Source of the DNA: a virus
Reading direction: 5' to 3' (one strand)
DNA length: 64,000 nt
Virus record (IMG/VR): IMGVR_UViG_3300044712_000538
Coordinates: 11,940-75,939 of that record
Position numbers and translations under genes: made by a program. The notes under the pieces were generated by a model, which was not told where the DNA came from, searched no databases, and worked only from the letters and a program-made list of their open reading frames with translations. Of this stretch, positions 1 to 64,000 are shown piece by piece (positions within the stretch are counted from its first letter, which is position 1; every line of letters starts with the position of its first letter).

Positions 1-1
1 C

Positions 2-640
2 GCTTACCCTTGCCACCCCAACGGTGTCCGTCATGTGGATCGACATTGAAAATTCAATGATCTTGGAGTAGTCGATGGAGCATGTATCTCGGTCGATGTA
101 GACGGTATCCTTCACCGGTCTTGTACTGTCTGGCGGTGGCAGTTCGCCTATTACCGGCTCGATAAAATACTGGCTATTGCCGAATTGGGAGGCAGGGAAG
201 GTAACCGTGGGAGAATAGGTGTATGTCCCTCCGATCCCAGTATATTTCGGAAGCTTCATCGGGAATACGGCCGGGCTGGAAAAGTAGTTCCCGAACGGGC
301 TGAGGTAGCTGATAATGTATTCCTGCCCGGCCGCCACCGGGATGGGAGAAGCGAATAGCACTTCCTTCCATCCGGTTGTTTCGTCCATGCTGGTTGCCGA
401 GGCCAGCAAATAACCGTTCCTCCACAATCCGATCGATACATCGCCCCGAAATCCCCGGTAGTACCTGGCTCCGGTAACCATTGCATTCTGTTTCGGGACA
501 AAGCGCAGCCCCAAGTTGATTGCCATGCCATCGCTGGTAAGCATCCCGCTATCCGGGGTCATGAGACCCTGAGCGGTCAATCGGTAGGCCAACAGGGACA
601 TGGCCACAAAAAACAAAAGGGCGATGATGATCTTTTTCAT
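2..640 (-). CDS. Secreted DUF4082-like beta-sandwich protein (3' end runs off the window; absent from ORF track)
   Basis: Manual translation from ATG 640: MKKIIIALLFFVAMSLLAYRLTAQ (signal peptide), then LGLRF..VTGARYY..LW..LLASA..GWKEVLF.SPIPVAAGQEYIISY..P.GNY...TFP..F.NSQYFIEPV, matching the DUF4082 pattern; open to position 2. Confidence 0.7.
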   Translation of the reverse strand, partial: MKKIIIALLFFVAMSLLAYRLTAQGLMTPDSGMLTSDGMAINLGLRFVPKQNAMVTGARYYRGFRGDVSIGLWRNGYLLASATSMDETTGWKEVLFASPIPVAAGQEYIISYLSPFGNYFSSPAVFPMKLPKYTGIGGTYTYSPTVTFPASQFGNSQYFIEPVIGELPPPDSTRPVKDTVYIDRDTCSIDYSKIIEFSMSIHMTDTVGVARVS

Positions 641-641
641 T

Positions 642-1034
642 CTATTTGGATTTTCTTGTTCGGCTTACTTCCGGAACCCTCCAAAGGGCCAGTTTTTCGG
701 AATCGACATGCGGATTAAAAAGGACATTGCCATCCAGCTTGAATCCTTCCATCATTTCATGCTCTATGGCAGCCCTGTAAGCGGCATATGCCGTTTTAAT
801 GATCTCGTCCGTGGTCATGTATTCGCTGAGATACCACTTTCGGCCGTGCCATGTTTCAGTCGTGCCAGTTTTGGTGCATCTGGCTGAATACTTGACCTGA
901 ATATACAACCTTCCTCCCTTTTCCGGGTGGATGTAAATCTGGTCCTCAATAACGTGCAGGGAGAATTGCTTTTCGAGGCATTCTGCTTTGATCCGGGAGA
1001 GGATGCGGGTAACCTTGGGCATCATTTTGTTCAT
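642..1034 (-). CDS. Conserved phage hypothetical protein
   Basis: ORF in operon context; motif WHGRKWYLSEYMTTDEIIKTA...EHEMMEGF...FNPH resembles a widespread phage family. Confidence 0.7.
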   Translation of the reverse strand: MNKMMPKVTRILSRIKAECLEKQFSLHVIEDQIYIHPEKGGRLYIQVKYSARCTKTGTTETWHGRKWYLSEYMTTDEIIKTAYAAYRAAIEHEMMEGFKLDGNVLFNPHVDSEKLALWRVPEVSRTRKSK

Positions 1035-1045
1035 GGTTGTGTGGT

Positions 1046-1501
1046 TTAGTTCATATTGAAATTGTAGGTGCCTATGCTGGTCTTGGTCTGGCGCATGGAA
1101 TAGTATCCCATGTCATAGGCCAAGGCTCCGCTGGCGAATAGCTTGTAGTCGCCGGAAACGAGGTCGATCTTGTCAATTACCATGGGGACATACCCTGCAG
1201 CCTCAAATGTCTTCGTTACGTCTTTTAGGGCGGTCACCGGGATGACGCAATGAGGGTTCTTGTTAACCTGAAATCCGATCTCCCCCCTGGAATTGATCAT
1301 TGCCTGTTTGGCATCCTCCCCGAAGCAATATATAAAAGTGGTGCCGGGATAGACAACAAACATGATGATCTTGCGGTCCTGCAGGATTGGATAAATCTTC
1401 TTTACCTCTGTGCTGGCATGCTTGTAGACTTGGTAAAGCTTGTCGATGATGGACCAGTCGCGGTTGCTCAGGTGGTCCATAATTGGTCCGAAATTGTTCA
1501 T
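1046..1501 (-). CDS. Hypothetical protein
   Basis: 151-aa ORF, A/C-rich leader, tight packing with neighbours. Confidence 0.7.
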   Translation of the reverse strand: MNNFGPIMDHLSNRDWSIIDKLYQVYKHASTEVKKIYPILQDRKIIMFVVYPGTTFIYCFGEDAKQAMINSRGEIGFQVNKNPHCVIPVTALKDVTKTFEAAGYVPMVIDKIDLVSGDYKLFASGALAYDMGYYSMRQTKTSIGTYNFNMN

Positions 1502-1525
1502 GTTATTGGGTTTGGTTTTGTGGAA

Positions 1526-1557
1526 TAAAAAGGGCCCCGCTATGGAAATAGAGGGCC
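1526..1557 (-). terminator. Intrinsic terminator-like hairpin
   Basis: Minus strand GGCCCTCTAT-TTCC-ATAGCGGGGCC followed by CTTTTT. Confidence 0.6.
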
Positions 1558-1587
1558 GTCAACCATTTCTAACTTGTGAGTCCGAAA

Positions 1588-1617
1588 TAAAGGTACGAGA
1601 GTGCTTTGAAATTTCAA
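1588..1617 (-). promoter_or_regulatory. Bacteroidota sigma-A-type promoter overlapped by a 16-bp palindrome
   Basis: Minus strand TTG-N19-TACCTTTA; perfect palindrome CTTTGAAATTTCAAAG at 1604-1619 covers the -33 element. Confidence 0.5.
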
Positions 1618-1634
1618 AGGGCTGGATTGTATTT

Positions 1635-1892
1635 TTAGGCAAGAAGATCTGTTTCTGGATTTTCTAGCCTTACAATTTCCCCTTTTACTTCGTAATGGAC
1701 GCAGCCTTCCGGGATGTAGCTTTCCCCGTCTGGATTACAATGAGGTACTTTTTTGATCGTTTGGATGAGCGCTTCGACTTCCTTTGCAATTTCATCCATC
1801 TGGTCCTGATCCAGTATCCCATCGTCCGGGATCTTGTCAATGGAAATGTCAAAGGTGATCCCTACCCTTGCCCATACTTTAATCTTTGCCAT
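1635..1892 (-). CDS. Hypothetical protein
   Basis: 85-aa ORF in the minus-strand operon. Confidence 0.6.
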   Translation of the reverse strand: MAKIKVWARVGITFDISIDKIPDDGILDQDQMDEIAKEVEALIQTIKKVPHCNPDGESYIPEGCVHYEVKGEIVRLENPETDLLA

Positions 1893-2070
1893 GTGTGTCG
1901 ATTTTTCGGTTTTTAAGTTTACGTTCTGTGACTTGCTTCTTGTGGCATTCTATGCATAGGTGGAAGCGGCGCATCTTGAGTTTGCCGAAACGGGTATCTT
2001 TCTCCCAATAGAATCCGTATTTAGCATCCTTGTGCTGTCCGCAATATTTACAGTAATGAAGGTTTTCCAT
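1879..2070 (-). CDS. Small zinc-finger-like protein
   Basis: CKYC...CIEC pairs; ATG at 2070 preferred over TTG 2076. Confidence 0.55.
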   Translation of the reverse strand: MENLHYCKYCGQHKDAKYGFYWEKDTRFGKLKMRRFHLCIECHKKQVTERKLKNRKIDTHGKD

Positions 2071-2079
2071 GCTCAATGG

Positions 2080-2841
2080 TTAAAATAGTGGCAGTTGAAC
2101 TGTTTGTTTATGGCTCTGGTAGTCCTTGTTGGCCTCATAGAAGGCTCTGGAGAATCCCTTGGGGGTATTGGACCGGATTTCCTTGGTGCGGTCGGATTTG
2201 CCCCCTAATCGCATATGTGGGCTGCCCCACTCGTTCCCCTTCACCGGCTCAATGGGCATTTTCTTCATGTTCCGGTTAAAGTTGCCCCACAATCCGGTTT
2301 TCTTGGTGTATGCTTCCATCTGCAGGATAAAATCGCTTTCCTCCGGGGTTACTCCCTTCCCGTTCTTGGTCCGGATCTCGGAAAGCTTTTTCAGGTCTTC
2401 GCTGGATGGGGAGTTCCATCCGGCAAATTCCGATGGGTGGAAGTAGTAGGGGTTGTCCAGTCCTGTGAGGCTGCCGATCCTTCCAACCGGGTTTTCAATG
2501 GCCCAAAAGAATGTACCCTCATACTCCGGGTCGGTCGGCTCAAACACGTCCACAATTTTCATTACCTGGCTTACCAGTAGGATGGAAGCTGCGGTCTGTC
2601 CTGTCTGGTCCTTGATGTTAAACCAGCGGGCGCCGGAACTGGCAAAATCCGTGCATGGGACTGCAGCAATAATGCCGTCTACGTTCTCGAAGTTTTCAAG
2701 GCAATATTCCACGGAATCAATATTGTGGATGTCCATGAGTTCATCCAGTTTTATGTCCCATTTGATCACGTTCCAACCCGCTTGGAAAAACGGGTCGGAC
2801 CATGTTCCTGAGTAGTCAAAAAGGCTGAGTAATGTTTTCAT
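2080..2841 (-). CDS. Compact DNA (cytosine-5) methyltransferase-like protein
   Basis: Motif I LSLFDYSG, catalytic PC (AAVPCTDF), ENP (AIENPVG), TKKTGLWG, RSNTPKGF; C-terminal QLPLF clamp-binding-like motif. Confidence 0.8.
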   Translation of the reverse strand: MKTLLSLFDYSGTWSDPFFQAGWNVIKWDIKLDELMDIHNIDSVEYCLENFENVDGIIAAVPCTDFASSGARWFNIKDQTGQTAASILLVSQVMKIVDVFEPTDPEYEGTFFWAIENPVGRIGSLTGLDNPYYFHPSEFAGWNSPSSEDLKKLSEIRTKNGKGVTPEESDFILQMEAYTKKTGLWGNFNRNMKKMPIEPVKGNEWGSPHMRLGGKSDRTKEIRSNTPKGFSRAFYEANKDYQSHKQTVQLPLF

Positions 2842-3032
2842 TCCGGATAGATTTTAACGGCGCTGGCGGGGGCCCCTGTGTATTTGCAAATGAGGTCCTT
2901 GGCTTCCTGTTCGGTCCGGGCGCGCATGGAATACCGGTCGTATCCCCTGCCTCCGCATTTTACTGTTGCCCGCCACTTTGGATCGGTAGCTGGAGCGCCG
3001 GTGTGAACGAATTTGAACGTGTCCTTTTTCAT
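2838..3032 (-). CDS. Hypothetical protein
   Basis: 64-aa ORF with 4-nt overlap into the MTase start. Confidence 0.55.
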   Translation of the reverse strand: MKKDTFKFVHTGAPATDPKWRATVKCGGRGYDRYSMRARTEQEAKDLICKYTGAPASAVKIYPE

Positions 3033-3034
3033 AA

Positions 3035-3292
3035 TTACCAGTTGAAAGATTTCAGGGTTTTAAGGACAATTTTTTCTGAATTTGTAAGCGGAAGGTTTTT
3101 GGGGCTTTCCATTTGCTTTGAAAACTTTCCATCCTCCAGCACTTCGTCGGGGCTAAATGGCTGCGGGCTTACTATGTCTGATTCATCAAGGTCCCGGTTG
3201 TCGTAATCGACAATTACAAACCGAACATCGTCGGTATTTGCGGAGATAGATTGGATCAGTCCTCCTTCAATCGTGATCAATACTTTGGTCAT
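3035..3292 (-). CDS. Hypothetical phage protein
   Basis: KVLITIEGGLIQSI...VIVDYD pattern common in small early phage proteins; first gene after the promoter at 3317-3345. Confidence 0.65.
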   Translation of the reverse strand: MTKVLITIEGGLIQSISANTDDVRFVIVDYDNRDLDESDIVSPQPFSPDEVLEDGKFSKQMESPKNLPLTNSEKIVLKTLKSFNW

Positions 3293-3316
3293 GGCCTGTG
3301 GTTTTAAATTTCAATC

Positions 3317-3384
3317 AAGATACTGTACGGTCCCTGTACTTCCAAGGGAATTGTGATGGGCGGCAATATGCCGGGATGAGCGGT
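3317..3384 (-). promoter_or_regulatory. Early promoter copy 1 with two phased GATGRGCGG boxes
   Basis: Minus TTGGAA-N17-TATCTT; plus-strand boxes at 3355 and 3375 (20-bp spacing); aligns without gaps to 5837-5904. Confidence 0.7.
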
Positions 3385-3662
3385 TAGGGGCGATATGGGC
3401 CCCCTACCTTAACGGTCTGCCCGGTAGCGGATACCACGGCATACCCATCAATTTTAAGGCGCTCATAGTCCTGGCGGATCATGTCATGGACCTGTTGATA
3501 CTCGGGCTGGTGGTCGTATATCTTCATGACGAGCGGGTTAAACGTAATCCTGCCTATTTCTGCATAGCTTCCACGGTGTTCTTTCCGGCGATCCGTGTAA
3601 ACGTATGCATTCGGATAGGTGCCGCAAAATAGGTCCGTAGCGGGGTTAAATGGCGGTGTCAT
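3384..3662 (-). CDS. Hypothetical protein
   Basis: 92-aa ORF coupled to the upstream gene (ATGA overlap). Confidence 0.65.
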   Translation of the reverse strand: MTPPFNPATDLFCGTYPNAYVYTDRRKEHRGSYAEIGRITFNPLVMKIYDHQPEYQQVHDMIRQDYERLKIDGYAVVSATGQTVKVGGPYRP

Positions 3663-3982
3663 GCTTCCTGAAAATTTAAAAGTTGAGTAAGTACAAAGCT
3701 TTCCAGTATGTCGAAAAATCCTCCTTCCTCAACGTCCGGATCGTCACGGAGTCTGCGGGTAAATTCCATAGTACACTCCATGGCGAAAATCCACATTCCT
3801 CCCTGTCCATGCTCGGCCATTACATCCAGCAGTTTGCATTCCAACGGATCGAGTTCTTCGCCTATCTTCTTAGCGGCAATATCACCATGTATGTCTTCTA
3901 TGATGGCAACAACGTGGTAGTGGGTTTCCAGAAAATCCTCCAGTCCGTGCTTGCTGATAAGGGCTATTTGTTCCTGTGTCAT
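3659..3982 (-). CDS. Hypothetical protein
   Basis: 107-aa acidic ORF in operon. Confidence 0.65.
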   Translation of the reverse strand: MTQEQIALISKHGLEDFLETHYHVVAIIEDIHGDIAAKKIGEELDPLECKLLDVMAEHGQGGMWIFAMECTMEFTRRLRDDPDVEEGGFFDILESFVLTQLLNFQEA

Positions 3983-3986
3983 GGCG

Positions 3987-4208
3987 TCATTGTTTGGTGG
4001 CTTCTAATTTTTGAACGAGGTGAATCCAAAGGTCGTCGGCTGACATTGCCGGGAGTTTATTCTCACGCAGCCATGCGTTATACAGTTCGGAAAGTACATT
4101 GTGGTGGCTCTCGTCCGTATCGTTCCACAATTCGGTAAACTGCTCCAGAATGATTAGCTGGCGGTCCGTGGTCTTATGCTTGGCTCCTTTTTCGTAATCG
4201 TATGGCAT
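3987..4208 (-). CDS. Hypothetical protein
   Basis: Start reassigned to ATG 4208 (MPYDYEK), downstream of the intergenic hairpin. Confidence 0.6.
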   Translation of the reverse strand: MPYDYEKGAKHKTTDRQLIILEQFTELWNDTDESHHNVLSELYNAWLRENKLPAMSADDLWIHLVQKLEATKQ

Positions 4209-4221
4209 GGTAGGTATTTTT

Positions 4222-4245
4222 AAAGGGCAGGGTTTCCCCTGCCCC
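4222..4245 (-). terminator. GNRA-loop hairpin (terminator or stabiliser)
   Basis: Minus GGGGCAGGG-GAAA-CCCTGCCCT-TT. Confidence 0.5.
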
Positions 4246-4255
4246 TGTTGGTTAA

Positions 4256-5494
4256 TCAAAGGTGGGATGAGGCCCAATTATCTGCGGCTTGGTCAAGGGA
4301 TGCATCCAGCATGTCCCCGCCATGGTCATGCTCAGGTTGCTGGTCTGCATCGGCTCCTGTCCAGCCGAGGGTGCGCAGGTAGTTCCGGGTGGCTGGCGTG
4401 TCCTTCTTGTACCACAATTTCCCGAAGCGGCTCCACCGAAAACCGTTCCTTTTCAAGCTATCCAGTACGTCCGGGTCCGGCTTCCGGGCGAACTTTACTT
4501 CAATCCCTCCTTTTGCCGGGTTGGAAGTTACCAGTAGTTCACCGGCCGGGTGTTCTTGTGGTGCGGGGATTGGTACTACCGGCTCCTGATTGGCGAAATT
4601 TTCTCCCATGGCTCCGGCTCTGGCTCCTTCCTTTAAGTCCACCTTCCTGATCCTCCATCCGGTGCCATGGTATCTTTCCGTGGATGAGATCCCGAAAGAG
4701 ATTTCCCGGTTGCGGATTTCAAACCAGTGCGGGGTGTCGGCTATTTCCTCCATGTTCCGGGCTGCCTGTTTCAGTTCGTTCATGTCGTTCCGTGTGTACG
4801 GGGACCATGCGAGGAGGGCTCGGCGTTCCGTGCGGGTGGCGAAGTAGTCGCTATACAGGTCGCAAGCATCGACTTCGTAGGTGGCCACAATGGCGGCCGC
4901 TGCCCATGACGGGCGGGAGTCCAGGATTTCATTCTGCCGGGTTTCCTGTGCCAGTCGTTCCGAAGCTTCCACGATCTGCCGCTCCTGCCGTTCCCGTTGT
5001 TGGGCATCGGCCAGTGCGTTGGCTTTCTGGATGATCTCCTCCATCTCTTCCGGTGTTGCCTGAGTGTGGCTCTCATAGCTGGCCTTCACATCAATGGCCA
5101 ATCGCTGGTACTTCTCACCGGCTCCGTCGATCTGGATGCAGGGAAAGCCGCCAAAACTGTTCCGCTGGCTGGATTCTACTACATAGAGGTCCCCGTTTTT
5201 CTCGAACACATGGCCGACCGGGGGGATAAACCGTACCGGGAGTTCGCCGGCCTCCAGTTTGGCGTTGAAATTGCGGATGCCTTGGTTCAAAGCTTTCTGG
5301 AGTGCGGCCTCCGTTGCCCGGCTGCAGGGAGTCCGGAGAAGCAGGATGTTCGGGTCGGAAAAGATGGCGATGGACCACATACCGTCATGGCTGGTGCCAC
5401 CGGCTGCGGTTACGTCGATGGTCTGCGTTCTACTGTTTTTGCTGGCATAGATTTCCCAGTCATACCCGTTTACTGATACTTTGTGCTTTAACAT
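4256..5494 (-). CDS. Polyvalent-protein-associated (LPD-like) early protein
   Basis: Start at ATG 5494 (MLKHKV); DLYSDYF motif and C-terminal GIEVKFARKPDPDVLDSLKRNGFRWS...WY, as in LPD/DUF3560-type domains of plasmid and phage leading regions. Confidence 0.6.
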   Translation of the reverse strand: MLKHKVSVNGYDWEIYASKNSRTQTIDVTAAGGTSHDGMWSIAIFSDPNILLLRTPCSRATEAALQKALNQGIRNFNAKLEAGELPVRFIPPVGHVFEKNGDLYVVESSQRNSFGGFPCIQIDGAGEKYQRLAIDVKASYESHTQATPEEMEEIIQKANALADAQQRERQERQIVEASERLAQETRQNEILDSRPSWAAAAIVATYEVDACDLYSDYFATRTERRALLAWSPYTRNDMNELKQAARNMEEIADTPHWFEIRNREISFGISSTERYHGTGWRIRKVDLKEGARAGAMGENFANQEPVVPIPAPQEHPAGELLVTSNPAKGGIEVKFARKPDPDVLDSLKRNGFRWSRFGKLWYKKDTPATRNYLRTLGWTGADADQQPEHDHGGDMLDASLDQAADNWASSHL

Positions 5495-5522
5495 GGTCTT
5501 ATGGTTTTGTGTGTGAAAAATG

Positions 5523-5552
5523 AAAAAGAAAAGGACCGGCCGGGACCGGTCC
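5523..5552 (-). terminator. Intrinsic terminator-like hairpin
   Basis: GGACCGG/CCGGTCC stem followed by a T-rich run on the minus strand. Confidence 0.5.
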
Positions 5553-5562
5553 ATGGGCTAGG

Positions 5563-5811
5563 CTACCAGCTAATTTCCTCAATATACTCCGGGGTTACTT
5601 CGGACAAAATCTCGTTAATCTGGCGCTTCATTTCCTTCTCGTCGTTATTGCTGACGATGGCCTCCTCAATCTCTTCGCTGAGGTTGGCCATTTCGGACGT
5701 GTCCGGGAGGTCACTGAGGGATACTCCCATAATCCGCTGAACGTGACGATTGAGGAGGGTCCGGGCGGTTCCGTATGCTCCGTGTTTGGCTGCGTGTTCT
5801 TTGATGGTCAT
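5563..5811 (-). CDS. Hypothetical protein
   Basis: 82-aa ORF (GVSLSDLPD motif), first gene after promoter copy 2. Confidence 0.65.
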   Translation of the reverse strand: MTIKEHAAKHGAYGTARTLLNRHVQRIMGVSLSDLPDTSEMANLSEEIEEAIVSNNDEKEMKRQINEILSEVTPEYIEEISW

Positions 5812-5836
5812 GGTACTGTGGTTTTAAATTTGATGT

Positions 5837-5904
5837 AATATAGGGCACGGATTAAGGCAATACAAGGGAATTGGGATGAACGGTCTGGTAAAATGATGAG
5901 CGGT
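5837..5904 (-). promoter_or_regulatory. Early promoter copy 2 with two phased GATGARCGGT boxes
   Basis: Minus TTGTAT-N17-TATATT; boxes at 5875 and 5895. Confidence 0.7.
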
Positions 5905-6107
5905 TAATGAAGATCAAATACTTGTCTTTTGGTTACCTTTTTGCACATTTCAATCTCCCTGCAGTCCACGATGTCCGGTTCTGGCGGGTGCGGTCCTTCC
6001 ACGATTTCAATGGCTAGTTTCTCGGCCGCCTGTTGGTCCTTGGCGGCTACATTGAACGTGTAAATCTTGGTATCTCTTACGGTGACTTCAAAAAATTGCT
6101 TGGCCAT
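5904..6107 (-). CDS. Small hypothetical protein (DpnD/PcfM-like pattern)
   Basis: FEVTVRDT..YTFNVAAKDQQAAEKLA. Confidence 0.55.
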   Translation of the reverse strand: MAKQFFEVTVRDTKIYTFNVAAKDQQAAEKLAIEIVEGPHPPEPDIVDCREIEMCKKVTKRQVFDLH

Positions 6108-6111
6108 GGTC

Positions 6112-6678
6112 TTAGTGGTTTAACTGTTTCAAATAATGGTGTTGGTCCATGTCGTCCATCATGTCTATGATCTTCTTTAGTTCTGCCGGGCTAATCGGAT
6201 TTGATTTTGGCTTTTCCGTTTCCTCCTCCGGCTGGCTCTCTGGAAATATGTCGTTTCTGTGAATGAACGCTTTAAAGAAAAGTTTTTCCCGCTCCTTTTG
6301 CTCCTTCTTGAATCGTTCCATTTCCTTCTTGTATGCCTGAGCATAGAAATGAAACTTGGCTTCAATCTCAACGTGCTGGCTCGGGGTTACTTCAATCTCT
6401 ATGCTCCGGAACTTTCCCCGCTCGTTCTTCCGGGAATAGTAGGTTTTGATCCTTACCACGGTCCGCACAACTTGGAAGAATAGCGGCACCATGTCCGTGG
6501 GGACCTTGTACCATTTCCCGGTAGCGTGTTCATCGTCTATGTCTTCCATGGATATTCCGTGCTTTTCCATGGCGGCGTATAGCATCCTTTTTGCGTTCTC
6601 TTTCTCTCCTCCTTCTCCCTTATCGGCCAAAGCTTTTAGTTTCCTGAGGAGGTCCAAAATGCGGTTGTTGTCGGTCAT
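6112..6678 (-). CDS. DUF2786-domain protein
   Basis: Start at ATG 6678; RILDLLRKLKALA...GEKENAKRML...MEKHGIS is the DUF2786 signature. Confidence 0.75.
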   Translation of the reverse strand: MTDNNRILDLLRKLKALADKGEGGEKENAKRMLYAAMEKHGISMEDIDDEHATGKWYKVPTDMVPLFFQVVRTVVRIKTYYSRKNERGKFRSIEIEVTPSQHVEIEAKFHFYAQAYKKEMERFKKEQKEREKLFFKAFIHRNDIFPESQPEEETEKPKSNPISPAELKKIIDMMDDMDQHHYLKQLNH

Positions 6679-6905
6679 GGCTGACTGATTTTGCTCGTTT
6701 GTAAAATGATGGCTTTGCCGGTGGCGGTAGTCCTGACTGATTTCGGTCCGCACATCGCAGCCCCCAAAATGAGGGATACGATGATCCAAAAAATGCCGGG
6801 GTGGCTGGCTGACTGTCTGAGCGGGTGCTGGTTGTACTCTTGGCGGGTCATGGTCCGGTAGTTGATGGGTCGGGCGTGTGCTGGTTTGCGGTCTTTGTTC
6901 TGCAT
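6675..6905 (-). CDS. Small membrane protein
   Basis: Hydrophobic GIFWIIVSLILGAAMC segment; coupled to the next gene. Confidence 0.5.
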   Translation of the reverse strand: MQNKDRKPAHARPINYRTMTRQEYNQHPLRQSASHPGIFWIIVSLILGAAMCGPKSVRTTATGKAIILQTSKISQP

Positions 6906-6915
6906 GGTTATGGTT

Positions 6916-7200
6916 TTAAAGATTTTCGGCTATCCATATCTCCCGGTAGCTGGAGGACCGGGGCAGGGCGGTGGTGTGTTTGGCATCATTCAGGTCATGG
7001 GCAAAGGTTGCACGAATGGCGTGTTGGGCGTTGAATCCTTGGGACTCCCTTTCCATTCGGATGGCGAACAGGTAAAAACCGGCCAGTCCTTCAAGGGATT
7101 CAGGTCCCTTGTGGTCCTCCATGGTCATTAGTTTGTATATCCATGTGGCTCTGTCAATGGTAAATGGGTTGCGGTCTGCTAAAAATTGGAATGCGTCCAT
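6916..7200 (-). CDS. Hypothetical protein
   Basis: 94-aa ORF in operon. Confidence 0.6.
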   Translation of the reverse strand: MDAFQFLADRNPFTIDRATWIYKLMTMEDHKGPESLEGLAGFYLFAIRMERESQGFNAQHAIRATFAHDLNDAKHTTALPRSSSYREIWIAENL

Positions 7201-7211
7201 GGTTGTGATTT

Positions 7212-7466
7212 TTAAAGTTCGGAAAATTTGCTTTCTGCGTCGACCAGTTCTTGAGCAAGTACGTCTTTCAGTTCCCGGAAAAATCCCTCACAAAGGTCTT
7301 CCCATATCTGGTCTCCGGTGGCGTTCTTTACGATCCCGGAAATGCCGGGAGGAAGGTTTAAATGGTTGGCGGGTTTCCTTATCTCGCTGAGGGCATGAAG
7401 TGCCTCTTTTATCTTTCCCGCCTTGTAGATAAAAAAGCTTGCTGCGTTGTACTGTTCGTTGGTCAT
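7212..7466 (-). CDS. Hypothetical protein
   Basis: 84-aa ORF in operon. Confidence 0.6.
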   Translation of the reverse strand: MTNEQYNAASFFIYKAGKIKEALHALSEIRKPANHLNLPPGISGIVKNATGDQIWEDLCEGFFRELKDVLAQELVDAESKFSEL

Positions 7467-7486
7467 GGTAGTGTGTTATGTGGTGG

Positions 7487-7510
7487 AAAATAGCGGGGAT
7501 TGCTCCCCGC
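7487..7510 (-). terminator. GNRA-loop hairpin downstream of radC
   Basis: Minus GCGGGGA-GCAA-TCCCCGC-TATTTT. Confidence 0.55.
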
Positions 7511-7517
7511 CTGTTAA

Positions 7518-8123
7518 TTAGATTAATCCTTCGTCGGCAAAGGAATAGTATCCGGTTCCTTGGCCTCCTACGATGATGTGATCCAGCAGCCGGATGTCGA
7601 AGTAGCGGGCGGCCTCCCGTATCTTAATGGTCAGTTCTTCATCTGCCCGGCTCGGTTTCAGGCTCCCGGACGGGTGGTTGTGGCAAAGGATCATGGAAAC
7701 AGCGTTATGGGATAATGCCCGGCGCAGGATCGTGCGGGGATCGGCCACGGTCCCGGTTATTCCTCCTTGGCTGGTCTTCTCAATGGCCATGACTACATTG
7801 GCCCTATTGAGGTATGCAACGTGAAATTCTTCCACCTGCAAATCATTCAACCGGGCCTGAAAATGGCGGGCCATGGATGCAGCCCCCGTAATCGGGTCCA
7901 CCGGTGCGGTGTCCTGCATATCTGCCCGGCGGCTAAATTCGATTATGGCGGCTGCACGGTGGGCAATTTTGGCGGGTATGCCATTGAGGGTCATTCCATC
8001 ATATCCTGCCCGGCGAATGGCAGAAACGGTCGGGAAAACAGCAAAGAGGGCATTTGCATCCTTCTCGCCTAAAATAGCGGCAATTACTTGCCGGTCGGTC
8101 CTAAGGTCTGTGCTGGTGAACAT
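7518..8123 (-). CDS. radC: RadC family JAB-domain protein
   Basis: EEFHVAYLNRAN, GGITGTVADPR, HNHPSG..PSRAD, LLDHII, YYSFADEGLI. Confidence 0.92.
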   Translation of the reverse strand: MFTSTDLRTDRQVIAAILGEKDANALFAVFPTVSAIRRAGYDGMTLNGIPAKIAHRAAAIIEFSRRADMQDTAPVDPITGAASMARHFQARLNDLQVEEFHVAYLNRANVVMAIEKTSQGGITGTVADPRTILRRALSHNAVSMILCHNHPSGSLKPSRADEELTIKIREAARYFDIRLLDHIIVGGQGTGYYSFADEGLI

Positions 8124-8126
8124 GGT

Positions 8127-8318
8127 CTATTTGGTTTTGATGAGTTCGCAATAAAATGAGAGGTCCTCCGGGTCAATGCGGCCAAACCGGACGCTGGAAT
8201 AAAAGCCTTGGCGGTAATATTGCTCTTTCCATTGCTCGAAGTAGCGGATCGCTGCCCGCTTGGTCTTGAAGTCTTCCATCCGGATCGTGAATCCATCAGG
8301 CGAAAGAATGTTAAACAT
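8127..8318 (-). CDS. Hypothetical phage protein
   Basis: Start at ATG 8318 (MFNILSPDGFTI...QGFYSS). Confidence 0.6.
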   Translation of the reverse strand: MFNILSPDGFTIRMEDFKTKRAAIRYFEQWKEQYYRQGFYSSVRFGRIDPEDLSFYCELIKTK

Positions 8319-8386
8319 GGTCATTGGGTTTGTGGTGAAAATTGCCCGGAATTTCACCGGGCTGGTCTGGCCGTCCGTCCTCCCGG

Positions 8387-8773
8387 TCAATATTCGGAAG
8401 GTAATAACATCACTCCATCGGCAAAGTAAAACCGGATACTGCCATGGGGAAAATCGGTGAATCCGATACGCTGAGTGACAATAGGATCGCCACCGTTCCC
8501 GTCCGTGCATATGGCCGTTATTCCGTCCGTGGTCTTGCTCCTCTTAAAATCCCATACTTGGAAATGTTCGGCCCTAACTTTCGGGTTAGTCTGGTGGCTC
8601 ACTACTACATCGATCATCCAAAATGCACCCATGGTAGCGGCCACATATTGCACTCCGTCCGTGTGCATGGCTCTGCGGGTCCAATGGGGATAGTAGTGAT
8701 CGGTGCCGGTGAATTGCTGGAGGGCTGGCTCGTCGTTTGCATGGCTGGTGGGCCTCTTGGTCTTTGTCAACAT
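8387..8773 (-). CDS. DUF6876-like protein
   Basis: LQQFTGTDHYY..TDGVQYVA...AFWMID...FQVW...DGNG...QRI.FTDFP...MLLPSEY. Confidence 0.75.
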   Translation of the reverse strand: MLTKTKRPTSHANDEPALQQFTGTDHYYPHWTRRAMHTDGVQYVAATMGAFWMIDVVVSHQTNPKVRAEHFQVWDFKRSKTTDGITAICTDGNGGDPIVTQRIGFTDFPHGSIRFYFADGVMLLPSEY

Positions 8774-8799
8774 GGTATTTGGTTTGTGTGGTTAATGGC

Positions 8800-9015
8800 T
8801 CAATTATCTTTGCTGGTCAATGGCTTGTTGCATACATGGCAATATTCCTGCTCCTCTTCATAATCCGGATGGTCCTCCTTATAACTGAAACAGTTACCAC
8901 GGGTGTCTGGCCCATCGCCTAAATTGCCATACTCTTTTATGGCCTCTGCTTTGGTCGGAAAACATAAACGGCAAAAATCTAGGGGATCGCTTTCGCTGGT
9001 ATAAATTCTAGGCAT
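8800..9015 (-). CDS. Small Cys-containing hypothetical protein
   Basis: DFCRLC...HPDY...CHVCNKPL. Confidence 0.6.
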   Translation of the reverse strand: MPRIYTSESDPLDFCRLCFPTKAEAIKEYGNLGDGPDTRGNCFSYKEDHPDYEEEQEYCHVCNKPLTSKDN

Positions 9016-9035
9016 ATACTTTGGTTTTTGGTTTG

Positions 9036-9061
9036 AAAATAGGGCGGGATTTTCACCCGCC
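9036..9061 (-). terminator. Intrinsic terminator-like hairpin
   Basis: Minus GGCGGG-TGAAAAT-CCCGCC-CTATTTT. Confidence 0.5.
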
Positions 9062-9091
9062 TGATCTGGCTTCCATCCGTCCGGGAAAGGG

Positions 9092-9385
9092 CTAGAATAG
9101 CCCCCGGAATTTGTTTACTGACTGGTCGGCTATCATAGCCTCCAACTGGTTAATCTTCGCCTGTTGCAAATCAATCGTTTCACGCAGGGCGCTAATGGCT
9201 CTGTTTGCGTTGTCGAACTTCTTTCCCATATCCATCAGGTCCTCGGCGGCTTGCTGCTTGCCTTCTTCGCTGCCGTCTAACATAATGAGGACGTAAATAC
9301 CGGCAGCCTGTTCCCATGTCGGGGTCAGGTCGATTGCTTCTACCATCTGCCCGTTGTACTCTACCATTTTCGTGTTGTGTCCCAT
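9092..9385 (-). CDS. Hypothetical phage protein with coiled-coil tail
   Basis: Start at ATG 9385; IDLTPTW motif; first gene after promoter copy 3. Confidence 0.65.
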   Translation of the reverse strand: MGHNTKMVEYNGQMVEAIDLTPTWEQAAGIYVLIMLDGSEEGKQQAAEDLMDMGKKFDNANRAISALRETIDLQQAKINQLEAMIADQSVNKFRGLF

Positions 9386-9418
9386 GGTCGTGGTTTTGTG
9401 TTGTTGTAAATTTCCACT

Positions 9419-9527
9419 AAGATATAGCGCAGGATAGGCCATGTCAAGCTATAACTGGACAAGCGGCAAAATAACTTGATGAGCGGTAAATGCCAGGGAT
9501 GAGCGGTAAACGGGTATGATGAACGGT
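9419..9527 (-). promoter_or_regulatory. Early promoter copy 3 with four phased GATGAGCGGT boxes
   Basis: Minus TTGACA-N17-TATCTT; boxes start at 9458 (degenerate), 9478, 9498 and 9518, an exact 20-bp period. Confidence 0.75.
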
Positions 9528-9530
9528 AGG

Positions 9531-10166
9531 CTATTTCCGGGGCTGCATCATGCGCATAAATTCGGCGCCTGCCATTAGGATCAGGGCGGCGTTTGGGTCC
9601 TTGGCCGTGGTCTGGTGGCTGGCCTGCTCCATGGCTCGGGTGAACTGGTCAATGGTCCCGATGATCTTCTTGGCTATGGCCTGCCCTATTGGGGATAGCA
9701 TCCATTTATTCTTTGCTGGATGCAGGAAGTATTGCGGCCATTGGCGGCGAAGGCTATACATCCACCCGCCACCGTATTCTGGCCTCAGGTTAAATAGTGC
9801 GGACCATTGCCGGCCTGTTGCCGGTCGTCCTTCGTTGGCCTGCTGGGCATAATGCAGGGCCAATAACAGGCGCATGAATTGGGAGCGGTGGCCGATGGTC
9901 CTGCACATTACATCATGCCAAAGGAAAGCAGCGGATAGATAAGCGAGGTAATGGGATCGGTCCCGCTTGGTGTTTCTTCTCCCCCGCCTGAGCGGTTGGC
10001 CCGGCCATGGCGACCGGCCGAGGTATCCCGGCTGGCCCGGCTGGCGGGCTTGCCTTGGCCTCTTCTCTGGCTTCCTTGGTCCCTTGTCCTTTGCTCCCTT
10101 GGGTCTGCCCTTGGGCCTTTTCGGTGCCGGTTTCCCTCCGGTTTCTGCCATGTCATTATGTCCCAT
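9531..10166 (-). CDS. Basic putative DNA-binding protein (AT-hook-like N-terminus, possible winged helix)
   Basis: KRPKGRPKGAKDK; helix-rich core ending KWMLSPIGQAIAKKI, resembling a wHTH wing. Confidence 0.5.
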   Translation of the reverse strand: MGHNDMAETGGKPAPKRPKGRPKGAKDKGPRKPEKRPRQARQPGQPGYLGRSPWPGQPLRRGRRNTKRDRSHYLAYLSAAFLWHDVMCRTIGHRSQFMRLLLALHYAQQANEGRPATGRQWSALFNLRPEYGGGWMYSLRRQWPQYFLHPAKNKWMLSPIGQAIAKKIIGTIDQFTRAMEQASHQTTAKDPNAALILMAGAEFMRMMQPRK

Positions 10167-10216
10167 TTTTAGAGGATATTCAATAAAACGCCAATATTCT
10201 GAAATCAGCGTTATAA

Positions 10217-10235
10217 CTGATTGATTATCAATCAG
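10217..10235. repeat. Perfect inverted repeat adjacent to the dif-like site
   Basis: CTGATTGAT-T-ATCAATCAG. Confidence 0.85.
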
Positions 10236-10239
10236 GAAA

Positions 10240-10267
10240 TCTGCTAATAATTTCTATTATGTTAAAT
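10240..10267 (+). other. dif: XerC/XerD dif-like recombination site
   Basis: TCTGCTAATAA-TTTCTA-TTATGTTAAAT: 11-6-11 layout, XerD arm identical to canonical TTATGTTAAAT, XerC arm ends in ATAA. Confidence 0.85.
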
Positions 10268-10400
10268 AGGATGTAGTTCCCCGCTATGACTCCTGCCCGG
10301 CCGGTGGCCATGTCCTCCCTTCCATTTGTCTTCCCTTTTGCCCCTATATATGGCAGCGTGCAGGGTGCTGGTCGGCAAGTTTTTTGGCCATCGAAAATGG

Positions 10401-10556
10401 ACCCCACCCGGTTGCAGTTTTCGCGTTTCCCTTTCGCTGCGCGGCCCCCGGCTTTTTACGCGTTGGTGCGCCAGGTCAGCTACGGACTTCCGGGACCGTT
10501 TTTTTAATACTGGTTACAAATATGAATCTTTTCGTTGAAAAACAACCCCACCCGGT
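10401..10556 (+). repeat. 12-bp direct repeat ACCCCACCCGGT (x2) in the non-coding divergence region
   Basis: Copies at 10401-10412 and 10545-10556. Confidence 0.7.
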
Positions 10557-10778
10557 CTGATATTTTGGGTCCCCTTTTTGTGACAGTTTGTGTACGCGCC
10601 TGTTTTGGCTGGAATCCAATACCCGTAAGAGATACGGGTAGATCTTTGGTTCGGCTGCTGCAAGGGAAAATGTTACATATCCTTATTTGCCTATGGGCAA
10701 AAAAAACCCCCCTGGGGAGGGGGGAAATGATAGTGATCATTACTGAACACGACCGACTGCTTGAACAAAATTATTTTT

Positions 10779-10808
10779 TTGGTAGTTACCAGCAAAATTT
10801 TATTTTCG
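10779..10808 (+). promoter_or_regulatory. Bacteroidota sigma-A-type promoter
   Basis: TTG-N19-TATTTTCG. Confidence 0.55.
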
Positions 10809-10814
10809 TCGCCC

Positions 10815-11110
10815 GGCTGGAGTTTATCGGGACAAATATCTACGTTTTGGCCAGTCGCAGACGCTGTAAAAAGGGTGGTTCCAAGCAGCAAGGGCAGTCC
10901 GAGGGAAGAAGCCCGGAACCTGGGGATGGGAAACCCCATAAGTCGCTTCCGAGTAACGGCCCCCCATTGGCCGGGACCCCACACTATACGCGACCGACTG
11001 CCGGCGACGCATAGCGGGAGGACTGCCGCCGGTTAACCCCCGGTTTTAGGCATCGTCCTGTCCCACCTACCGCTCCCTCTTGCCAGTAACACTCCCTACC
11101 GAGTAGATCA
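10815..11110 (+). ncRNA. Candidate structured non-coding RNA (unclassified)
   Basis: Downstream of a promoter with no convincing ORF; nested helices GGCAGTCC/GGACTGCC (10893/11020), GTCGC/GCGAC (10942/10990), hairpins at 10921-10938 and 10957-10973. Confidence 0.35.
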
Positions 11111-11133
11111 AAAAAAAAGATTCTCCACATTGC

Positions 11134-11164
11134 TTGGAAATTTAAAAGTGCGGTCGTATTTTGC
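11134..11164 (+). promoter_or_regulatory. Bacteroidota-type promoter for the plus-strand arm, followed by a structured 5' leader
   Basis: TTG-N20-TATTTTGC; leader stem GGGCAGCGG/CCGCTGCCC at about 11207-11265. Confidence 0.5.
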
Positions 11165-11295
11165 ATGCGCTCGTCCGGGGAGAGCATTACAAGTGACCCG
11201 ACCAGGGGGCAGCGGAAATTAACCCACTATTTTTGGGGTCTGGATTTTTGAAGTACCCGCTGCCCTCTTAATTCCAAACCACAAAACGACAGATT

Positions 11296-11682
11296 ATGTC
11301 TGCAGATTCATCAGTACGCGACACTCGCGGGTTTTTCCCGGAAGAACAAATTGCTTATGTATGCCACTCCGCGAACAAGGCGTGGTGCGATCTCCATGGA
11401 GATTTTTCTCAAAAGCGTTGGGAGGATGCCGAGGAATGGCAGCGCCAGTCGGCTATTGCCGGGGTAAAATTCAGGCTGGAGAATCCCGGTGCCAGCCCGA
11501 AGATGCAGCATGAAGCCTGGCGGCAGGCGAAAGCGGCTGACGGATGGGTGTACGGGGAAGAGAAGGACGCGGAGAAAAAGACGCATCCCTGCATGGTCCC
11601 GTATGCTGAACTGCCCGAATTTCAGCGCCGGAAGGATGCGCTTTTCGCGGCTATCTGCAATGCTTTAACCGGCGAGATATGA
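11296..11682 (+). CDS. Stand-alone RyR (ryanodine receptor repeat) domain protein
   Basis: QHEAWRQAKAADGWVYGEEKDAEKKTHPCMVPYAELPEFQRRKD. Confidence 0.85.
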   Translation: MSADSSVRDTRGFFPEEQIAYVCHSANKAWCDLHGDFSQKRWEDAEEWQRQSAIAGVKFRLENPGASPKMQHEAWRQAKAADGWVYGEEKDAEKKTHPCMVPYAELPEFQRRKDALFAAICNALTGEI

Positions 11683-11858
11683 CGGACGAGCAAAGGGCGG
11701 TGCTGGCCGCTGCGGTTTCCGAAATCCGGCATAAGGTGGTGGAGGCTTTTGAGAACTGCGGCGCCAAAGAGAAATACTCTGCCATCATTTCCGACCAGTT
11801 TACCGGGAAATGGTTTCGGCTGACATTTGAAGAGGTCCCCCCAAATACTACTGCTTGA
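11679..11858 (+). CDS. Small hypothetical protein (59 aa, not in ORF track)
   Basis: ATGA overlap upstream and TGATG overlap downstream; MTDEQRAVLAAAVSEIRHKVVEAF... Confidence 0.6.
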   Translation: MTDEQRAVLAAAVSEIRHKVVEAFENCGAKEKYSAIISDQFTGKWFRLTFEEVPPNTTA

Positions 11859-12232
11859 TGGCTTACGTTCACGATGCCTCCGAGGTTGATCCGCTATTGA
11901 AGGAGCGGCTGGCTGCAGAAGTGGCCCGGCTGAAACGGCTCCATCCGACCTGGAAGCGGGCACGGCTTTATCGGAAGGCCGGGGAGCGGTACAATGTAAA
12001 TCTGGTTATTGAACCCTCAACCAAGGAAAAACTGACTTATGGAATTGCTGGACAACCGGGTAATGATACGCCCAATCAGAAAGGAAAAGATAACGGCCGG
12101 GGGGATCATAATCCCGGAAACGACAAAAAACATGAACCTATCGGTGGGGGAAGCCCTGTCGGTGGGGAAGACGGATTGGGTAAAGGAGGGGATGAAGATC
12201 TTGTACCTGGAGAACACGGGCAGCAAGATTGA
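11858..12232 (+). CDS. Hypothetical protein (3' half overlaps GroES)
   Basis: Coupled start; the N-terminal ~55 aa look protein-like. Confidence 0.5.
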   Translation: MAYVHDASEVDPLLKERLAAEVARLKRLHPTWKRARLYRKAGERYNVNLVIEPSTKEKLTYGIAGQPGNDTPNQKGKDNGRGDHNPGNDKKHEPIGGGSPVGGEDGLGKGGDEDLVPGEHGQQD

Positions 12233-12311
12233 CTGGAAGGGAGAGGTCGTCCAGGTTGTTTTCGAGGATGACGTTATTGCCATCGTGGATGACCCCGATG
12301 CTATTTTCTAA
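12039..12311 (+). CDS. groES: Co-chaperonin GroES-like protein
   Basis: LLDNRVMIRP..EKITAGGIIIPET...GEALSVG..VKEGMKILY..GSKI...VFEDDVIAIV. Confidence 0.88.
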   Translation: MELLDNRVMIRPIRKEKITAGGIIIPETTKNMNLSVGEALSVGKTDWVKEGMKILYLENTGSKIDWKGEVVQVVFEDDVIAIVDDPDAIF

Positions 12312-12327
12312 CCATAAAAAATGATCT

Positions 12328-12618
12328 ATGCTTACTGATGTGATCGACTACTCAAAAAAAAATGCGCTCGGCAATTCAAATCTGAATGGCCCTGAGCCGC
12401 CAGAAATGTCGGATTCTGACATGAAACTGATCGAAGAAATTGCGAATTTGATTTATGGCCGTGGGCCCGATGAAGGCAACTGGCTTTTCGAGAAAATTGC
12501 TCAATCCATTTTGAGGATGAGAGAAGAAGAAATTAAGCGACTGATAGCTGGCGTTCAAAAAGCAAATGAGCAAATCCGCATACTGGAGCAATCTTGCGAA
12601 CTGCTTGGAAAACGGTAA
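12328..12618 (+). CDS. Hypothetical coiled-coil protein
   Basis: 96-aa ORF in operon. Confidence 0.55.
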   Translation: MLTDVIDYSKKNALGNSNLNGPEPPEMSDSDMKLIEEIANLIYGRGPDEGNWLFEKIAQSILRMREEEIKRLIAGVQKANEQIRILEQSCELLGKR

Positions 12619-12634
12619 AAAAATGTTATTTTTG
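12605..12634 (+). promoter_or_regulatory. Consensus Bacteroidota sigma-A promoter
   Basis: TTG-N19-TATTTTTG, an exact TAnnTTTG. Confidence 0.7.
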
Positions 12635-12667
12635 AATCCCAACAGGTCAAGTTGGTTTTGTGGTTTC

Positions 12668-12698
12668 GGGGTACGTTTGGTCGCGTACCCCTTTTTTT
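12668..12698 (+). terminator. Intrinsic terminator
   Basis: GGGGTACG-8nt-CGTACCCC-TTTTTTT. Confidence 0.8.
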
Positions 12699-12716
12699 AT
12701 TCCAAAATTTATTGCC

Positions 12717-13598
12717 ATGGTACATACACCAGTTGATTACTGCCTTGTGAAGATTGACAGGGCTTTCCAGGACGAGATTATTACCGAGGGTGGCGTTAAG
12801 TTCTTTCTCGATACGTCATACCACCCTGAACATCATGCCACCATTACCGGGGAGCTGGTATCGGTCCCGAAACGGCTTGGGCCGGATTACCGCCAGCAGG
12901 GCAATTTCGTGAACATGGAGGCTGGCGACAAAATCTGCTTTTCGTATCTGGTTGTGTTCGACCGGGGCTTTGATGATACCGCGAAGCATTTTTACAAGGT
13001 CGAGGAGATTGAGGGTGTGATGCAGCTATGGGTGAACAATTCTTTCGAGAAAATCCGGATCACCCGGTTTGATGATATGGTGGCCGGGGTTTATACGAAT
13101 GAGGCCGGGTTGCTGGTGGACGGCATCCAGCACAAAGGGCACCGTGCATGGGATGTGGTTCAGGCATGGCTTGGAAAATTCAGCCTGGAGGGAAGCGCCA
13201 TCATAAACTACAACAATGCCCTTGAAATTGACGGAGATGTGTACTGGCGCTGCGACTGGCGGTATGTGTTTTTTAAAGTGGATCGGCTTGTGAGTGAATC
13301 TGGCGAGCAGCTTCGGCAGGAGATCACCATGGCACCGGGATACTGTCTGGTGTTCCCGGAATCTCGGCAGACTGAATACCAAGGAAGGATCGAACTCCTG
13401 CAGCCGGTGCTTTCAAATTACACGGCTGAAAGTGCCGGCCGCGTCATCGCCAACGGACCGACATTGTGGGGCCGTAAAGAGTACGGATTGAAAAATGGCG
13501 ACAAGATCTTGTTCGATAAAAACTTCGCTGAAAAGTATGTCATAAATGGACAGGAAGTGCTTATTTTGAAGCATCGCTACATTATTGCGAAACTGTGA
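12717..13598 (+). CDS. Protein with GroES-like folds at both ends (crAss-like conserved gene)
   Basis: Start at ATG 12717; N-terminal EIITEGGVKFFLD..GELVSVP..GDKICFSY; C-terminal GRVIANG..LKNGDKILF..YVINGQEVLILKHRYIIA. Confidence 0.6.
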   Translation: MVHTPVDYCLVKIDRAFQDEIITEGGVKFFLDTSYHPEHHATITGELVSVPKRLGPDYRQQGNFVNMEAGDKICFSYLVVFDRGFDDTAKHFYKVEEIEGVMQLWVNNSFEKIRITRFDDMVAGVYTNEAGLLVDGIQHKGHRAWDVVQAWLGKFSLEGSAIINYNNALEIDGDVYWRCDWRYVFFKVDRLVSESGEQLRQEITMAPGYCLVFPESRQTEYQGRIELLQPVLSNYTAESAGRVIANGPTLWGRKEYGLKNGDKILFDKNFAEKYVINGQEVLILKHRYIIAKL

Positions 13599-14260
13599 TG
13601 GATCTAAAATTTCTTCACGACTTCCTGAATTTCATAGCTGACAAAGAGATGGGCGGCATGATCCCGCATGATGAGATTGATATGGCTCTTCATGTCACCA
13701 GCATTCAGCTATTCAACGACTACAAGAAGGTGTATGACCTGAGCCAGGACGCGAAGGATGCGCTTTCTCCGTTCATGCGAAAGAAGCAATATACCTCTTC
13801 CGCAAAATGGGAAGTTCCGCAAGATTGCGGTTTCATTCTTTCCGCGATCCCTCAATTCTACAATAACGCATTGGGTAAAAACGTGTACGGCGTAAATCGC
13901 CTGATTACCGAAACTGAGTTTGCATCGCGGATGAACTCCCAGGTCCGGCCGGTGTCGGCCACCAAGCCGATATGTGTTCAGGAATGGGGCGAGGAGAAGC
14001 AGGCCGTTGTTTGGTATCCTGCAGGAGAATATTCCGGGACCATTTTTTACCTAAAATATCCCACCAAGCCAAAATACGTTTTCACCGTCAATGAAACGAC
14101 CAGGAAGGAAACGTACATAGAGGGGAAAAGCACGACATTCGAGTGGAGTGAGGCTGACATAAACCGGATCATCTACCGGGCGGCACCGATCCTGGGCTTA
14201 ACCATTGATGACAATGCCCTGATCCAGTATTCCATGCAACGTAAAATGGAAAATGCATGA
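13598..14260 (+). CDS. Putative tail tubular/ring protein
   Basis: EIDMALH..Q.F...LSPF..YLKYP.KP pattern; one of three ~210-250-aa genes before the stabilisation protein, as in crAss-like phages. Confidence 0.6.
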   Translation: MDLKFLHDFLNFIADKEMGGMIPHDEIDMALHVTSIQLFNDYKKVYDLSQDAKDALSPFMRKKQYTSSAKWEVPQDCGFILSAIPQFYNNALGKNVYGVNRLITETEFASRMNSQVRPVSATKPICVQEWGEEKQAVVWYPAGEYSGTIFYLKYPTKPKYVFTVNETTRKETYIEGKSTTFEWSEADINRIIYRAAPILGLTIDDNALIQYSMQRKMENA

Positions 14261-14889
14261 CAAGGTATTATCTGGCTGAACAAGTCATACTGTCGCTCAA
14301 AGGGGGGAAATACCACGTTTCTTCCTCCATTGAGATTGATGATGTGATCGCGTACATGCGGACCATCATGCCGGGGATCGTCAAGCAGGAGTGGTTTCAG
14401 ATGGCCAATGCCCCGGAAGGGGAAACGCTGCCGCAAAATCTGGCCCTGTCCCTGCATGAGAATATCCCGGTCGAGCCGAAGGGGAAACGCTGGATCTCAA
14501 AATTGCCGGTTATGCCGGTATTCCTGCCCCGGAACATGGGCGTGTTTGAAATTTACAACCCGGACGATCCGGACTGTGTTTACATCCCGATCCTTCCGGG
14601 CCTGTGGACCAGCTTCGTGAAAGACAAGCTGATCTCCGATGCCGGTGGCCAGATTTTCTATGAAACATACGGCAACATCGTGGAGTACAAGGTAAATCCG
14701 AAGGTGAACGCGGTAAGCATGAAGCTGGTGATTCAGGATATTTCATCGTATAGCGATAATGATCTCCTGCCGATTTCGGCCGATCATGCCAAGATCGCCA
14801 TCGACCAGGCGTTTCAGTATTTCGCCAACCAGCGGCCCCCGGCCCCAATCTCCGATCCGACAACAGACACTCAATTCCGTAGGCAATGA
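14257..14889 (+). CDS. Putative tail ring/structural protein
   Basis: Synteny, size, coupled start. Confidence 0.55.
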   Translation: MTRYYLAEQVILSLKGGKYHVSSSIEIDDVIAYMRTIMPGIVKQEWFQMANAPEGETLPQNLALSLHENIPVEPKGKRWISKLPVMPVFLPRNMGVFEIYNPDDPDCVYIPILPGLWTSFVKDKLISDAGGQIFYETYGNIVEYKVNPKVNAVSMKLVIQDISSYSDNDLLPISADHAKIAIDQAFQYFANQRPPAPISDPTTDTQFRRQ

Positions 14890-15629
14890 GTTTTATATCG
14901 ATTGACTATATCGCATCAAAATGGCTGGTGGACCGGCGATACCCGAAGCACTGGTATGTCGATGCCATCGGCTATATTTCAAACTGGCTCCGCGAATCGC
15001 AGCTTCATTCGCTGCCGATGATCGAGTCCCATACCATTACCCTGAACTCCTACAAGGCTGGTCCGCTGCCCTGCGGATACCTGTCGTGGGTCCGGGTGGG
15101 CATCAAGGACGGACAGTTTATCAAGCCGATTGCTGGCCGCCAGGGGTTGATCAATACCGTCAACACGGACGAAAACGGCAATAAGGTTCCACATGGAACA
15201 TCGGAGATTACCGAGGAGGAAGGATACCGAATGTACTGGCTGGAGAATTTGGGGACCTACGGGGAAGATCTCGGCCGGCAGTACGGCGGCAGCGGGGATG
15301 ATACCGGCCTTTTCAAGATCATGAAGGAGCGGAACGAGATCCAGATGGTCGAAACTTACACGGAAGATACCGTGTATATGGACTGTCTGGTGTCGCTGAA
15401 CAATGCCAAATTTTTCTCCAAAATCGACGAAATGTGCCTCCCGGCCGCAAAGTCGTTCGCTGACTGGCAGCATGAGCGCAACCGGAAGACGCGGAACGAA
15501 ACCGTTGTGAGGGAAGCTGAGGCCCGCTACCGCGAGCATATGCGTATCCTCCGGGCCAATATGTTCGACTACGGAATGGCCGACATTATCAATATCTGGT
15601 ATCAAAGCGTAAAAGGGTCGCCTAAATGA
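14886..15629 (+). CDS. Putative tail ring/structural protein
   Basis: LPCGYLSWVRVG motif, synteny. Confidence 0.55.
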   Translation: MSFISIDYIASKWLVDRRYPKHWYVDAIGYISNWLRESQLHSLPMIESHTITLNSYKAGPLPCGYLSWVRVGIKDGQFIKPIAGRQGLINTVNTDENGNKVPHGTSEITEEEGYRMYWLENLGTYGEDLGRQYGGSGDDTGLFKIMKERNEIQMVETYTEDTVYMDCLVSLNNAKFFSKIDEMCLPAAKSFADWQHERNRKTRNETVVREAEARYREHMRILRANMFDYGMADIINIWYQSVKGSPK

Positions 15630-18600
15630 TTCCTATAAAACTGAGTTTTTTCAGCGGCGTAAATAATGATCTGGCCCCTCACCTGATGCAGGATGGCCAG
15701 TATATTACCATCGTCAATGGCCGGGTGCTTACCTCTGAAAAGGGAGAAATCGGGGTTGTGTCGGAACTTGGGGGCCACCTGGCGCTGAGTGCCCCGGATT
15801 CCGAGGACAAGCTTGGGGTATGCCTGATTGAGGATGTGGTCCGGCAGCGGGTTATCTGTTTTCGTTGCGATACGTCCGGCAATGGTAACCACGATATTCT
15901 GTGCTATGACGTTTTTGAGCAGACGTTTTATACCATCGCCAAAGGGGCTTACCTGAATTTTTCAAGCACCCGGCTGATTACCGCGCACATTATCGGGGAT
16001 CTCCTGTTTTTCAATGACCGGGGCATCAACCCGCCGCGCCGGATCAACATGGAGGCCGGGATCAAGACTTTCCATCCCCTGTATCAGACCAGCCAGCGTC
16101 CATATGAAAGCCCGGACAAATACACCATCACGGTCCTGCGGAATCCTCCGATCTATCCCCCGGTGGCCTTGAAAGGGTACAATCCAGCCTTCCCGAACAA
16201 CTACATTGCTGACCTGGCGCTGCGCTTTTCCTGGAGGTTTATCTACCGGGACGGGGAAGAAACGGTTTTCTCGGTGCCGAGCCATACCATGCTCCCCAAC
16301 GTCAATTCGCGGGACAACCCTACCGATATTTTCAACTATATCAAGGTTGATATTCCCCTCTTCCAGAAAATCCCGTCCGATGTGGATCTGGTGGAAGTCG
16401 GGGTTAAGTTCGACCTGGATACCGGCTTTTTCATCGTCAAGCGGTGGGACCGGTCGGTAACGGCTGACGCTACCGCGATCCTGAACCACAATGCCGGTAT
16501 TTCCGCGCTGACATACGACTTCTACAATGATACGGCTGGCGAGGCCGTGTCTGAATTTGATAGCATTGAACCGTACCACGATGTTCCCGAAACCGCACAA
16601 TGGCAAGTAGTCGGCAGGGACCGCATCTACTACTTGGGGCCGGAGAATGGCAAAGACAAGCCAGAAAAAACGAGTATGACTACCGAAGCCATCACGGCCA
16701 CGGTTTCCGATACTCCTCCGGTCCCTCCTGTTTTGCCTACCATGCAGTTCGAGCGCGACCCGGACGAGCCGGGCGGCGGCGGCTTCCGGTATATGGGGTG
16801 GATCTACTTCCAGGGGGCTCCTGTCGCAGGAAGCACATACACCATCATGCTTTCCGACAAGCAGTACAATGGCGGGAATCCCTTTGTCTGGATGCAGTAC
16901 ACGGTCCAAGCCGGTGATGACCTTGAAACCGTCATTCTGGCCCTGATCAATAGCAACCAGTTCAGCCCCGTAACCACTTACCCTCAGCCGGTGCCCAATT
17001 CCGTTCAGATCTACCTTGAAAGCGTTGTGGACCCGGACATAAACCGGTTTTCCATCACTTTTCTTGGTGTTTCCGGGGCGGGAGGATCGTCCGGAGGGAC
17101 CTTATCGCCTGGTACTCAGGTTTTCAAGTCTGGCGCCAGCTTTACACCGAGCATCGTATTTTTTGATGAAGGCTTGCGGAATTGCGGGGTGATCCCGGCC
17201 GCGTCCTTTGATGTTCCTGAGCCGACCTTTGGCCAGACGGTTTTTGTTACCGCTCGGAAATGGACCCTTTCCAATCTGGATGCGCTGGCAGAAATTCCTT
17301 CCTGGGCAGTTGCGTACGCACCGTGCCTGACCCTGAACTCCCGGACGCGCACCTTCCTGCAGATCCGGCCGGCAGCCATCGGCTATATCGATAAGGACGG
17401 GGCCGATGCTCTGACCTATTCCGATACGCATACCGGCATTTACCTTGATCTGGAATCCCTGCTTGAATATGGCATGGGGTACACCTATCAGGCCGGGAAC
17501 AAGGATACCGCCTATATCTGGCTGGATACCGGTGGCCAGCGGTTTACGGCCCGGATCATTGGTCAGGAAGAAAACCGGGTGATCTGCCAAATGAAAGATC
17601 TTGGAAACCTGACCGGCCGGACCGCCAAGGTCGAGATCTTTACTCCATTCCTTCGCCCGTCCATTGAACTATTTTACGAGCAAGGGGAGGTTTTCCCCAT
17701 AGCCAATCCCGGCACGGCCAACCGCCAGTACACCACGACGGTCGGTTACTTTACCGGGGATGTGCGCCTGTTGAAGCGGAAAGCTGGAGCGTCCGATTAC
17801 TATGTCGAGGCCATGAATTGCAACGACCTGACATGGAAGGACTGGCACACGGATACCGGTCGACCGAATACCGTTTTTAAGTCGAAGCGGGAGAAGCGGA
17901 CCAATATCATCCAGTTTAGCGAAAAGCGGGTGCCTGGCACGACCATCAACGGATTGTCGCGGTTTTCGGTCGGCAATGAGGCGCTGGTCCCGATTGAGGC
18001 GGGTCATATCCAGTGTGCTGCTCTGTCGAACCAGGTTCAGTCCGAAGGATCGGTCATGTTCGTTATATGCTCCATGCACTCCGTTTCCGTCTACCTTGGC
18101 GAGCAGCAGCTACGCGATAACTCCGGGGATACCTATCTTGTCCAGTCCCAATCGGTGATTGGCACCATGAACGTGATGCGTTTCAGGAGCGGGACAGCCC
18201 ATCCGGAATCCATGATTGAGCGGAACGGCAATGTCTACTGGTACGACATGGAGAATGCTCAGGTCTGCCGGTATGGTGGAAATGGGGTATATCCGATCTC
18301 GCGGGACGGAATCTCGCAAGATCTTAAAAAGCTGAGTGATGCCCTCCGGGCACTTTCGGATGCGGACCTTGAAACAATGGAGCCTGGCCAGCGTCCGTAT
18401 GTCATCGGCGGGTTTGATCCATACCACAATGAGTACCTGTTGGCGGTCCCGACCGTAAGCGAAACCGGGTTTGAGCCTCCCTTGGAGGATTATGGCACCG
18501 GTACGCTGCCCCCGGCCATGCCCTACCCGTATGCCTTTTACAATGGATTTGGCGGGGTGCTGGTCTTCAAGACCGGTGATGATGACGGAAAGGGCATGTG

Positions 18601-19123
18601 GATCGGTAGCCGGACGTACCGGCCGGAATGTTTTGGGTCAGTCGGAAGCTTCTTGTTTTCTATGAAAGACGGGGAGTTGTATATGCATAATCAGGATTCG
18701 GCAGGGCTGAACAACTTCTACGGGGTGGCGTACCCTATGAAAATTATTTCTGTATGCTCCCCGCCAACCCCGACCAAGACGGCCCCGAAAGTTTACCAGG
18801 GCATCGCGGTAGAAGCGCGAAGGCCGCCATCCTTCATTCATTTCCGGACCGAGGGCGTTGATCGGCTTGGAAATTACTTCCACCAAAGTTCGGATTTGTG
18901 GGACATGAATTTTTACAATAAGGAAGGTAACTGGTATGCGCCGATCATGCGCGACAGGCTTTCCCCGAATGTCGATGGGACCTTTTTGTATAAGTCGTAC
19001 ATTGGAGATAAGATGCGGGGATCGTACCTGAAATTTATGGCCGAATTTTCCAACGACAATTCGCGCTCTCAGGTTAAATTTGTTTCAATCATACACGCGG
19101 AAAGCCGCGGACACAAAATTTAA
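15626..19123 (+). CDS. Tail stabilisation (muzzle) protein, crAss-like/P22 gp10-like
   Basis: FFSGVNNDLAP..GQY...NGR; LNFS..LIT..IIGDLLFFND..NPPRRIN; HPES...VYWYD..VCRYGGNGVYPIS..G; IGGFDPYHNEY; KEGNWYA; GDKMRGSY. Confidence 0.8.
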   Translation: MIPIKLSFFSGVNNDLAPHLMQDGQYITIVNGRVLTSEKGEIGVVSELGGHLALSAPDSEDKLGVCLIEDVVRQRVICFRCDTSGNGNHDILCYDVFEQTFYTIAKGAYLNFSSTRLITAHIIGDLLFFNDRGINPPRRINMEAGIKTFHPLYQTSQRPYESPDKYTITVLRNPPIYPPVALKGYNPAFPNNYIADLALRFSWRFIYRDGEETVFSVPSHTMLPNVNSRDNPTDIFNYIKVDIPLFQKIPSDVDLVEVGVKFDLDTGFFIVKRWDRSVTADATAILNHNAGISALTYDFYNDTAGEAVSEFDSIEPYHDVPETAQWQVVGRDRIYYLGPENGKDKPEKTSMTTEAITATVSDTPPVPPVLPTMQFERDPDEPGGGGFRYMGWIYFQGAPVAGSTYTIMLSDKQYNGGNPFVWMQYTVQAGDDLETVILALINSNQFSPVTTYPQPVPNSVQIYLESVVDPDINRFSITFLGVSGAGGSSGGTLSPGTQVFKSGASFTPSIVFFDEGLRNCGVIPAASFDVPEPTFGQTVFVTARKWTLSNLDALAEIPSWAVAYAPCLTLNSRTRTFLQIRPAAIGYIDKDGADALTYSDTHTGIYLDLESLLEYGMGYTYQAGNKDTAYIWLDTGGQRFTARIIGQEENRVICQMKDLGNLTGRTAKVEIFTPFLRPSIELFYEQGEVFPIANPGTANRQYTTTVGYFTGDVRLLKRKAGASDYYVEAMNCNDLTWKDWHTDTGRPNTVFKSKREKRTNIIQFSEKRVPGTTINGLSRFSVGNEALVPIEAGHIQCAALSNQVQSEGSVMFVICSMHSVSVYLGEQQLRDNSGDTYLVQSQSVIGTMNVMRFRSGTAHPESMIERNGNVYWYDMENAQVCRYGGNGVYPISRDGISQDLKKLSDALRALSDADLETMEPGQRPYVIGGFDPYHNEYLLAVPTVSETGFEPPLEDYGTGTLPPAMPYPYAFYNGFGGVLVFKTGDDDGKGMWIGSRTYRPECFGSVGSFLFSMKDGELYMHNQDSAGLNNFYGVAYPMKIISVCSPPTPTKTAPKVYQGIAVEARRPPSFIHFRTEGVDRLGNYFHQSSDLWDMNFYNKEGNWYAPIMRDRLSPNVDGTFLYKSYIGDKMRGSYLKFMAEFSNDNSRSQVKFVSIIHAESRGHKI

Positions 19124-19127
19124 GCAT

Positions 19128-19811
19128 ATGGCAATCGGTCTTGCATTAGCTGCCGCCGGAACAATTGCCGGCATTGTCCAGAAAGGAATTGCCGCGCGCC
19201 GCCAGCGGAAAGCTGCGAATAAAATCAACCCGGTAAACCCGGTGTATGAAGCTACCAAAGAAAGCGCCCAGGAACTCGCCATGGCCCGGCAGGCAAACAA
19301 TGCTGATGTGGCTGGTGGTGCCGCCATGGAGCGATCCGCGTACACCCAAGGTGCCAATACTGTTGCGGCCGTCATGAAAGCTGGTGGATCTCCTGCCCAA
19401 GTCGCGGCCACCATCGCTCGGTCAAACATGGCCACCAATAAAGCCATGGCCGATCTGACCATCAGGCGCACTCAGCAAAAGCTTGCCACCATGGGACTTG
19501 TCCAAGGTGCCCTCCGGGCCAGAAGCCAGCAACGGATGATGGAGCATCAGGACAAGATTCGCCGGTACGAAGGGGATCAGGCCGCCAAGGATGCGCTCTA
19601 CCAATCTGCCGATCAGAACGTGGCTGGTATGTTCAATGATGCCGCTGGATTTGGCCTTACCGCTGCCATGGGCGGCCTGGATAAGGGTGTTGGGAAAAAA
19701 CTTGGTGGCATTTTCGGTAAAAGCATGAAGGCATCCAAGTTCCAAAAATCCCTCAAAGCCGCACAAACGGCCGGGAAAATTGTAGGCTCAACAGACTTCC
19801 TACCCGGATAA
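19128..19811 (+). CDS. Putative ejection/cargo protein
   Basis: Start at ATG 19128; Gly/Ala hydrophobic N-terminus then Ala/Gln-rich helices; follows the muzzle gene. Confidence 0.6.
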   Translation: MAIGLALAAAGTIAGIVQKGIAARRQRKAANKINPVNPVYEATKESAQELAMARQANNADVAGGAAMERSAYTQGANTVAAVMKAGGSPAQVAATIARSNMATNKAMADLTIRRTQQKLATMGLVQGALRARSQQRMMEHQDKIRRYEGDQAAKDALYQSADQNVAGMFNDAAGFGLTAAMGGLDKGVGKKLGGIFGKSMKASKFQKSLKAAQTAGKIVGSTDFLPG

Positions 19812-19812
19812 T

Positions 19813-21708
19813 ATGCAAACACATCCAAATACAGGACGCGAGAAGGCCGGGGTGCTGCCAAGAATGTTTGCCCCCGTTGGATCATTGTGGCAACAATATT
19901 CGGCGCAGAAATCGCGCGAATCTACGCTTGCACAACAGCGATTGAAAGAAGAGCAAGCCCGGCAGGATGCATTGTCCAAGTACGCGAATAGCCTGATGGA
20001 CAAAGATCTTGGCACCGGGACCGCGATTGACCCGGTGATCACTCAGGCCCAGGCTGACGTAAAGCAAGTGCTGGCCGAGGCAATAAAAGCCAACCCAAAC
20101 ATGCGGATGGCTGATCTGGACCTTATGGCCGGGAAATCGGCCGCCCGGATCAAGTCCGCGTCGGACAGGATGAGGGCGCTGGACAACAATATCAAAGGGT
20201 ATGCTGCCAGCCTGAACAAGATACCGGGTGTTTCCGGTAAAGATCTGGAGCAAATGGCTCGGTTTGAAATGCTTTATGCCGATGACGGGAAAGGTGGCTA
20301 CCGTCTGAAAACGATTGAAGAGATCAACTCCTATGATGGAGATCCGGTTGCCGTGGCCCTTGAAAAGCATGCAGACAAAATTGTTACCAGGGAGGCGCTG
20401 GATACCCATCTGGCAAAGCTCGGCGCGGCACATAAGGATGTTACGGTCCAGTCTGAAAAGAATGGTGTTACTACCAAGAATTCCGTCAACGTAACCTATC
20501 TTCCCGGCCTGCATGATGTGAACGATGACGGGACCATATCTACCAAGAAGGAAATAAAGGATCTGTCTGGCGTTTATGCCAATGTCCTTCCGAATAAAAG
20601 CTTTGGGCCCATGGCATCAAGTGTGATGTGGAGCCCTGATCCCGGTGCCGAATTCTCTAAGAGCAAAAAACTTCCCTTCCCGGCAAAGTTCGCAGAATAC
20701 TACCCTGACGGTAAAATACCTCAACTGGCTGCAGATGCATACGACCGGATTTTCGGAACGGAAGGCGGCTCTATGTATCTTGAAAAGGAACTGAAAAAGC
20801 AGTACCCGGATCTCGACAAACTGAGCCCGTATTATGAAACCGCGAAGCGCGAAGTAGCTTTCAATCTGGTGAAAGATTATTCGGACCGAACCGGCATCAA
20901 GACCAATGACATGCAACGGAACTCGCCATGGGTCACCAAGATACAACTCGGCATTCCTACCAGCAGGGTAACGAAAGGCGATGGCGGTCCGGGTGGTGGC
21001 ATTGACGAGAAGCTGAATAACTCACCGCTGGCCATCGTCGCCCGCGCGATGAATGGCGAAACGTCTATCCTGGAAGGCGCAAGGCCAGAAACGATAACGG
21101 TCAATGGTGAGAAAAAACAGGTCATGAATTTTGCTCGCGGCCTTGCCGGTAACTTCAAGCTTCCCGATGATATATTCGGGAAAGGTGTTGAGGCCAGAAC
21201 TGTTGCCGCGCACCCGGATGATCCGAATACTTTGCTGGTCGTATCTACTGACGGCCGGATGAAAACATTCAAGGGACCAGCCCTCAGGTCATTCTTCATA
21301 AACGTCGGTAAGCTTCAATCGCCGCCGATGGTCCCGGATGATGTTCAGAAAATCGTCAACTTCTACTTCAAGACTGGAGATACCAAAACGGAAGGATCTT
21401 TGGCCAGGTATAACCAGCAGGGATGGGATGAAGCATCTGCAAAGCTTGACCAGCAATACAGGCAGGAAAGGCTTGCCACATTCAAGACCCTGAAATCATT
21501 TGATGGGTCAAAAACAAAGGAGTTTGGAGAGTTCGCAAACAAGAGCGTTTCTATTCCCGGAAAGCCAGCAAAAACCATAAAATCGTTTACCTTTAAAAAG
21601 GGCGGGTGGTTCTCTTCGGACAAATATCTCTTGGAGTTTGCTGATGGAGAAAAAATGGAATTTACGAGCAAAGGCGCAGCAGAAGATTTTCTGAACTACA
21701 TCAATTAA
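19813..21708 (+). CDS. Putative ejection/cargo protein
   Basis: 631 aa, helical N-terminus, between the small cargo gene and the giant protein. Confidence 0.55.
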   Translation: MQTHPNTGREKAGVLPRMFAPVGSLWQQYSAQKSRESTLAQQRLKEEQARQDALSKYANSLMDKDLGTGTAIDPVITQAQADVKQVLAEAIKANPNMRMADLDLMAGKSAARIKSASDRMRALDNNIKGYAASLNKIPGVSGKDLEQMARFEMLYADDGKGGYRLKTIEEINSYDGDPVAVALEKHADKIVTREALDTHLAKLGAAHKDVTVQSEKNGVTTKNSVNVTYLPGLHDVNDDGTISTKKEIKDLSGVYANVLPNKSFGPMASSVMWSPDPGAEFSKSKKLPFPAKFAEYYPDGKIPQLAADAYDRIFGTEGGSMYLEKELKKQYPDLDKLSPYYETAKREVAFNLVKDYSDRTGIKTNDMQRNSPWVTKIQLGIPTSRVTKGDGGPGGGIDEKLNNSPLAIVARAMNGETSILEGARPETITVNGEKKQVMNFARGLAGNFKLPDDIFGKGVEARTVAAHPDDPNTLLVVSTDGRMKTFKGPALRSFFINVGKLQSPPMVPDDVQKIVNFYFKTGDTKTEGSLARYNQQGWDEASAKLDQQYRQERLATFKTLKSFDGSKTKEFGEFANKSVSIPGKPAKTIKSFTFKKGGWFSSDKYLLEFADGEKMEFTSKGAAEDFLNYIN

Positions 21709-21715
21709 GACTATC

Positions 21716-24700
21716 ATGCCAGATTGGAGAGAACAATTACTTTCTGATATATCCAAGATAAAAGACCGGGACGCTGTATTGAAAAAATATCCTCAGTTGA
21801 AAGGGGATAAGAAAATGCTCCAGTCCCTTTACTCTTGGAATAACGCAAAAGCATCTGGCATCCCGCCTACGGATCTTGATGAAATGTATCCGGAGGTAAA
21901 GTCGTTTCTGATCCAGCCCGATGCTGCTCCGGCTCCGCAGCCTGGCGCTACCGTTCCTCCGCAAAAAACAGTTCCGGTAAAGCCGGTCCAGACTGTTCCG
22001 GCACCGGCAGCAAATACCCCGAAACCATTTCAGCAGCTTGAAGCCTCTATTCAAAAGCATGCTACTATCGCCAAGGCTATCCCGGAAAAGGGATGGGGCG
22101 AAGATCTTACCAAAAAGATACTCGGCGGTATCTACCCGAATGTGGGAAATACAAAATCTGCGCAGCATCGGGAAATGATGATTGCCGAGGCCGACAAGGC
22201 TCTTTCTGAAAAGAAGTCGCTGATCGAAAAAACGAAGCCGCTGATTGATGAGGTAGCGAAATGGTTCTCGCAGGATTACCAGACCGCAAAAAAGAAATAC
22301 ACGGTTGACGGTACTGACATGGGTGAGATCCGGGAAGACGTTGTGAGGGCCGAAGCCCGTAATTGGGCAAAGCGATACGGCGGCGGCTCCGGCGTTGAAG
22401 AGATCTTGTTTGCGTCGGCCCTTGGCGCAATTCAGGTTGAGCAAGTAAAGCCGAAATATGAGGCAGAACTCAAAAGCCTGTATAAGCAGAAGTACGGGAA
22501 AGACATGCCGACTGAAAAGGAAGCAGATCTTTTCCAGAATGCTATCGTATCTGCCGCGAAGGATCAGGTAAACAAGCAGATCGAAAAATCCAGCCAGGAA
22601 TTGAAGTTGAAGGTATCCCAAACATGGGATGAGCAATTCCGGAAGCAACTGGATGATTCGGCAAAGCGGTTTGGCTCCGATTCTCCTGAGTATAAAAACC
22701 AGTTTGCTCAGTCCGTTGCCGCAATAGGAAAGCTGGAGAAGCAATGGCGGCAAAAGGAGATCGCCAGAATCGAGCGGATCAAGTCCGAACTGGAAGCTGG
22801 TTTGAAGAAAAAGATTGAATCCTTCAATGCTGAGGAGCAAATGAGGATTGGTGCCATATCGGACGAGGCATACAAAAAAGCATCTCAGGCATATTCCGAA
22901 GCAAAAGGCGAGAAGAAATACCGCGAGGTTGCTGCCGCCAGCGACTTTTTTGGGAAGTCCCAACTGAACATTGGATTTAATAGGGCGCTTACCGGCCGGC
23001 TCCTTTATGGGGTGGCCAGCCTTGGCGATTACCTGGCGAGCGAAGGCTACCAATCGGCCGCGATTGACTGGATGCGTTCCATGGCTACTACCGGGGGAGA
23101 GCTGGACGTTCCGGACCTGAAACTCGGGTTCGATCGGAATCTGGCCATGGCCCTTGCCACAAGGACCGGTGGCGGTATTGGCTCGTCTGCCGTGCCCATG
23201 GGAGCCGCCATGCTGACTATGAATCCGCTGGCCGGAGCCCTTGTTTCCTATAAGATGGAAACGGCGATGATGGAGGCCGACATATGGAAAGAGCGTATGA
23301 TGGCTGGAGATCCTGAAGCAAAGCAAAAGGCCGATAAGGCTGGCGCGCAGACCGCGATACTCCTGCCCCTTTATGTGCTTGAAATGGACCGCCTTTTCGC
23401 GGGCATGAAGAAGGGTGGATGGGTGAACAAGGCGCTGAACATTTATGCCCCGGAACTGGCCCAGGAAGTCCCTACGGAATACTGGCAGCAGTATCTACAA
23501 GCAAAGTCCTCCGGGTTTAAGGGGGATTTTGCTGATTTTGTTGCCGAGGACAAGGGTAACATTGCCCTTGAAACCGCTATCGCCACCATCGGAATGTCCA
23601 CCGTATTTGCCTCCATGGGCAAAAGCACGGAAGCCGTTGGCCGGGCTCTTGGCCCCAAGGCAAAGGATCAGGCTATTATCTCGCTGGCGCAGCGGACGCA
23701 GATGGCCCCGGTGGATTTTGTTCCTACTCCATCCCCGTATAAAGGTCCGGACAATGACCCGGCCGCTCCGGCTGCCCCGGCCGGCACCGCCCAGGCGGTA
23801 GATCCTCAGGCCGCCACACCCTCAGTATCCCCGATTACCATGGTCAATGCCGCCTTGGAGCAGGCATGGATGAACGGGGAAATGAGTGATGAGCAGCTTG
23901 TCGATGAGAAAAAGCATGCTGAAATGATCCTTGCCAAGCAGGATGAACTCGCCAAGCTTGGTCTGGAGCCGGACATGATCCGGCACTATATCGGCCTGCA
24001 GGCTGAAATGGTCTATCTGCAAAACCAAATGGCTGCCGCCAAGGACCCGGTCCTGCAGGCGAAATTTGAAAAGGACATTGCCGCGATTCAGACGCAGATG
24101 GCCAAGGTGATCGACGACAAGATCGAGGAAACCATATTTTCTGTTACCACCCCCTTTGGAGATACCTATACCGCGACCGAGAAAGAATTGGATGAGATCA
24201 TGAACAACCCCCTGTTTGGGGCCCCGGAAGATCTTGTCATTACCCCGATCAAGGGTCGGCTTACCCCGGACGAACAAAAGGTTGCCGATGCCTTAGCCGG
24301 GGCGAAGCTTCCGGACGGCCTATCCGACATGAGCGTTGAGAAGCTGGTCCAGAAGTTTGCCGGGTCGAAGGATTTCAATGAGCAACGGGAAGCGATAAAA
24401 ATGTACCGGGATCAGCTTAATGATCCCCTGGGCCCAACTCCCCGGAAGCAAATGATCGCCGCTTTTGGGCAAGATCTTGCCGACCAGGTTGCCCCTCTTC
24501 CCTTTGGAGAGGTTGACAAAAAAGAGGTTGGTGAAAAACAGTTCAAAAACGTAACCGAAAGGCTAAAGTCCCGAGAGCCAGAAAGCTTTGAGGAAGAGGT
24601 TCTGCAAGGGTTCCTGCGTGATCTCCGTTTCTCTTCTGAGGACTTTACTCGGTATGCCGGGTTTGGCGGTAATTCCCGCTTGACGGGTGATAAAATTGGC

Positions 24701-27700
24701 GGCCGGGAAATGCGCCAGTACGCAATGAAGCGCCTCCGAAAAAAGTCGGAAGGCGGCATTCCCATTGACAAATACGTTCTCCAGCTTGCCGAAAAATGGG
24801 GCATTCCTCAGGGACAAGAAACGGACTATATCAATACGGTTATTGACCTGATATTGGAGCATCCGGGACAGGCCAGCGTTATTTCTCGGCTGGAAGCCCT
24901 GCAGAGCGGTGCCAAAACACAGGAAGAGTATGATGCCTGGCTAGAAAGAAAATATGGAAATGCGCAGGCCGCGAAGGATGCATTGGATGCCATGGATGAC
25001 GACCTTACCGAGGATGTAAATGATGTAATTGAAAAGATTGACCAGATTACAGACGAAGAGGCAGAAAGCATCGCGGATGGAGCGATGAACAACTTCATCG
25101 ACGAAAACGGGAACATCGATCTCTCCGCGATAAAGACATTCCTTGCCAGCGATGAGTTTAACGCAATGCCTGAAAAGGTAAAATCAATCATAAAGGAGGT
25201 TACAAATGGACTCGACCAAGCTGAAACAGACACTCAGGATGATGGCAATACAGATAGCAGCGAAGAAGAAGACCAAGACGAAGAAGAAACGCCGGAAGAG
25301 TTAAAAGACGCCTATCAGACCGAGAACTACAATGATCTGGTGAAGGCGTGGGAAAGCGGAAATAAGATATATGCGGTATCGGAACAAGATGAGGCCCCAA
25401 CCCCTGTTACCAGTTGGGAAATGCTCAATAACTATCCCCTTGATGCATTGTGGATTGTTGACCAGCAGGCCGAATCTCAATCCGAAAATGTTGTTGCTCC
25501 CAAGAAAGAAACCAAGGCTAAGGTCCGGCAGGAAACAAAAACTAAGCTGGCTGATGAAACAAAAAAGGCGCTGGATGACTTCCTTGATGCCTTTGATGAA
25601 CTTGGCAATCTTGGGTTTGCATATGATCCGGAAGAGCAAGCCAAAAAGCAATTCAAGCTTTATACTGCTGGCGCAAAGTTTGTTGCCGCCATGGCCAAGC
25701 AGGGCATATACCAGTTTAAGGATATGGTCCTTACCCTTGCAGAAAAGATGGGCGAAATACCCGGTGAACTTTTCCAGGCATTGAAAAAGGCATATGCTAT
25801 GGCCTATGCTGATGATGAAACGGGCCTGATGGAAGATCCGAAGACATTGCGGACGCTTACGCTGGAAGACATTCTTGCGGAAAAGGATGATAGCAATGAA
25901 TTATCTGGAATCGAAGCATTTAAAGAGGCTTTCCATAAGAATCTTTTTTCATTATGGGCTGATTTATCAATAAACCCTGATGCAAATCCCCGTCCATCAA
26001 ACATTATTGACCTTCGGAATATGGCCGTTGAAGCAAACTGGACTGGTGAAAACGGACTACCGGCTACGGACAATGAAATATTTGAGGCGGTTGAATCTGT
26101 TTTGATCAGATTTTCAAGGGAAATTGTTGCCATGTCTAAGGATAACCAAAAGGTTATGAAAAACCTGATGACGCTTTATAAAGTTCAGCCAACAATTTCA
26201 ATGCGAGATAGCGACAGGGTAATGCTCCAGCAATACTCTACGCCTATACCATATGCATACGCTGCTGGCGTGTGGATGAAAAACCAGAACAAGTATCTTG
26301 AACCAACGGCCGGAAATGGCCTCCTTACGGTCGCCTTGGACCCGTCTAAGGTCGATGTGAACGAAATCGACAAGACGCGCTTTGATATGCTGGCCGATCA
26401 GGGATTTTCATCAGTATCAAGCCGCGATGCCCTGGAGGGTTTTTCTGGAAAATATGATGGGATAATTGCCAATCCACCGTTTGGGTCAACGGATAAAATA
26501 ACCACCCAAGACGGGTATCCTATATCCGAACTCGCGCAAAGAATTGTTTATGAATCGTTAAAAACGCTGACTACAGACGGGAAGGCATCATTTGTCATAG
26601 GTGGACATACAGAATATGACGAAAAGGGGATCATGAAGGGGCGGGATCGCTTTTTCTTTAACTACCTTTATGACAACTTCAATGTTGTCGATGTTATAAA
26701 TGTAGCCGGAGATCTGTACGGCAAACAAGGAACCACATACCCTACCAGGCTGATTCTTATCGACGGAAGAAGGAATGTTGAAGGATCGCCAAGGAAAGAA
26801 ACTCGGCATGCTCCGATGAAGTCCGTTAAAGGATTTGAAACGGTCGGACTGCAGGCTCCAGACGATGCCGTTATATCCAGCTACCCCGAATTACTTAACC
26901 GTGTCTTAAAACCTAAAGACTATGGCCAACAAATTGATATTCCATCCGGAATGGACACCGACAAGGGATCTGGCAACAATATTCCTGGCAACCGGCCCGG
27001 AGGACGCAACCAAGGAGGATCTGGTGGAAGAAATACTTCCGGCACGGTATCGAAACCTGGCAAAGGAGTATCTCAGGGAGGGGCACGACCTCCAGTATCT
27101 GGAAACCTATTTGCCGGAAGCGACGTTCAGAAGCCATCTGAGTCCAAATCAGGTCGCGCAGGAAATAATGGTAACGCCGCAGTTTTTGAGGGCCAAGGAA
27201 ATGCTTTACCTCCAGGAGCCGGTCCCCGGCCTGCAGTTAGACCGGAAGTTGGCCGGACAAATTTACAGGGACGCAACGCTCCTGACGCTGGTGGAAGCTT
27301 TGCAGGAGTTAGAAATGTAAGCATCGAAAACCTGTCTTCCGAAAACGTAGAATACATCCCGTCTAGCAATATGCAGTTTGAGGTTGGTACGGTTATCCCG
27401 CCAAAGATGGCGGTTGAAGTGTATCGGCATCAGGACATGCTTATTGAAATGTATGGGAACCTTGCCGATTTTGTTCAATCTGAATTAGAGTACGAGCCGG
27501 ATGAATTTGCTGCTGCTTTTTCTTCCGAACAGGTTGATGCTCTTGCAATGGCCATACATAAGGCCAAGATGGGATCTGCAATGATTATCGGTGATCAGAC
27601 TGGTGTTGGTAAGGGCCGGATCGCTGCCGGCATGGTCCGGTGGGCAGTAATTAACGGGTATAAGCCGGTATTCATTACCGCAAAAGCAGATCTTTTTAGC

Positions 27701-30700
27701 GATTTCTGGCGAGATCTTAAAGATACCTTTAACGCACACCTTCGGTACTTTATCGTTAATAATCAAACTCCGGTTACGGAATATCACCTTGATGAGAGTG
27801 GTGATGAAGTTCCTGTTGATATATTCCGTTCACCAGAGAAGTCAAATCCAGACTACAAGAAGATTCTTTTTAATGAATCGGAAAATTCGCAAGATTCATT
27901 TGATTTTGTCATGGCTACCTATTCTCAGTTTTCTGGAAAGAAAATGGCCGACAAAATAGGGTTCATGAAAGGGATGCTCAAAAGAGGATTCTTCATAATG
28001 GATGAATCACATTGGGCATCTGGAGATTCAAATACTGGAGAATTATTCAGGGAAATGACTTCAAGCGCCGATGCCGGGTTGTTCCTTTCTGCAACATTCG
28101 CAAAGAGGCCTGATAATATGCCGGTATATGCTACCAAAACGGCAATGAAGGATACTGGGCTTGATGATGAGGCTCTTGCTGACGCGATATTGTATGGCGG
28201 TCCGGCGCTGCAGGAGGCAGTTGCGGCGCAGCTTTCTGAAAGCGGAGAAATGATCAGGAGGGAGCGCGACTTTAAGGGTGTTGAGATAGATTATATCCCT
28301 CTTGACAAAGAAGGAGAATCTTGGGGGGTAAAAGACCAGAGCGAATACCATTGGGATGTTTCCAGGAGAATGTCTGAAATGATGATGGACATTATCCATT
28401 TTCAGAGGCATCACATTCGTCCGTATCTTGATGGTATCCGCGAGGCGGTTAAGGAATCTAATCCAGAAATGAGTATAACCAATACTCCGTTTGCCTCAAA
28501 GGTTTTCAATATCAATAAGCAAATGCTTCTTGCCCTAAAAGCTGACGCATCGGTTGACTTGGCTATTAAGGAATTGAAAGAGGGGAAAAAGCCTGTAATA
28601 TCCCTTTCTTACACAATGGAATCATTCCTGTCTGAGGAACTTGCCGTTGGTGATGTTGTCCCGAGGTTTGATTTTTCAAGTATCCTTATAAAGGGGCTTG
28701 AAGGAACTCTAAAAACAAGGACCCAAAATGGTTGGGGGAAGGTAACCACATCGAAAATAGATATTGCGTCGCTCCCTGAGGAGTCCCAGGCCGCATACTG
28801 GTCGCTCGTTAAAAAGATTAAGGACAATACCATTGACTTGAACGCATCGCCTATTGACCATATAACGCATCGTCTTGAAAAGGCTGGATATTCTGTTGGC
28901 GAACTTACTGGCCGGCAGACAAGGCTTGTTCCGGTTGAAGATGGAGGATGGGCAATGACGAAATTCAAAAAGAGGAACAAGATAGATCTGGTTAAGAAAT
29001 TCAACTCAGGGAAGATTGATGTAATTATCATGAATCGTTCCGTGGCTCAGGGTATTTCAATGCATGCGTCATCGAAGTTTTCGGACCAGCGGCAGAGGGT
29101 GATGATTATCACAGAGCCAGAACTTGACGTAAATGATGAGATCCAAAAGCGCGGTCGTATTGATCGGGTTGGACAGGTTGTAAGGGGGGCGTATAGGTAT
29201 CTTGTTTCATCAATCCCCGCCGAGCAGCGATTGATGATGATGTTCAAAAAGAAAGTAGCCAGCCTTGATGCAAACGCAAAGACAACGCAAACAAACAAGG
29301 CCAATGAAGTGAAGGTTGTTGACTTTTTGAATAAATACGGTGATCAGATTGTTGTTGATTACTTATTTGAGAATGCTGCACTTAATGATGAAATACTTGA
29401 TCCGCTAAAAATATCAGATCAGATCTTTTCTGGCGAACGCGATTACAAGCCTCAGTCCGGAGATGCCCATAAGGTAACAGGAAAGGTTGCGCTGCTTTCT
29501 CCAGAAAAGCAAAAGCAGTTTTACGATGACATTTCAAATCGGTACACCGATTTGATGAATAGCAAGCTTGCTACTGGAGAGTGGGATCTTGAATCAGAGG
29601 TAATGAAGCTGAACGCAGAAAAGATCTCTTCAAATATCCTTATTGAGGGAAACAACAATAGTCCTTTCTCGCGCGACGTTATTCTTGATGAATATGAAAT
29701 TGACGTTCCGCGCGTTCCGATAAAAAAGGAAGAGTTAATCAAAATGGTTAATGACGAAAAAGCCGGAAATGATGTTGCTGATTATACCGCTGAAATAATA
29801 GACAGGGTTGAGGAGTTTTATGAAAAAAGGAAAGAGGCCATAAAAGAAGATATTACAAAAAATCTACTTGAAAAAAGGATACTGATTGTTAATACGATAA
29901 GGGCAAAAATGACTGAGAAGAACGCCCCGGCCGAAGAGATTGAGCGTGCGGTAAAAGAGGCCGAGGAGAGAAATGATTATGAAAGGGAGGAGAAGATAAG
30001 GGCTGAGTTTGCGAAAGCTAATAGCTACAAGGACAGGCTTACTAGGTTTGCTAGGTTTTTCTACCCTGGAAGATCTGTCCGGTTCCCGGTAGGAGAAGGG
30101 AAGAACATGGTTACGCACCCTGCCGTTTTTGTTAAGATCTCGTTTTCGGAAAAAGGAATATCCGAAAGCGATAGCATATACAGGCTTTCTCCGTCTGGAG
30201 TAAAGTTCCATTTTGCCGTCGATAGCGAGATTGTAAGAGATCAGCGTCCGGCTACATCAAACGATTGGTTGTATGAAGCCATGATGAACTCTCAAATGGA
30301 CTTTGAGAATAACCTTGATAATTGGGGCAAGTTTTCTGGAGGCTTAAGGAGGAAGGCGAGCATCGTTTCTGGAAACCTTTTGAAGGGGTACGGAACTGTT
30401 AAGGTAGGGCGCGTTGTGAACTTTACTACGAGCGAAAATGATATTGCGAAAGGAATATTAATGCCGTTTGGCGCTACTGCTGGAGAAGGGTTTAAGGGTA
30501 AAAGAATTGTTCCAATATCAAAGGCCATATCTATCCTTTTGGGACAGAGGGGTGCGGTATCTCTTGGCAAAGATGGTTTTTCTCTTTCCTTTTATGGGAA
30601 AATAATGAGCATAATCGTTCCTAAGTCAAGGAAAGAGGGCGGCGTTATATTCACCAATAAGGAAATACTCGACATAACCGGACCGTTTTATCAGAATGGA

Positions 30701-33700
30701 GGAAGCATGATTCAAGAGGTAAACGGTGAATCTTCTGCAAAAAAGGTTGGAGAGGTTCTTACAAAATTGGGTTTTACCGCCGTAATTGATGAAAAACACC
30801 TTCCCAAGTCAGATGGCAATATAAGCAAGCTTGTTTCGGCTCCGGCTGGCCAGCAAGTAATCCCATCAAGGGTCCCGGAAGAGTATATTTCAAGTACGCC
30901 CATTTCTCTTGAAGACATGGGTATTGGCCCGAATGATACTGCAGGGGAGATTGTTGACAAAATGATTTCCTATGGCGGTCCGTTTACCGAGATCTTGAAG
31001 TTCATACGGGCTCTTCCTGGATTTAAAGACATAAGCATCCAGCAAGTTGAATCGCTTGACGCAAACCATCCAGTTAGGAAAGTAATTGGTGCGCTCGCAA
31101 GCGATGCATCCGGCGTTTACTTCAATATGAAGGACCGTCCGGACACAATCGTAACAGAAATAGCGGGGAAGCCTATACAGGGTATTGTGGCTATTAATCA
31201 GGGTAAAACCAATAACGCATACTATACCCTTACGCACGAATTGCTTCACTTTTTGACCATCGATGGCATCGACTCAAAAGATCCTGAGGTCAAAAAGAAG
31301 CTTAAAAAGCTGGAGGACATTTACCTGTTTATGAGGTCTAAGCGGGATCGCTGGCTGATGGATGCCATGGAATCCTCTTCTCAGCTTCCTGGCGGGGACA
31401 AAATGCCTGGAAAGAATGTTGAACTGGCTGGCGCGCAAAAGGAACTGGATGGAGCCCTGAGGGAACTGGAATCGGCCAAAAAGGCTTTTGATGCAAAGAG
31501 GAAGGAACTGGATAAAGGAATCGTTGCTGACCAGACAGATCTTTTTGGAAACCGGAAGAGCGATACCGGCAACTCTCTTTTTGATGAAAGGGCATCTCAA
31601 TCAGGCCGCGATGCTGCCATGAAGCCTTTCCGCGACCGGCTGAACAAAGCTGAATCGGAAGCCAACCGTCTTCGGAAAAAAGTCGAAGGTCTTTTGGCTT
31701 CTGGCGGCGTGAGCCAGGGCGATCTTTTCTCGGCATTCGGATTTGGTCTGCAGGAATCGTATGGCTTTACCAATTTTAGGGAATTTATGGTCGAATTGCT
31801 TATGAACCCGATGTTCCGGGCAAACATAAGCAACATAGCGGCACGGTCCGAAATGGAATTTGCGAATGCAATATGGGCTGGCGCAGATCCGGACAAGAGG
31901 TCTATTTTGGCAATGATTAAGGACTATATCCGGTCCCTGTTCAAATCCATTTTTGGAAAATCATCTGTAAACCTTAACTCCCCGCTGGTTGATCAGGCGG
32001 TTACGCTGGCTGAGGATATTTTCTTCTCCGGGGAAAGCATTGTTGACCGGGTGTACGATACCGAGGCGGGGAACTACTTTACCATATACAGTAACTACAA
32101 TTCTGGACGATCCAGCCGTGGACCAGCATCGAAAACACTTTCTTTCTTCCCCGGATCTGGTGGCCAGGATACCGATTTCATCCTCAAAAACTATATCGCT
32201 CGGAAGGTTGTCGAGGGCATATTGTCGGATGCTACCATTTTGAATGTAGTTCAACGGCAGGGGATGGACCCGGTACAGGCAAAACAGATCATTGATCAGT
32301 ACCGGAAGAATCCTCCCGGCAAAAAGGCAATGGCGAAGCTTTCTACGTTGGCCAGGGCTGAAAAAGTTGGCCCGGTAGAAGATGGCGAAAAGGAAAGGAA
32401 GCTGAATCGAATGATACCGGTATTTGATCCAAAGGGTATAGAAAGGATCAATGAGCATGCAACAAGGTATTTGCCGAAGTCAATGAAGGTAAGCATGGAA
32501 GAGGCAGACAAGTTTATTGTCAATATCCCGACCCAAGATCTGAAGGACTTTGCAACCAATGTTCATAGCGTCCTGAACACCCTTCCGATTGACGTTCAGA
32601 CTGCAATACGGATCGCGGCAATCCTGCGCATGCAGAGCGAGGTTACTTTGCTCCGGGCTCAGGGCGATCACGCCCAGGCTGATCGGGTTTCAGAAGATAG
32701 TGCCGAGATCTGGAATCACATGACCCCGCTTTCAACCGAATTGGGCCGGGCCGTGAATCTTTACAAGCGTCTTATCTCCGACCCGGCATTCTCTAAAATG
32801 TCCATCCAAAACAAGTTCAGGGCGTTTGTGGCTATGGCCGAAAAGGCTATTGGCCGGAAGCTTACAGATGGGGAGAAGAAAAAGTTGTTTGAAATGTTCC
32901 AAGCATGGGACGCGGCCCCGGACGGAATTGGAAAGCAAATTGCCATGGCCAAGATTATGGCCTACATCAATACGCTCCGGCCGATTAATTTGTGGGATCT
33001 GCTCACAAACATATGGTACTCAAAAATCCTTTCGGGACCGGCGACGCACTTTACTAACCTGTTCAGCAATATCTTCAACGGTCCGATGGAAATGTTTGTC
33101 CAGTCGTTGGCCATTGGGAAGAAATACAAGTCCAATCCTGGGAAAATTGCCTTTGATCTGACCAAGGCTTGGTTCTCCGGGATAAGAAAAGGGTATGTTG
33201 AATCGAGGCACATTATGATTTATGGCCCGACGAAAGAGGAATCCACCAAGCTATACCAGAATCACCTTATGGAGGAACTGGACTGGACGAAGGCGAATAT
33301 TCCGTCATTCTGGAAAAAAGTCCTGAACTCGCCAGTCCTCCTATCCTTTAATCCTAAGATCTTGAAGTATGTCGGCCGGATGCTGGCTGCAGAGGACGCT
33401 ATGCTCCAGAATGCCGGTGAGCATTCTTTTGCTGAGGTTCTGGCGTATCTGGAGGCCGCGAAGTCAAACAAGGGTGCCGACAAGAAGCTTTTGAAGCAAA
33501 TGGCTCAGGCCATGGTGGCCAGCGATTCCATTTCATATGCCAAGGCGCAGCAGCAGGCATTAGACGAGGCCGTTGCCGCGCTGGATATGCTCCGGGATAT
33601 GAGGTCCGAGGCTGAAATAGCTGGTAACATGGCTGAGGTAAAAGCTATTTCCAGGGAGATTGCCATGTGGGATCGCCAGGTTAAGGGGAAGCATAAAAAC

Positions 33701-35050
33701 ATTGCATTCCGGAAGCGGGTGTATGAGATACTGGAGGCCAAGGCTACCGAAACAGAAGAGGGTGCCCGCATTATGCATGACGCGGCCGCAAGGGCTTCAA
33801 AGGTTACATACAATTTCCCTCCAAAAGGATTGTTTACCAGAACGATGTACGATGTTCTAATCTATGCCAGCGAGAAAGTCCTTCCGTTCAAGTTCTTTGT
33901 TCCGTTTGTCCGGATTGTTTCCAATCTGGTTGACAATATGATCAATTACTCGCCTGCAGGATTTGTAACGCCGCTTATCTCTTATGCCAAGCCAAGCGCA
34001 AATACCACAAAGGATGAAAAGGGAGCAAGGCCTTTAACCGATGAAGAGCGTACGGAGGTAATGATTAAGGCGATGATCGGAACTATTACATGGGTATTCC
34101 TTTACAATCTGGCCGTCCCGGACGGGGACGATGACGAGCCGTGGTTTTCTATTACCGGTGCTGGTCCATCCGACCAGGCGAAGGTATATGAGGCCCAAGA
34201 AACCGGCTGGAGGCCATACTCTATCCAGACAAGGGATGGAGAAACCATATCCTACAAGGCTACTCCGTTTTTCGCCCTTCTTGCTTCCATTGGTGCCATA
34301 TCCGATGAAATGAAGTTTGGCAAAAAGGATATATCCGAGAAGGATATATGGGACAAAATGGCTATCTCGGCATCTGGATTCGTAAAGTCTATTTTTGATA
34401 ACTCTTGGATGCAGGGGCTTGATGAGTTGCTTAATTCTGCCAAAGCAGAAAACCGGTTTGGTAAGTTGGATTTCAACGTGGTTGACAAGGTTACAAAAAA
34501 AGGTGTTGATGTGGCTGGCGCTTTTGTTATGTCTAACCTGTCGAAGCAGATCGTAAGGATGCACGACCGGATTACCGAAACGCCAATGAAGAAAGCAGAA
34601 ACGCCATATGAGCGAATTATAACCAACATGCCGATTGTTCGGAATGTTCTTCCGCATGAGATAACCAATGTTTGGGGAGATCCTGTTGTGAACGAAACAT
34701 ATCTCGGGTTCCTTCCCCTGAGGGCCCAGGTAACAGAAAAGGATGACGTAATCTCCCTGCTGGTTAAAAACGGCGTTTGGATTGGCCGACCCAGGAACAA
34801 TAAGGAGATTTATGACGGTGATGTACTTCGCCCGCTGACCAACGATGAATATTACAGGTATTACGTTCTGGCATCACAAAAGCTGAAGTCCATGCTGAAT
34901 GACCGGGAAACTATTGAGTACATAACCGAAATGGACCGCGAGGGAAATTCGGACGCGATAAAGACATTCATTCAATCTCGCAAGCAGAATGCCAACCAGG
35001 AAGCATTTATGGAACTGTTTGGCAATAGCGGAATAAATTCAGAGTGGTAA
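21716..35050 (+). CDS. Giant polyvalent virion protein: N6-adenine MTase + Strawberry-notch-type SF2 helicase + zincin + internal-virion-protein-like C-terminus (DarB-like)
   Basis: QQYSTP/YLEPTAGNG/NPPFG (aa ~1586); GDQTGVGKGR (~1959), MDESH (~2096), LSAT, GISMHA, QKRGRIDRVGQ; THELLH (~3174); C-terminal PFVRI..N..GAGP..GWRPYSI. Confidence 0.85.
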   Translation: MPDWREQLLSDISKIKDRDAVLKKYPQLKGDKKMLQSLYSWNNAKASGIPPTDLDEMYPEVKSFLIQPDAAPAPQPGATVPPQKTVPVKPVQTVPAPAANTPKPFQQLEASIQKHATIAKAIPEKGWGEDLTKKILGGIYPNVGNTKSAQHREMMIAEADKALSEKKSLIEKTKPLIDEVAKWFSQDYQTAKKKYTVDGTDMGEIREDVVRAEARNWAKRYGGGSGVEEILFASALGAIQVEQVKPKYEAELKSLYKQKYGKDMPTEKEADLFQNAIVSAAKDQVNKQIEKSSQELKLKVSQTWDEQFRKQLDDSAKRFGSDSPEYKNQFAQSVAAIGKLEKQWRQKEIARIERIKSELEAGLKKKIESFNAEEQMRIGAISDEAYKKASQAYSEAKGEKKYREVAAASDFFGKSQLNIGFNRALTGRLLYGVASLGDYLASEGYQSAAIDWMRSMATTGGELDVPDLKLGFDRNLAMALATRTGGGIGSSAVPMGAAMLTMNPLAGALVSYKMETAMMEADIWKERMMAGDPEAKQKADKAGAQTAILLPLYVLEMDRLFAGMKKGGWVNKALNIYAPELAQEVPTEYWQQYLQAKSSGFKGDFADFVAEDKGNIALETAIATIGMSTVFASMGKSTEAVGRALGPKAKDQAIISLAQRTQMAPVDFVPTPSPYKGPDNDPAAPAAPAGTAQAVDPQAATPSVSPITMVNAALEQAWMNGEMSDEQLVDEKKHAEMILAKQDELAKLGLEPDMIRHYIGLQAEMVYLQNQMAAAKDPVLQAKFEKDIAAIQTQMAKVIDDKIEETIFSVTTPFGDTYTATEKELDEIMNNPLFGAPEDLVITPIKGRLTPDEQKVADALAGAKLPDGLSDMSVEKLVQKFAGSKDFNEQREAIKMYRDQLNDPLGPTPRKQMIAAFGQDLADQVAPLPFGEVDKKEVGEKQFKNVTERLKSREPESFEEEVLQGFLRDLRFSSEDFTRYAGFGGNSRLTGDKIGGREMRQYAMKRLRKKSEGGIPIDKYVLQLAEKWGIPQGQETDYINTVIDLILEHPGQASVISRLEALQSGAKTQEEYDAWLERKYGNAQAAKDALDAMDDDLTEDVNDVIEKIDQITDEEAESIADGAMNNFIDENGNIDLSAIKTFLASDEFNAMPEKVKSIIKEVTNGLDQAETDTQDDGNTDSSEEEDQDEEETPEELKDAYQTENYNDLVKAWESGNKIYAVSEQDEAPTPVTSWEMLNNYPLDALWIVDQQAESQSENVVAPKKETKAKVRQETKTKLADETKKALDDFLDAFDELGNLGFAYDPEEQAKKQFKLYTAGAKFVAAMAKQGIYQFKDMVLTLAEKMGEIPGELFQALKKAYAMAYADDETGLMEDPKTLRTLTLEDILAEKDDSNELSGIEAFKEAFHKNLFSLWADLSINPDANPRPSNIIDLRNMAVEANWTGENGLPATDNEIFEAVESVLIRFSREIVAMSKDNQKVMKNLMTLYKVQPTISMRDSDRVMLQQYSTPIPYAYAAGVWMKNQNKYLEPTAGNGLLTVALDPSKVDVNEIDKTRFDMLADQGFSSVSSRDALEGFSGKYDGIIANPPFGSTDKITTQDGYPISELAQRIVYESLKTLTTDGKASFVIGGHTEYDEKGIMKGRDRFFFNYLYDNFNVVDVINVAGDLYGKQGTTYPTRLILIDGRRNVEGSPRKETRHAPMKSVKGFETVGLQAPDDAVISSYPELLNRVLKPKDYGQQIDIPSGMDTDKGSGNNIPGNRPGGRNQGGSGGRNTSGTVSKPGKGVSQGGARPPVSGNLFAGSDVQKPSESKSGRAGNNGNAAVFEGQGNALPPGAGPRPAVRPEVGRTNLQGRNAPDAGGSFAGVRNVSIENLSSENVEYIPSSNMQFEVGTVIPPKMAVEVYRHQDMLIEMYGNLADFVQSELEYEPDEFAAAFSSEQVDALAMAIHKAKMGSAMIIGDQTGVGKGRIAAGMVRWAVINGYKPVFITAKADLFSDFWRDLKDTFNAHLRYFIVNNQTPVTEYHLDESGDEVPVDIFRSPEKSNPDYKKILFNESENSQDSFDFVMATYSQFSGKKMADKIGFMKGMLKRGFFIMDESHWASGDSNTGELFREMTSSADAGLFLSATFAKRPDNMPVYATKTAMKDTGLDDEALADAILYGGPALQEAVAAQLSESGEMIRRERDFKGVEIDYIPLDKEGESWGVKDQSEYHWDVSRRMSEMMMDIIHFQRHHIRPYLDGIREAVKESNPEMSITNTPFASKVFNINKQMLLALKADASVDLAIKELKEGKKPVISLSYTMESFLSEELAVGDVVPRFDFSSILIKGLEGTLKTRTQNGWGKVTTSKIDIASLPEESQAAYWSLVKKIKDNTIDLNASPIDHITHRLEKAGYSVGELTGRQTRLVPVEDGGWAMTKFKKRNKIDLVKKFNSGKIDVIIMNRSVAQGISMHASSKFSDQRQRVMIITEPELDVNDEIQKRGRIDRVGQVVRGAYRYLVSSIPAEQRLMMMFKKKVASLDANAKTTQTNKANEVKVVDFLNKYGDQIVVDYLFENAALNDEILDPLKISDQIFSGERDYKPQSGDAHKVTGKVALLSPEKQKQFYDDISNRYTDLMNSKLATGEWDLESEVMKLNAEKISSNILIEGNNNSPFSRDVILDEYEIDVPRVPIKKEELIKMVNDEKAGNDVADYTAEIIDRVEEFYEKRKEAIKEDITKNLLEKRILIVNTIRAKMTEKNAPAEEIERAVKEAEERNDYEREEKIRAEFAKANSYKDRLTRFARFFYPGRSVRFPVGEGKNMVTHPAVFVKISFSEKGISESDSIYRLSPSGVKFHFAVDSEIVRDQRPATSNDWLYEAMMNSQMDFENNLDNWGKFSGGLRRKASIVSGNLLKGYGTVKVGRVVNFTTSENDIAKGILMPFGATAGEGFKGKRIVPISKAISILLGQRGAVSLGKDGFSLSFYGKIMSIIVPKSRKEGGVIFTNKEILDITGPFYQNGGSMIQEVNGESSAKKVGEVLTKLGFTAVIDEKHLPKSDGNISKLVSAPAGQQVIPSRVPEEYISSTPISLEDMGIGPNDTAGEIVDKMISYGGPFTEILKFIRALPGFKDISIQQVESLDANHPVRKVIGALASDASGVYFNMKDRPDTIVTEIAGKPIQGIVAINQGKTNNAYYTLTHELLHFLTIDGIDSKDPEVKKKLKKLEDIYLFMRSKRDRWLMDAMESSSQLPGGDKMPGKNVELAGAQKELDGALRELESAKKAFDAKRKELDKGIVADQTDLFGNRKSDTGNSLFDERASQSGRDAAMKPFRDRLNKAESEANRLRKKVEGLLASGGVSQGDLFSAFGFGLQESYGFTNFREFMVELLMNPMFRANISNIAARSEMEFANAIWAGADPDKRSILAMIKDYIRSLFKSIFGKSSVNLNSPLVDQAVTLAEDIFFSGESIVDRVYDTEAGNYFTIYSNYNSGRSSRGPASKTLSFFPGSGGQDTDFILKNYIARKVVEGILSDATILNVVQRQGMDPVQAKQIIDQYRKNPPGKKAMAKLSTLARAEKVGPVEDGEKERKLNRMIPVFDPKGIERINEHATRYLPKSMKVSMEEADKFIVNIPTQDLKDFATNVHSVLNTLPIDVQTAIRIAAILRMQSEVTLLRAQGDHAQADRVSEDSAEIWNHMTPLSTELGRAVNLYKRLISDPAFSKMSIQNKFRAFVAMAEKAIGRKLTDGEKKKLFEMFQAWDAAPDGIGKQIAMAKIMAYINTLRPINLWDLLTNIWYSKILSGPATHFTNLFSNIFNGPMEMFVQSLAIGKKYKSNPGKIAFDLTKAWFSGIRKGYVESRHIMIYGPTKEESTKLYQNHLMEELDWTKANIPSFWKKVLNSPVLLSFNPKILKYVGRMLAAEDAMLQNAGEHSFAEVLAYLEAAKSNKGADKKLLKQMAQAMVASDSISYAKAQQQALDEAVAALDMLRDMRSEAEIAGNMAEVKAISREIAMWDRQVKGKHKNIAFRKRVYEILEAKATETEEGARIMHDAAARASKVTYNFPPKGLFTRTMYDVLIYASEKVLPFKFFVPFVRIVSNLVDNMINYSPAGFVTPLISYAKPSANTTKDEKGARPLTDEERTEVMIKAMIGTITWVFLYNLAVPDGDDDEPWFSITGAGPSDQAKVYEAQETGWRPYSIQTRDGETISYKATPFFALLASIGAISDEMKFGKKDISEKDIWDKMAISASGFVKSIFDNSWMQGLDELLNSAKAENRFGKLDFNVVDKVTKKGVDVAGAFVMSNLSKQIVRMHDRITETPMKKAETPYERIITNMPIVRNVLPHEITNVWGDPVVNETYLGFLPLRAQVTEKDDVISLLVKNGVWIGRPRNNKEIYDGDVLRPLTNDEYYRYYVLASQKLKSMLNDRETIEYITEMDREGNSDAIKTFIQSRKQNANQEAFMELFGNSGINSEW

Positions 35051-35721
35051 TGACAGGACACACACAACTATGCAGTATCGATCCATTTGCTCCAGACTTT
35101 GAAAAAAAGGAGTCGGTAAATGGATTGTGTTCGATGGCAATGTCCATCTGGTCTGGATGGGTTATTGATGTATCCGGGGAGGATGATGCCGATCCTGGGC
35201 CCAATTCGGAGATAATTACCAAGTATGGACACATGCCGGAAACGGTTTTTGACCTATTGAGGTGGGTTATACTGGTCTATGATCCGAGGTCCCCGCTGGT
35301 AAAGGACTATCCGGATCTTCCGACCAGAAAGTTCAGGGCCCTTGTAGCTATTGGTATTGACGAAAAGGAATCTGATTGGGACTGGCTGATCTTGAATCGG
35401 GACAAAGGGGTTACAACAATGATTACCGCATACATGCGGAATTATTGCAAAAGCCGATTGTGGGCAATGATTGTTGCCAATAACGAGGCTTTTTGGGAGT
35501 TCTTTTCTACGATGATCGAAAGGAATCAGGAAGGGGCCGATGACATGAATGGCGTAAACGCCAAGATTAAAACGTCCGACGGGATGGTTTCGCTTCTGGA
35601 GAAGATTGATAAGCAGATGAATGACTTTTATGGCGAGGATAAGGAAACCATAGCGGAAGGGGACGAAATGTTTATGAGCGTAGAAAAAATGGCCGATGTA
35701 CTATCCAATAGAAAACGGTAG
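35050..35721 (+). CDS. Hypothetical protein, candidate terminase small subunit
   Basis: TAATG-coupled start; YDPRSPL motif; directly upstream of the large terminase. Confidence 0.5.
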   Translation: MTGHTQLCSIDPFAPDFEKKESVNGLCSMAMSIWSGWVIDVSGEDDADPGPNSEIITKYGHMPETVFDLLRWVILVYDPRSPLVKDYPDLPTRKFRALVAIGIDEKESDWDWLILNRDKGVTTMITAYMRNYCKSRLWAMIVANNEAFWEFFSTMIERNQEGADDMNGVNAKIKTSDGMVSLLEKIDKQMNDFYGEDKETIAEGDEMFMSVEKMADVLSNRKR

Positions 35722-37786
35722 CATATTCGAGGTCCAGGGACTTAAATGCAACGTGCCTCCGGTAGGGTACGTTTGGGATGTTATCTCTAATAAGCTTGTT
35801 CATACCGGTGTTTATAAAAGATCCAGTAAGCCGACTGAGCAATATTGGGAGCGGTTTGAATTGCCTCCGTGGTTTAAGGATCGGCGCAAGAAGGAACTTC
35901 GGATGCAGGAAACGGACCCGAATTATTACGATCCGGATCTTGCTGAGATTATAAAAAGGGAATGGTTCCGCAGGCTGAATGGATTTTGGTTCTGGAACTA
36001 TAACCCAAACAAAAAGGAAAGCGAGCCGTGCTATATTACCGGGTCGCATTATTTCTATGTTCAATGGTGGTGCCTTGATACTGGATACCCTGATTTCCGG
36101 ATAACAGACCTTGAATACTACTACTTTCAGGCATATTGCATTGCAGATCCGTACTGTCTTGGCATGATTGAGATCGCAAAGCGTAGGCACGGAAAGACGT
36201 TCAAGGGCGGTCTATTTATCTATGAGTACGTTTCCAGGATGAAAGAAGCCATCGGCGCACTTCAATCTAAAACAAACATTGATGGAAGAAAAGTATTCAG
36301 AAAAGCAATCGTTCGACCGTTTAGGAAATTACCATATTTCTTCCAGCCACACTATGACACAACTACTGGTAAAAGCCCTCAGAAAGAACTTCGTTTCATG
36401 GCTGGCAACATTCGTGGTAAGCTGGCCGAAACAATTGATGATATTGATGAATTGAACTCCCATATCGACTTTGGGCCGAGCGATGAAGAATACTATGATG
36501 GCCAGAAGATCCACCGATACCTTGGGGATGAGGTTGGGAAAACAAAGGTAGTTGACGTTTATGAACGCCACCAGATTGTCCGGTATTGTCTTATGTCCCC
36601 GGACGGGAAGGTTCTTGGGAAATGCCTATATACTACCACGGTTGAGGATATGGGCAAGGACCAGTTCTCCATTAAGAAATTCAGGAAGCTTTGGGACAAC
36701 TCCAGCCAGTATGAGAAAGAGGAGAAGGGTCAGAAATGGACGAAGACGGGCCTTTATCGTTATCTGGTAAAGGCGTACCGCTGCCGGCATGTTGACAAAT
36801 ACGGGTACGCCAATGAGAAGCTTGCGCTGGAAGAAATGATGGAGGAGCGCGCAATACATGCCGATGATCCTAAGGCGCTGAGTGCGCTTATCCGAAAGGA
36901 GCCTAATGATGAGGGAGAAGCTTTCCGGGTAGACGCTTCCAGGTGCCACTACAATCCGAACATCCTTTACAACAGGCGTGACTATCTTACCATCCACGAT
37001 TCGTCAACATTCTATGTTCGGGGGAATTTTGCATGGAAGGACAATAAGCCGTTTACAGAGGTGGTTTTCAATAAAAACCCGAAGGGAAGATGGCGCGTTG
37101 CTTTATTGTTTGGCGACAGGAAAGAGGCGAATAATGTCCAAAAAAGAGGCAATTTGTTTTTCCCAGGGAATAAATTGCGATTCATAACGGGGGCTGACCC
37201 GTATGATCACGATATTACCGAGGATGATAGCCGGGCAAGTGATGGCGCAGGGGCTACCCTGCATCGGAATGACAGGAAGAGCCCGTATCATAAAGACTAT
37301 GGAATGTCATTCGTGTGCATATACTTGGCAAGGCCGTCAAACGCTGACCTATATTACATGGACATGATTCTCCAGTGCTGGTATTATGGATCTCCATTGA
37401 TCTTTGAGAGCCAGAAGCCGGGGATCAAGAAGTTTTTTATTCGGCACCGGATGGAGCCCTTCTTGGTTATGGTTCCGGGATATTCTGATTACGGCATTCC
37501 TTCAACCATTGAGAACAAAAACGAGATAGTTTACGCTACGGAAAACCTTATCGATAATCATTCTTCAAAGATATATTTCATCGAATGTATTGATGACTGG
37601 TTGGAATTTGACATAAAAAATACGAAGCCATTTGACTTGTCGATGGCAACAGGATGGGCGGCAGTAGGTGATAGCATTTTGTTGAGTACGGAAAAGAAGT
37701 ATGATGATCTTGTTGATATACCTATGGTAAATTCCCTGGAAAGCTATTTCGATGAATTTGAAATACCCTCAATAAACAGAAGATAA
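35696..37786 (+). CDS. terL: Terminase large subunit (crAss-like)
   Basis: RRLNGFWF..YITGSHYFY; Walker A AKRRHGKTF; Walker B YLGDEVGK; TKTGLY; nuclease GADPYD..SDGAG..FDLSMA. Confidence 0.92.
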   Translation: MYYPIENGSIFEVQGLKCNVPPVGYVWDVISNKLVHTGVYKRSSKPTEQYWERFELPPWFKDRRKKELRMQETDPNYYDPDLAEIIKREWFRRLNGFWFWNYNPNKKESEPCYITGSHYFYVQWWCLDTGYPDFRITDLEYYYFQAYCIADPYCLGMIEIAKRRHGKTFKGGLFIYEYVSRMKEAIGALQSKTNIDGRKVFRKAIVRPFRKLPYFFQPHYDTTTGKSPQKELRFMAGNIRGKLAETIDDIDELNSHIDFGPSDEEYYDGQKIHRYLGDEVGKTKVVDVYERHQIVRYCLMSPDGKVLGKCLYTTTVEDMGKDQFSIKKFRKLWDNSSQYEKEEKGQKWTKTGLYRYLVKAYRCRHVDKYGYANEKLALEEMMEERAIHADDPKALSALIRKEPNDEGEAFRVDASRCHYNPNILYNRRDYLTIHDSSTFYVRGNFAWKDNKPFTEVVFNKNPKGRWRVALLFGDRKEANNVQKRGNLFFPGNKLRFITGADPYDHDITEDDSRASDGAGATLHRNDRKSPYHKDYGMSFVCIYLARPSNADLYYMDMILQCWYYGSPLIFESQKPGIKKFFIRHRMEPFLVMVPGYSDYGIPSTIENKNEIVYATENLIDNHSSKIYFIECIDDWLEFDIKNTKPFDLSMATGWAAVGDSILLSTEKKYDDLVDIPMVNSLESYFDEFEIPSINRR

Positions 37787-37787
37787 T

Positions 37788-40187
37788 ATGGAGTACACAG
37801 GCAATAGTTCGGCTTACCCGGACCACAATATAGATCCAGAGAAAAAGGGTCATTCGTTCCATCTTGATTATGCGAAAGCCATGTGGAACGATTCAATGAA
37901 CTCGTTCCCGAATACAATATTCTACCACAATGCGGAGAACTATCGCCTGATCGACCAGTACATGACTGGAGATATTCCCATTGACAGGTTCAAAAAACTG
38001 CTGAATCAGGACGCGGACGCAAATACCAGCCCGCTGGCAATCGACTGGACACCCCGGAGATTGTTTTCCAAGTTCAGGGACATTGGTATTTCAAAGATAC
38101 TCCAGCGTGGATCGAATATCCGGGCTACCCCAATCGACGCTATCTCAAAGAATGAGATTGATGATTACTATGCCGAAATGAAGGCCAAGATCGCCCTCCG
38201 GCAGGCCATGGAGAAGCAGGGGGCGGCTGAACTGGTTGATGGACCGGAACTGGCAAAGGGTGCCACAAATGAGCCGGAAACGCCCGAGGAACTGGAAATG
38301 CACATGGAGTACGACTACAAGCCTGGACTGGCGATGGAGTGCGAACTTGCCATCGATGTTATTTTCAATGACAATAACATCCACACGGACCAGCGGGAAT
38401 TTGCCGTTAAGCAGGCATTTGACTATGGTGTTGTTGGGTATTGCGATGGGCATGATAATGACGGAAGGGTTACGGCATCTGCGGTTGACGTAAGGAGGAT
38501 TATCACCAATTATTGCCGCAAGAAGGATTTCTCCGACATGATACATTGGGGGGAGGTCATTCGCGTTCGGATTGCTGATCTGGCCGACATGAGGAATGAG
38601 AAAGGAGAGCAGATCTTTAGCGTAGAAGATATAAAGGAAATCGAGAAAGTTAGTCAGATACAAAGCATCAGGGATACCAGCGCGGGAGAAACAAACTCAA
38701 TTGGACCGAATAAGGGCCATGTGTATGTGTTGCGGTATGAGTTTTTCACATGGAACACCCAGGTTTTCCGCAGGGATATTAACCCGGAAGGTAATTTCAT
38801 TTTCAAGGATTCAAAGTACGAGAATAAGGACAAGCCGGAAACATTCATCATGGATGGGGTTGTTCACAAAAAGTACATTACTCGTACCAATCAGGCTATT
38901 TGCGAGGGATTCTGGATCATAGATAGCAATTTCGTCTATAACCATGGATTCCAGAAAAACACTAAGCGTAGCCTTAATCCGCGATCCTCTACACGGACTT
39001 CCCTTTCCCTGCATCTAATGGCTGCAGATCTGGTAAACATGAAGGCCTATGGCATTGGTGAAAGGGCTATCCCGCTGATTGACGAATATCACCAGATAAT
39101 TTTCAAGGCCCAAAACCTAAGAAACCGGATGATCCCGTCCGGGTATGACATTGATCTGGATGCCCTGGAGGATGTTTCGCTTGTAAAAGGAGGCACCCCA
39201 ATGCATCCAAAGGACGTACTGAAGTTCTTTTTCTCTACTGGCATATTGCTTTCGAGGAGAAGGGATGTGGCAGGCAACCAGAATGCGAATTACAAGGCGG
39301 TAAACGTCCTTCAAAATTCTATCGCAAACGATCTGGCGGCTTTATGGAACGACATTGCTAATGTGGTAAACCAGATGCGGGACATTACCGGGCTGAATGA
39401 GCTTACAGACGGATCTACTCCGAATGCCAAAACGCTGGTCCCGGTTGCGAATATGGCCTATGAATCAACAAACAATTCCCTGTATCTGTATGCCAACGCT
39501 GAAAAGAGGGCGAGAGAGCGCCTGGCTGCCGGCTGCGTCATGCGCCTGCAATCTTCCCTCAGGAGGGGTATTGTGTACGACGGGTATGCGTATTCTATGG
39601 GCCGTGAATCGCTGAGGTTTATCAAGATCTCCTCCGATGTTGGATTCCGGGAGTTTGCCATCAAGCTGGAAGACCAGCCAACGGACGAGGAGCGCCAGTT
39701 GCTTGTCGCGGCCTTTACCGAGAAGAAGCAGCAGGGGTTGTTGACGGAAGAGGATGTGATTACGATCATGGAAACGAAAAATCTCAAACAGGCTTACCGG
39801 CAAATGGCATACAAGATCCGGAAGCGGGAAGAGAAACTGCAGGCCCAAAAAGAAAGGGAGATACAACTTAATGCTGAGGCCCAAAAAGAATCGAACATTG
39901 TCGCTGAATCGGAAAAAAGGAAAACGCTGAAAGATGAGATTGCAAAGAAAATGGCACTCCAGAAGCAAATCGACAACGCCAAGAGAAGGCTCCAGTATGA
40001 AAAGTTTCAGCAGGACGCATACATTAAGTGGCTGGAAATTTCCGGGAAAGATGGTAAGGAAATTCCTGCCCCGCCGATGCCTGACCCGGTTTTACCGGAA
40101 GATGGAGAGGTTCCAGAAATAGGAGAGGAGGAAATGGCCGAAGGTGGATCTGAGGCCGAATACTCCGAAGAGGAGCCCATGATGTAA
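37788..40187 (+). CDS. Portal protein (crAss-like)
   Basis: 799 aa after terL; IDWTP..SKFRDI; G.DIDLDALEDV; FFSTG; MRDITGLNELTDGSTP...LV. Confidence 0.88.
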   Translation: MEYTGNSSAYPDHNIDPEKKGHSFHLDYAKAMWNDSMNSFPNTIFYHNAENYRLIDQYMTGDIPIDRFKKLLNQDADANTSPLAIDWTPRRLFSKFRDIGISKILQRGSNIRATPIDAISKNEIDDYYAEMKAKIALRQAMEKQGAAELVDGPELAKGATNEPETPEELEMHMEYDYKPGLAMECELAIDVIFNDNNIHTDQREFAVKQAFDYGVVGYCDGHDNDGRVTASAVDVRRIITNYCRKKDFSDMIHWGEVIRVRIADLADMRNEKGEQIFSVEDIKEIEKVSQIQSIRDTSAGETNSIGPNKGHVYVLRYEFFTWNTQVFRRDINPEGNFIFKDSKYENKDKPETFIMDGVVHKKYITRTNQAICEGFWIIDSNFVYNHGFQKNTKRSLNPRSSTRTSLSLHLMAADLVNMKAYGIGERAIPLIDEYHQIIFKAQNLRNRMIPSGYDIDLDALEDVSLVKGGTPMHPKDVLKFFFSTGILLSRRRDVAGNQNANYKAVNVLQNSIANDLAALWNDIANVVNQMRDITGLNELTDGSTPNAKTLVPVANMAYESTNNSLYLYANAEKRARERLAAGCVMRLQSSLRRGIVYDGYAYSMGRESLRFIKISSDVGFREFAIKLEDQPTDEERQLLVAAFTEKKQQGLLTEEDVITIMETKNLKQAYRQMAYKIRKREEKLQAQKEREIQLNAEAQKESNIVAESEKRKTLKDEIAKKMALQKQIDNAKRRLQYEKFQQDAYIKWLEISGKDGKEIPAPPMPDPVLPEDGEVPEIGEEEMAEGGSEAEYSEEEPMM

Positions 40188-40227
40188 AAAAAACTCCAAA
40201 AAAGGCGATCAGGTATTTACTGAGATA

Positions 40228-40235
40228 TAAATTTG
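40228..40235 (+). promoter_or_regulatory. Bacteroidota -7 element for the capsid operon (no -33 TTG)
   Basis: TAAATTTG 18 nt before ATG 40254. Confidence 0.45.
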
Positions 40236-40253
40236 AAACATAAAACCAAACAC

Positions 40254-40670
40254 ATGGACAAGTACATCAAGAAGTCCCGTACTGTTGTGGCTGCAGAACA
40301 AGTGGCTTTCACGGACGAAGAAAAAGAGGCCGTTCTCAGGAAGCAGAACGTGGCCAAATATGGCGGCATCGTAAAGGTTACCCGCCCTGGCGATAATGGA
40401 GAGGATGCTTTCCATGTGGGCCTGTCGGTTGATTACTCTTTTGTGCTGGTTCCGGAAGGGGACTACCTGGTTACAGATCTGGCTACCGGCAAGCGGTCTG
40501 TATGGGCAAAAGACCATTTTGAGAGGGAGTTTGAGCCCGAAACAAAGCCGGAAGAGTCTGATCCTGTTACCGATGGCGAAGGTGGCGAAGGGGATGAGAG
40601 CGGCGAAGGGGATGGGGACGATCCAAAGGTAGAAGAGAAGACTTCTGGCAATAAAAAGAAGAATCAATAA
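40254..40670 (+). CDS. PGDYG-like small phage protein with acidic tail
   Basis: KYIKKSRTVVAAEQ...VPEGDYLV...KDHFEREFEP. Confidence 0.6.
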   Translation: MDKYIKKSRTVVAAEQVAFTDEEKEAVLRKQNVAKYGGIVKVTRPGDNGEDAFHVGLSVDYSFVLVPEGDYLVTDLATGKRSVWAKDHFEREFEPETKPEESDPVTDGEGGEGDESGEGDGDDPKVEEKTSGNKKKNQ

Positions 40671-40691
40671 TCCAAACACATACACACAACT

Positions 40692-41765
40692 ATGGAAGTA
40701 GCAAACATCAATTTTGACGAAGTAAAGCAGGGAGATTTCCAAGTAGTCGATCCCTTGGCAATGCCTTCTGGCCAGCAATCTACGGATGGCGATGGCCAAG
40801 GTCAGGCGCCGGCAGGCGACGGAACTCCCCCCGCCGGTCAGGCACCGGATGCGCCTCCCGCCGGTCAAGCACCGGCCACCCCGGCACCGGCCGGGCAAGA
40901 CGCTCCTCCCGCCGGTCAAACACCCCCGGCCACCCCGCCTACTAGCCAACCGGCCGCCCAGGCTGCTCCTACGGACTGGAAGGATACGCTCAAACAGTTC
41001 GGCTTCAATGATGATTTCATCAAGCTGGCTGAGTTTGCAAAAACAAAGGGAGATCTCACGGAGTATCTGAAAGTCAAGAGCGCAAACTTCAAAGAAATGG
41101 ACCCCATTTCGCTGGTGCGCATGGAGTTTGACGAAAAGTATTCCACCCTGTCAGCGGAAGAGAGGGAGGTTCTGTGGGATGTGGAGGTTGTTGAAAAATA
41201 CAATCTGGACCGGGACAGGTTCCCGGAAACGGACCGGGCCGCTCAGGCCGGGATGATCAAGCTGAAGCTTGAAGCTGATCGCATCCGTCAGGACAAAATC
41301 AAGTATCAGGAATCTTTTGGGGCCCCAAGCTATGAGGACCCTGCAGTAAATACCGTGAATCAGGTCTTGGACAGTATTAAATCTTCCCAGGAAATGTCGG
41401 CGCTCCTGCAGAGCAAGACGCTGCCGTTTCAGGTAGAGGGGAAGCCTGTGTTCAATCTACGGGTCGAAGATCCGGATGAACTCGGGAATATGTTCATTGA
41501 CCCCGATAAGTTCGGCGCGCATGCGTTCGACGAAAATGACAAGCCAAGGGTCCAGAGGATGCTTATGGCTGCTGCCATTTTGAAAGAGGGGGATCTTGTC
41601 GTTAAAAAGATCTTCGAGGCCGGTGTCGCTGCAGGGAGAAACAATCAGTATGAGGTAACCGAAGATGCCCAACAGTTCGGTGGTGGCGCTGCTCCGTCCG
41701 CTCCTGAGGAAAGCATTTTTGAGGCTTTCAGGAATCGCGGCAGGCTGGTTGAGCCGAACAATTAA
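40692..41765 (+). CDS. Putative capsid scaffolding protein
   Basis: Between portal and MCP; low-complexity PPAGQ repeats then a helical domain (GDLTEYLK). Confidence 0.65.
   Translation: MEVANINFDEVKQGDFQVVDPLAMPSGQQSTDGDGQGQAPAGDGTPPAGQAPDAPPAGQAPATPAPAGQDAPPAGQTPPATPPTSQPAAQAAPTDWKDTLKQFGFNDDFIKLAEFAKTKGDLTEYLKVKSANFKEMDPISLVRMEFDEKYSTLSAEEREVLWDVEVVEKYNLDRDRFPETDRAAQAGMIKLKLEADRIRQDKIKYQESFGAPSYEDPAVNTVNQVLDSIKSSQEMSALLQSKTLPFQVEGKPVFNLRVEDPDELGNMFIDPDKFGAHAFDENDKPRVQRMLMAAAILKEGDLVVKKIFEAGVAAGRNNQYEVTEDAQQFGGGAAPSAPEESIFEAFRNRGRLVEPNN
40797..40970 (+). repeat. In-frame PPAGQ/PAGQ peptide repeats
   Basis: Repeated CCCGCCGGTCA-like units. Confidence 0.7.
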
Positions 41766-41791
41766 TTACAAACCCATTAAATTCTCAAACT

Positions 41792-43138
41792 ATGGCGTAC
41801 ACACGCGGGATCACGGATAAGAAGTATATCTCAGCGATCCCTTTCATGGACCAGCGGGAGATCCTCCCCCAAGTGTCAGACATCCACAATGATGCGGGTC
41901 TGACCGACATCATGGTACTCGGCAAGCAGTATAAGCGGGCCAAAATGGGTACTTATCACAATTTCGTGAACGAAGCCCTGTATGTTCAGGGCGATACCAC
42001 CGGCGCAACAGTAACCGGATCAGGTACGGCCACGGTAAATACCGCCCTGACTGCCGGCACCTCCGGTTATGTCCGGGTGGGCGATCTGGTGAAGTTCATC
42101 AACGCTGGCGGCAAAATCGGTCTGGTGATCGCGGTAACGCCCGGCACCAACGATGCCCTGCAGATCCAGTCTGTTGACGGAACCACCATCACCCACGTTG
42201 CCGGGGAAAAACTGTCTTTCTTCTCGAATGCATACGGCGAAAAGTCCAAGGCCGCGAGCAACAGGAAGACCGGTGTTACCAAATATCTGAACAAGCTGCA
42301 GATCTTCCGCGAGGTAAATACCATCACGGACGTTCAGAAAGCTTCTCCGATCGAGGTAACCTACAAGGGACAAAACCTGGTGGTCTACAAAGACCTGTAT
42401 GAAAAAGCCGTGAAGCTGAAAGGCGACATTAATGCGGCCGTGATCATGGGCGAAATGTCTGCCACCTCCTGGGATGATGCAAACCCCGCACTGGTTGATC
42501 CGACCAACAGCGGCGCCGTTCAGACCACCCGTGGTTTGGACTCGTACATCATCGGTCAGGGTGGCATCGACGATACCGTAGCCTCCCTGGGCACATTCGC
42601 GCTGGCCGATGCCGAGGATATTGTAAACCAGTTCGTTGCCAAGAAAGCGCCAAAGAGCCACTATGGCTTCCACTCGACTGCCGTTGGCATGAAGGTGAGC
42701 AATATGCTGAAGGCTCTCGGAAGCGCCGGCACCATGCCTCAGCGGATGATGATTCAGGGTCAGTCCATCAACTACGATGCGACCGAATGGACCTACGGCG
42801 GCCACAAATTCCAGTTGACGAATTTGCCGATCCTTGACCATGTGGAAATCATGGGCGGTACGATCATGGCAAAGTCGATCTATTGGGTTCCCACCGACCG
42901 GGTTAAAACCCACGGTGAAGACGGTGGCACCCATCCCCGCATCCAGATGAGGTACTGGCCCCATCAGATCGCATCCAACACCGGCACGGAACTGATTGCT
43001 GAGTGGCATGGTGGTGCAAAAGCACCTACCGGCCCGAACGGTGATCCCGAAGCCGTGTGGAACACCTACTGGCTGACCTATCAGGGTCTGGAGTGCCTTG
43101 GCCTCCAGCACTTCGGTCGGACCAGGGTGATCAGCTAA
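41792..43138 (+). CDS. Major capsid protein (crAss-like, HK97 fold inferred)
   Basis: 448 aa with strongly biased codons; SNAYGEKS, NKLQIFRE, TTRGL; position after scaffold. Confidence 0.85.
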   Translation: MAYTRGITDKKYISAIPFMDQREILPQVSDIHNDAGLTDIMVLGKQYKRAKMGTYHNFVNEALYVQGDTTGATVTGSGTATVNTALTAGTSGYVRVGDLVKFINAGGKIGLVIAVTPGTNDALQIQSVDGTTITHVAGEKLSFFSNAYGEKSKAASNRKTGVTKYLNKLQIFREVNTITDVQKASPIEVTYKGQNLVVYKDLYEKAVKLKGDINAAVIMGEMSATSWDDANPALVDPTNSGAVQTTRGLDSYIIGQGGIDDTVASLGTFALADAEDIVNQFVAKKAPKSHYGFHSTAVGMKVSNMLKALGSAGTMPQRMMIQGQSINYDATEWTYGGHKFQLTNLPILDHVEIMGGTIMAKSIYWVPTDRVKTHGEDGGTHPRIQMRYWPHQIASNTGTELIAEWHGGAKAPTGPNGDPEAVWNTYWLTYQGLECLGLQHFGRTRVIS

Positions 43139-43163
43139 TCGCTGGCACATTTCCAGATAAAAC

Positions 43164-43191
43164 GGGGGAGGATTTTCCTCCCCCATATTTT
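43164..43191 (+). terminator. Hairpin after MCP
   Basis: GGGGGAGGA-TTT-TCCTCCCCC-ATATTTT. Confidence 0.6.
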
Positions 43192-43211
43192 AACACACAC
43201 AAAAAAAAGAC

Positions 43212-44102
43212 ATGAGAAAAATTGGATCGCTTAATGCGTTTTCTGAAAAGTACCTGCAGAAGTTTCAGTTGAAGCCCGGCCAGGTTGTTGAGTACAAGCT
43301 ACTGAACGGGAAAAAGAATGATGACCCGGATACGGCCAAGCAGCGGCCGATGAACTATCCAAGGACAACTTTCAGCTTGAAAGGCGCTGAGGCAGGGATA
43401 TTCGATACCGAACTGAAAAGGAGGATTCCATGTGGTATTTTGCGGTCATACGATGTTACTGCTGCTGGAGAAATTGCAAATGCCGTATGGGAAAAATACA
43501 TTGTTGATTCTCCGGATGGCGTATTTGCGCTGGTTGGTGGACAGGGGATCAACGATGAGATCTACTTCATGTTGGAGCATCATCCGGAAAATGAAGCAAC
43601 TCCTCAGGACCCGAATTTTCCGAAAAAATTCAAGAAGATCGACAAGGTTGCTGATTCTAAGGCGAAGATCCAAAAGAATGATCAGTTGCTCGAAGCCCTT
43701 GATTTTATCAAGCAGCTTGAGGTATCTGAAATACAAGAGTTCGCGCAAGCGTCTGGATGGAATGCAAAAGAAGATCCATCTGTTCTTTATGCAATGATGC
43801 AAGAAATGGCAATGCAGGACCCTGCCAAGTTCCTTGCTCGCGCCAATGATCGTCGTACCGCAATCATGGCGCTGGTCCGCAAAGCATTGAGCGAAAATGT
43901 GATCGGGTATTCCCCTGTTCAGAACAAGTTTACATGGGCTGGCACCGATGATGTTATTGCTCAGTTTGAAAAGGCTGACGGGGTGGTTGCAGAAGACATG
44001 CTCGCGGACTATCTCTATACCGGCGGCAAGGAAACCGAGGCAAAGATGAATCAAATGAAGCGGGCCTTGGGCCTGATAGTCGATAAAAGCGACAAAAAGT
44101 AA
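43212..44102 (+). CDS. Conserved crAss-like protein following MCP
   Basis: MLEHHPEN...KFKKID...A..DPAKFL pattern; synteny. Confidence 0.65.
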   Translation: MRKIGSLNAFSEKYLQKFQLKPGQVVEYKLLNGKKNDDPDTAKQRPMNYPRTTFSLKGAEAGIFDTELKRRIPCGILRSYDVTAAGEIANAVWEKYIVDSPDGVFALVGGQGINDEIYFMLEHHPENEATPQDPNFPKKFKKIDKVADSKAKIQKNDQLLEALDFIKQLEVSEIQEFAQASGWNAKEDPSVLYAMMQEMAMQDPAKFLARANDRRTAIMALVRKALSENVIGYSPVQNKFTWAGTDDVIAQFEKADGVVAEDMLADYLYTGGKETEAKMNQMKRALGLIVDKSDKK

Positions 44103-44127
44103 GTTGTGTGTGTTTTGGAAAACACAG

Positions 44128-44155
44128 GCCCCCCGTTTCTACGGGAGGCATTTTT
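44128..44155 (+). terminator. Intrinsic terminator
   Basis: GCCCCCCGT-TTCT-ACGGGAGGC-ATTTTT. Confidence 0.65.
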
Positions 44156-44173
44156 GAACCTTTTATTTAGAAT

Positions 44174-45847
44174 ATGGAACTGCCTGGCGTTGACTTTACC
44201 GTGCATATCGATCAATCCGCAAAGACAATGCGGCTTGCTGACAATGGCGTATATGCGCCGGGTGTTCAGTCTGGCATAAAAGGTTACTTCTCTGTCATTC
44301 AGCCGGATGGCATGGAGATTCCGGGAAGTGCGCTAAATCCGTCTGTTGTATGGACCGGACTTTCGCTTACCTACTATGTAATAGGCCTCCGGCTGGCCAT
44401 TGACGGGTGCATCCAGAATGGGGAGTATAAGGTTTCATACACGGTAAATTATCCCGGATACGACCCGACTACTGTTACCAAAACATTCGTCATTGACTTT
44501 CCGGCAATAACATTGGATGTTGTTCCGGATATGAACGTCTTCATCCCGGATCTGAAAGTAAGGGACAAGACAAACTATTCCAGGGACGGATATACGCACT
44601 CTATTTTGAGGAATTGGGCATATGAAATTCTCAATGTTGCCCCCAAGGTAGAGATCACCACTCCGCTCGACTATGTAGATCTTTCCTACAACGGCGAGTA
44701 TTATGATGCCTACTATAATGTTGATTTTGCAGCCGTTGTAACCTATGTGAGTGTTGCCAACTCTTGGCTGACGATAGCGGAATCGTTTTCTACATCACTC
44801 CAGACATTTGCCCAAAATCCCGGAAGCTTCGAGAATCTTATCAGCCGGCTTGAATGCCTGAAATCAAAGTATGATTCATATAAGTCTGGCTGCGTAGAAT
44901 CGGAGATATACCGCAATAAATATTCTTTCGCATCTTCCCTTTTCCAGCACCTTGTTGATCTGGTTAAAATAGGTGACGCATTTTCGTCTACCGTTCTGGA
45001 GAACTACATGCAGGCCACCGAGGAATGCTCCAGCGGGGCTTATGTTCCATCAAATACGGTCATTCCCCCTTTCGACATAAATGAAATTGTCGTTACCCAG
45101 GGGGATGTTGACATGCAGAATATTGGCGGTGAGGAAGGGATATACAAAGACTCTGTTGGCACAAATCCTAAGGTATTCAGGCTGAAAACATTGAAGACGG
45201 CTGGCCTTATGGTTATCACTCCAGTCGGCGATGTTCTTGAATTTGAATACAGAAACAAGGACATTTTCATCGAATTTGCTGATACATCAAGATCTTATGA
45301 GGCGGGAATGCTTGTGGAAAAGGCAATCGTCATTCCTACTGGAGGAGGACTTATGAATTTCCGTATAGGTACTACGCCTGGCGGGGAGGAACTTATCATG
45401 TCGCAGCCCATCCCTCAGAACGCGGTTAGGTCGTTTACCATTGACAGGTATCAGGAAGTCGCGCAAACTATATACTTTTCTGGAATTAATGCCGAAACGA
45501 AGATCATTGTCATTCTGGACAAGGTTTTGGGCGTATATTCTGATAGCGGATTTGATACAGGGAACGGGATGGGGTCCGGCGGGAAGCTTACGGTAAATGC
45601 GTCTACCGATGTATCTGTTCCGTTTGATACCGGATTTTATGTGAAGCATGCGGTTCTGGTGCCATCCGTTCCGTTGTCCGCGTTTAAGGTCGGCACGACA
45701 AATGGAGGAACGGAAATCATAAATGAAAGTTCAATCCCTGCAGGAGCATCGTTCCCCATAAAGATTGATACCTACTGCGAGATACCAAAAACCTTTTATT
45801 TCGGCGGCATAACCGGTCCGGTAGTTTTAATTGTCTACTATGAATAG
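44174..45847 (+). CDS. Structural protein (tail hub/fibre-attachment-like) with duplicated C-terminal beta-domain
   Basis: NGEYKVSYTV; two similar C-terminal units (FRIGTTPGGEELI / FKVGTTNGGTEII, each followed by T.YF.GI). Confidence 0.55.
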   Translation: MELPGVDFTVHIDQSAKTMRLADNGVYAPGVQSGIKGYFSVIQPDGMEIPGSALNPSVVWTGLSLTYYVIGLRLAIDGCIQNGEYKVSYTVNYPGYDPTTVTKTFVIDFPAITLDVVPDMNVFIPDLKVRDKTNYSRDGYTHSILRNWAYEILNVAPKVEITTPLDYVDLSYNGEYYDAYYNVDFAAVVTYVSVANSWLTIAESFSTSLQTFAQNPGSFENLISRLECLKSKYDSYKSGCVESEIYRNKYSFASSLFQHLVDLVKIGDAFSSTVLENYMQATEECSSGAYVPSNTVIPPFDINEIVVTQGDVDMQNIGGEEGIYKDSVGTNPKVFRLKTLKTAGLMVITPVGDVLEFEYRNKDIFIEFADTSRSYEAGMLVEKAIVIPTGGGLMNFRIGTTPGGEELIMSQPIPQNAVRSFTIDRYQEVAQTIYFSGINAETKIIVILDKVLGVYSDSGFDTGNGMGSGGKLTVNASTDVSVPFDTGFYVKHAVLVPSVPLSAFKVGTTNGGTEIINESSIPAGASFPIKIDTYCEIPKTFYFGGITGPVVLIVYYE

Positions 45848-47465
45848 GATTTTGTCTTTCCTGCTTTGTTTTCTTTTTGCCCAGGCTGCGGCACAGGATA
45901 TTAACGCGCAAGGCCTTATGGAGCCGAAAAGGCTATTCCCGAGGGAGAACTTTGCGCCTCCTATTGATACTGTAATCCCCCCTGCTCGGCTTGGAGAATT
46001 AAGGTCAAGGCCTACCGAAGGAAGGGTTTATATGTGCGTTTCATATGTTGGTCAAAGGTGGATCTCTATTTCCGGAGGAGGAGCCTTGCTGGTTGACAGT
46101 TCCATTTATTCGACCATCGCTCAGGCAAGGAAGATCGTCGGAGATTCTGTTGTAGCCGCTCATATATTTAACAATGGTGTAACGAGAGATCCATCAAACC
46201 CGAGAGTAATTCAGCTTGGCGGCGCTTTGACTAAATCGACTGTTATTGGAGAGGGAGCGGGTGTATATTCTACTACTTTCCGGGATAGCCTTATCACTAA
46301 TGATCGGGCTTTTTACATTCAGCTTCCATCCAGTTCGACACCTATGCGGTGGTGGGCTGGTATGGGGCCGCTCAGGGATACCACTACTGTTGTATTGGGA
46401 TGGAATGTCGGCCGATCCCTTTCCAGCCTGAACAGGTCTGGAGTTTTTATTGGGTCAAATGCTGGATCTGGTGCAACTTCCGGATTGGGTAATGCGGTTG
46501 TGGGATTTGAGGCAGGCCGGGACCTGACTACCGGCCAGGTGAATACATTTTTTGGATATAGGGCTGGACGGGGAATGACAAATGGATTAAACCATGTTGC
46601 CATCGGCCCTTCCGCTTTGCTTAGTTATACGTCCGGTACTTCTGCCTCTACAAATATGATGGCCTTTGGAACCGGATCTTTGCAGTTGGTTACATCCGGC
46701 GGCGCAACTACTGCTATCGGATATTCTTCAAATAGCAATGCAACTTCTTCTACTGAGAATACTTCTGTTGGGCACCAAGTTCAATGGCAAGCCCTGACAA
46801 CAACCGGCAACGTAGTGGTCGGTAAAGATGCGATGCGCGAAGGCCAGGTCCAGCTTTACAATACAATATTGGGGACGAGGGGGCTTGTTGGATCAGCCAA
46901 CTCAGTAAATCAGCCTACCGGGAATGTCGGTGCTGGATATGAGGTGATGCAGAACAATGATGGTGGTGACTACAATGTAATGCTTGGGTTTCAGGTAGGA
47001 AAAAACCTTGGAAGCGTTAGCAATAAGCTGGTCATTGACAATTTCGACAATACGGTAAATCCTTTCCTTTACGGGGACTTCTCCGCTGATAGCCTTAGGG
47101 TGAACGCTTATTTGTCCGTGGAAAAGGTCGATAGCAGCGAGGAGGCTCAAAACACGATTTGGATTACCCAATCTGGAAGATTTATGAAATCGGCTGCTCG
47201 CCCGAGGATTTTGAGCGGCCAGGCAACTCTTGACTTTCCGAGTACGGCATCTGCAAACCAGTCTGAATTGACCGTTACGGTTACTGGCGCTGCCGTTGGT
47301 GATGCCGTTTCTATTGGCGCTCCGGTGGGATCAATTCTTGCAAATGGCGTTTACACTGGATATGTGAGTGCGGCAGATACGGTAACAGTTGTTTTTTTCA
47401 ATGGAGCAAGCGGGCCTTCGCTGGACCCGGCAAGCGGGGTATTCAATGTTCGCGTCATTAAATAA
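45840..47465 (+). CDS. Signal-peptide-bearing fibre/adhesin-like protein with YadA-head-like repeats
   Basis: MNRILSFLLCFLFAQAAA|Q; repeated N.xxG..AG/AL units; C-terminal LDFPST...VTGAAVGD.V..G domain. Confidence 0.7.
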   Translation: MNRILSFLLCFLFAQAAAQDINAQGLMEPKRLFPRENFAPPIDTVIPPARLGELRSRPTEGRVYMCVSYVGQRWISISGGGALLVDSSIYSTIAQARKIVGDSVVAAHIFNNGVTRDPSNPRVIQLGGALTKSTVIGEGAGVYSTTFRDSLITNDRAFYIQLPSSSTPMRWWAGMGPLRDTTTVVLGWNVGRSLSSLNRSGVFIGSNAGSGATSGLGNAVVGFEAGRDLTTGQVNTFFGYRAGRGMTNGLNHVAIGPSALLSYTSGTSASTNMMAFGTGSLQLVTSGGATTAIGYSSNSNATSSTENTSVGHQVQWQALTTTGNVVVGKDAMREGQVQLYNTILGTRGLVGSANSVNQPTGNVGAGYEVMQNNDGGDYNVMLGFQVGKNLGSVSNKLVIDNFDNTVNPFLYGDFSADSLRVNAYLSVEKVDSSEEAQNTIWITQSGRFMKSAARPRILSGQATLDFPSTASANQSELTVTVTGAAVGDAVSIGAPVGSILANGVYTGYVSAADTVTVVFFNGASGPSLDPASGVFNVRVIK

Positions 47466-47471
47466 TGAATC

Positions 47472-47606
47472 ATGAAAAAGACAAATAAAAAGCCCAATCC
47501 AATGCTGTTTTTCGCAATAGTTTGGACCATTGTAATATTTGTCGTCCATGTTCTCCCGCAAAAAGCAGTCAATAGTATTTTTAGCTGGATCTCTGCTATT
47601 TTTTGA
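47472..47606 (+). CDS. Small membrane protein (44 aa, not in ORF track)
   Basis: MKKTNKKPNPMLFFAIVWTIVIFVVHVLPQKAVNSIFSWISAIF fills the gap between the two fibre genes. Confidence 0.55.
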   Translation: MKKTNKKPNPMLFFAIVWTIVIFVVHVLPQKAVNSIFSWISAIF

Positions 47607-47628
47607 TGGCAAACGAAACTCAATATAA

Positions 47629-50457
47629 ATGAAGCGGTTACTCAACATCATATTTTTCTTTTCGCTACTTCTTTCGTCCAGCGTGTTTGGGCAAAGTATT
47701 ATTCAGCCGGACAGGGCGGTAGTGAAGGAGAATTTCAGGCCGCCTCTTGATACGCTTATCGCTCCCGTATTTTTGGGAGAGCTGCGTACCAGGACTGCGG
47801 ACAGTTCAATCTACATATCAATTTCTTTGACCGCTCCGAAGAAATGGATAAAAGCATCTGGATCTGGAGGGGCAGATGGGAACAATTACCCAACGGCTTT
47901 AAGCTTCAATCAGTCAAATGACACCCTTACCCTTTCTTTATTTGGCAGGCCAAGCCTGAGTACCGCCATACCAAGGGCGGTATATGACGGGTCAGAAACA
48001 AAGATTGGTGCCGGAACAGGCGGGGTTATCGTAACCGGGCTCGGAACTACTCCAAGCCCGTATTTGATTTCAGTCCCGTCCTATAATGGATCAGAAACAA
48101 AGTTGTCTGCCGGGCCACGGATCTCTATTAGCGGGAGCGGCACTATACCTCAGCCATACCTTATTACCGCGGCCGATACGGACAGTTCAAGGTATTCGAC
48201 CATAGCGAGGGTGATGCAAAAGATTGACAGTCTGGCGGCTCTTGCCTCCATACGGTCTATTGTGAGCGGGGACAGTTCGATACTGGTTACGTCCGGCACC
48301 GGCCCTACAGTCGATCTCAGGTCGAGGGATTCCGCGATTGACATTGTGTATATCTCTTCCGATGGGTCAGTATTGTTTGAGCATTGGGGATCTGGTGATG
48401 GGGTGGATACGATTGATGTTCGGGCATTGGCCGGTGGTCCTGGCGGGGATAATTGGGGATCGCAGGCCGTTGTTAAGGATGGCACCCTTGTTGGGGATGG
48501 AACTACGATCAGCCCTCTTGGAGTTAATCTGGCTGCAATATCCGGGCTGGCCACCTATTATACGGCAGACGGAAAGTTTACCGGGAACAGATCCGTTGAC
48601 CTTGATGGGTTATATACCCAATACCTTGACACGGTTGCTGGCGTTTCTTCCATATTCAGGATCTCGCATGCTGGCATTCTGGTCCAGAAGAGCAATGCTC
48701 CTCCAATTGCCAGCGTACAGGACAGTTCTTTCATTTTCCAGTCTGGCGGCACTTATCTTTCCTCCACCACCAGAAAGCTTAATCTGGTTGCCCCGGATTC
48801 CATCTACGCCAGTTCCAGGATAACGCACCAAGGATACCTACCGATCCTTTCCCCCTTCCAGCTTACCACAAAAGCATATGTCGATAGCCTTCTTTCGACC
48901 ATAAACGGTTCCGAAACAAAGATCTCGGCCGGGGCAAATGTTACTGTTACCGGTGCCGGAACGACGGGAAGCCCATACATCATATCCGCGACGGCCGGTG
49001 GCGGCCCGGCTGGCGTTACCAGCGTAAACCTCACAATGCCATCGGCATTTACGGTCCTTGGCGGCCCCATCACTTCTGCCGGCACGTTTTCTGTAACCGC
49101 AAACGGAACGGCATCGGACTACATCGCGGGCAATGGTGCCATCCTCCCTTTCCCGGCCATCCCGACATATGACGGATCGGAAACGAAAATATCTGCAGGA
49201 CCGGGCATCGGTGTTACCGGATCTGGAACGACCGGCAGCCCATATGTCATAACCAATCTGTCTAGCGGGAGCGTGGTGAGCGTAGGGATGAGCGTTCCGG
49301 CAGGCCTATCGGTATCTCCCGCAACAATTACCACAAGTGGCACCTTTGCCATCACTACATCCCTGAATGGATTGGTTATAGGAACAGGATCGGGGTTCTC
49401 TACCGCGTCCGTGTCCGCTCCGCTTACCTATTCCGGCGGCAACCTTTCAATTACTCAGTCCAGTGCATCGACAAATGGTTGGATAACCAGTACCAACTTT
49501 CAGAATTGGGAATCCAAGCAGCAACCATTGCAGTTCCGGGATGAAAGCAACCCGGTTGGTGCCCTGGGTGTTGTCCGGAACGTAAACTTTGTCGGGGCCA
49601 GGATCGCGGCAAGCCTAACCGATGCCAATACCGTAACCGTTACGGTGTCTGATCCTACCCCGGACGGGAATAACTACCCCCTTTCTGTTTCAACGTCTGG
49701 AGGCCTTATTACCATCGCGCGGTCTGGATTATCCGATATTGTTGATTCCCTGACCACGACAAGGGTATTGGAGGGCAGCAGGCTATACTTTACAACTGAC
49801 CGGGCCCGGCAGTCCGTTTCTGCCAGTACGGGCCTCAGCTACAATGCCTCTACCGGTGTTTTTACCAACACATCCCCCGACCAGGTTGTTTCGATCTCCG
49901 GGACCAGCGGCATATCCGTTACCGGTTCATATCCCAACTTTACAATATCCGGATCTGGAATTACAGGCATATTTTCTCAGAAATCATCCATTACTCCCGA
50001 GGGATCTTTTAACATCGCCTATGTCAAATCCCTTGGCGGGACATATGAAATTTCAGACAAGGTATTGAAGCTTGGGAACGTGAATGTCGATCCGCACAGG
50101 ACAATAACGGTCAACGCAATGCTTTATGCGGATGCCTCATCCGTATTCCCTGGATTGTGGTATCATGTGGCAACCCTTCCTTCCGGGTATAGGCCCACCG
50201 GGATTGTAAACTTCTCGCTGGCCAATTACGTCCCGACCATAGGCAACCCGGCCACAACTCCAATTCGGGCCAATGACAATTCCACCGGCATAACCGGGAC
50301 CGCTGGCGCAGAATATAACTCCGCGAGCGGTTATATAGATCCAGATACTGGCTATATTTATGTCAAATTGGGAACGATAGTATCGACCCCTACAAGGTCT
50401 GGTGTTTCTACGGTCCTGATACCTATTGTTGTAACTTTTTTCAATAACAATAATTAA
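47629..50457 (+). CDS. Signal-peptide-bearing tail-fibre-like protein
   Basis: MKRLLNIIFFFSLLLSSSVFG|Q; 4x GSETK..AG....G.GT...PY.I; GVTSV/VVSVG knots; VLEGSRLYFTTDRAR..SYNASTG fibre motif; C-terminal VATLPSGYRP. Confidence 0.75.
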   Translation: MKRLLNIIFFFSLLLSSSVFGQSIIQPDRAVVKENFRPPLDTLIAPVFLGELRTRTADSSIYISISLTAPKKWIKASGSGGADGNNYPTALSFNQSNDTLTLSLFGRPSLSTAIPRAVYDGSETKIGAGTGGVIVTGLGTTPSPYLISVPSYNGSETKLSAGPRISISGSGTIPQPYLITAADTDSSRYSTIARVMQKIDSLAALASIRSIVSGDSSILVTSGTGPTVDLRSRDSAIDIVYISSDGSVLFEHWGSGDGVDTIDVRALAGGPGGDNWGSQAVVKDGTLVGDGTTISPLGVNLAAISGLATYYTADGKFTGNRSVDLDGLYTQYLDTVAGVSSIFRISHAGILVQKSNAPPIASVQDSSFIFQSGGTYLSSTTRKLNLVAPDSIYASSRITHQGYLPILSPFQLTTKAYVDSLLSTINGSETKISAGANVTVTGAGTTGSPYIISATAGGGPAGVTSVNLTMPSAFTVLGGPITSAGTFSVTANGTASDYIAGNGAILPFPAIPTYDGSETKISAGPGIGVTGSGTTGSPYVITNLSSGSVVSVGMSVPAGLSVSPATITTSGTFAITTSLNGLVIGTGSGFSTASVSAPLTYSGGNLSITQSSASTNGWITSTNFQNWESKQQPLQFRDESNPVGALGVVRNVNFVGARIAASLTDANTVTVTVSDPTPDGNNYPLSVSTSGGLITIARSGLSDIVDSLTTTRVLEGSRLYFTTDRARQSVSASTGLSYNASTGVFTNTSPDQVVSISGTSGISVTGSYPNFTISGSGITGIFSQKSSITPEGSFNIAYVKSLGGTYEISDKVLKLGNVNVDPHRTITVNAMLYADASSVFPGLWYHVATLPSGYRPTGIVNFSLANYVPTIGNPATTPIRANDNSTGITGTAGAEYNSASGYIDPDTGYIYVKLGTIVSTPTRSGVSTVLIPIVVTFFNNNN

Positions 50458-50469
50458 ACACACACACGA

Positions 50470-50715
50470 ATGAAAAGGAAAATTGCATTGATCGCGCTAC
50501 TCACGGCCCTATTCTCTTTTTCCCCCAAGCAGGAAGACGTAAAGTCATCCACGCAGGAAAAAAAGGTAAAGATTGAACTGACGGTAACCGGGTTGAATAC
50601 CGTTCTTACGGCCCTGCAGGATCGTCCAATGAAAGAGGTTGGCGGCCTTGTCCTTGATATTATCCAGCAAGCCGAGCCTCAGCTTAAAGACACCACATCC
50701 ACCAAAAAGAAATAA
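50470..50715 (+). CDS. Small exported protein (possible fibre chaperone)
   Basis: Signal-like MKRKIALIALLTALFSFS; IELTVTGLNTVLTALQDRP..EV..L...I.QQAEPQ. Confidence 0.6.
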   Translation: MKRKIALIALLTALFSFSPKQEDVKSSTQEKKVKIELTVTGLNTVLTALQDRPMKEVGGLVLDIIQQAEPQLKDTTSTKKK

Positions 50716-50727
50716 AAGCATTTAGGT

Positions 50728-53700
50728 ATGAAGCGAGCATTGTTCCTTGTTTTTTTACTGGTTTCAATGGTAGGAATGTCCCAGGTTCAAACTTATTTGA
50801 CCTGGGACTCTCCTCTTGGAAATTATATCCAGATAAACTCCAATCAGGGTATCCAGCGAAATGCCGGAAATACATTCGGATATGATCAGGGGGACGTTGA
50901 ATCTGTCCAAACCATATCCAGCGGCGAGTCTGTTACTTTTCAGATTGGTGCGCCCGGATCTCAGTTTTATATTGGCCTTATATCATCGAAGCCGAAGGGC
51001 CAAATCGTTGCAGATAATAACGAAGATGGAACCTGGGTGGGATCTGATGCCACGGTAAAATTTGGTCAGGTCTTTGGTGTTTTCGGGAATGACAGTACCA
51101 GCGCATTTGAAGACGGTATTACAAAGGGAACAAAATATAGGGCCACGATAAATCAATGGTTCCGGATTAATTATACGGGGTCTTCCATCCAGTACCAGTA
51201 TTCTACGGACAATGCCGCTACGTTCAACACCTTTTATACATCAACAAATACGGCATCTGGTTCATACTACGTCTACTTCTCTGCCTTTATTCTGAATGTT
51301 TCCCTGCAATCGATTTATAAAACTGGCGCAGGGGGCGGTAATCAGGCTCCTACCGTTTCAGCTACGGCCTCAAACAGTACCGTAACCTCCCCGGTAACAA
51401 CCAATACCCTCACGGCATCAGCATCCGATCCGGACGGATCAATTTCATCCTATTCTTGGGTCAAAATTTCCGGACCGACTGGCGGCAGCATAACATCGCC
51501 TACGGCCTCTTCGACCGGAATTACCGGCCTTACGAATGCCGGGACATATGTTTACCGTGTTACCGTAACCGACAATGGAGGAGCAACGGCAACTGCTGAT
51601 GTGGCTTTCTTGGTAACTGGAGCAACTCAGCAGCTTGTAAATGCTGGTCCAGATCAGGCGCTTCCCATTGGTACAACGTCTACTACCCTATCTGGGACCG
51701 CAGTAACCGCCAGCCAAACCGACCTAATTATATTTTTTGGAGAATCAAATGCATCCGGCCAGGCACCGAATACTTCTGCGACCAGCATCGAGCGGCTGCC
51801 AAGGAGTTCCGTTAAGATCTACAACAATTTCAATGGGCTGATCGAAAACCTTGATCTGGACCAGAACAATAATCTTGATGTATGCGGAATCCCGAGTACC
51901 CATGGTTGGGAAATTGGTCTGGCCGATGCGGTCGAGGCTGGACGGCTGAACAACCCTACATATCTTCTGAAAGTCGCATGCGCAGGCACCAGAATCGACC
52001 AATGGCTGAATGGCTCCGGAAACCCGTCTTGGAATGAGTTTGTACGGAAGGTGGATGACATGCTGGCCAAGATGAGTGCCCAGGGTGTCGTAAGCCCTAA
52101 TATTACAATGTGGATGAGCATCGGTCTTAACGATGCTTTGCAGGGTACTTCTACGGATAGCTTTTCAGCAAGGATCAATCGTTTTACCGCGGCGGTCCGG
52201 GCAAAATACGGCTCAGGAATCAGGGTCTACATGACGCAGTTCCATAGGTATAGGGCAGACTTTGGGGAAACGGCACCGAGCGCCAATGGCCATCCATACA
52301 ATGCGGTGATCGATGCGATTGATGCTGGAGATCCGCTACTGTCCATTGTGGAAACTTCGGACGCTCGGTGGATCGGGTATGGCGTTGATGATCCGGTGCA
52401 TTGGGACTACTCCGGCATGAAGCTTATTGCGGACCGGATGGTAACTGGAACAATCAATAACCGGCCCGGAAGTACTGTAACTTGGACAAAAGAGAGCGGG
52501 CCATCCGGTGGAACAATCGCCTCACCTAACCAGCTTGTTACGACAGTAAGCGGCCTGAATAGCGGCAATTATGTCTACCGGCTTACGTCCGGATCTCAAT
52601 TTGATGAGGTGACTATCGCGGTCGGCCAGAGCAGCTCCAACATCGTTACGACCATTATCCCGGAATCCGATCCAGAGATCATGCGACATTTGGGGGGTGC
52701 GGAAGATTGGTTCGGGCAGAACACGGTCGCGCTCCCAACCAATGCGAACAAGCAGCTTCCAAGATCAACTTATAAGCGTTTCAACTGGTATGAACTAGAA
52801 ACGGCCCAAGGGGTTTTCAACTGGCCGGAATTTGACCAGTTTTTCATAGACGCAATAAACAATGGCCAGACGGTTTCATGGGGAGTAATGACCATGAATG
52901 AAAACACCGGCGCTGGCCGTCCATTTGTGGGAGGAGCCTGGCTGAATTATCCGGTTTACCTACATAACCTAATGCAGGCTGAGGCGGTCAATAGCAGGCC
53001 ATGGCAGTACACCAGCGGAAGCACCAATTTTTGGGTCCCGAACTGGAATAGCCCGAACTTTCTTGCCCGGACGAAAGCCCTGTACGATTCCCTGTATAAC
53101 CGGATGAATACCAGAACACACAATGGGATTCTATTTAAAAACATCGTTGATGTGGTTGAGGTCCGGCATTATGGCCAATGGGGCGAGTGGCATGCTGTGA
53201 ATTACGCTTCTCAGCCAACTGATTACCCGACCGGCCGGCAACCGACCGTGGCAACGCTGGATTCTATCATCAGCTATATTGTCAAGGGGAATCCAGACTT
53301 GAAAACAACGATAATTATTTCGGCCTTTGATGCTTACCGACTGAGTAATGTATGGAACGATCCTGCCGTGGCAAGGTTTGCCCTCACCATCCAGAATCAA
53401 GCTGGTTTCGTTGGCTGGAGGAAGGACCATTGGGGCGATGCGGATCTTTCTTCGACATATGACTATAACTGGACCAATCTTAATGATCGCGGATATACCG
53501 CCCCAACTGTTTCAAATCAGCAACCGGGTGGCAGCTTTGTGGCTTTCGGTATTGATACGGCTACGATGAACCGCTGGAAGCTAGCGCCGATCACCGGGGA
53601 GCCCCCTGGATACCGGACCGAGGATACTAGGGGTGATATGGCCAATTTGCCCAAGGAGGTCCGTTTCTGGCGGGCGGCATCGTTCGGCAACGGTAATATG

Positions 53701-54729
53701 AGCCAGAGTTACGGCCTGCCGCAGCCATGGGGATTTGCTGAGGATAGCGTTCGGCTGGCCTCTAAGATCGCTGGCCACCGCCTGCAGATTGAGGGTGGCA
53801 CCATGACGCAGACCCTTGTTACCGGGGCCAGCTTCTCGATCACCCTGAACTGGAGGAACGCGGGCCTTACCCCGACATACGACAAATACGATGTGATGCT
53901 GGAACTTCGGAACGGCTCCGGACAAACCGTGTGGAGCGATACATCCTCCTTCCAGCCATACCTTTTCCTGCCAGCCAGCACGGCAACGCCTATTACCGAC
54001 AATTTCACCCTGACTTCGATCCCGGTAGGTGTGTATAATCTATTCATCCGGATCGTGGATAAGAAAGGGTATAGGACCCCGCTACCGCTGGCTATTCAGG
54101 GCCGGACAGGGGACGGAAGTTACCAGATCCGGTCGGGCGTTCAGGTCGCGGCTGGTGGCACCAATCAGGCACCTACGGTTGCGATCAGCGGTACGGCCAC
54201 CGTAACCCTTCCAGCTACCAGTACCAGCCTGACGGCATCCGCTACTGACCCGGACGGGACCATATCCTCCTATTCCTGGACGCAAGTGAGCGGGCCCAAT
54301 ACGGCCACAATCGGATCTCCCTCAGCCGCGACAACGACCCTTACTGGCCTTGTGCAGGGCAGCTACAATTTCCAGGTCCTTGTTACGGACAATGGCGGCC
54401 TTACCGCGACCGCGAATAGGGTAGTAACCGTCCTGCCGGCAGCCACGGTTAATGCTGGCCGGGACAAAACGGTTTATGTCAACAAGGTGGTCCTGCAGGG
54501 CACCTATCCGGCAAATACGTCGAGCGTGGCATGGACCAAAATATCTGGCCCGGTTGCCGGGACGATTGTAGATCCTGCTTCGGCCAAGACGGACGTTACC
54601 GGACTGACACCGGGAACATATGTCTTCCGGCTGACGGCAACGGTTGGAGGTCAATCATTCACCGATGACATAACCATTACGGTATCCAATTCGAGAAACC
54701 GGAGGGTTAGGTCCATAAATGTTCAATAA
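50728..54729 (+). CDS. Exported multidomain carbohydrate-active protein: PKD repeats + SGNH/SASA-type esterase + GH-A-like TIM barrel with DUF4832-like domain
   Basis: MKRALFLVFLLVSMVGMS|Q; GESNASG, IGLNDA, DDPVHW; RFNWYELE..GVFNW, YGQWGEWH, PITGEP; W.KISGP/VTDNGG PKD units. Confidence 0.75.
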   Translation: MKRALFLVFLLVSMVGMSQVQTYLTWDSPLGNYIQINSNQGIQRNAGNTFGYDQGDVESVQTISSGESVTFQIGAPGSQFYIGLISSKPKGQIVADNNEDGTWVGSDATVKFGQVFGVFGNDSTSAFEDGITKGTKYRATINQWFRINYTGSSIQYQYSTDNAATFNTFYTSTNTASGSYYVYFSAFILNVSLQSIYKTGAGGGNQAPTVSATASNSTVTSPVTTNTLTASASDPDGSISSYSWVKISGPTGGSITSPTASSTGITGLTNAGTYVYRVTVTDNGGATATADVAFLVTGATQQLVNAGPDQALPIGTTSTTLSGTAVTASQTDLIIFFGESNASGQAPNTSATSIERLPRSSVKIYNNFNGLIENLDLDQNNNLDVCGIPSTHGWEIGLADAVEAGRLNNPTYLLKVACAGTRIDQWLNGSGNPSWNEFVRKVDDMLAKMSAQGVVSPNITMWMSIGLNDALQGTSTDSFSARINRFTAAVRAKYGSGIRVYMTQFHRYRADFGETAPSANGHPYNAVIDAIDAGDPLLSIVETSDARWIGYGVDDPVHWDYSGMKLIADRMVTGTINNRPGSTVTWTKESGPSGGTIASPNQLVTTVSGLNSGNYVYRLTSGSQFDEVTIAVGQSSSNIVTTIIPESDPEIMRHLGGAEDWFGQNTVALPTNANKQLPRSTYKRFNWYELETAQGVFNWPEFDQFFIDAINNGQTVSWGVMTMNENTGAGRPFVGGAWLNYPVYLHNLMQAEAVNSRPWQYTSGSTNFWVPNWNSPNFLARTKALYDSLYNRMNTRTHNGILFKNIVDVVEVRHYGQWGEWHAVNYASQPTDYPTGRQPTVATLDSIISYIVKGNPDLKTTIIISAFDAYRLSNVWNDPAVARFALTIQNQAGFVGWRKDHWGDADLSSTYDYNWTNLNDRGYTAPTVSNQQPGGSFVAFGIDTATMNRWKLAPITGEPPGYRTEDTRGDMANLPKEVRFWRAASFGNGNMSQSYGLPQPWGFAEDSVRLASKIAGHRLQIEGGTMTQTLVTGASFSITLNWRNAGLTPTYDKYDVMLELRNGSGQTVWSDTSSFQPYLFLPASTATPITDNFTLTSIPVGVYNLFIRIVDKKGYRTPLPLAIQGRTGDGSYQIRSGVQVAAGGTNQAPTVAISGTATVTLPATSTSLTASATDPDGTISSYSWTQVSGPNTATIGSPSAATTTLTGLVQGSYNFQVLVTDNGGLTATANRVVTVLPAATVNAGRDKTVYVNKVVLQGTYPANTSSVAWTKISGPVAGTIVDPASAKTDVTGLTPGTYVFRLTATVGGQSFTDDITITVSNSRNRRVRSINVQ

Positions 54730-55046
54730 TGGCTACGAGTTACAATGACATTTTCGATGCCGGGCAACCGTGGGATTTCAGGCTGACCGTCTACGATGAC
54801 AAGTGGGAGAAGCAGAATGTATCGACCTGGCAATTCCGGATCGCAATAAAGAAGCCGGATAATTCCTATCTGTACGATATACAGAACGGGGATATTCTCC
54901 GGCCGTCTACCAGCAGCATTTACTATAAGCTGGATGCTGCCGAGGTAGATGCAATACCGGCCGGGGAGTACACTTTCTCGCTCTTCGTTACCAATGACGA
55001 GGCTATTGATGATGAGATGATCAAAGGAATTATTGTAAAACCATGA
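54729..55046 (+). CDS. Small structural protein (BppU N-terminal-like)
   Basis: WDFRLTVYD...FRIAIKK...IYYKLDAAEVDAIPAGEYTFSL...IKGII. Confidence 0.5.
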   Translation: MATSYNDIFDAGQPWDFRLTVYDDKWEKQNVSTWQFRIAIKKPDNSYLYDIQNGDILRPSTSSIYYKLDAAEVDAIPAGEYTFSLFVTNDEAIDDEMIKGIIVKP

Positions 55047-55261
55047 CGTACAATCTGGTCATAAGCAAGGCTCCTGTCTATAACATGGTTGTCGGCGCAA
55101 ATTCCGGCATAAATGTTAGTATCCAGAAGCAAAATCCCATTAACATTGTAATCGAGAAGAGCGGGAACGGCCTATACCAGAGGAAGATCTTTATAGGACC
55201 AACCCCGCCGCCTCCCGGCATGTTGGAGCCGGACGATTTTTGGTTTCAAACATTTGATTAA
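55043..55261 (+). CDS. Hypothetical structural protein
   Basis: IFIGPTPP..DDFWF fibre-associated motif. Confidence 0.55.
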   Translation: MTYNLVISKAPVYNMVVGANSGINVSIQKQNPINIVIEKSGNGLYQRKIFIGPTPPPPGMLEPDDFWFQTFD

Positions 55262-55278
55262 CAACAAAAACATGATTT

Positions 55279-55749
55279 ATGCCCGCAGGTAAATGGAAAG
55301 CATATGACTTGGCAAAGAAATACCTTGCCGACGGTACATTCGATCTGGATGATACTACAAACTGGAAGCTTGCCCTGTTTCTGTCAACGTCAAACGCCAA
55401 TACCCTTGGCGGAACCAATGATGTGTACGGTGATCTCACCAATGAGGTTGCCAACGGGAATGGTTATGTTACCGGCGGTGTTGCCCTGACTGGCGTAGCG
55501 TTCAACCATGCTACCGGAACGGCTACCTTTCAGGCGAACAACGCAGCGTTCACCGCATCCGGGGGCAGCATTACGGCTCGCTTTGCGGTAATCTACAAGG
55601 ATGCTACCGTGAACGGTATTGTGAAACCGCTGCTTTGCGTATGCCTGCTGGAGAATCCGGCTGCAGACGTAACCGTTACGGCTGGCAACACCCTGACCAT
55701 TACCCTGAATACCGGCATCATTACCATTTCTGGTGGCAACGTCGATTAA
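55279..55749 (+). CDS. Phage minor tail/structural protein
   Basis: DLD..WKLAL..NEVA.GNGY.TGG.AL...TASGGSITARFAVIY...DVTVTAGNTLTI, a widespread phage family. Confidence 0.7.
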   Translation: MPAGKWKAYDLAKKYLADGTFDLDDTTNWKLALFLSTSNANTLGGTNDVYGDLTNEVANGNGYVTGGVALTGVAFNHATGTATFQANNAAFTASGGSITARFAVIYKDATVNGIVKPLLCVCLLENPAADVTVTAGNTLTITLNTGIITISGGNVD

Positions 55750-55755
55750 TAGCAC

Positions 55756-57750
55756 ATGGCTCTTGCAGAAAAGACAGTCCGTTTTGTTTTCCCCGTAAGG
55801 AAAACTACACTCGCCACGAACACCACCCTTGCCACGGCAACGGAGCATGATTTTGGCGATATAACTATCCAGTTACCTGAATCGTCGAAAACATTCAGGA
55901 GTGTTGTGGTTCGGCTCACGCACCGGATGGGTACAACCACGACTGCAAGAAGGTTGGATGGAGTTCGGATTGGTGTCCAGATTGATGCGGTTTCCCCTGC
56001 GGGTAATGACGCAACAGGAACGGGTGTTGCTGCAACAGGTGATCCATACTCCCATGTGATAGACTACGATGCAACCGCCCACTTTGTAAATAACTATTCC
56101 GGGACTAGTCATACATTTGGTGTCACTTGTCGATACGAGCATGATGTTGCTGACGTTGTTTATCAGATCACATGCGAGGTGTTCATCACCTATACTTACC
56201 AAGACACAAGCGCAGATCAGATAAAAACAGTATCGCTTCCGCTCGAAGGTTTGACAACATGGGCTACAATAACCGCAAACACAAACATTCGCGGAACTGC
56301 TGCGGCTGGACAGATACCAGCACTGGATACATATCTTCCGGAAGGAGGGAAAGTTTATCGACAAATATGGCTTGAAATATCTGCGACCGATGGAGGTGCT
56401 GCTACAACAGACTTCAATATAAACTATTCCATTTCAGGAAGCACGACGGAAGTTGGCGCAACAATCGAACAGGGTCTTAACGGTTCTGCAAGGTGGTATG
56501 ACCTTTGGAACATTACAAGCGTAATCAATACTGCGTCTGTGCAAGACTTTCAGGCATGGAGTTCACTTGCTAACACGTTTGAGGGGCTGCATGCCGTTCT
56601 TCATATCACATACCAATTCAACCTTGCGTCCACGACGAGGGTGATGAACTCGGTAAGGCTGGCTATCAATTCCGATTTCGGAATGATTATGGGTACTGCA
56701 TCCACGGCAAGGCAAGTATATGACAATGAACTTGTAATCAACGAGCCGGGAACGATCACCATAAAACAAAGCGGAGCCCAGGTTTTTTACGGTATGACAT
56801 CCGGCACCAACGTAAGCCTTCTTTTCGAGGGAGCCGGTAAAGCTGGCGGGGCGCAAACAACATTTAGAACGTATGTTGGAAATGCGCTTACTCATGCTGG
56901 AAGCAGATGCATTTTACATAGGCTTGACCTTGCGCACGGAGGAACTGCGCTGACGCTGGCAAGGGGAAGAAATGTTATCAGAATGTCGGTGTACTCTTCG
57001 TCTGCAACAAATGCCGTTCAGGGATTGTCTGGTTGGTATTATATCAACTACGAATCGGATGTATCTTCTGCTGGTATAGGCGCTCACAACAGGAGTGTTA
57101 TGTATCATCTTGGTGGCGGGTTTAACCAAAACGTTTCCGGTGCGGTCAATCAGGAGTTTGCTACCGCCAACCAAAGAACTCCGATTATTTCGCAAGCCGA
57201 TTACTACCTGTCTGGCGTTGCGTGGGAGTTCCATAGCTTTACCTCTACGGCAAACTTCGTGAACCTGTATGCCGAAGTGCTTTCTGGAGAAAGCGGTAAG
57301 GGGGATGGATGGGCTAAAGTAAAATCATTCTCGCATGGTCAACAGGCTGAGGTTGGCTGGATTACCAATATTTGCGATGATGAAAATGATTTTGTCAGAA
57401 AGTACCCGAACGATCTGTACCGACCGAATAGGAGGAATATTCTTCTGAACATTGAAACTGCAAGGATTTATCGGTATGTAGGTAATGCAATTCTCCATCC
57501 GTCTATCAATGTATGGCTAACGATGCATAACATTACCGGCACCGTTGCGGCCAGCGTATCAGGCTCCGGTGGTAGTACGGTTAATATATCACTTATTTCT
57601 GCTGATAGGAACATAGTCCTTGACAAGACTAGCCGCGTAGGCAACGGTGCATATTCATTCACATGGTATGATCTGACCGAACAGGTGTTCACCGAAGCCA
57701 GGGAGAACGGGGTTCTGATCGGAAGGTCAGATACCTCAACTCCTGTATAG
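55756..57750 (+). CDS. Putative structural/tail protein
   Basis: 664-aa beta-rich Thr/Ser/Gly ORF in the tail cluster, no signal peptide. Confidence 0.55.
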   Translation: MALAEKTVRFVFPVRKTTLATNTTLATATEHDFGDITIQLPESSKTFRSVVVRLTHRMGTTTTARRLDGVRIGVQIDAVSPAGNDATGTGVAATGDPYSHVIDYDATAHFVNNYSGTSHTFGVTCRYEHDVADVVYQITCEVFITYTYQDTSADQIKTVSLPLEGLTTWATITANTNIRGTAAAGQIPALDTYLPEGGKVYRQIWLEISATDGGAATTDFNINYSISGSTTEVGATIEQGLNGSARWYDLWNITSVINTASVQDFQAWSSLANTFEGLHAVLHITYQFNLASTTRVMNSVRLAINSDFGMIMGTASTARQVYDNELVINEPGTITIKQSGAQVFYGMTSGTNVSLLFEGAGKAGGAQTTFRTYVGNALTHAGSRCILHRLDLAHGGTALTLARGRNVIRMSVYSSSATNAVQGLSGWYYINYESDVSSAGIGAHNRSVMYHLGGGFNQNVSGAVNQEFATANQRTPIISQADYYLSGVAWEFHSFTSTANFVNLYAEVLSGESGKGDGWAKVKSFSHGQQAEVGWITNICDDENDFVRKYPNDLYRPNRRNILLNIETARIYRYVGNAILHPSINVWLTMHNITGTVAASVSGSGGSTVNISLISADRNIVLDKTSRVGNGAYSFTWYDLTEQVFTEARENGVLIGRSDTSTPV

Positions 57751-60156
57751 ATGGCGATATTCGACATACAATTACGGGACAACAGGGTTAATCTTCCGTT
57801 TGATTCGGATGCAGATACGTTTTGCACAAACTTTGGCATTACCGATAATGCTATCAAGGCAAACATCAATTTTCTTGTAAAGGCCTTGAAGTTTTATGGC
57901 CTTTGGTCGCTGGCTGATGCAATTTATCCTATTGCCGGAGGCACTGCCGCTACGCATAAGGGTAATCTGAAAAATCCACTAGATACCGACGCTGCTTTCC
58001 GAATGACATTTTTTGGAGGGTGGACACATGCTGCAACAGGCATGACACCCAATGGAACTACCGGGTATGCAAATACGCATTACACCCCATCGGTTCAGCG
58101 GTCAAACGGATTTATGAGTGCGGGTGCTTATAGCCGCACCAATATAGATTCAGATACTCCCCTATTTTCAGCAAACTCAAACTTTAACGGCCAGTTTACT
58201 GAAATAACGCCAAGAGCGTTCAATGCTGCATATCTGGCCACATCATCTGCAACTCACGTTCAGATCGCATGTACCGACAGTCGAGGGTGGTTCCTTACAT
58301 CAAGAGAAGGATCTACTGATATGTGGGGACAGGTTGATCAAACACAACTTGGAAGTTCGTATGCTACCGCAGTCCCAACCGTAAGCATATATTTTGGAGC
58401 GAGGAACGTAAACGGAAGTTCCGTTGATAGGTATTCTACAAGAGAAATTGCATTTGGATGGTTTGGCGCACCACTCACTGAGGCGCAAGGCTTAACTCTT
58501 CGCAGGATTGTTCAGGCTTATCAAACCAGAATGGGTCGGCAGATTGGTACTGCTGACTATATGTACGAACTGGATGCATTCGAGCTGGCCTTATATGTCA
58601 TGGGCGGGACTAGTGCCCGGTGGAACTTCACGAAGACACCATATGCGGTTGCCGGTAACAATAACATGGTTGCTGGACCTACTGTTGGAAACCTTTCGCA
58701 AACAGATCCGGCTACCGGATGGACGCTAATCACAAATGGTGGTGAGTGGGAGCCATACTTAGGATCGTTCCAGGCTTTGAACAATGGAGAAGGTGGATCA
58801 AGCGCCGGGTCACCTACTTATACCACGTTCAGCGCAGAAGAATTGCAAGGTGGATTTCTTCAAGCGGGACATACAACGGAAAGCGGCGGTAAGTATCCTT
58901 TTGAGTTTACTAATCTTCCGGCTGGAACATATAAGCTATACTTAATTGGATCTATAAAATCAACGATTAACGGGAACGTGCCCAATGGTCGTTTTAAGGT
59001 AAAGTTTGGCTCCGCTGCTCCTACTACCCAAGGTATTGCTCAACAGAGCAACTATACTACTCCTGCTCTTGTTTTTGAAGGAACGATAGCGGAAGGAGAA
59101 AAAATCGAGTTTGGTCCATATACACTTACTGAAAGTAATGGTGATGCGACGATATGTAACTGTCTTTTAATTGAGAAGATTGAAACGACAAACATTACCA
59201 AGAATCCTGGAATTGGCCAGGTGGTAATTACTGGTATTGCTCCAGCTATTTCAAACCCACGGTTGGTCAATCCGGGCATTGGTGCCGTGGCGGTTACGGG
59301 TATCGTTCCGGGAATAGCCCAATCACAGGTTTTATCTCCGGGGATCGGGGATGTTCTGGTTACTGGTATTGCTCCGCTGCTTTCAAGGGCAATTACCCCC
59401 GGAATAGGTGCCGTTCAGGTTACCGGTCTTGCTCCAGCTTTGATCCGGGCAATAACTCCCGGCATTGGCGAAGTGGCCGTTGGCGGTATTTCTCCGTCCC
59501 TTATCCTTGGCGTATCCCCCGGTGCCGGGTCCGTGTTGCTTACCGGCATCGCTCCGGGTATTTCGATCTCGGACAACAAGATCTTGAATCCGGGATTATC
59601 ACAAATAGCCATAACCGGTCTGGTGCCGGTCATTGACAAGGCTTTGGCTCCCGGTATCGGATCTATCGTTGTGGGGGGCATATCACCGGCTTTGGGCCTT
59701 TCCATAACTCCGGGTGCGGCAGCGGTCATCGTAACTGGTCTGGCTCCGACCGTTGGCCTGCCGGGATCTATCAATCCGGGGATCGCTCAAGTTCTTGTTT
59801 CCGGCCTGAATCCGGGCATATCGGTTACGAATAACGTATATGTATATCCCGGAATATCAAGCATATTGCTGGATGGATATGCGCCGGCACTCGATCTCCT
59901 TATCAATCCGGGTCCGTCCGGCATTCTGGTGGATGGTATTGCCCCGCTGATCATCCTGCCAAGAATCATAGAGCCTGGGCTTTCGCAGATACTTATTACT
60001 GGCATCCAGCCGGGCGTTACGGTGGTCCCGTTCGGTGCCAAAATAAAGGTGTGGGATGGCGTTCAATTCAAATCTGGATTGTTAAAAGTGTGGAGGGATG
60101 GCCAGTTTAAAGACGGGACTCTTTGGCGTTATATGGGGGATGGAAATTTCCAGTAA
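57751..60156 (+). CDS. Putative fibre protein with lectin-like N-terminus and 13 C-terminal PG repeats
   Basis: LVKALKFYGLW..AIYPIAGGTA..HK.NLKNP..GGWTH..G..PNGTTGYANT; repeats xPGIGxVxVTGIAP. Confidence 0.65.
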   Translation: MAIFDIQLRDNRVNLPFDSDADTFCTNFGITDNAIKANINFLVKALKFYGLWSLADAIYPIAGGTAATHKGNLKNPLDTDAAFRMTFFGGWTHAATGMTPNGTTGYANTHYTPSVQRSNGFMSAGAYSRTNIDSDTPLFSANSNFNGQFTEITPRAFNAAYLATSSATHVQIACTDSRGWFLTSREGSTDMWGQVDQTQLGSSYATAVPTVSIYFGARNVNGSSVDRYSTREIAFGWFGAPLTEAQGLTLRRIVQAYQTRMGRQIGTADYMYELDAFELALYVMGGTSARWNFTKTPYAVAGNNNMVAGPTVGNLSQTDPATGWTLITNGGEWEPYLGSFQALNNGEGGSSAGSPTYTTFSAEELQGGFLQAGHTTESGGKYPFEFTNLPAGTYKLYLIGSIKSTINGNVPNGRFKVKFGSAAPTTQGIAQQSNYTTPALVFEGTIAEGEKIEFGPYTLTESNGDATICNCLLIEKIETTNITKNPGIGQVVITGIAPAISNPRLVNPGIGAVAVTGIVPGIAQSQVLSPGIGDVLVTGIAPLLSRAITPGIGAVQVTGLAPALIRAITPGIGEVAVGGISPSLILGVSPGAGSVLLTGIAPGISISDNKILNPGLSQIAITGLVPVIDKALAPGIGSIVVGGISPALGLSITPGAAAVIVTGLAPTVGLPGSINPGIAQVLVSGLNPGISVTNNVYVYPGISSILLDGYAPALDLLINPGPSGILVDGIAPLIILPRIIEPGLSQILITGIQPGVTVVPFGAKIKVWDGVQFKSGLLKVWRDGQFKDGTLWRYMGDGNFQ
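59203..60030 (+). repeat. About 13 tandem 20-24-aa coding repeats (PGIGxVxVTGxAP)
   Basis: Visible in the translation of 57751-60156. Confidence 0.8.
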
Positions 60157-60207
60157 AAAAGGGTGCATTTGGATTTTCAATTTCTATTTTCGTAAAAACA
60201 TACAGTC

Positions 60208-60573
60208 ATGAAGTTTTTTGAAATGCTCGATGTAAATCTCATCCACCTTTTTTACGCCTTCCTTGGCGTACTTATGCATTTCCTCAAAACCTGGTTGGCC
60301 GCGGTACGCAGGAAAGAGGTGTTTTTCAAGCAGGAAACGCAGATATACTATATCCTGAACTGCATCACGGCTTTCGCGGTTACGGCTATTGGCGCAGACA
60401 TGCCCCCGGATGTGTATGTCCCATCGCCGGCATCTGCGCTGCTGGTCGGTATTTCTGCTCCTTCTATCCTGTCCGGGTTTATGCGGTACAAAGCGCCAGG
60501 GGAAAACGTATCCGAGGAAACGGACATACTCAAAATCACCAAAGATTCCAGAACAACAAATCAACAACCATGA
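60208..60573 (+). CDS. Holin-like membrane protein
   Basis: 2-3 hydrophobic segments; first gene of the lysis cluster; TATTTTCG -7-like element at 60185. Confidence 0.55.
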   Translation: MKFFEMLDVNLIHLFYAFLGVLMHFLKTWLAAVRRKEVFFKQETQIYYILNCITAFAVTAIGADMPPDVYVPSPASALLVGISAPSILSGFMRYKAPGENVSEETDILKITKDSRTTNQQP

Positions 60574-60848
60574 TTACAAAAATGCTCATTCTCGTTCTCT
60601 GCTGGCTGGTAGGATATGCAATCTCAGCCCTCTTGTCTTGGTACACATCCAAGGACGGATTCTCCGTGAAGGATCTGCTCCCGCAAATGATTCTGTCCGT
60701 AGTTATCGGCATTGTCGCAAGCTTCTTTGTGGCAAAGATTGACCTGAACGACTGGATCGTGTGGGCGGCGTTCATCTTCTTCGGGTTTATCTCCGAAACC
60801 ATCATCAAGTTTATCGCTAAAAAAGCCAAGCAAATCAACGGAGAATGA
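60570..60848 (+). CDS. Holin-like membrane protein
   Basis: Three TM segments, basic C-terminus. Confidence 0.6.
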   Translation: MITKMLILVLCWLVGYAISALLSWYTSKDGFSVKDLLPQMILSVVIGIVASFFVAKIDLNDWIVWAAFIFFGFISETIIKFIAKKAKQINGE

Positions 60849-61495
60849 AAACGATCCTGACTGGCATACTATTCATCTTTCTGGCATCGTCCTGCGTTAC
60901 GGCCTCCAAGGTCGATAGATGGCTGGACCGGCACCCGCTGCATGAAGCAACCCGGTGCGCCGATAAATTCCCCTGCGTTACGACCGGGATTGATGTGAAG
61001 GTGGATAGTACGGCCTACAAAAAGGCTCTGGATAGCGTCCGGGTAATGATCGATGCCCTGGATTCGCTTATCCGCTCCAGGAACAACATCCCTGTCGTTC
61101 CTGCCCGGCCGGTGCCCGATGAAGATCCGGTTGCGGTCCCGGTGGTATATGCAGATGGCATAGAGCCCCTGCTCAGGGAGCTGGATGCCCTCAGAAGGCT
61201 GGTATCCCGCATACCGGCCGTTACCATTGACACGACCAGAAAGATTAAGGATTCGGCTGAAACAAAGAAGCTTCTTTTAACAGTAGATCTATACAAAGAC
61301 TCAACAAATTATTTTAGGGGACAGGCCAACACTTTTGAAAAGCAGGCTACGGTCGCAAAATCAAAGCTGAGAAGCCTATGGACTGGTATTATTTTCATCC
61401 TGCTATTGCTGATCGTTATTGCGGTCTTCATCATGCGGGCGAAGGGAGTTTTATCTCTAATACCGTTCAACCTATTCAGATCAAAAAAAGTATAA
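60845..61495 (+). CDS. Lipoprotein with C-terminal TM helix (unimolecular spanin-like)
   Basis: Lipobox FLASS|C, coiled coil, C-terminal LWTGIIFILLLLIVIAVFIM. Confidence 0.65.
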   Translation: MKTILTGILFIFLASSCVTASKVDRWLDRHPLHEATRCADKFPCVTTGIDVKVDSTAYKKALDSVRVMIDALDSLIRSRNNIPVVPARPVPDEDPVAVPVVYADGIEPLLRELDALRRLVSRIPAVTIDTTRKIKDSAETKKLLLTVDLYKDSTNYFRGQANTFEKQATVAKSKLRSLWTGIIFILLLLIVIAVFIMRAKGVLSLIPFNLFRSKKV

Positions 61496-61506
61496 CAGTA
61501 GGGCAT

Positions 61507-61725
61507 ATGACTGAAAGGCTGGTAATTTTCATCGCTGGTCAGTTTATCGCATTTTTTGTGGCGCTGGCCAAGATCTACTCCGACCAACAGGCAAAGAACC
61601 GGGAGTTTGAATTGGAGATCCGTTCCCTGAAATCTACCGAGGACGAAATGAACCGGAAGATGGATCGGCTACTCAGCGAGATCATTGAAATTAAGTTGAC
61701 ATTAAAAGACAAGCAGAACAGATGA
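61507..61725 (+). CDS. Membrane-anchored coiled-coil protein (holin/antiholin-like)
   Basis: Start at ATG 61507; N-terminal TM then coiled coil; overlaps the endolysin start. Confidence 0.6.
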   Translation: MTERLVIFIAGQFIAFFVALAKIYSDQQAKNREFELEIRSLKSTEDEMNRKMDRLLSEIIEIKLTLKDKQNR

Positions 61726-62252
61726 CAAGCGGAGAATACATTGTGCAAATCGCCAGGAAGTACCTTGGTATTCAGGAATTGAAGAACAATTCCGGATGGT
61801 CCGACAAAGTGTTTCAGAAACGCATGGAGGATGTTGGCTGGAAGGTCGGTGAATCGTACTGCGTCTATTGGGCCGAACTGGTATGGAAGGAAGCATATGC
61901 CCTGCATCCGGCCATGCTGAAAAGGCTGGACGAACTGTTTTCCGGATCTGCTACCCGGACCCACAAAAACTTTTCTCTGGCGGCAAGCGAATTTAAGCTT
62001 CACCCTACCATCCCGGTGCCGGGTGCCTTGGCTATCTGGAGGTACGGGAACGGCTGGATGGGGCATGCAGGGATCGTTACCGAGCCGGAAAAGGTGAAGT
62101 TCCATACCATTGAGGCTAATACCAATGCCTCCGGTGGCCGGGAGGGGATCGAGATCGCGGGAAAAACTCGCCAGGTTGGATTGCCGTATAAGGCAAAAGG
62201 GTTAAATTTACTCGGGTTTGTTTACCCACCCAATTTGATTGGGAAACCTTAA
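61722..62252 (+). CDS. Endolysin, CHAP domain
   Basis: ARKYLGIQE..NN; SYCVYW (Cys); PVPGALAIW..GHAGIV (His); TIEANT. Confidence 0.85.
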   Translation: MTSGEYIVQIARKYLGIQELKNNSGWSDKVFQKRMEDVGWKVGESYCVYWAELVWKEAYALHPAMLKRLDELFSGSATRTHKNFSLAASEFKLHPTIPVPGALAIWRYGNGWMGHAGIVTEPEKVKFHTIEANTNASGGREGIEIAGKTRQVGLPYKAKGLNLLGFVYPPNLIGKP

Positions 62253-62263
62253 AAATCAATACC

Positions 62264-62305
62264 ATGGCAAAAGGAAAGAAAAAAGGCGGCAAAAAGATTT
62301 GTTAA
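62264..62305 (+). CDS. Putative 13-aa basic micropeptide MAKGKKKGGKKIC
   Basis: A-rich leader AAAAATCAATACC-ATG like other genes here; sits before the operon terminator. Confidence 0.4.
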   Translation: MAKGKKKGGKKIC

Positions 62306-62324
62306 GCCCCGCCCCCTCACGGGC

Positions 62325-62349
62325 ACCCGCCGCTCGGCGGGTTTTTTTT
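62325..62349 (+). terminator. Intrinsic terminator ending the lysis operon
   Basis: ACCCGCC-GCTC-GGCGGGT-TTTTTTT. Confidence 0.8.
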
Positions 62350-62377
62350 GCCAATTCCGAATTAGGTTATAAATTTA
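62348..62377 (+). promoter_or_regulatory. Bacteroidota-type promoter for the replication module
   Basis: TTG-N19-TAAATTTA. Confidence 0.55.
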
Positions 62378-62382
62378 CAACC

Positions 62383-62616
62383 ATGAGTAACAACAAGAAC
62401 AACAGGCCAGCCAGGGCGATAGGCCAACTGGAACTGACTGAGATAACTACTGCATGGGAGAATATCCCCCATGGCGGCAAAGGGAAGGTGGTGGAAGCTG
62501 CCGGCATTTCATGGGCATCGATCCACAATATCCTTGGCGGGAAGAACGCTGAGATAAAGTCTATCAGGAGCCTTCGGGTGGCACTCGGACTGAGTGCCGA
62601 TCCCATGGAATCCTGA
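62383..62616 (+). CDS. Small HTH (XRE/Cro-like) regulator
   Basis: Start at ATG 62383; KVVEAAGISWASIHNILGGKNAEIKSIRSLRVALG. Confidence 0.65.
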   Translation: MSNNKNNRPARAIGQLELTEITTAWENIPHGGKGKVVEAAGISWASIHNILGGKNAEIKSIRSLRVALGLSADPMES

Positions 62617-62679
62617 ATTTCTGAAACACACAACCGGGGAGGGACCTCCTCCCCACCGAATTAAAAACCACAACATACA

Positions 62680-63348
62680 ATGGGAGCGACTACGAACGAC
62701 AAGAGCCAGCTACTCTACCTGAACAAGGGGAGATTCAATTTCCGGATTGACGATAAAACATGGGGGTCCCATGAGGCATGGGAGGGTTATATCCGGAACG
62801 TAACATGGAAATTCATCGAAGGGAAGGACAACAGGCCCGGCTACGAGGCCATCAACCTTCACATGGATGACGGGCAAGAAAAGGCGGTTATTACATGCCG
62901 GTTTGATTCCGGGTATGGCCGCGGCATCGCTCAGACGCTTTTTGGAGCGGACCTGAATCGCCCGGTAAAGGTATCGGCATCTTACTCGGAAGAGAACGGG
63001 GAGAAGCGCGGCAGCTTTTTCATGAATCAGGGCGGCCAGTCGATCAAATGGGCGTTCACTAAGGACAAGCCTAATGGAATGCCCGAGGCAAAGGTTTATG
63101 AAATCCCCGGAAAGCCACCGGTGATTGACCGGACCGAACAACTGGCATGGCTGAAAGCAAAGATCCAGTCGGAAGTTCTCCCGAAGATCCCGCATGCGTT
63201 ATTCCTGAACATGGGGGCTCAACCCATGGCGGCCAATTCCCTTCCCGGATCTCAGGCCGTCCAGGATGTACGGGCCGCAATGGCAACGAAGGCCGCTGGA
63301 CCGTCCATGGCCGATGATGCTATTCCTGATGACGATCTGCCCTTCTGA
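62680..63348 (+). CDS. Single-stranded DNA-binding protein-like
   Basis: Beta-rich N-terminal domain, flexible linker, acidic DDDLPF C-terminus. Confidence 0.7.
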   Translation: MGATTNDKSQLLYLNKGRFNFRIDDKTWGSHEAWEGYIRNVTWKFIEGKDNRPGYEAINLHMDDGQEKAVITCRFDSGYGRGIAQTLFGADLNRPVKVSASYSEENGEKRGSFFMNQGGQSIKWAFTKDKPNGMPEAKVYEIPGKPPVIDRTEQLAWLKAKIQSEVLPKIPHALFLNMGAQPMAANSLPGSQAVQDVRAAMATKAAGPSMADDAIPDDDLPF

Positions 63349-63411
63349 TAATGAAAACCGCCGTCAAGATTATCCTTTTGGTGATATTGTCGGCGGTTTT
63401 TACCTTACCCT

Positions 63412-63720
63412 ATGCAATTCTTGTTTATGCTCGAAGACAAGTTCTCCTATCGTGGGAACTTATATGCCGCTGCAGGAGAAAAATGCAGGATCGTTTCAAA
63501 GTATGGGGAAGTGTATATCGTAGAAAGTCCGGGCGGCATTCGATTCTCAGTACACGAAAGCAAAACCACGACCGACCATGACAAAGCAATCCCTCAAAGC
63601 CCTGTCCCAACGGGCAGGGAAACCAAAGACCCCTCTTTACATTCCAAGGGAATACATCGAAAAGCCGCTGGAGGAAAGGGCAGAAATATTCCTGGCGCAC
63701 CTCCGGGAAGTCTGTTCTAA
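63412..63720 (+). CDS. Hypothetical protein (SH3-like N-terminus)
   Basis: YAAAGEKCRIVSKYGEVYIVESPGGIRFSV; 3' part overlaps the next gene. Confidence 0.45.
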   Translation: MQFLFMLEDKFSYRGNLYAAAGEKCRIVSKYGEVYIVESPGGIRFSVHESKTTTDHDKAIPQSPVPTGRETKDPSLHSKGIHRKAAGGKGRNIPGAPPGSLF

Positions 63721-63898
63721 CGAACCGCCGGTCCGGATCAAGGCATTCTATGACTACTGGACCGCTCCCCTGCAGGACGCTCCCAACGTCATGCGGATGG
63801 AAGCCGAGGATACATGGTCCACTAAGGGACGCATGGCGACATGGAGGCGATTTGAAAGCGTTACTCACGATACCCCTCAGACTCGAATTATCAAATGA
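63578..63898 (+). CDS. Protein resembling the C-terminal domain of Bacteroidota phage replication initiators
   Basis: IKAFYDYWT...MRMEAEDTW...RMATWRR. Confidence 0.55.
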   Translation: MTKQSLKALSQRAGKPKTPLYIPREYIEKPLEERAEIFLAHLREVCSNEPPVRIKAFYDYWTAPLQDAPNVMRMEAEDTWSTKGRMATWRRFESVTHDTPQTRIIK

Positions 63899-64000
63899 TC
63901 AAGATTGACTCCTTCATCATCAATCCGGAAACCAAGAACTTTGGCGAGATCATATCCCGCCCATCGTCGATGCTGCTGGACCAGTTCCTTATCTTTAATC
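63895..64000 (+). CDS. Start of next gene (truncated by window edge)
   Basis: ATGA overlap; MIKIDSFIINPETKNFGEII... open to the end. Confidence 0.5.
   Translation, partial: MIKIDSFIINPETKNFGEIISRPSSMLLDQFLIFN

Follow-up and report, generated by a model that had tools for sequence, protein, structure and literature searches.

A phage genome from rhizosphere metagenomes carries, in the gap between its divergently transcribed genes, a 28-bp site with the architecture of a bacterial dif. The core of this site is identical to the dif of the bacterial family of its likely host, the site has been selectively conserved in the phage lineage, and the phage itself has no recombinase. Based on these observations we favour, tentatively and giving it slightly less than an even chance, the view that the recombinases XerC and XerD of the host would keep the phage circle monomeric via this phage-borne dif-type site; monomer maintenance seems a more likely use of host Xer than integration. 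The analysis covers a window of 64 kb, which corresponds to bases 11940-75939 of a 75,939 bp IMG/VR virus record; coordinates given below are those of the window, and statements about the genome concern the entire record.

The ends of the record overlap by 127 nt, and the assembly is therefore circular. PHROGs recognised the genes for the large terminase subunit (TerL, 35696-37786) and the portal (37788-40187), and DnaB, Dam, RadC and RyR were among the matches obtained when about 40 proteins were scanned with Pfam and PHROG. No PHROG match was obtained for the candidate capsid protein, and no repressor, partition or plasmid-replication function was recognised among these ~40 proteins, many of the ORFs being without a family. 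Upstream of the terminase genes lies an ORF of 4444 aa (21716-35050, plus strand), separated from TerL by an ORF of 225 aa; the ORFs at the corresponding position in relatives are 2266-2584 aa long. The original prediction that the 64 kb lack an integrase was borne out and extends to the whole 75,939-bp record: searches in any frame with PF00589, PF00239 and PF00665 gave no match at E<=1, so that the phage is without a detectable domain of a tyrosine recombinase, a serine recombinase or a DDE transposase. The label "crAss-like", which the phage had also been given, is not supported, because by TerL its nearest cultured phages are the Flavobacterium Elemovirus and the Cellulophaga and Tenacibaculum podophages (28% identity; Elemovirus and the Cellulophaga podophages being the nearest classified ones), and Elemovirus is not assigned to Crassvirales in the taxonomy of its record. 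No convincing dif-like site was found when the Elemovirus genome was scanned.

Relatives whose TerL is 38-47% identical are plentiful in metagenomes, and the closest one, P0005 (TerL 87% identical), is encoded on a 74-kb contig. Prophage relatives reside in Terrimonas rubra (G001), in the chromosome of a Flavisolibacter MAG (G002) and in Polluticaenibacter (G003), and a Niabella terrae protein is also among the TerL relatives. All these named hosts are Chitinophagaceae, which makes this family the likely host family of our phage, as judged from its relatives. In a TerL tree our phage, G002, the IMG/VR record G018 and other integrated relatives form one clade, in which the TerL proteins of G002 and G018 are 41-44% identical to that of our phage. 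The features of the region that contains the site are compiled in Table 1.

Table 1. Features in and around the gap between the divergent genes (window coordinates).
Feature	Position	Strand	Basis and remarks
First leftward (early) gene, 211 aa	9531..10166	-	Translation; basic N-terminus with KGRPKG repeats (AT-hook-like)
Sigma-70-like promoter match before first leftward gene	10155..10183	-	Consensus scan, 9/12; Bacteroidota promoters differ from that consensus
Perfect 9-1-9 palindrome, CTGATTGAT-T-ATCAATCAG	10217..10235	.	Core ATTGA-N3-TCAAT; 4 nt left of XerC arm
dif-like XerC/XerD core site	10240..10267	+	Read directly; unique in genome; conserved in G002 and G018
XerC arm	10240..10250
Central region, TTTCTA	10251..10256
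XerD arm	10257..10267
Conserved non-coding block on XerD side, GACCCCACCCGGTT...GTTTCCCTTTCG	10400..10436	+	Three-phage alignment
Second GGGTGGGG copy, within ACCGGGTGGGG	10546..10553	-	Aimed at XerD arm
Terminator-like G+C hairpin followed by T-run	10707..10724	-	Consensus scan
RyR-domain protein, first rightward gene, right edge of gap	11296..11682	+	Pfam RyR, E 9e-12

The plus-strand sequence of the site, TCTGCTAATAA-TTTCTA-TTATGTTAAAT, is as had been claimed, an 11-6-11 arrangement of 28 bp in which the inner arms are palindromic (ATAA / TTAT). The XerD arm occurs once in the 75.9-kb record, and a search of the window for the core ATAA-N6-TTATGTTAAAT (15 specified bases), with up to two mismatches allowed, returned a single match, which has no mismatch at all. 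Shuffled sequence gave 0.17 core matches at this tolerance, and an exact match was estimated at roughly 2e-4. It should be noted that very many windows had been scanned beforehand, and that a reversed control pattern yields 85 matches in IMG/VR, both of which would suit a chance match in an AT-rich promoter region. Against this, the same control gives 33 matches in ~650 Mb of Chitinophagaceae DNA, that is, at most about 0.004 exact matches expected per phage genome, and two distant relatives share the site in both location and orientation, together with a co-conserved neighbouring block (see below). We therefore regard coincidence as very improbable. The exact arms (22 specified bases) had no match in the viral contig or genome contig sets, and neither the 1165-aa neighbour protein nor the left flank plus XerC arm had a match in metagenome contigs. 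A 199-nt contig from run X2, a similar rhizosphere sample, is ~81% identical to positions 10239-10275 alone, and may represent a bacterial dif of the community.

For Bacteroidetes, Kono et al. (PMC3025954, supplement) predicted a dif of the form ...ATAA-TTTA[TC]A-TTATGT[TA]AAAT. Of 151 Chitinophagaceae genomes sampled, 127 contained the pattern ATAA-N6-TTATGTTAA[AG]T, in nearly all cases as a single copy; the total of 137 matches to the family pattern compares with 33 to the reversed control. The central regions of these family sites conform to TT[TA]A[TC]A, with TTTATA being the commonest, besides TTAATA and TTTACA. The comparison with predicted Bacteroidota dif sites, which had been put forward as a check, thus shows that the XerD arm and the inner XerC arm of the phage are identical to the core of a site that is single-copy in most of these genomes, and that the central TTTCTA differs by 1 nt from TTTATA. 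Two chromosomes allowed the family site to be placed. The octamer GGGTAGGG, which conforms to the KOPS consensus of E. coli (GGGNAGGG), is found in G085 27 times on the plus and twice on the minus strand over the 860 kb before the site, and then 19 consecutive times on the minus strand; in G087 the counts are 21 plus and 4 minus before the site, and 8 minus and 2 plus after it. As the octamer flips strand exactly at the single-copy site in both chromosomes, this site is the terminus dif of the family, and GGGTAGGG behaves like a KOPS of the Chitinophagaceae. The octamer is dense near the predicted dif in both (G085:C1 ~2,277,193; G087:C1 ~2,275,935). Neither GC skew nor de novo skewed k-mers gave a signal in the 400 kb around the dif of the G002 host. 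The host of a relative encodes XerC- and XerD-like genes.

Two other arrangements of dif-like sites were seen in bacterial sequences. Within ~1 kb of G106:C2 (1788300-1789346) there are three such sites, two with the central region TTCACG and a canonical TTTATA dif in opposite orientation, which could be a small array of Xer-dependent elements at the terminus. An uncultured Bacteroidetes MAG has two identical sites, ATAATCAATTTTATGTCAACT, inverted and 6.6 kb apart (G004:C3:1007813, minus strand, and 1014448, plus strand).

The site is conserved in two relatives of the phage. It reads TTGTCAAATAA-TCAATC-TTATGTTAAGT in the Flavisolibacter prophage G002 and TGTCCATATAA-TTACGA-TTATGTTAAGT in G018, with at most one core mismatch, and in both it lies 2.4-2.75 kb upstream of the homologue of the structural gene located at 12660-13598 in our phage, in the same orientation. 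Alignment of the three phages shows that the inner XerC arm and the entire XerD arm are fixed and that the central 6 nt are variable, and that the flanks cannot be aligned except for a block of ~40 nt on the XerD side (GACCCACCC..TT..GTTTCCGTTTCCCTTTC), which in our phage is separated from the site by a 100-nt insertion. In our phage the block contains GGGTGGGG on the bottom strand at 10402-10409, pointing to the XerD arm; G002 has two copies of CCACCCGGTT. No consensus fold on either strand and no Rfam family that would indicate an RNA role was found for the block. Neither 22 other relatives nor the flanks of host dif sites contain the block, and in IMG/VR its sole real match is G018, the nine others being coincidences in coding sequence. 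This pattern is what would be expected of purifying selection on an Xer site plus an accessory element. Thus, the original prediction of a genuine dif-type XerC/XerD core is supported, both by the match to the Chitinophagaceae dif and by selection within the phage lineage. The expectation of a positionally conserved dif in related phages held for G002 and G018, and failed for most other relatives: 3 of the ~7 TerL clade members that could be tested have the module and none of ~40 wider relatives does, and no family-wide enrichment was seen (3 matches versus 7 for the control in 43 related IMG/VR records). The starts of relatives' contigs near the gap were also considered as possible genome termini; as they lack homology to one another and fall in coding sequence that is repeated, they were rejected as such.

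The large non-coding gap at the point where transcription diverges, another element of the original prediction, was found as described. It measures 1.13 kb, from the start of the minus-strand genes at 10166 to the first convincing plus-strand gene, encoding the RyR domain, at 11296, and contains only mechanical ORFs of non-coding appearance. The first leftward gene has the site 74 nt upstream of its start; its 211-aa product has no Pfam or PHROG match and no homologue among 5.8 billion proteins. The minus-strand hairpin inside the gap suggests that a small leftward transcript may be present there, and the palindrome next to the XerC arm looks like an operator of the leftward early promoter. 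The palindrome core ATTGA-N3-TCAAT is also present 19 nt to the left of the G018 site (G018 44281), and an identical 13-mer of the palindrome (10220-10232) is found inside the Terrimonas prophage (G001:C3:2543672), a recurrence that suggests a regulator common to the clade.

In view of this setting, one may ask whether the site serves Xer recombination at all in this phage. It might be a relic, or part of an early promoter/operator hub or a replication origin, or it might titrate or recruit XerCD without recombination. Its location in the divergent gap, 57 nt upstream of the promoter-like match and 4 nt from the operator-like palindrome, would agree with such a role, as would the repeated motif in the adjacent conserved block, which resembles iterons, and the fact that most relatives manage without the site. 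However, a fixed inner XerC arm and XerD arm flanking a free central 6 nt is the signature of an Xer site and not that of a promoter or origin; moreover, the XerD arm is identical to that of the host family, and the free positions follow dif preferences. We therefore consider a role of this kind unlikely.

Sites of this type are not limited to the clade of our phage. The core is present in at least 120 IMG/VR contigs, which form at least 60 flank-distinct clusters. Among 111 unique viral sites, position 5 of the XerC arm is C in 73% (24% in controls) and position 6 of the central region is A in 93% (29% in controls); our phage has the preferred C at XerC-arm position 5 and a T...A central region. 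The sites are intergenic in contigs of tailed phages, some lying beside RusA and others between the genes for the terminase subunits, and their enrichment at contig ends is weak. In one group among loci L151-L270 the site separates a small-terminase-like gene from that of the large terminase, and in another it is located ~160 nt upstream of a small-protein/terminase operon. In five contigs a gene for the Holliday-junction resolvase RusA ends 25-80 nt from the XerD arm (L158:4-31, L241:14233-14262, L174, L184 and L208), and two of these five are relatives of our phage family; the RusA stop codon of L158 is inside the arm, and the sites of L158 and L241 are within 10 nt of a contig end. RusA is absent from the genome of our phage. 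Inverted pairs of dif-like sites, 109-125 nt apart, were noted in L184 (2873/2982), L208 (4863/4972) and G181:C62 (2985/3110). Such pairs could be hairpin attP sites in the style of CTXphi, and those of L184 and L208, with the same RusA gene on both sides, could be fold-back assembly artefacts.

A possible connection of the site with phage-encoded enzymes comes from G002, where a small Xer-like recombinase adjoins a helicase gene; another integrase is possibly present at the other end of this prophage. The recombinase (264 aa, SAM-like plus catalytic domain; L029:17304-18098) shares 43% identity with a recombinase of 263 aa from the unrelated phage G449 (L400), which also has a dif-like site, and the two enzymes resemble one another more closely than they do the XerC/XerD candidates of the host. 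The site might accordingly be the target of a small phage-borne recombinase of this type, whose gene our phage has lost, leaving an orphan site or one that is served in trans. This is improbable in view of several observations: G018 has the module and, as its only enzyme of this kind, an arm-type integrase; 12 of the 14 site-bearing IMG/VR records that are at least 90% complete have no PF00589 tyrosine recombinase; the sites and the recombinase genes are 11-22 kb apart; and the agreement of the arms with the host dif speaks for host XerCD.

The original prediction offered two uses of host Xer, namely integration at the host dif without an own integrase and persistence as an episome whose dimers are resolved. 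The first would make the site an attP through which host XerC and XerD integrate the phage at the chromosomal dif, as in IMEX-type lysogeny, possibly transiently if FtsK-XerCD excise it again. A genome without a recombinase of any class fits such a life style, and there is a precedent in the integrase-less microviruses that are integrated at dif-like sites in Bacteroidetes (PMC3091885). In addition, TTTCTA shares 5 of its 6 positions, including the XerC-proximal TTT, with TTTATA of the family, and in G001 the syntenic locus is occupied by an integrase, i.e. by the integration module of that prophage. The relatives that bear the module speak against it. G002 has its own tyrosine recombinase and G018 an arm-type integrase, 28 kb from its site, and both keep the module nevertheless. 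The G002 prophage (2.84-2.89 Mb) is 0.5 Mb away from the dif of its host (3.379 Mb), and its dif-like site lies within the prophage, flanked on either side by phage genes. The integrated relatives use integrases of their own and are located elsewhere than at dif. These facts argue that integration is not the shared role of the module. Furthermore, the central TCAATC of G002 mismatches the TTTATA of its host dif at 3 of 6 positions, which would disfavour recombination with the chromosome, and not that between phage copies. No att repeats were found at the ends of this prophage.

Surveys of other sequences point in the same direction. No pair of dif-like sites at prophage spacing was seen on one contig in the 151 Chitinophagaceae genomes, and TerL relatives are present in 2 of 401 genomes of the family, neither of which could be placed next to dif. 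Contigs that switch to host DNA at the site had been named as a check; no phage-host joint was found in the contigs (Logan) of the sequencing runs covered, and the source contig spans the site. Close relatives were detected at low coverage in two other runs, where their contigs do not extend over the site. The sole "provirus" with a canonical dif at its edge, G456, was examined as a case of Xer integration and proved to be a Mu-like transposable phage. Although absence from such a sample is no proof, we consider integration at the host dif, based on these data, an unlikely function of the site.

The second use, as an episome with dimer resolution, fits better with a complete two-armed dif that is kept with or without an integrase. 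A function that is common to phages with and without integrases, and that tolerates any central sequence, fits recombination between the phage's own sites. Multimer resolution, or cyclisation, by host XerCD is the form of such recombination between site copies that we favour. The 28-bp site would be a working-type XerC/XerD site copied from the Chitinophagaceae dif, whose two arms would be bound by XerC and XerD of the host, the phage itself encoding no recombinase. Whether two copies of the site arise by dimer or multimer formation or simply share one molecule, recombination between them would then restore monomers. The conserved XerD-side block may assist in this as an accessory element, possibly one that guides FtsK. 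Such a process might be linked to a plasmid-like carrier state.

A possible involvement of FtsK was tested on the G-rich motifs near the viral sites. In IMG/VR, CCCNCCC is present on the top strand of the XerD side at 26 sites and in the opposite orientation at 6, with 10 in either orientation on the XerC side; it peaks 25-50 nt from the arm, and its bottom-strand consensus is GGGTAGGGGAGGGG. The canonical GGGNAGGG, within 100 nt and aimed at the XerD arm, is found in 7 of 60 flank clusters, and the other three classes of orientation and side have 0-1. In the genome of our phage (~75.8 kb), GGGTGGGG occurs twice only, 135 and 279 nt from the XerD arm, on the same strand and both times aimed at the arm. 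A broader proposal would be that large tailed Bacteroidota phages keep a host-type dif so that the septal XerCD-FtsK system handles their circle like a small chromosome; we hold this more loosely than monomer maintenance as such, yet regard it as a more plausible idea than integration.

Several considerations weigh against monomer maintenance. A plasmid-like state is not supported by the gene content of the phage, and it is not obvious why phages packaging from concatemers would need to resolve dimers. In chromosomes of the host family, clear polarity is missing for the G-rich motif of the phage (GGGTGGGG / CCGGGTGGG): in G085, GGGTGGGG is polar before dif, and after it for ~90 kb only, and CCGGGTGGG is not polar. 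Most clade members and relatives lack the module, and the copies of canonical GGGNAGGG in the phage genome, 7 directed toward the site and 5 away from it, give no sign of convergence.

The site of our phage shares features with different known Xer systems. The chromosomal system of dif, XerC/XerD and FtsK-KOPS, as known from E. coli and for dif1 and dif2 of V. cholerae, has the same 11-6-11 architecture. In the case of the Chitinophagaceae, the dif core is even identical, and the G-rich octamers on the XerD side of the phage site also point at the site. The phage site differs in being located on a 76-kb phage genome, in that the phage motif is GGGTGGGG and not the GGGTAGGG that is polar in chromosomes of the host family, and in lacking genome-wide KOPS convergence. 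The cer site of ColE1 and the psi site of pSC101 resemble the phage site in that a circular extrachromosomal replicon relies on host recombinases at a monomer-restoring site. The accessory sequences of cer and psi, of ~160-180 bp, are located on the XerC side, and these systems are FtsK-independent. In contrast, the conserved block of the phage is on the XerD side, and no plasmid-maintenance genes were recognised in the phage. Among phages, the analogue is the Cre/loxP system of P1, which brings its own recombinase, whereas our phage relies on that of the host. The IMEX elements (CTXphi, VGJphi, TLCphi) are likewise integrase-less viruses with a dif-like site. IMEX-type cases include proviruses of Bacteroidetes microviruses (PMC3091885), gokushoviruses (PMC7062461) and Vibrio DJR phages (PMC12715192). 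However, the described IMEX viruses that we found are small ssDNA or tailless phages and ours has a dsDNA genome of tailed-phage size; in addition, no integrated copy of it was found, and integrases of their own are present in the relatives with the module. In the literature searched, exploitation of host Xer is described for plasmids, filamentous phages, microviruses and DJR phages, and a host-type dif in a tailed dsDNA phage was not among the cases encountered.

In summary, such sites are no oddity of a single phage, as they are present in at least 60 flank-distinct IMG/VR lineages, frequently in complete genomes that have no tyrosine recombinase. Should the site of our phage be functional, the way in which Bacteroidota phages without an integrase persist in growing host populations could be approached by molecular tests. 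If host XerC and XerD do keep the phage circle monomeric, this would allow persistence without a phage recombinase and the segregation of monomers in dividing cells, and could underlie the carrier state in phage groups that lack integrases.

What the first reader, a model, noticed from the sequence alone, without database searches (positions are those of the whole stretch)
45840..54729. Tail-fibre/depolymerase module that appears Sec-exported and O-glycosylated by the host
Seen: four genes in the virion cluster (45840, 47629, 50470, 50728) begin with signal peptides, three with Gln right after the predicted cleavage site (AAA|Q, VFG|Q, GMS|Q). The bodies of the first two carry fibre motifs (YadA-like rolls, GSETK repeats, EG.RLYFT..RAR). 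They are rich in D-(S/T)-(A/I/L/V/M/T): I count 6 in the 45840 protein, 9 in 47629 (plus 4 DSS) and 5 in 50728, against essentially none in the equally Ser/Thr-rich, signal-less proteins at 55756 and 57751. The lipoprotein at 60845 has 6 in 216 aa. Established: this motif is the sequon of the Bacteroidota general O-glycosylation system, which acts on extracytoplasmic proteins; N-terminal Gln after signal peptidase I cleavage is a Bacteroidota hallmark; tailed-phage virion proteins normally fold and assemble in the cytoplasm. Inference: fibres are exported to the periplasm, glycosylated and attached to virions at or after lysis (host-glycan camouflage, late arming), or they are displayed on the infected cell.
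Basis: partly seen in the sequence, partly recalled or inferred. Interest (0 to 1): 0.88.

Follow-up and report, generated by a model that had tools for sequence, protein, structure and literature searches.

The report
Phage tail fibres carrying export signals
A complete 76-kb short-tailed phage of soil Bacteroidota puts its host's own secretion signal on its fibre and sugar-degrading genes, so these host-recognition parts probably mature outside the cytoplasm, a route not described for tailed phages.

Summary
Four consecutive late genes (45840, 47629, 50470, 50728) start with Sec-type signal peptides, and three have Gln at +1. The window is most of a complete 75.9-kb crAss-like podophage from rhizosphere metagenomes.

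The leaders look functional. Every relative found of 47629 (2) and 50728 (7) keeps one. The leader sequence drifts freely, and conservation starts exactly at the Gln.

The sequon counts reproduce exactly.
- The exported set has 31 sequons against 14.0 expected (p=6e-5).
- Non-exported proteins have 35 against 49.1.
- Five control motifs are flat.
- The excess sits in 45840, 47629, a spanin-like lipoprotein and an early exported protein. It is absent from 50728.
- Signal-bearing fibres of eight other phage loci show no overall excess.

Export is well supported. Glycosylation is plausible but unproven.

Virion attachment gets indirect support from a cultured relative. Cellulophaga phage phi18:3 gp085-087 all carry Q-rule leaders, and the GenBank record calls them structural proteins on MS/MS evidence. 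They are its only fibre-sized candidates.

The main rival is export without virion attachment. The enzyme 50728 fits this best, because its mature N-terminus is a lectin-like domain.

This scan has flagged the same pattern before in many other phage genomes. I found no paper describing it.

The parts
44174..45847 (+). Signal-less 557-aa protein that opens the fibre module. It is conserved in the related 77-kb phage and its stop overlaps the start of 45840.
   Evidence: 44% identity to L014 8670-10031. No leader. No Pfam or PHROG assignment.
45840..47465 (+). 541-aa fibre-like protein. Leader aa 1-19 (or 1-24), N-module about aa 25-85 shared with 47629, fibre repeats about aa 180-450, C-terminal beta-sandwich aa 454-541.
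   Evidence: N-module 35% identical to 47629. 6 sequons vs 1.64 expected.
47199..47462 (+). C-terminal 88-aa beta-sandwich tip domain of 45840. It belongs to a very large family with no Pfam model and almost always sits at the extreme C-terminus.
   Evidence: 4833 clusters at E<=1e-3. Half of the top hits carry leaders, 90% of those with Q. Model pLDDT 95. Weak fold matches to C-terminal domains of phage tailspikes. No Pfam hit, including the T9SS sorting domain.
47472..47606 (+). Candidate 44-aa ORF with one hydrophobic helix, in the gap between the two fibre genes.
   Evidence: ORF only, not otherwise tested.
47629..50457 (+). 942-aa fibre protein. Leader aa 1-21 (VFG|Q), shared N-module, GSETK repeats, EGSRLYFT..RAR segment, C-terminal tip.
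   Evidence: Relatives P0081 and P0082 keep a leader. The tip is 49% identical to a signal-less fibre on L015. 9 sequons vs 4.63, 3 of them kept in all three relatives.
50470..50715 (+). 81-aa protein with an N-terminal hydrophobic leader followed by Pro. Either a signal-anchor or a small periplasmic protein. Absent from the relative L014.
50728..54729 (+). 1333-aa exported multi-domain glycan enzyme. Order: leader aa 1-18 (GMS|Q), lectin-like jelly roll 19-210, Ig domain, SASA/SGNH esterase 331-510, glycosidase-like region ending in DUF4832 (1016-1113), then PKD domains.
   Evidence: Pfam hits. GESN / GLND / DPVH esterase motifs read. N-domain model pLDDT 89, matching SPRY and L-type lectins. 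65% identity to L014 and 47% to L016. All relatives keep a leader. 5 sequons vs 5.56.
55756..60156 (+). Two signal-less Ser/Thr-rich proteins (664 and 801 aa) with no sequon. They serve as the internal contrast.
   Evidence: 0 vs 2.64 and 0 vs 1.96 expected. 55756 has a relative on L016.
60845..61495 (+). 216-aa lipoprotein next to holin-like genes, probably a spanin. It is a surely periplasmic protein and is also sequon-rich.
   Evidence: Leader ending ASS|C. Weak C-terminal coiled-coil/TM-like hit. 6 sequons vs 1.06, p=0.001.

Best explanation
These genes are the host-recognition and glycan-degrading module of a lytic crAss-like podophage of a soil Bacteroidota host. The module is made as Sec pre-proteins.

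Proposed steps:
1. The proteins cross the inner membrane unfolded.
2. Signal peptidase I cuts before Gln, and the host cyclase probably converts that Gln to pyroglutamate.
3. The proteins fold and trimerise in the periplasm.
4. The fibre-like proteins 45840 and 47629 are probably O-glycosylated there at D-(S/T)-(A/I/L/V/M/T) sites.
5. They meet the cytoplasmic particles only when the holin opens the inner membrane. The fibre-like proteins then dock by their shared mature N-terminal module.
6. The enzyme 50728 either rides along or is released free.

Shown here: the leaders and their conservation, the fibre and enzyme homology, the position in the module, and the sequon excess. Inferred: cleavage, glycosylation and docking at lysis.
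For: Phage and host.
- Complete phage with terminal repeats.
- TerL, portal, capsid and muzzle-like genes.
- The portal matches only phages of Flavobacteriia.

Leaders.
- They are present in four adjacent genes.
- They are kept in all 2 relatives of 47629 and all 7 of 50728. Sequence conservation starts at +1 Gln.

Virion role.
- Both fibre bodies are homologous to phage fibres.
- The tip of 47629 also occurs on a signal-less fibre.
- The two fibre-like proteins share an N-module directly after the leader. In phi40:1 two signal-less virion fibres likewise share an N-terminus.
- In the held stretch of the related 77-kb phage (22.7 kb of the contig), the module holds only the 44174-like protein, the leader-bearing fibre and the leader-bearing enzyme before the lysis genes.
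- In Cellulophaga phage phi18:3, gp085, gp086 and gp087 each have a Q-rule leader. Each is annotated 'structural protein ... experimental MS/MS proteomics', and no other fibre-sized structural protein is annotated in the parts of the record examined, bases 1-66965 of 71443.
- phi19:3 repeats the pattern, with one mature N-module on different bodies.
- Leader-bearing giant fibre-like ORFs recur in six other kinds of IMG/VR phage contig.

Sequons.
- The excess is specific to the exported set.
- Sites are kept through substitutions within the motif.
Against: - No experiment shows cleavage, glycosylation or virion presence for this phage.
- MS/MS detection in phi18:3 does not show that the leader is removed, and co-purification is possible.
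- Fibres of other relatives have no leader: Maribacter phage Panino, Cellulophaga phi40:1 (MS/MS-verified), Flavobacterium elemo phages and crAss001.
- This phage also has signal-less candidates (44174, 55756, 57751) that could be its real fibres.
- The mature N-terminus of 50728 is a lectin-like domain with no recognisable docking domain, like an ordinary secreted glycan enzyme.
- The sequon excess is absent from 50728, from phi18:3 gp085-087 and from other leader-bearing phage fibres.
Confidence: 0.5

Rival explanations
1. The proteins are exported but are not virion parts. They would act in the periplasm, on the surface of the infected cell, or free after lysis. The enzyme would strip or deacetylate the host's surface glycan. 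The fibre-like proteins would bind or mask receptors, so that progeny are not lost on debris or on infected cells. Alternatively they are displayed like cellular fibre adhesins. The true virion fibres would then be 44174, 55756 and 57751.
For: - 50728 is built like a secreted glycan enzyme, with a lectin-like N-domain directly after the leader.
- Signal-less fibre-sized proteins exist in the same module.
- Many chromosomal and metagenomic Bacteroidota proteins combine a Q-rule leader with the same fibre repeats. One also has a T9SS sorting domain (P0054), so a cellular class of exported fibre-like proteins exists.
- Bdellovibrio MAT fibres are phage-fibre-like, have a signal peptide followed by a conserved N-domain, and are surface-displayed (PMC10769870).
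- P. gingivalis phages encode Q-rule proteins that have been read as host-envelope modifiers (PMC10367356).
Against: - In phi18:3 the leader-bearing proteins are recorded in the virion proteome and are the only fibre candidates.
- The related 77-kb phage shows neither 55756 nor 57751 in the stretch held.
- The receptor-binding tip of 47629 has no second copy in this genome.
- No T9SS sorting domain or lipobox is present that would take the proteins beyond the periplasm.
Confidence: 0.33
2. The hydrophobic N-termini are not used for export during infection. They would be uncleaved anchors or assembly helices, or would be ignored because the phage shuts down Sec. The fibres would then assemble in the cytoplasm as usual.
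For: Every tailed-phage fibre studied so far assembles in the cytoplasm (established knowledge). MS/MS detection in phi18:3 fits this reading equally well.
Against: - The leaders have full n-h-c anatomy, with small residues at -3/-1 and Gln at +1 in 3 of the 4 genes here and in every relative.
- Sequence conservation starts exactly at that Gln. This is the pattern of a removed peptide.
- The sequon excess tracks the leader-bearing set and the spanin-like lipoprotein.
Confidence: 0.07
3. This rival concerns the glycosylation claim only. The proteins would be exported, but the sequon excess would be a by-product of fibre repeat structure or shared ancestry, and the proteins would not be meaningfully glycosylated.
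For: - There is no excess in 50728.
- The phi18:3 fibres are sequon-poor.
- There is no overall excess in eight other phage loci, and two are well below expectation: L005 7 vs 19.7 and L011 6 vs 13.4.
- Several 47629 sites lie in conserved motifs such as PPLDT.
Against: - The excess is specific to the forward motif. Five control motifs are flat.
- It also appears in two unrelated exported proteins, the lipoprotein 60845 and the early 281-aa protein.
- Among homologous fibre proteins, leader-bearing ones run at 1.37 times expectation and leader-less ones at 0.69.
- Three sites persist through changes at both variable positions.
Confidence: 0.3

Closest known systems
Cellulophaga phage phi18:3 (Pachyviridae, Baltivirus; KC821620.1) gp085, gp086, gp087, and their phi19:3 counterparts
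   Same: - Podophage of Bacteroidota with a distantly related portal (24% identity).
- Consecutive fibre-module genes next to the lysis genes.
- Each has a Sec leader with Gln at +1, and the mature N-modules are reused on different bodies.
- The GenBank record marks all three as structural proteins from MS/MS.
   Different: - No detectable sequence similarity to the window's proteins.
- Sequon-poor, 3 vs 9.5 expected.
- No enzyme domains found by Pfam.
- As far as I could find, the leaders are not discussed in any paper.
Bdellovibrio bacteriovorus mosaic adhesive trimer (MAT) fibres (PMC10769870)
   Same: Phage-tail-fibre-like trimers built as signal peptide, then a conserved N-domain, then fibre, then a variable adhesive tip. 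They are exported and work outside the cytoplasm.
   Different: MAT fibres are cellular proteins of a predatory proteobacterium and are displayed on its own surface. Many carry the S74 chaperone domain, which Pfam does not find here. Homology of the N-domains was not tested.
Classical phage tailspikes and depolymerases with esterase activity, and tail fibres of cultured relatives (phi40:1 gp085/gp087, crAss001 gp22-26)
   Same: Same position in the genome, same fibre repeats and tip-type domains, and a glycan-modifying catalytic domain on a host-recognition protein.
   Different: Those proteins have no signal peptide and assemble in the cytoplasm. Here every fibre-like or enzyme gene in the 45840-54729 block has one.
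Q-rule signal-peptide genes of Porphyromonas gingivalis prophages (PMC10367356)
   Same: Phage genes of Bacteroidota whose predicted cleavage exposes Gln. The authors read this as adaptation to the host's secretion system.
   Different: Those are genes of unknown function, proposed to modify the host envelope. They are not fibre or depolymerase genes in the virion module.

Membership tests
Sec / signal peptidase I substrates obeying the Bacteroidota Q-rule | Basic n-region, uncharged hydrophobic core, small residues at -3/-1, Gln at +1 | tested here: met
   Met for 45840, 47629 and 50728. 50470 has Pro after the leader, so cleavage is doubtful. A heuristic filter was used, not SignalP.
Sec / signal peptidase I substrates obeying the Bacteroidota Q-rule | The leader is kept as a feature while its sequence drifts, and the mature sequence is conserved from +1 | tested here: met
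   47629 family 3 of 3. 50728 family all members, counting this protein and its 7 relatives.
Sec / signal peptidase I substrates obeying the Bacteroidota Q-rule | Cleavage and a pyroglutamate N-terminus in the mature protein | not testable with these tools
   Needs N-terminal proteomics.
Substrates of the Bacteroidota general O-glycosylation system | D-(S/T)-(A/I/L/V/M/T) sequons on an extracytoplasmic protein | tested here: met
   6, 9 and 5 sequons. The extracytoplasmic location is inferred from the leaders.
Substrates of the Bacteroidota general O-glycosylation system | Sequon excess over composition, taken as a sign of selection | tested here: inconclusive
   Significant for 45840, 47629 and 60845 and for the pooled exported set. 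Absent in 50728 and in other leader-bearing phage fibres.
Substrates of the Bacteroidota general O-glycosylation system | Glycan actually attached, and a host that has the system | not testable with these tools
   The host is unknown. Bacteroidota is inferred from relatives and the Q-rule. No glycoproteomics.
Phage tail fibre / tailspike (virion receptor-binding protein) | Homology to fibre or tailspike families, and position in the structural module | tested here: met
   PHROG 6002, 23837 and 4636. Annotated tail fibres. The PF13884-family fibre segment. Position between the capsid and lysis genes.
Phage tail fibre / tailspike (virion receptor-binding protein) | Physical presence on the virion through an N-terminal docking domain | not testable with these tools
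   The only evidence is the analogy with the phi18:3 MS/MS annotation. The shared N-module has no recognised family.
Type IX secretion cargo | C-terminal sorting domain (PF18962 / TIGR04183 or type B) | tested here: not met
   No hit in Pfam or NCBIfam for any of the proteins, nor at E<=10 on the C-terminal 100-120 aa. The 45840 C-domain also occurs on signal-less fibres and in tandem copies.
SASA / SGNH carbohydrate esterase (domain of 50728) | Pfam PF03629 above its cut-off, with catalytic Ser, Asn and Asp-x-x-His blocks | tested here: met
   25.9 bits vs a cut-off of 24.8. GESN, GLND and DPVH were read and not checked against an alignment of characterised enzymes.
Bdellovibrio MAT superfamily | Conserved ~130-aa N-domain after the signal peptide, often with an S74 chaperone | not tested
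   The architecture is alike. No sequence or fold comparison with MAT N-domains was made. No S74 domain was found by Pfam.

The most novel reading that the evidence does not exclude
In several lineages of Bacteroidota phages the tail fibres are true secretory proteins. They would be exported by Sec, capped with pyroglutamate, in some lineages decorated with the host's own O-glycan, and folded in the periplasm. They would be added to fibreless cytoplasmic particles only in the moments after the holin opens the membrane. That would be a two-compartment assembly pathway for tailed phages, giving virions that carry host-type glycans.
Probability: 0.4. Interest if true: 0.9.

Novelty: new variant of a known kind. 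Interest (0 to 1): 0.72.

Why it matters
Tailed-phage particles are taken to be built wholly in the cytoplasm. A conserved secretion signal on host-recognition proteins would mean that part of the virion matures in another compartment. There it could gain pyroglutamate capping and host-type O-glycans. Either could change stability, immune or lectin recognition, and host range.

It would also affect how receptor-binding proteins of Bacteroidota phages are annotated, expressed and engineered. Cytoplasmic expression in E. coli would give the wrong product.

The question is directly testable, because a cultured pair already exists: Cellulophaga baltica with phage phi18:3.

Tried and rejected
- T9SS cargo reading for 45840. 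The conserved C-terminal 86 aa looked like a sorting domain. It has no Pfam or NCBIfam match. It also occurs on signal-less phage-type fibres and in tandem copies, and it resembles tailspike C-terminal domains weakly. Rejected.
- Shared N-module as a divergent PF26696 'phage tail-like trimerisation' domain. The ESM Atlas gave only leads under 0.9. hhalign gave E=0.18. An HMM built from the bacterial domain hit nothing. Not supported.
- Disulfide formation as the reason for export. The exported proteins have 0-2 Cys each. Rejected.
- Complex prediction of 44174 with the N-module of 47629 returned 'no answer'. It gives no evidence either way.
- No close relative of 47629, nor of the L005 leader-bearing protein, is in the cultured-phage collection.
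- ESM Atlas on 44174 gave no usable hit.
- Promoter and terminator scans gave nothing above shuffles near the block.
- Sequencing-run search listed no RNA holder.
- The Holmfeldt 2013 paper behind the phi18:3 proteomics could not be opened. The MS/MS claim therefore rests on the GenBank notes.
- Literature searches found no description of signal-bearing tail fibres.
Full report
**What the window is.** The window is bases 11940-75939 of a complete 75,939-bp virus record with direct terminal repeats.
- It encodes a large terminase, a portal, an SU10-type capsid protein and a 1165-aa protein with weak crassvirus muzzle matches. It also encodes a 4444-aa methylase/helicase giant.
- The portal matches only podophages of Flavobacteriia, at 22-25% identity: Maribacter, Flavobacterium, Cellulophaga and Tenacibaculum phages.
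- The DNA occurs in rhizosphere metagenomes.
- Gene order is ring and muzzle genes, ejection-like genes, terminase, portal, scaffold, capsid, 43212 and 44174. Then come the four genes of the finding, three small genes, 55756, 57751, two holin-like genes, a lipoprotein and a lysin-like gene.
- The finding therefore lies in the fibre module, between the capsid and the lysis genes, on the late strand. The stop of 44174 overlaps the start of 45840, and base 54729 ends 50728 and starts the next gene.

**Signal peptides.** 45840, 47629 and 50728 have a basic n-region, an uncharged hydrophobic core and small residues at -3/-1, followed by Gln.
- 50470 has a comparable leader followed by Pro, so it may stay anchored.
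- A simple filter flags 8 of 84 ORFs in the genome. These are the four genes above, the lipoprotein 60845, an early 281-aa protein, a small membrane protein and one antisense ORF.
- The stronger evidence is comparative. The two relatives of 47629 (47-53% identity) and all relatives of 50728 (37-85% identity) each keep a leader of unrelated sequence. Three of the 50728 relatives lie on contigs of 74-78 kb.
- In every case the alignment becomes conserved exactly at the Gln. That is the pattern expected of a peptide that is cut off. I put export at about 0.9.

**What the proteins are.**
- 45840 (541 aa) consists of a leader, a ~60-aa module shared with 47629 (35% identity), fibre repeats and an 88-aa C-terminal beta-sandwich. 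The repeats hit PHROG tail-spike and virion families and annotated tail fibres.
- The C-terminal domain belongs to a family of at least 4833 clusters with no Pfam model. It nearly always sits at the extreme C-terminus, on both leader-bearing and phage-type leader-less proteins. Its model (pLDDT 95) weakly resembles C-terminal domains of phage tailspikes.
- 47629 (942 aa) has GSETK repeats and the EGSRLYFT..RAR segment found in many phage fibres. Its tip is 49% identical to that of a signal-less fibre on another contig.
- 50728 (1333 aa) is an enzyme. After the leader comes a ConA/SPRY-like lectin jelly roll (pLDDT 89), then an Ig domain and a SASA/SGNH esterase with its catalytic blocks. A glycosidase-like region ending in DUF4832 and PKD domains follow.
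- It is 65% identical to its counterpart in the related 77-kb phage, while the portal, capsid and terminase are 33-42% identical.

**Sequons.**
- Against shuffles, 45840 (6 vs 1.64) and the lipoprotein (6 vs 1.06) stand out. 47629 is marginal (9 vs 4.63) and 50728 is at expectation.
- Pooled, the exported proteins have 31 vs 14.0 and the others 35 vs 49.1. The rate-ratio p is 8e-6, and five control motifs show nothing.
- In the 47629 family, three sites are kept in all three proteins through changes inside the motif.
- Among homologous fibre proteins, leader-bearing ones run at 1.37 times expectation and leader-less ones at 0.69.
- The excess is not general. Leader-bearing fibre-like proteins of eight other phage loci total 72 vs 84.6, and the phi18:3 proteins total 3 vs 9.5.
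- Glycosylation of 45840 and 47629 is therefore likely if the host has the system, but selection for it is specific to this lineage.

**Are they on the virion?** The sequence cannot say, but relatives help.
- Panino, phi40:1 (fibres verified by MS/MS), the elemo phages and crAss001 have leader-less fibres.
- Cellulophaga phage phi18:3 has three consecutive genes upstream of its lysis genes: gp085, gp086 and gp087. Each has a Q-rule leader, and each is annotated as a structural protein on experimental MS/MS evidence.
- No other fibre-sized structural protein is annotated in bases 1-66965 of that 71,443-bp genome. The last 4.5 kb lie mostly within the giant structural gene gp123 and were not listed.
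- phi19:3 repeats this, with the same mature N-module on different bodies.
- In the stretch held of the related 77-kb phage, the module holds only the 44174-like protein, the leader-bearing fibre and the leader-bearing enzyme.
- Giant leader-bearing fibre-like ORFs follow the capsid or tail genes in six other kinds of IMG/VR contig.

**Verdict.** I favour periplasmic maturation followed by docking at lysis (0.5). Export without virion attachment comes next (0.33) and fits the enzyme best. Leaders that are not used for export are least likely (0.07).

**Known comparators and novelty.** P. gingivalis phage genes with Q-rule leaders have been noted, but as envelope modifiers of unknown function. 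Bdellovibrio MAT fibres show the same signal-plus-N-domain-plus-fibre design in a cellular protein. I found no paper on leader-bearing tail fibres.

This scan has flagged the same pattern in many other phage genomes, and earlier agents also named phi18:3. I had reached phi18:3 on my own before reading those notes.

Noticed in passing
window 47472-47606 (+): A 44-aa ORF with one hydrophobic helix fills most of the 163-bp gap between the two fibre genes. If real, the block would hold five membrane-targeted products.
   Followed up: partly
window 19080-35050 (+): The 4444-aa giant protein and the two proteins before it (243 and 631 aa) contain no cysteine at all. Terminase and muzzle have 12-13. 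This would suit proteins that are ejected unfolded through the periplasm.
   Followed up: no
window 50728-54729 vs L014 12672-16652: The exported enzyme is 65% identical between the two related phages, whereas portal, capsid and terminase are 33-42% identical. This points to recent exchange or unusually strong constraint.
   Followed up: no
window 60845-61495 (+): A lipoprotein next to holin-like genes has a weak C-terminal coiled-coil/TM-like match, so it is probably a single-component spanin. It has the highest sequon density in the genome (6 in 216 aa).
   Followed up: partly
genome 11734-12579 (-), i.e. window 1-640 and 205 bases upstream: An early-region 281-aa protein has a Q-rule leader whose junction (TA|QGLMTP) resembles that of 45840 (NA|QGLMEP). 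It has 4 sequons vs 0.96 expected.
   Followed up: partly
window 47199-47462 and proteins P0171-P0317: The 88-aa C-terminal domain of 45840 defines a very large family (4833 clusters) with no Pfam model. It occurs on both Bacteroidota exported proteins and phage-type fibres, sometimes in tandem.
   Followed up: partly
L005 8225-18802, L011 3686-9521: Some other phages' leader-bearing giant fibre proteins are well below sequon expectation (7 vs 19.7 and 6 vs 13.4). Lineages may differ between using and avoiding host glycosylation.
   Followed up: no
L016 1937-9630: In a related contig the 50728-like enzyme keeps its leader, while the adjacent GSETK-repeat fibre (1073 aa) has a leader-less N-terminus of a different kind. 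The leader plus N-module therefore seems to be a swappable unit.
   Followed up: partly
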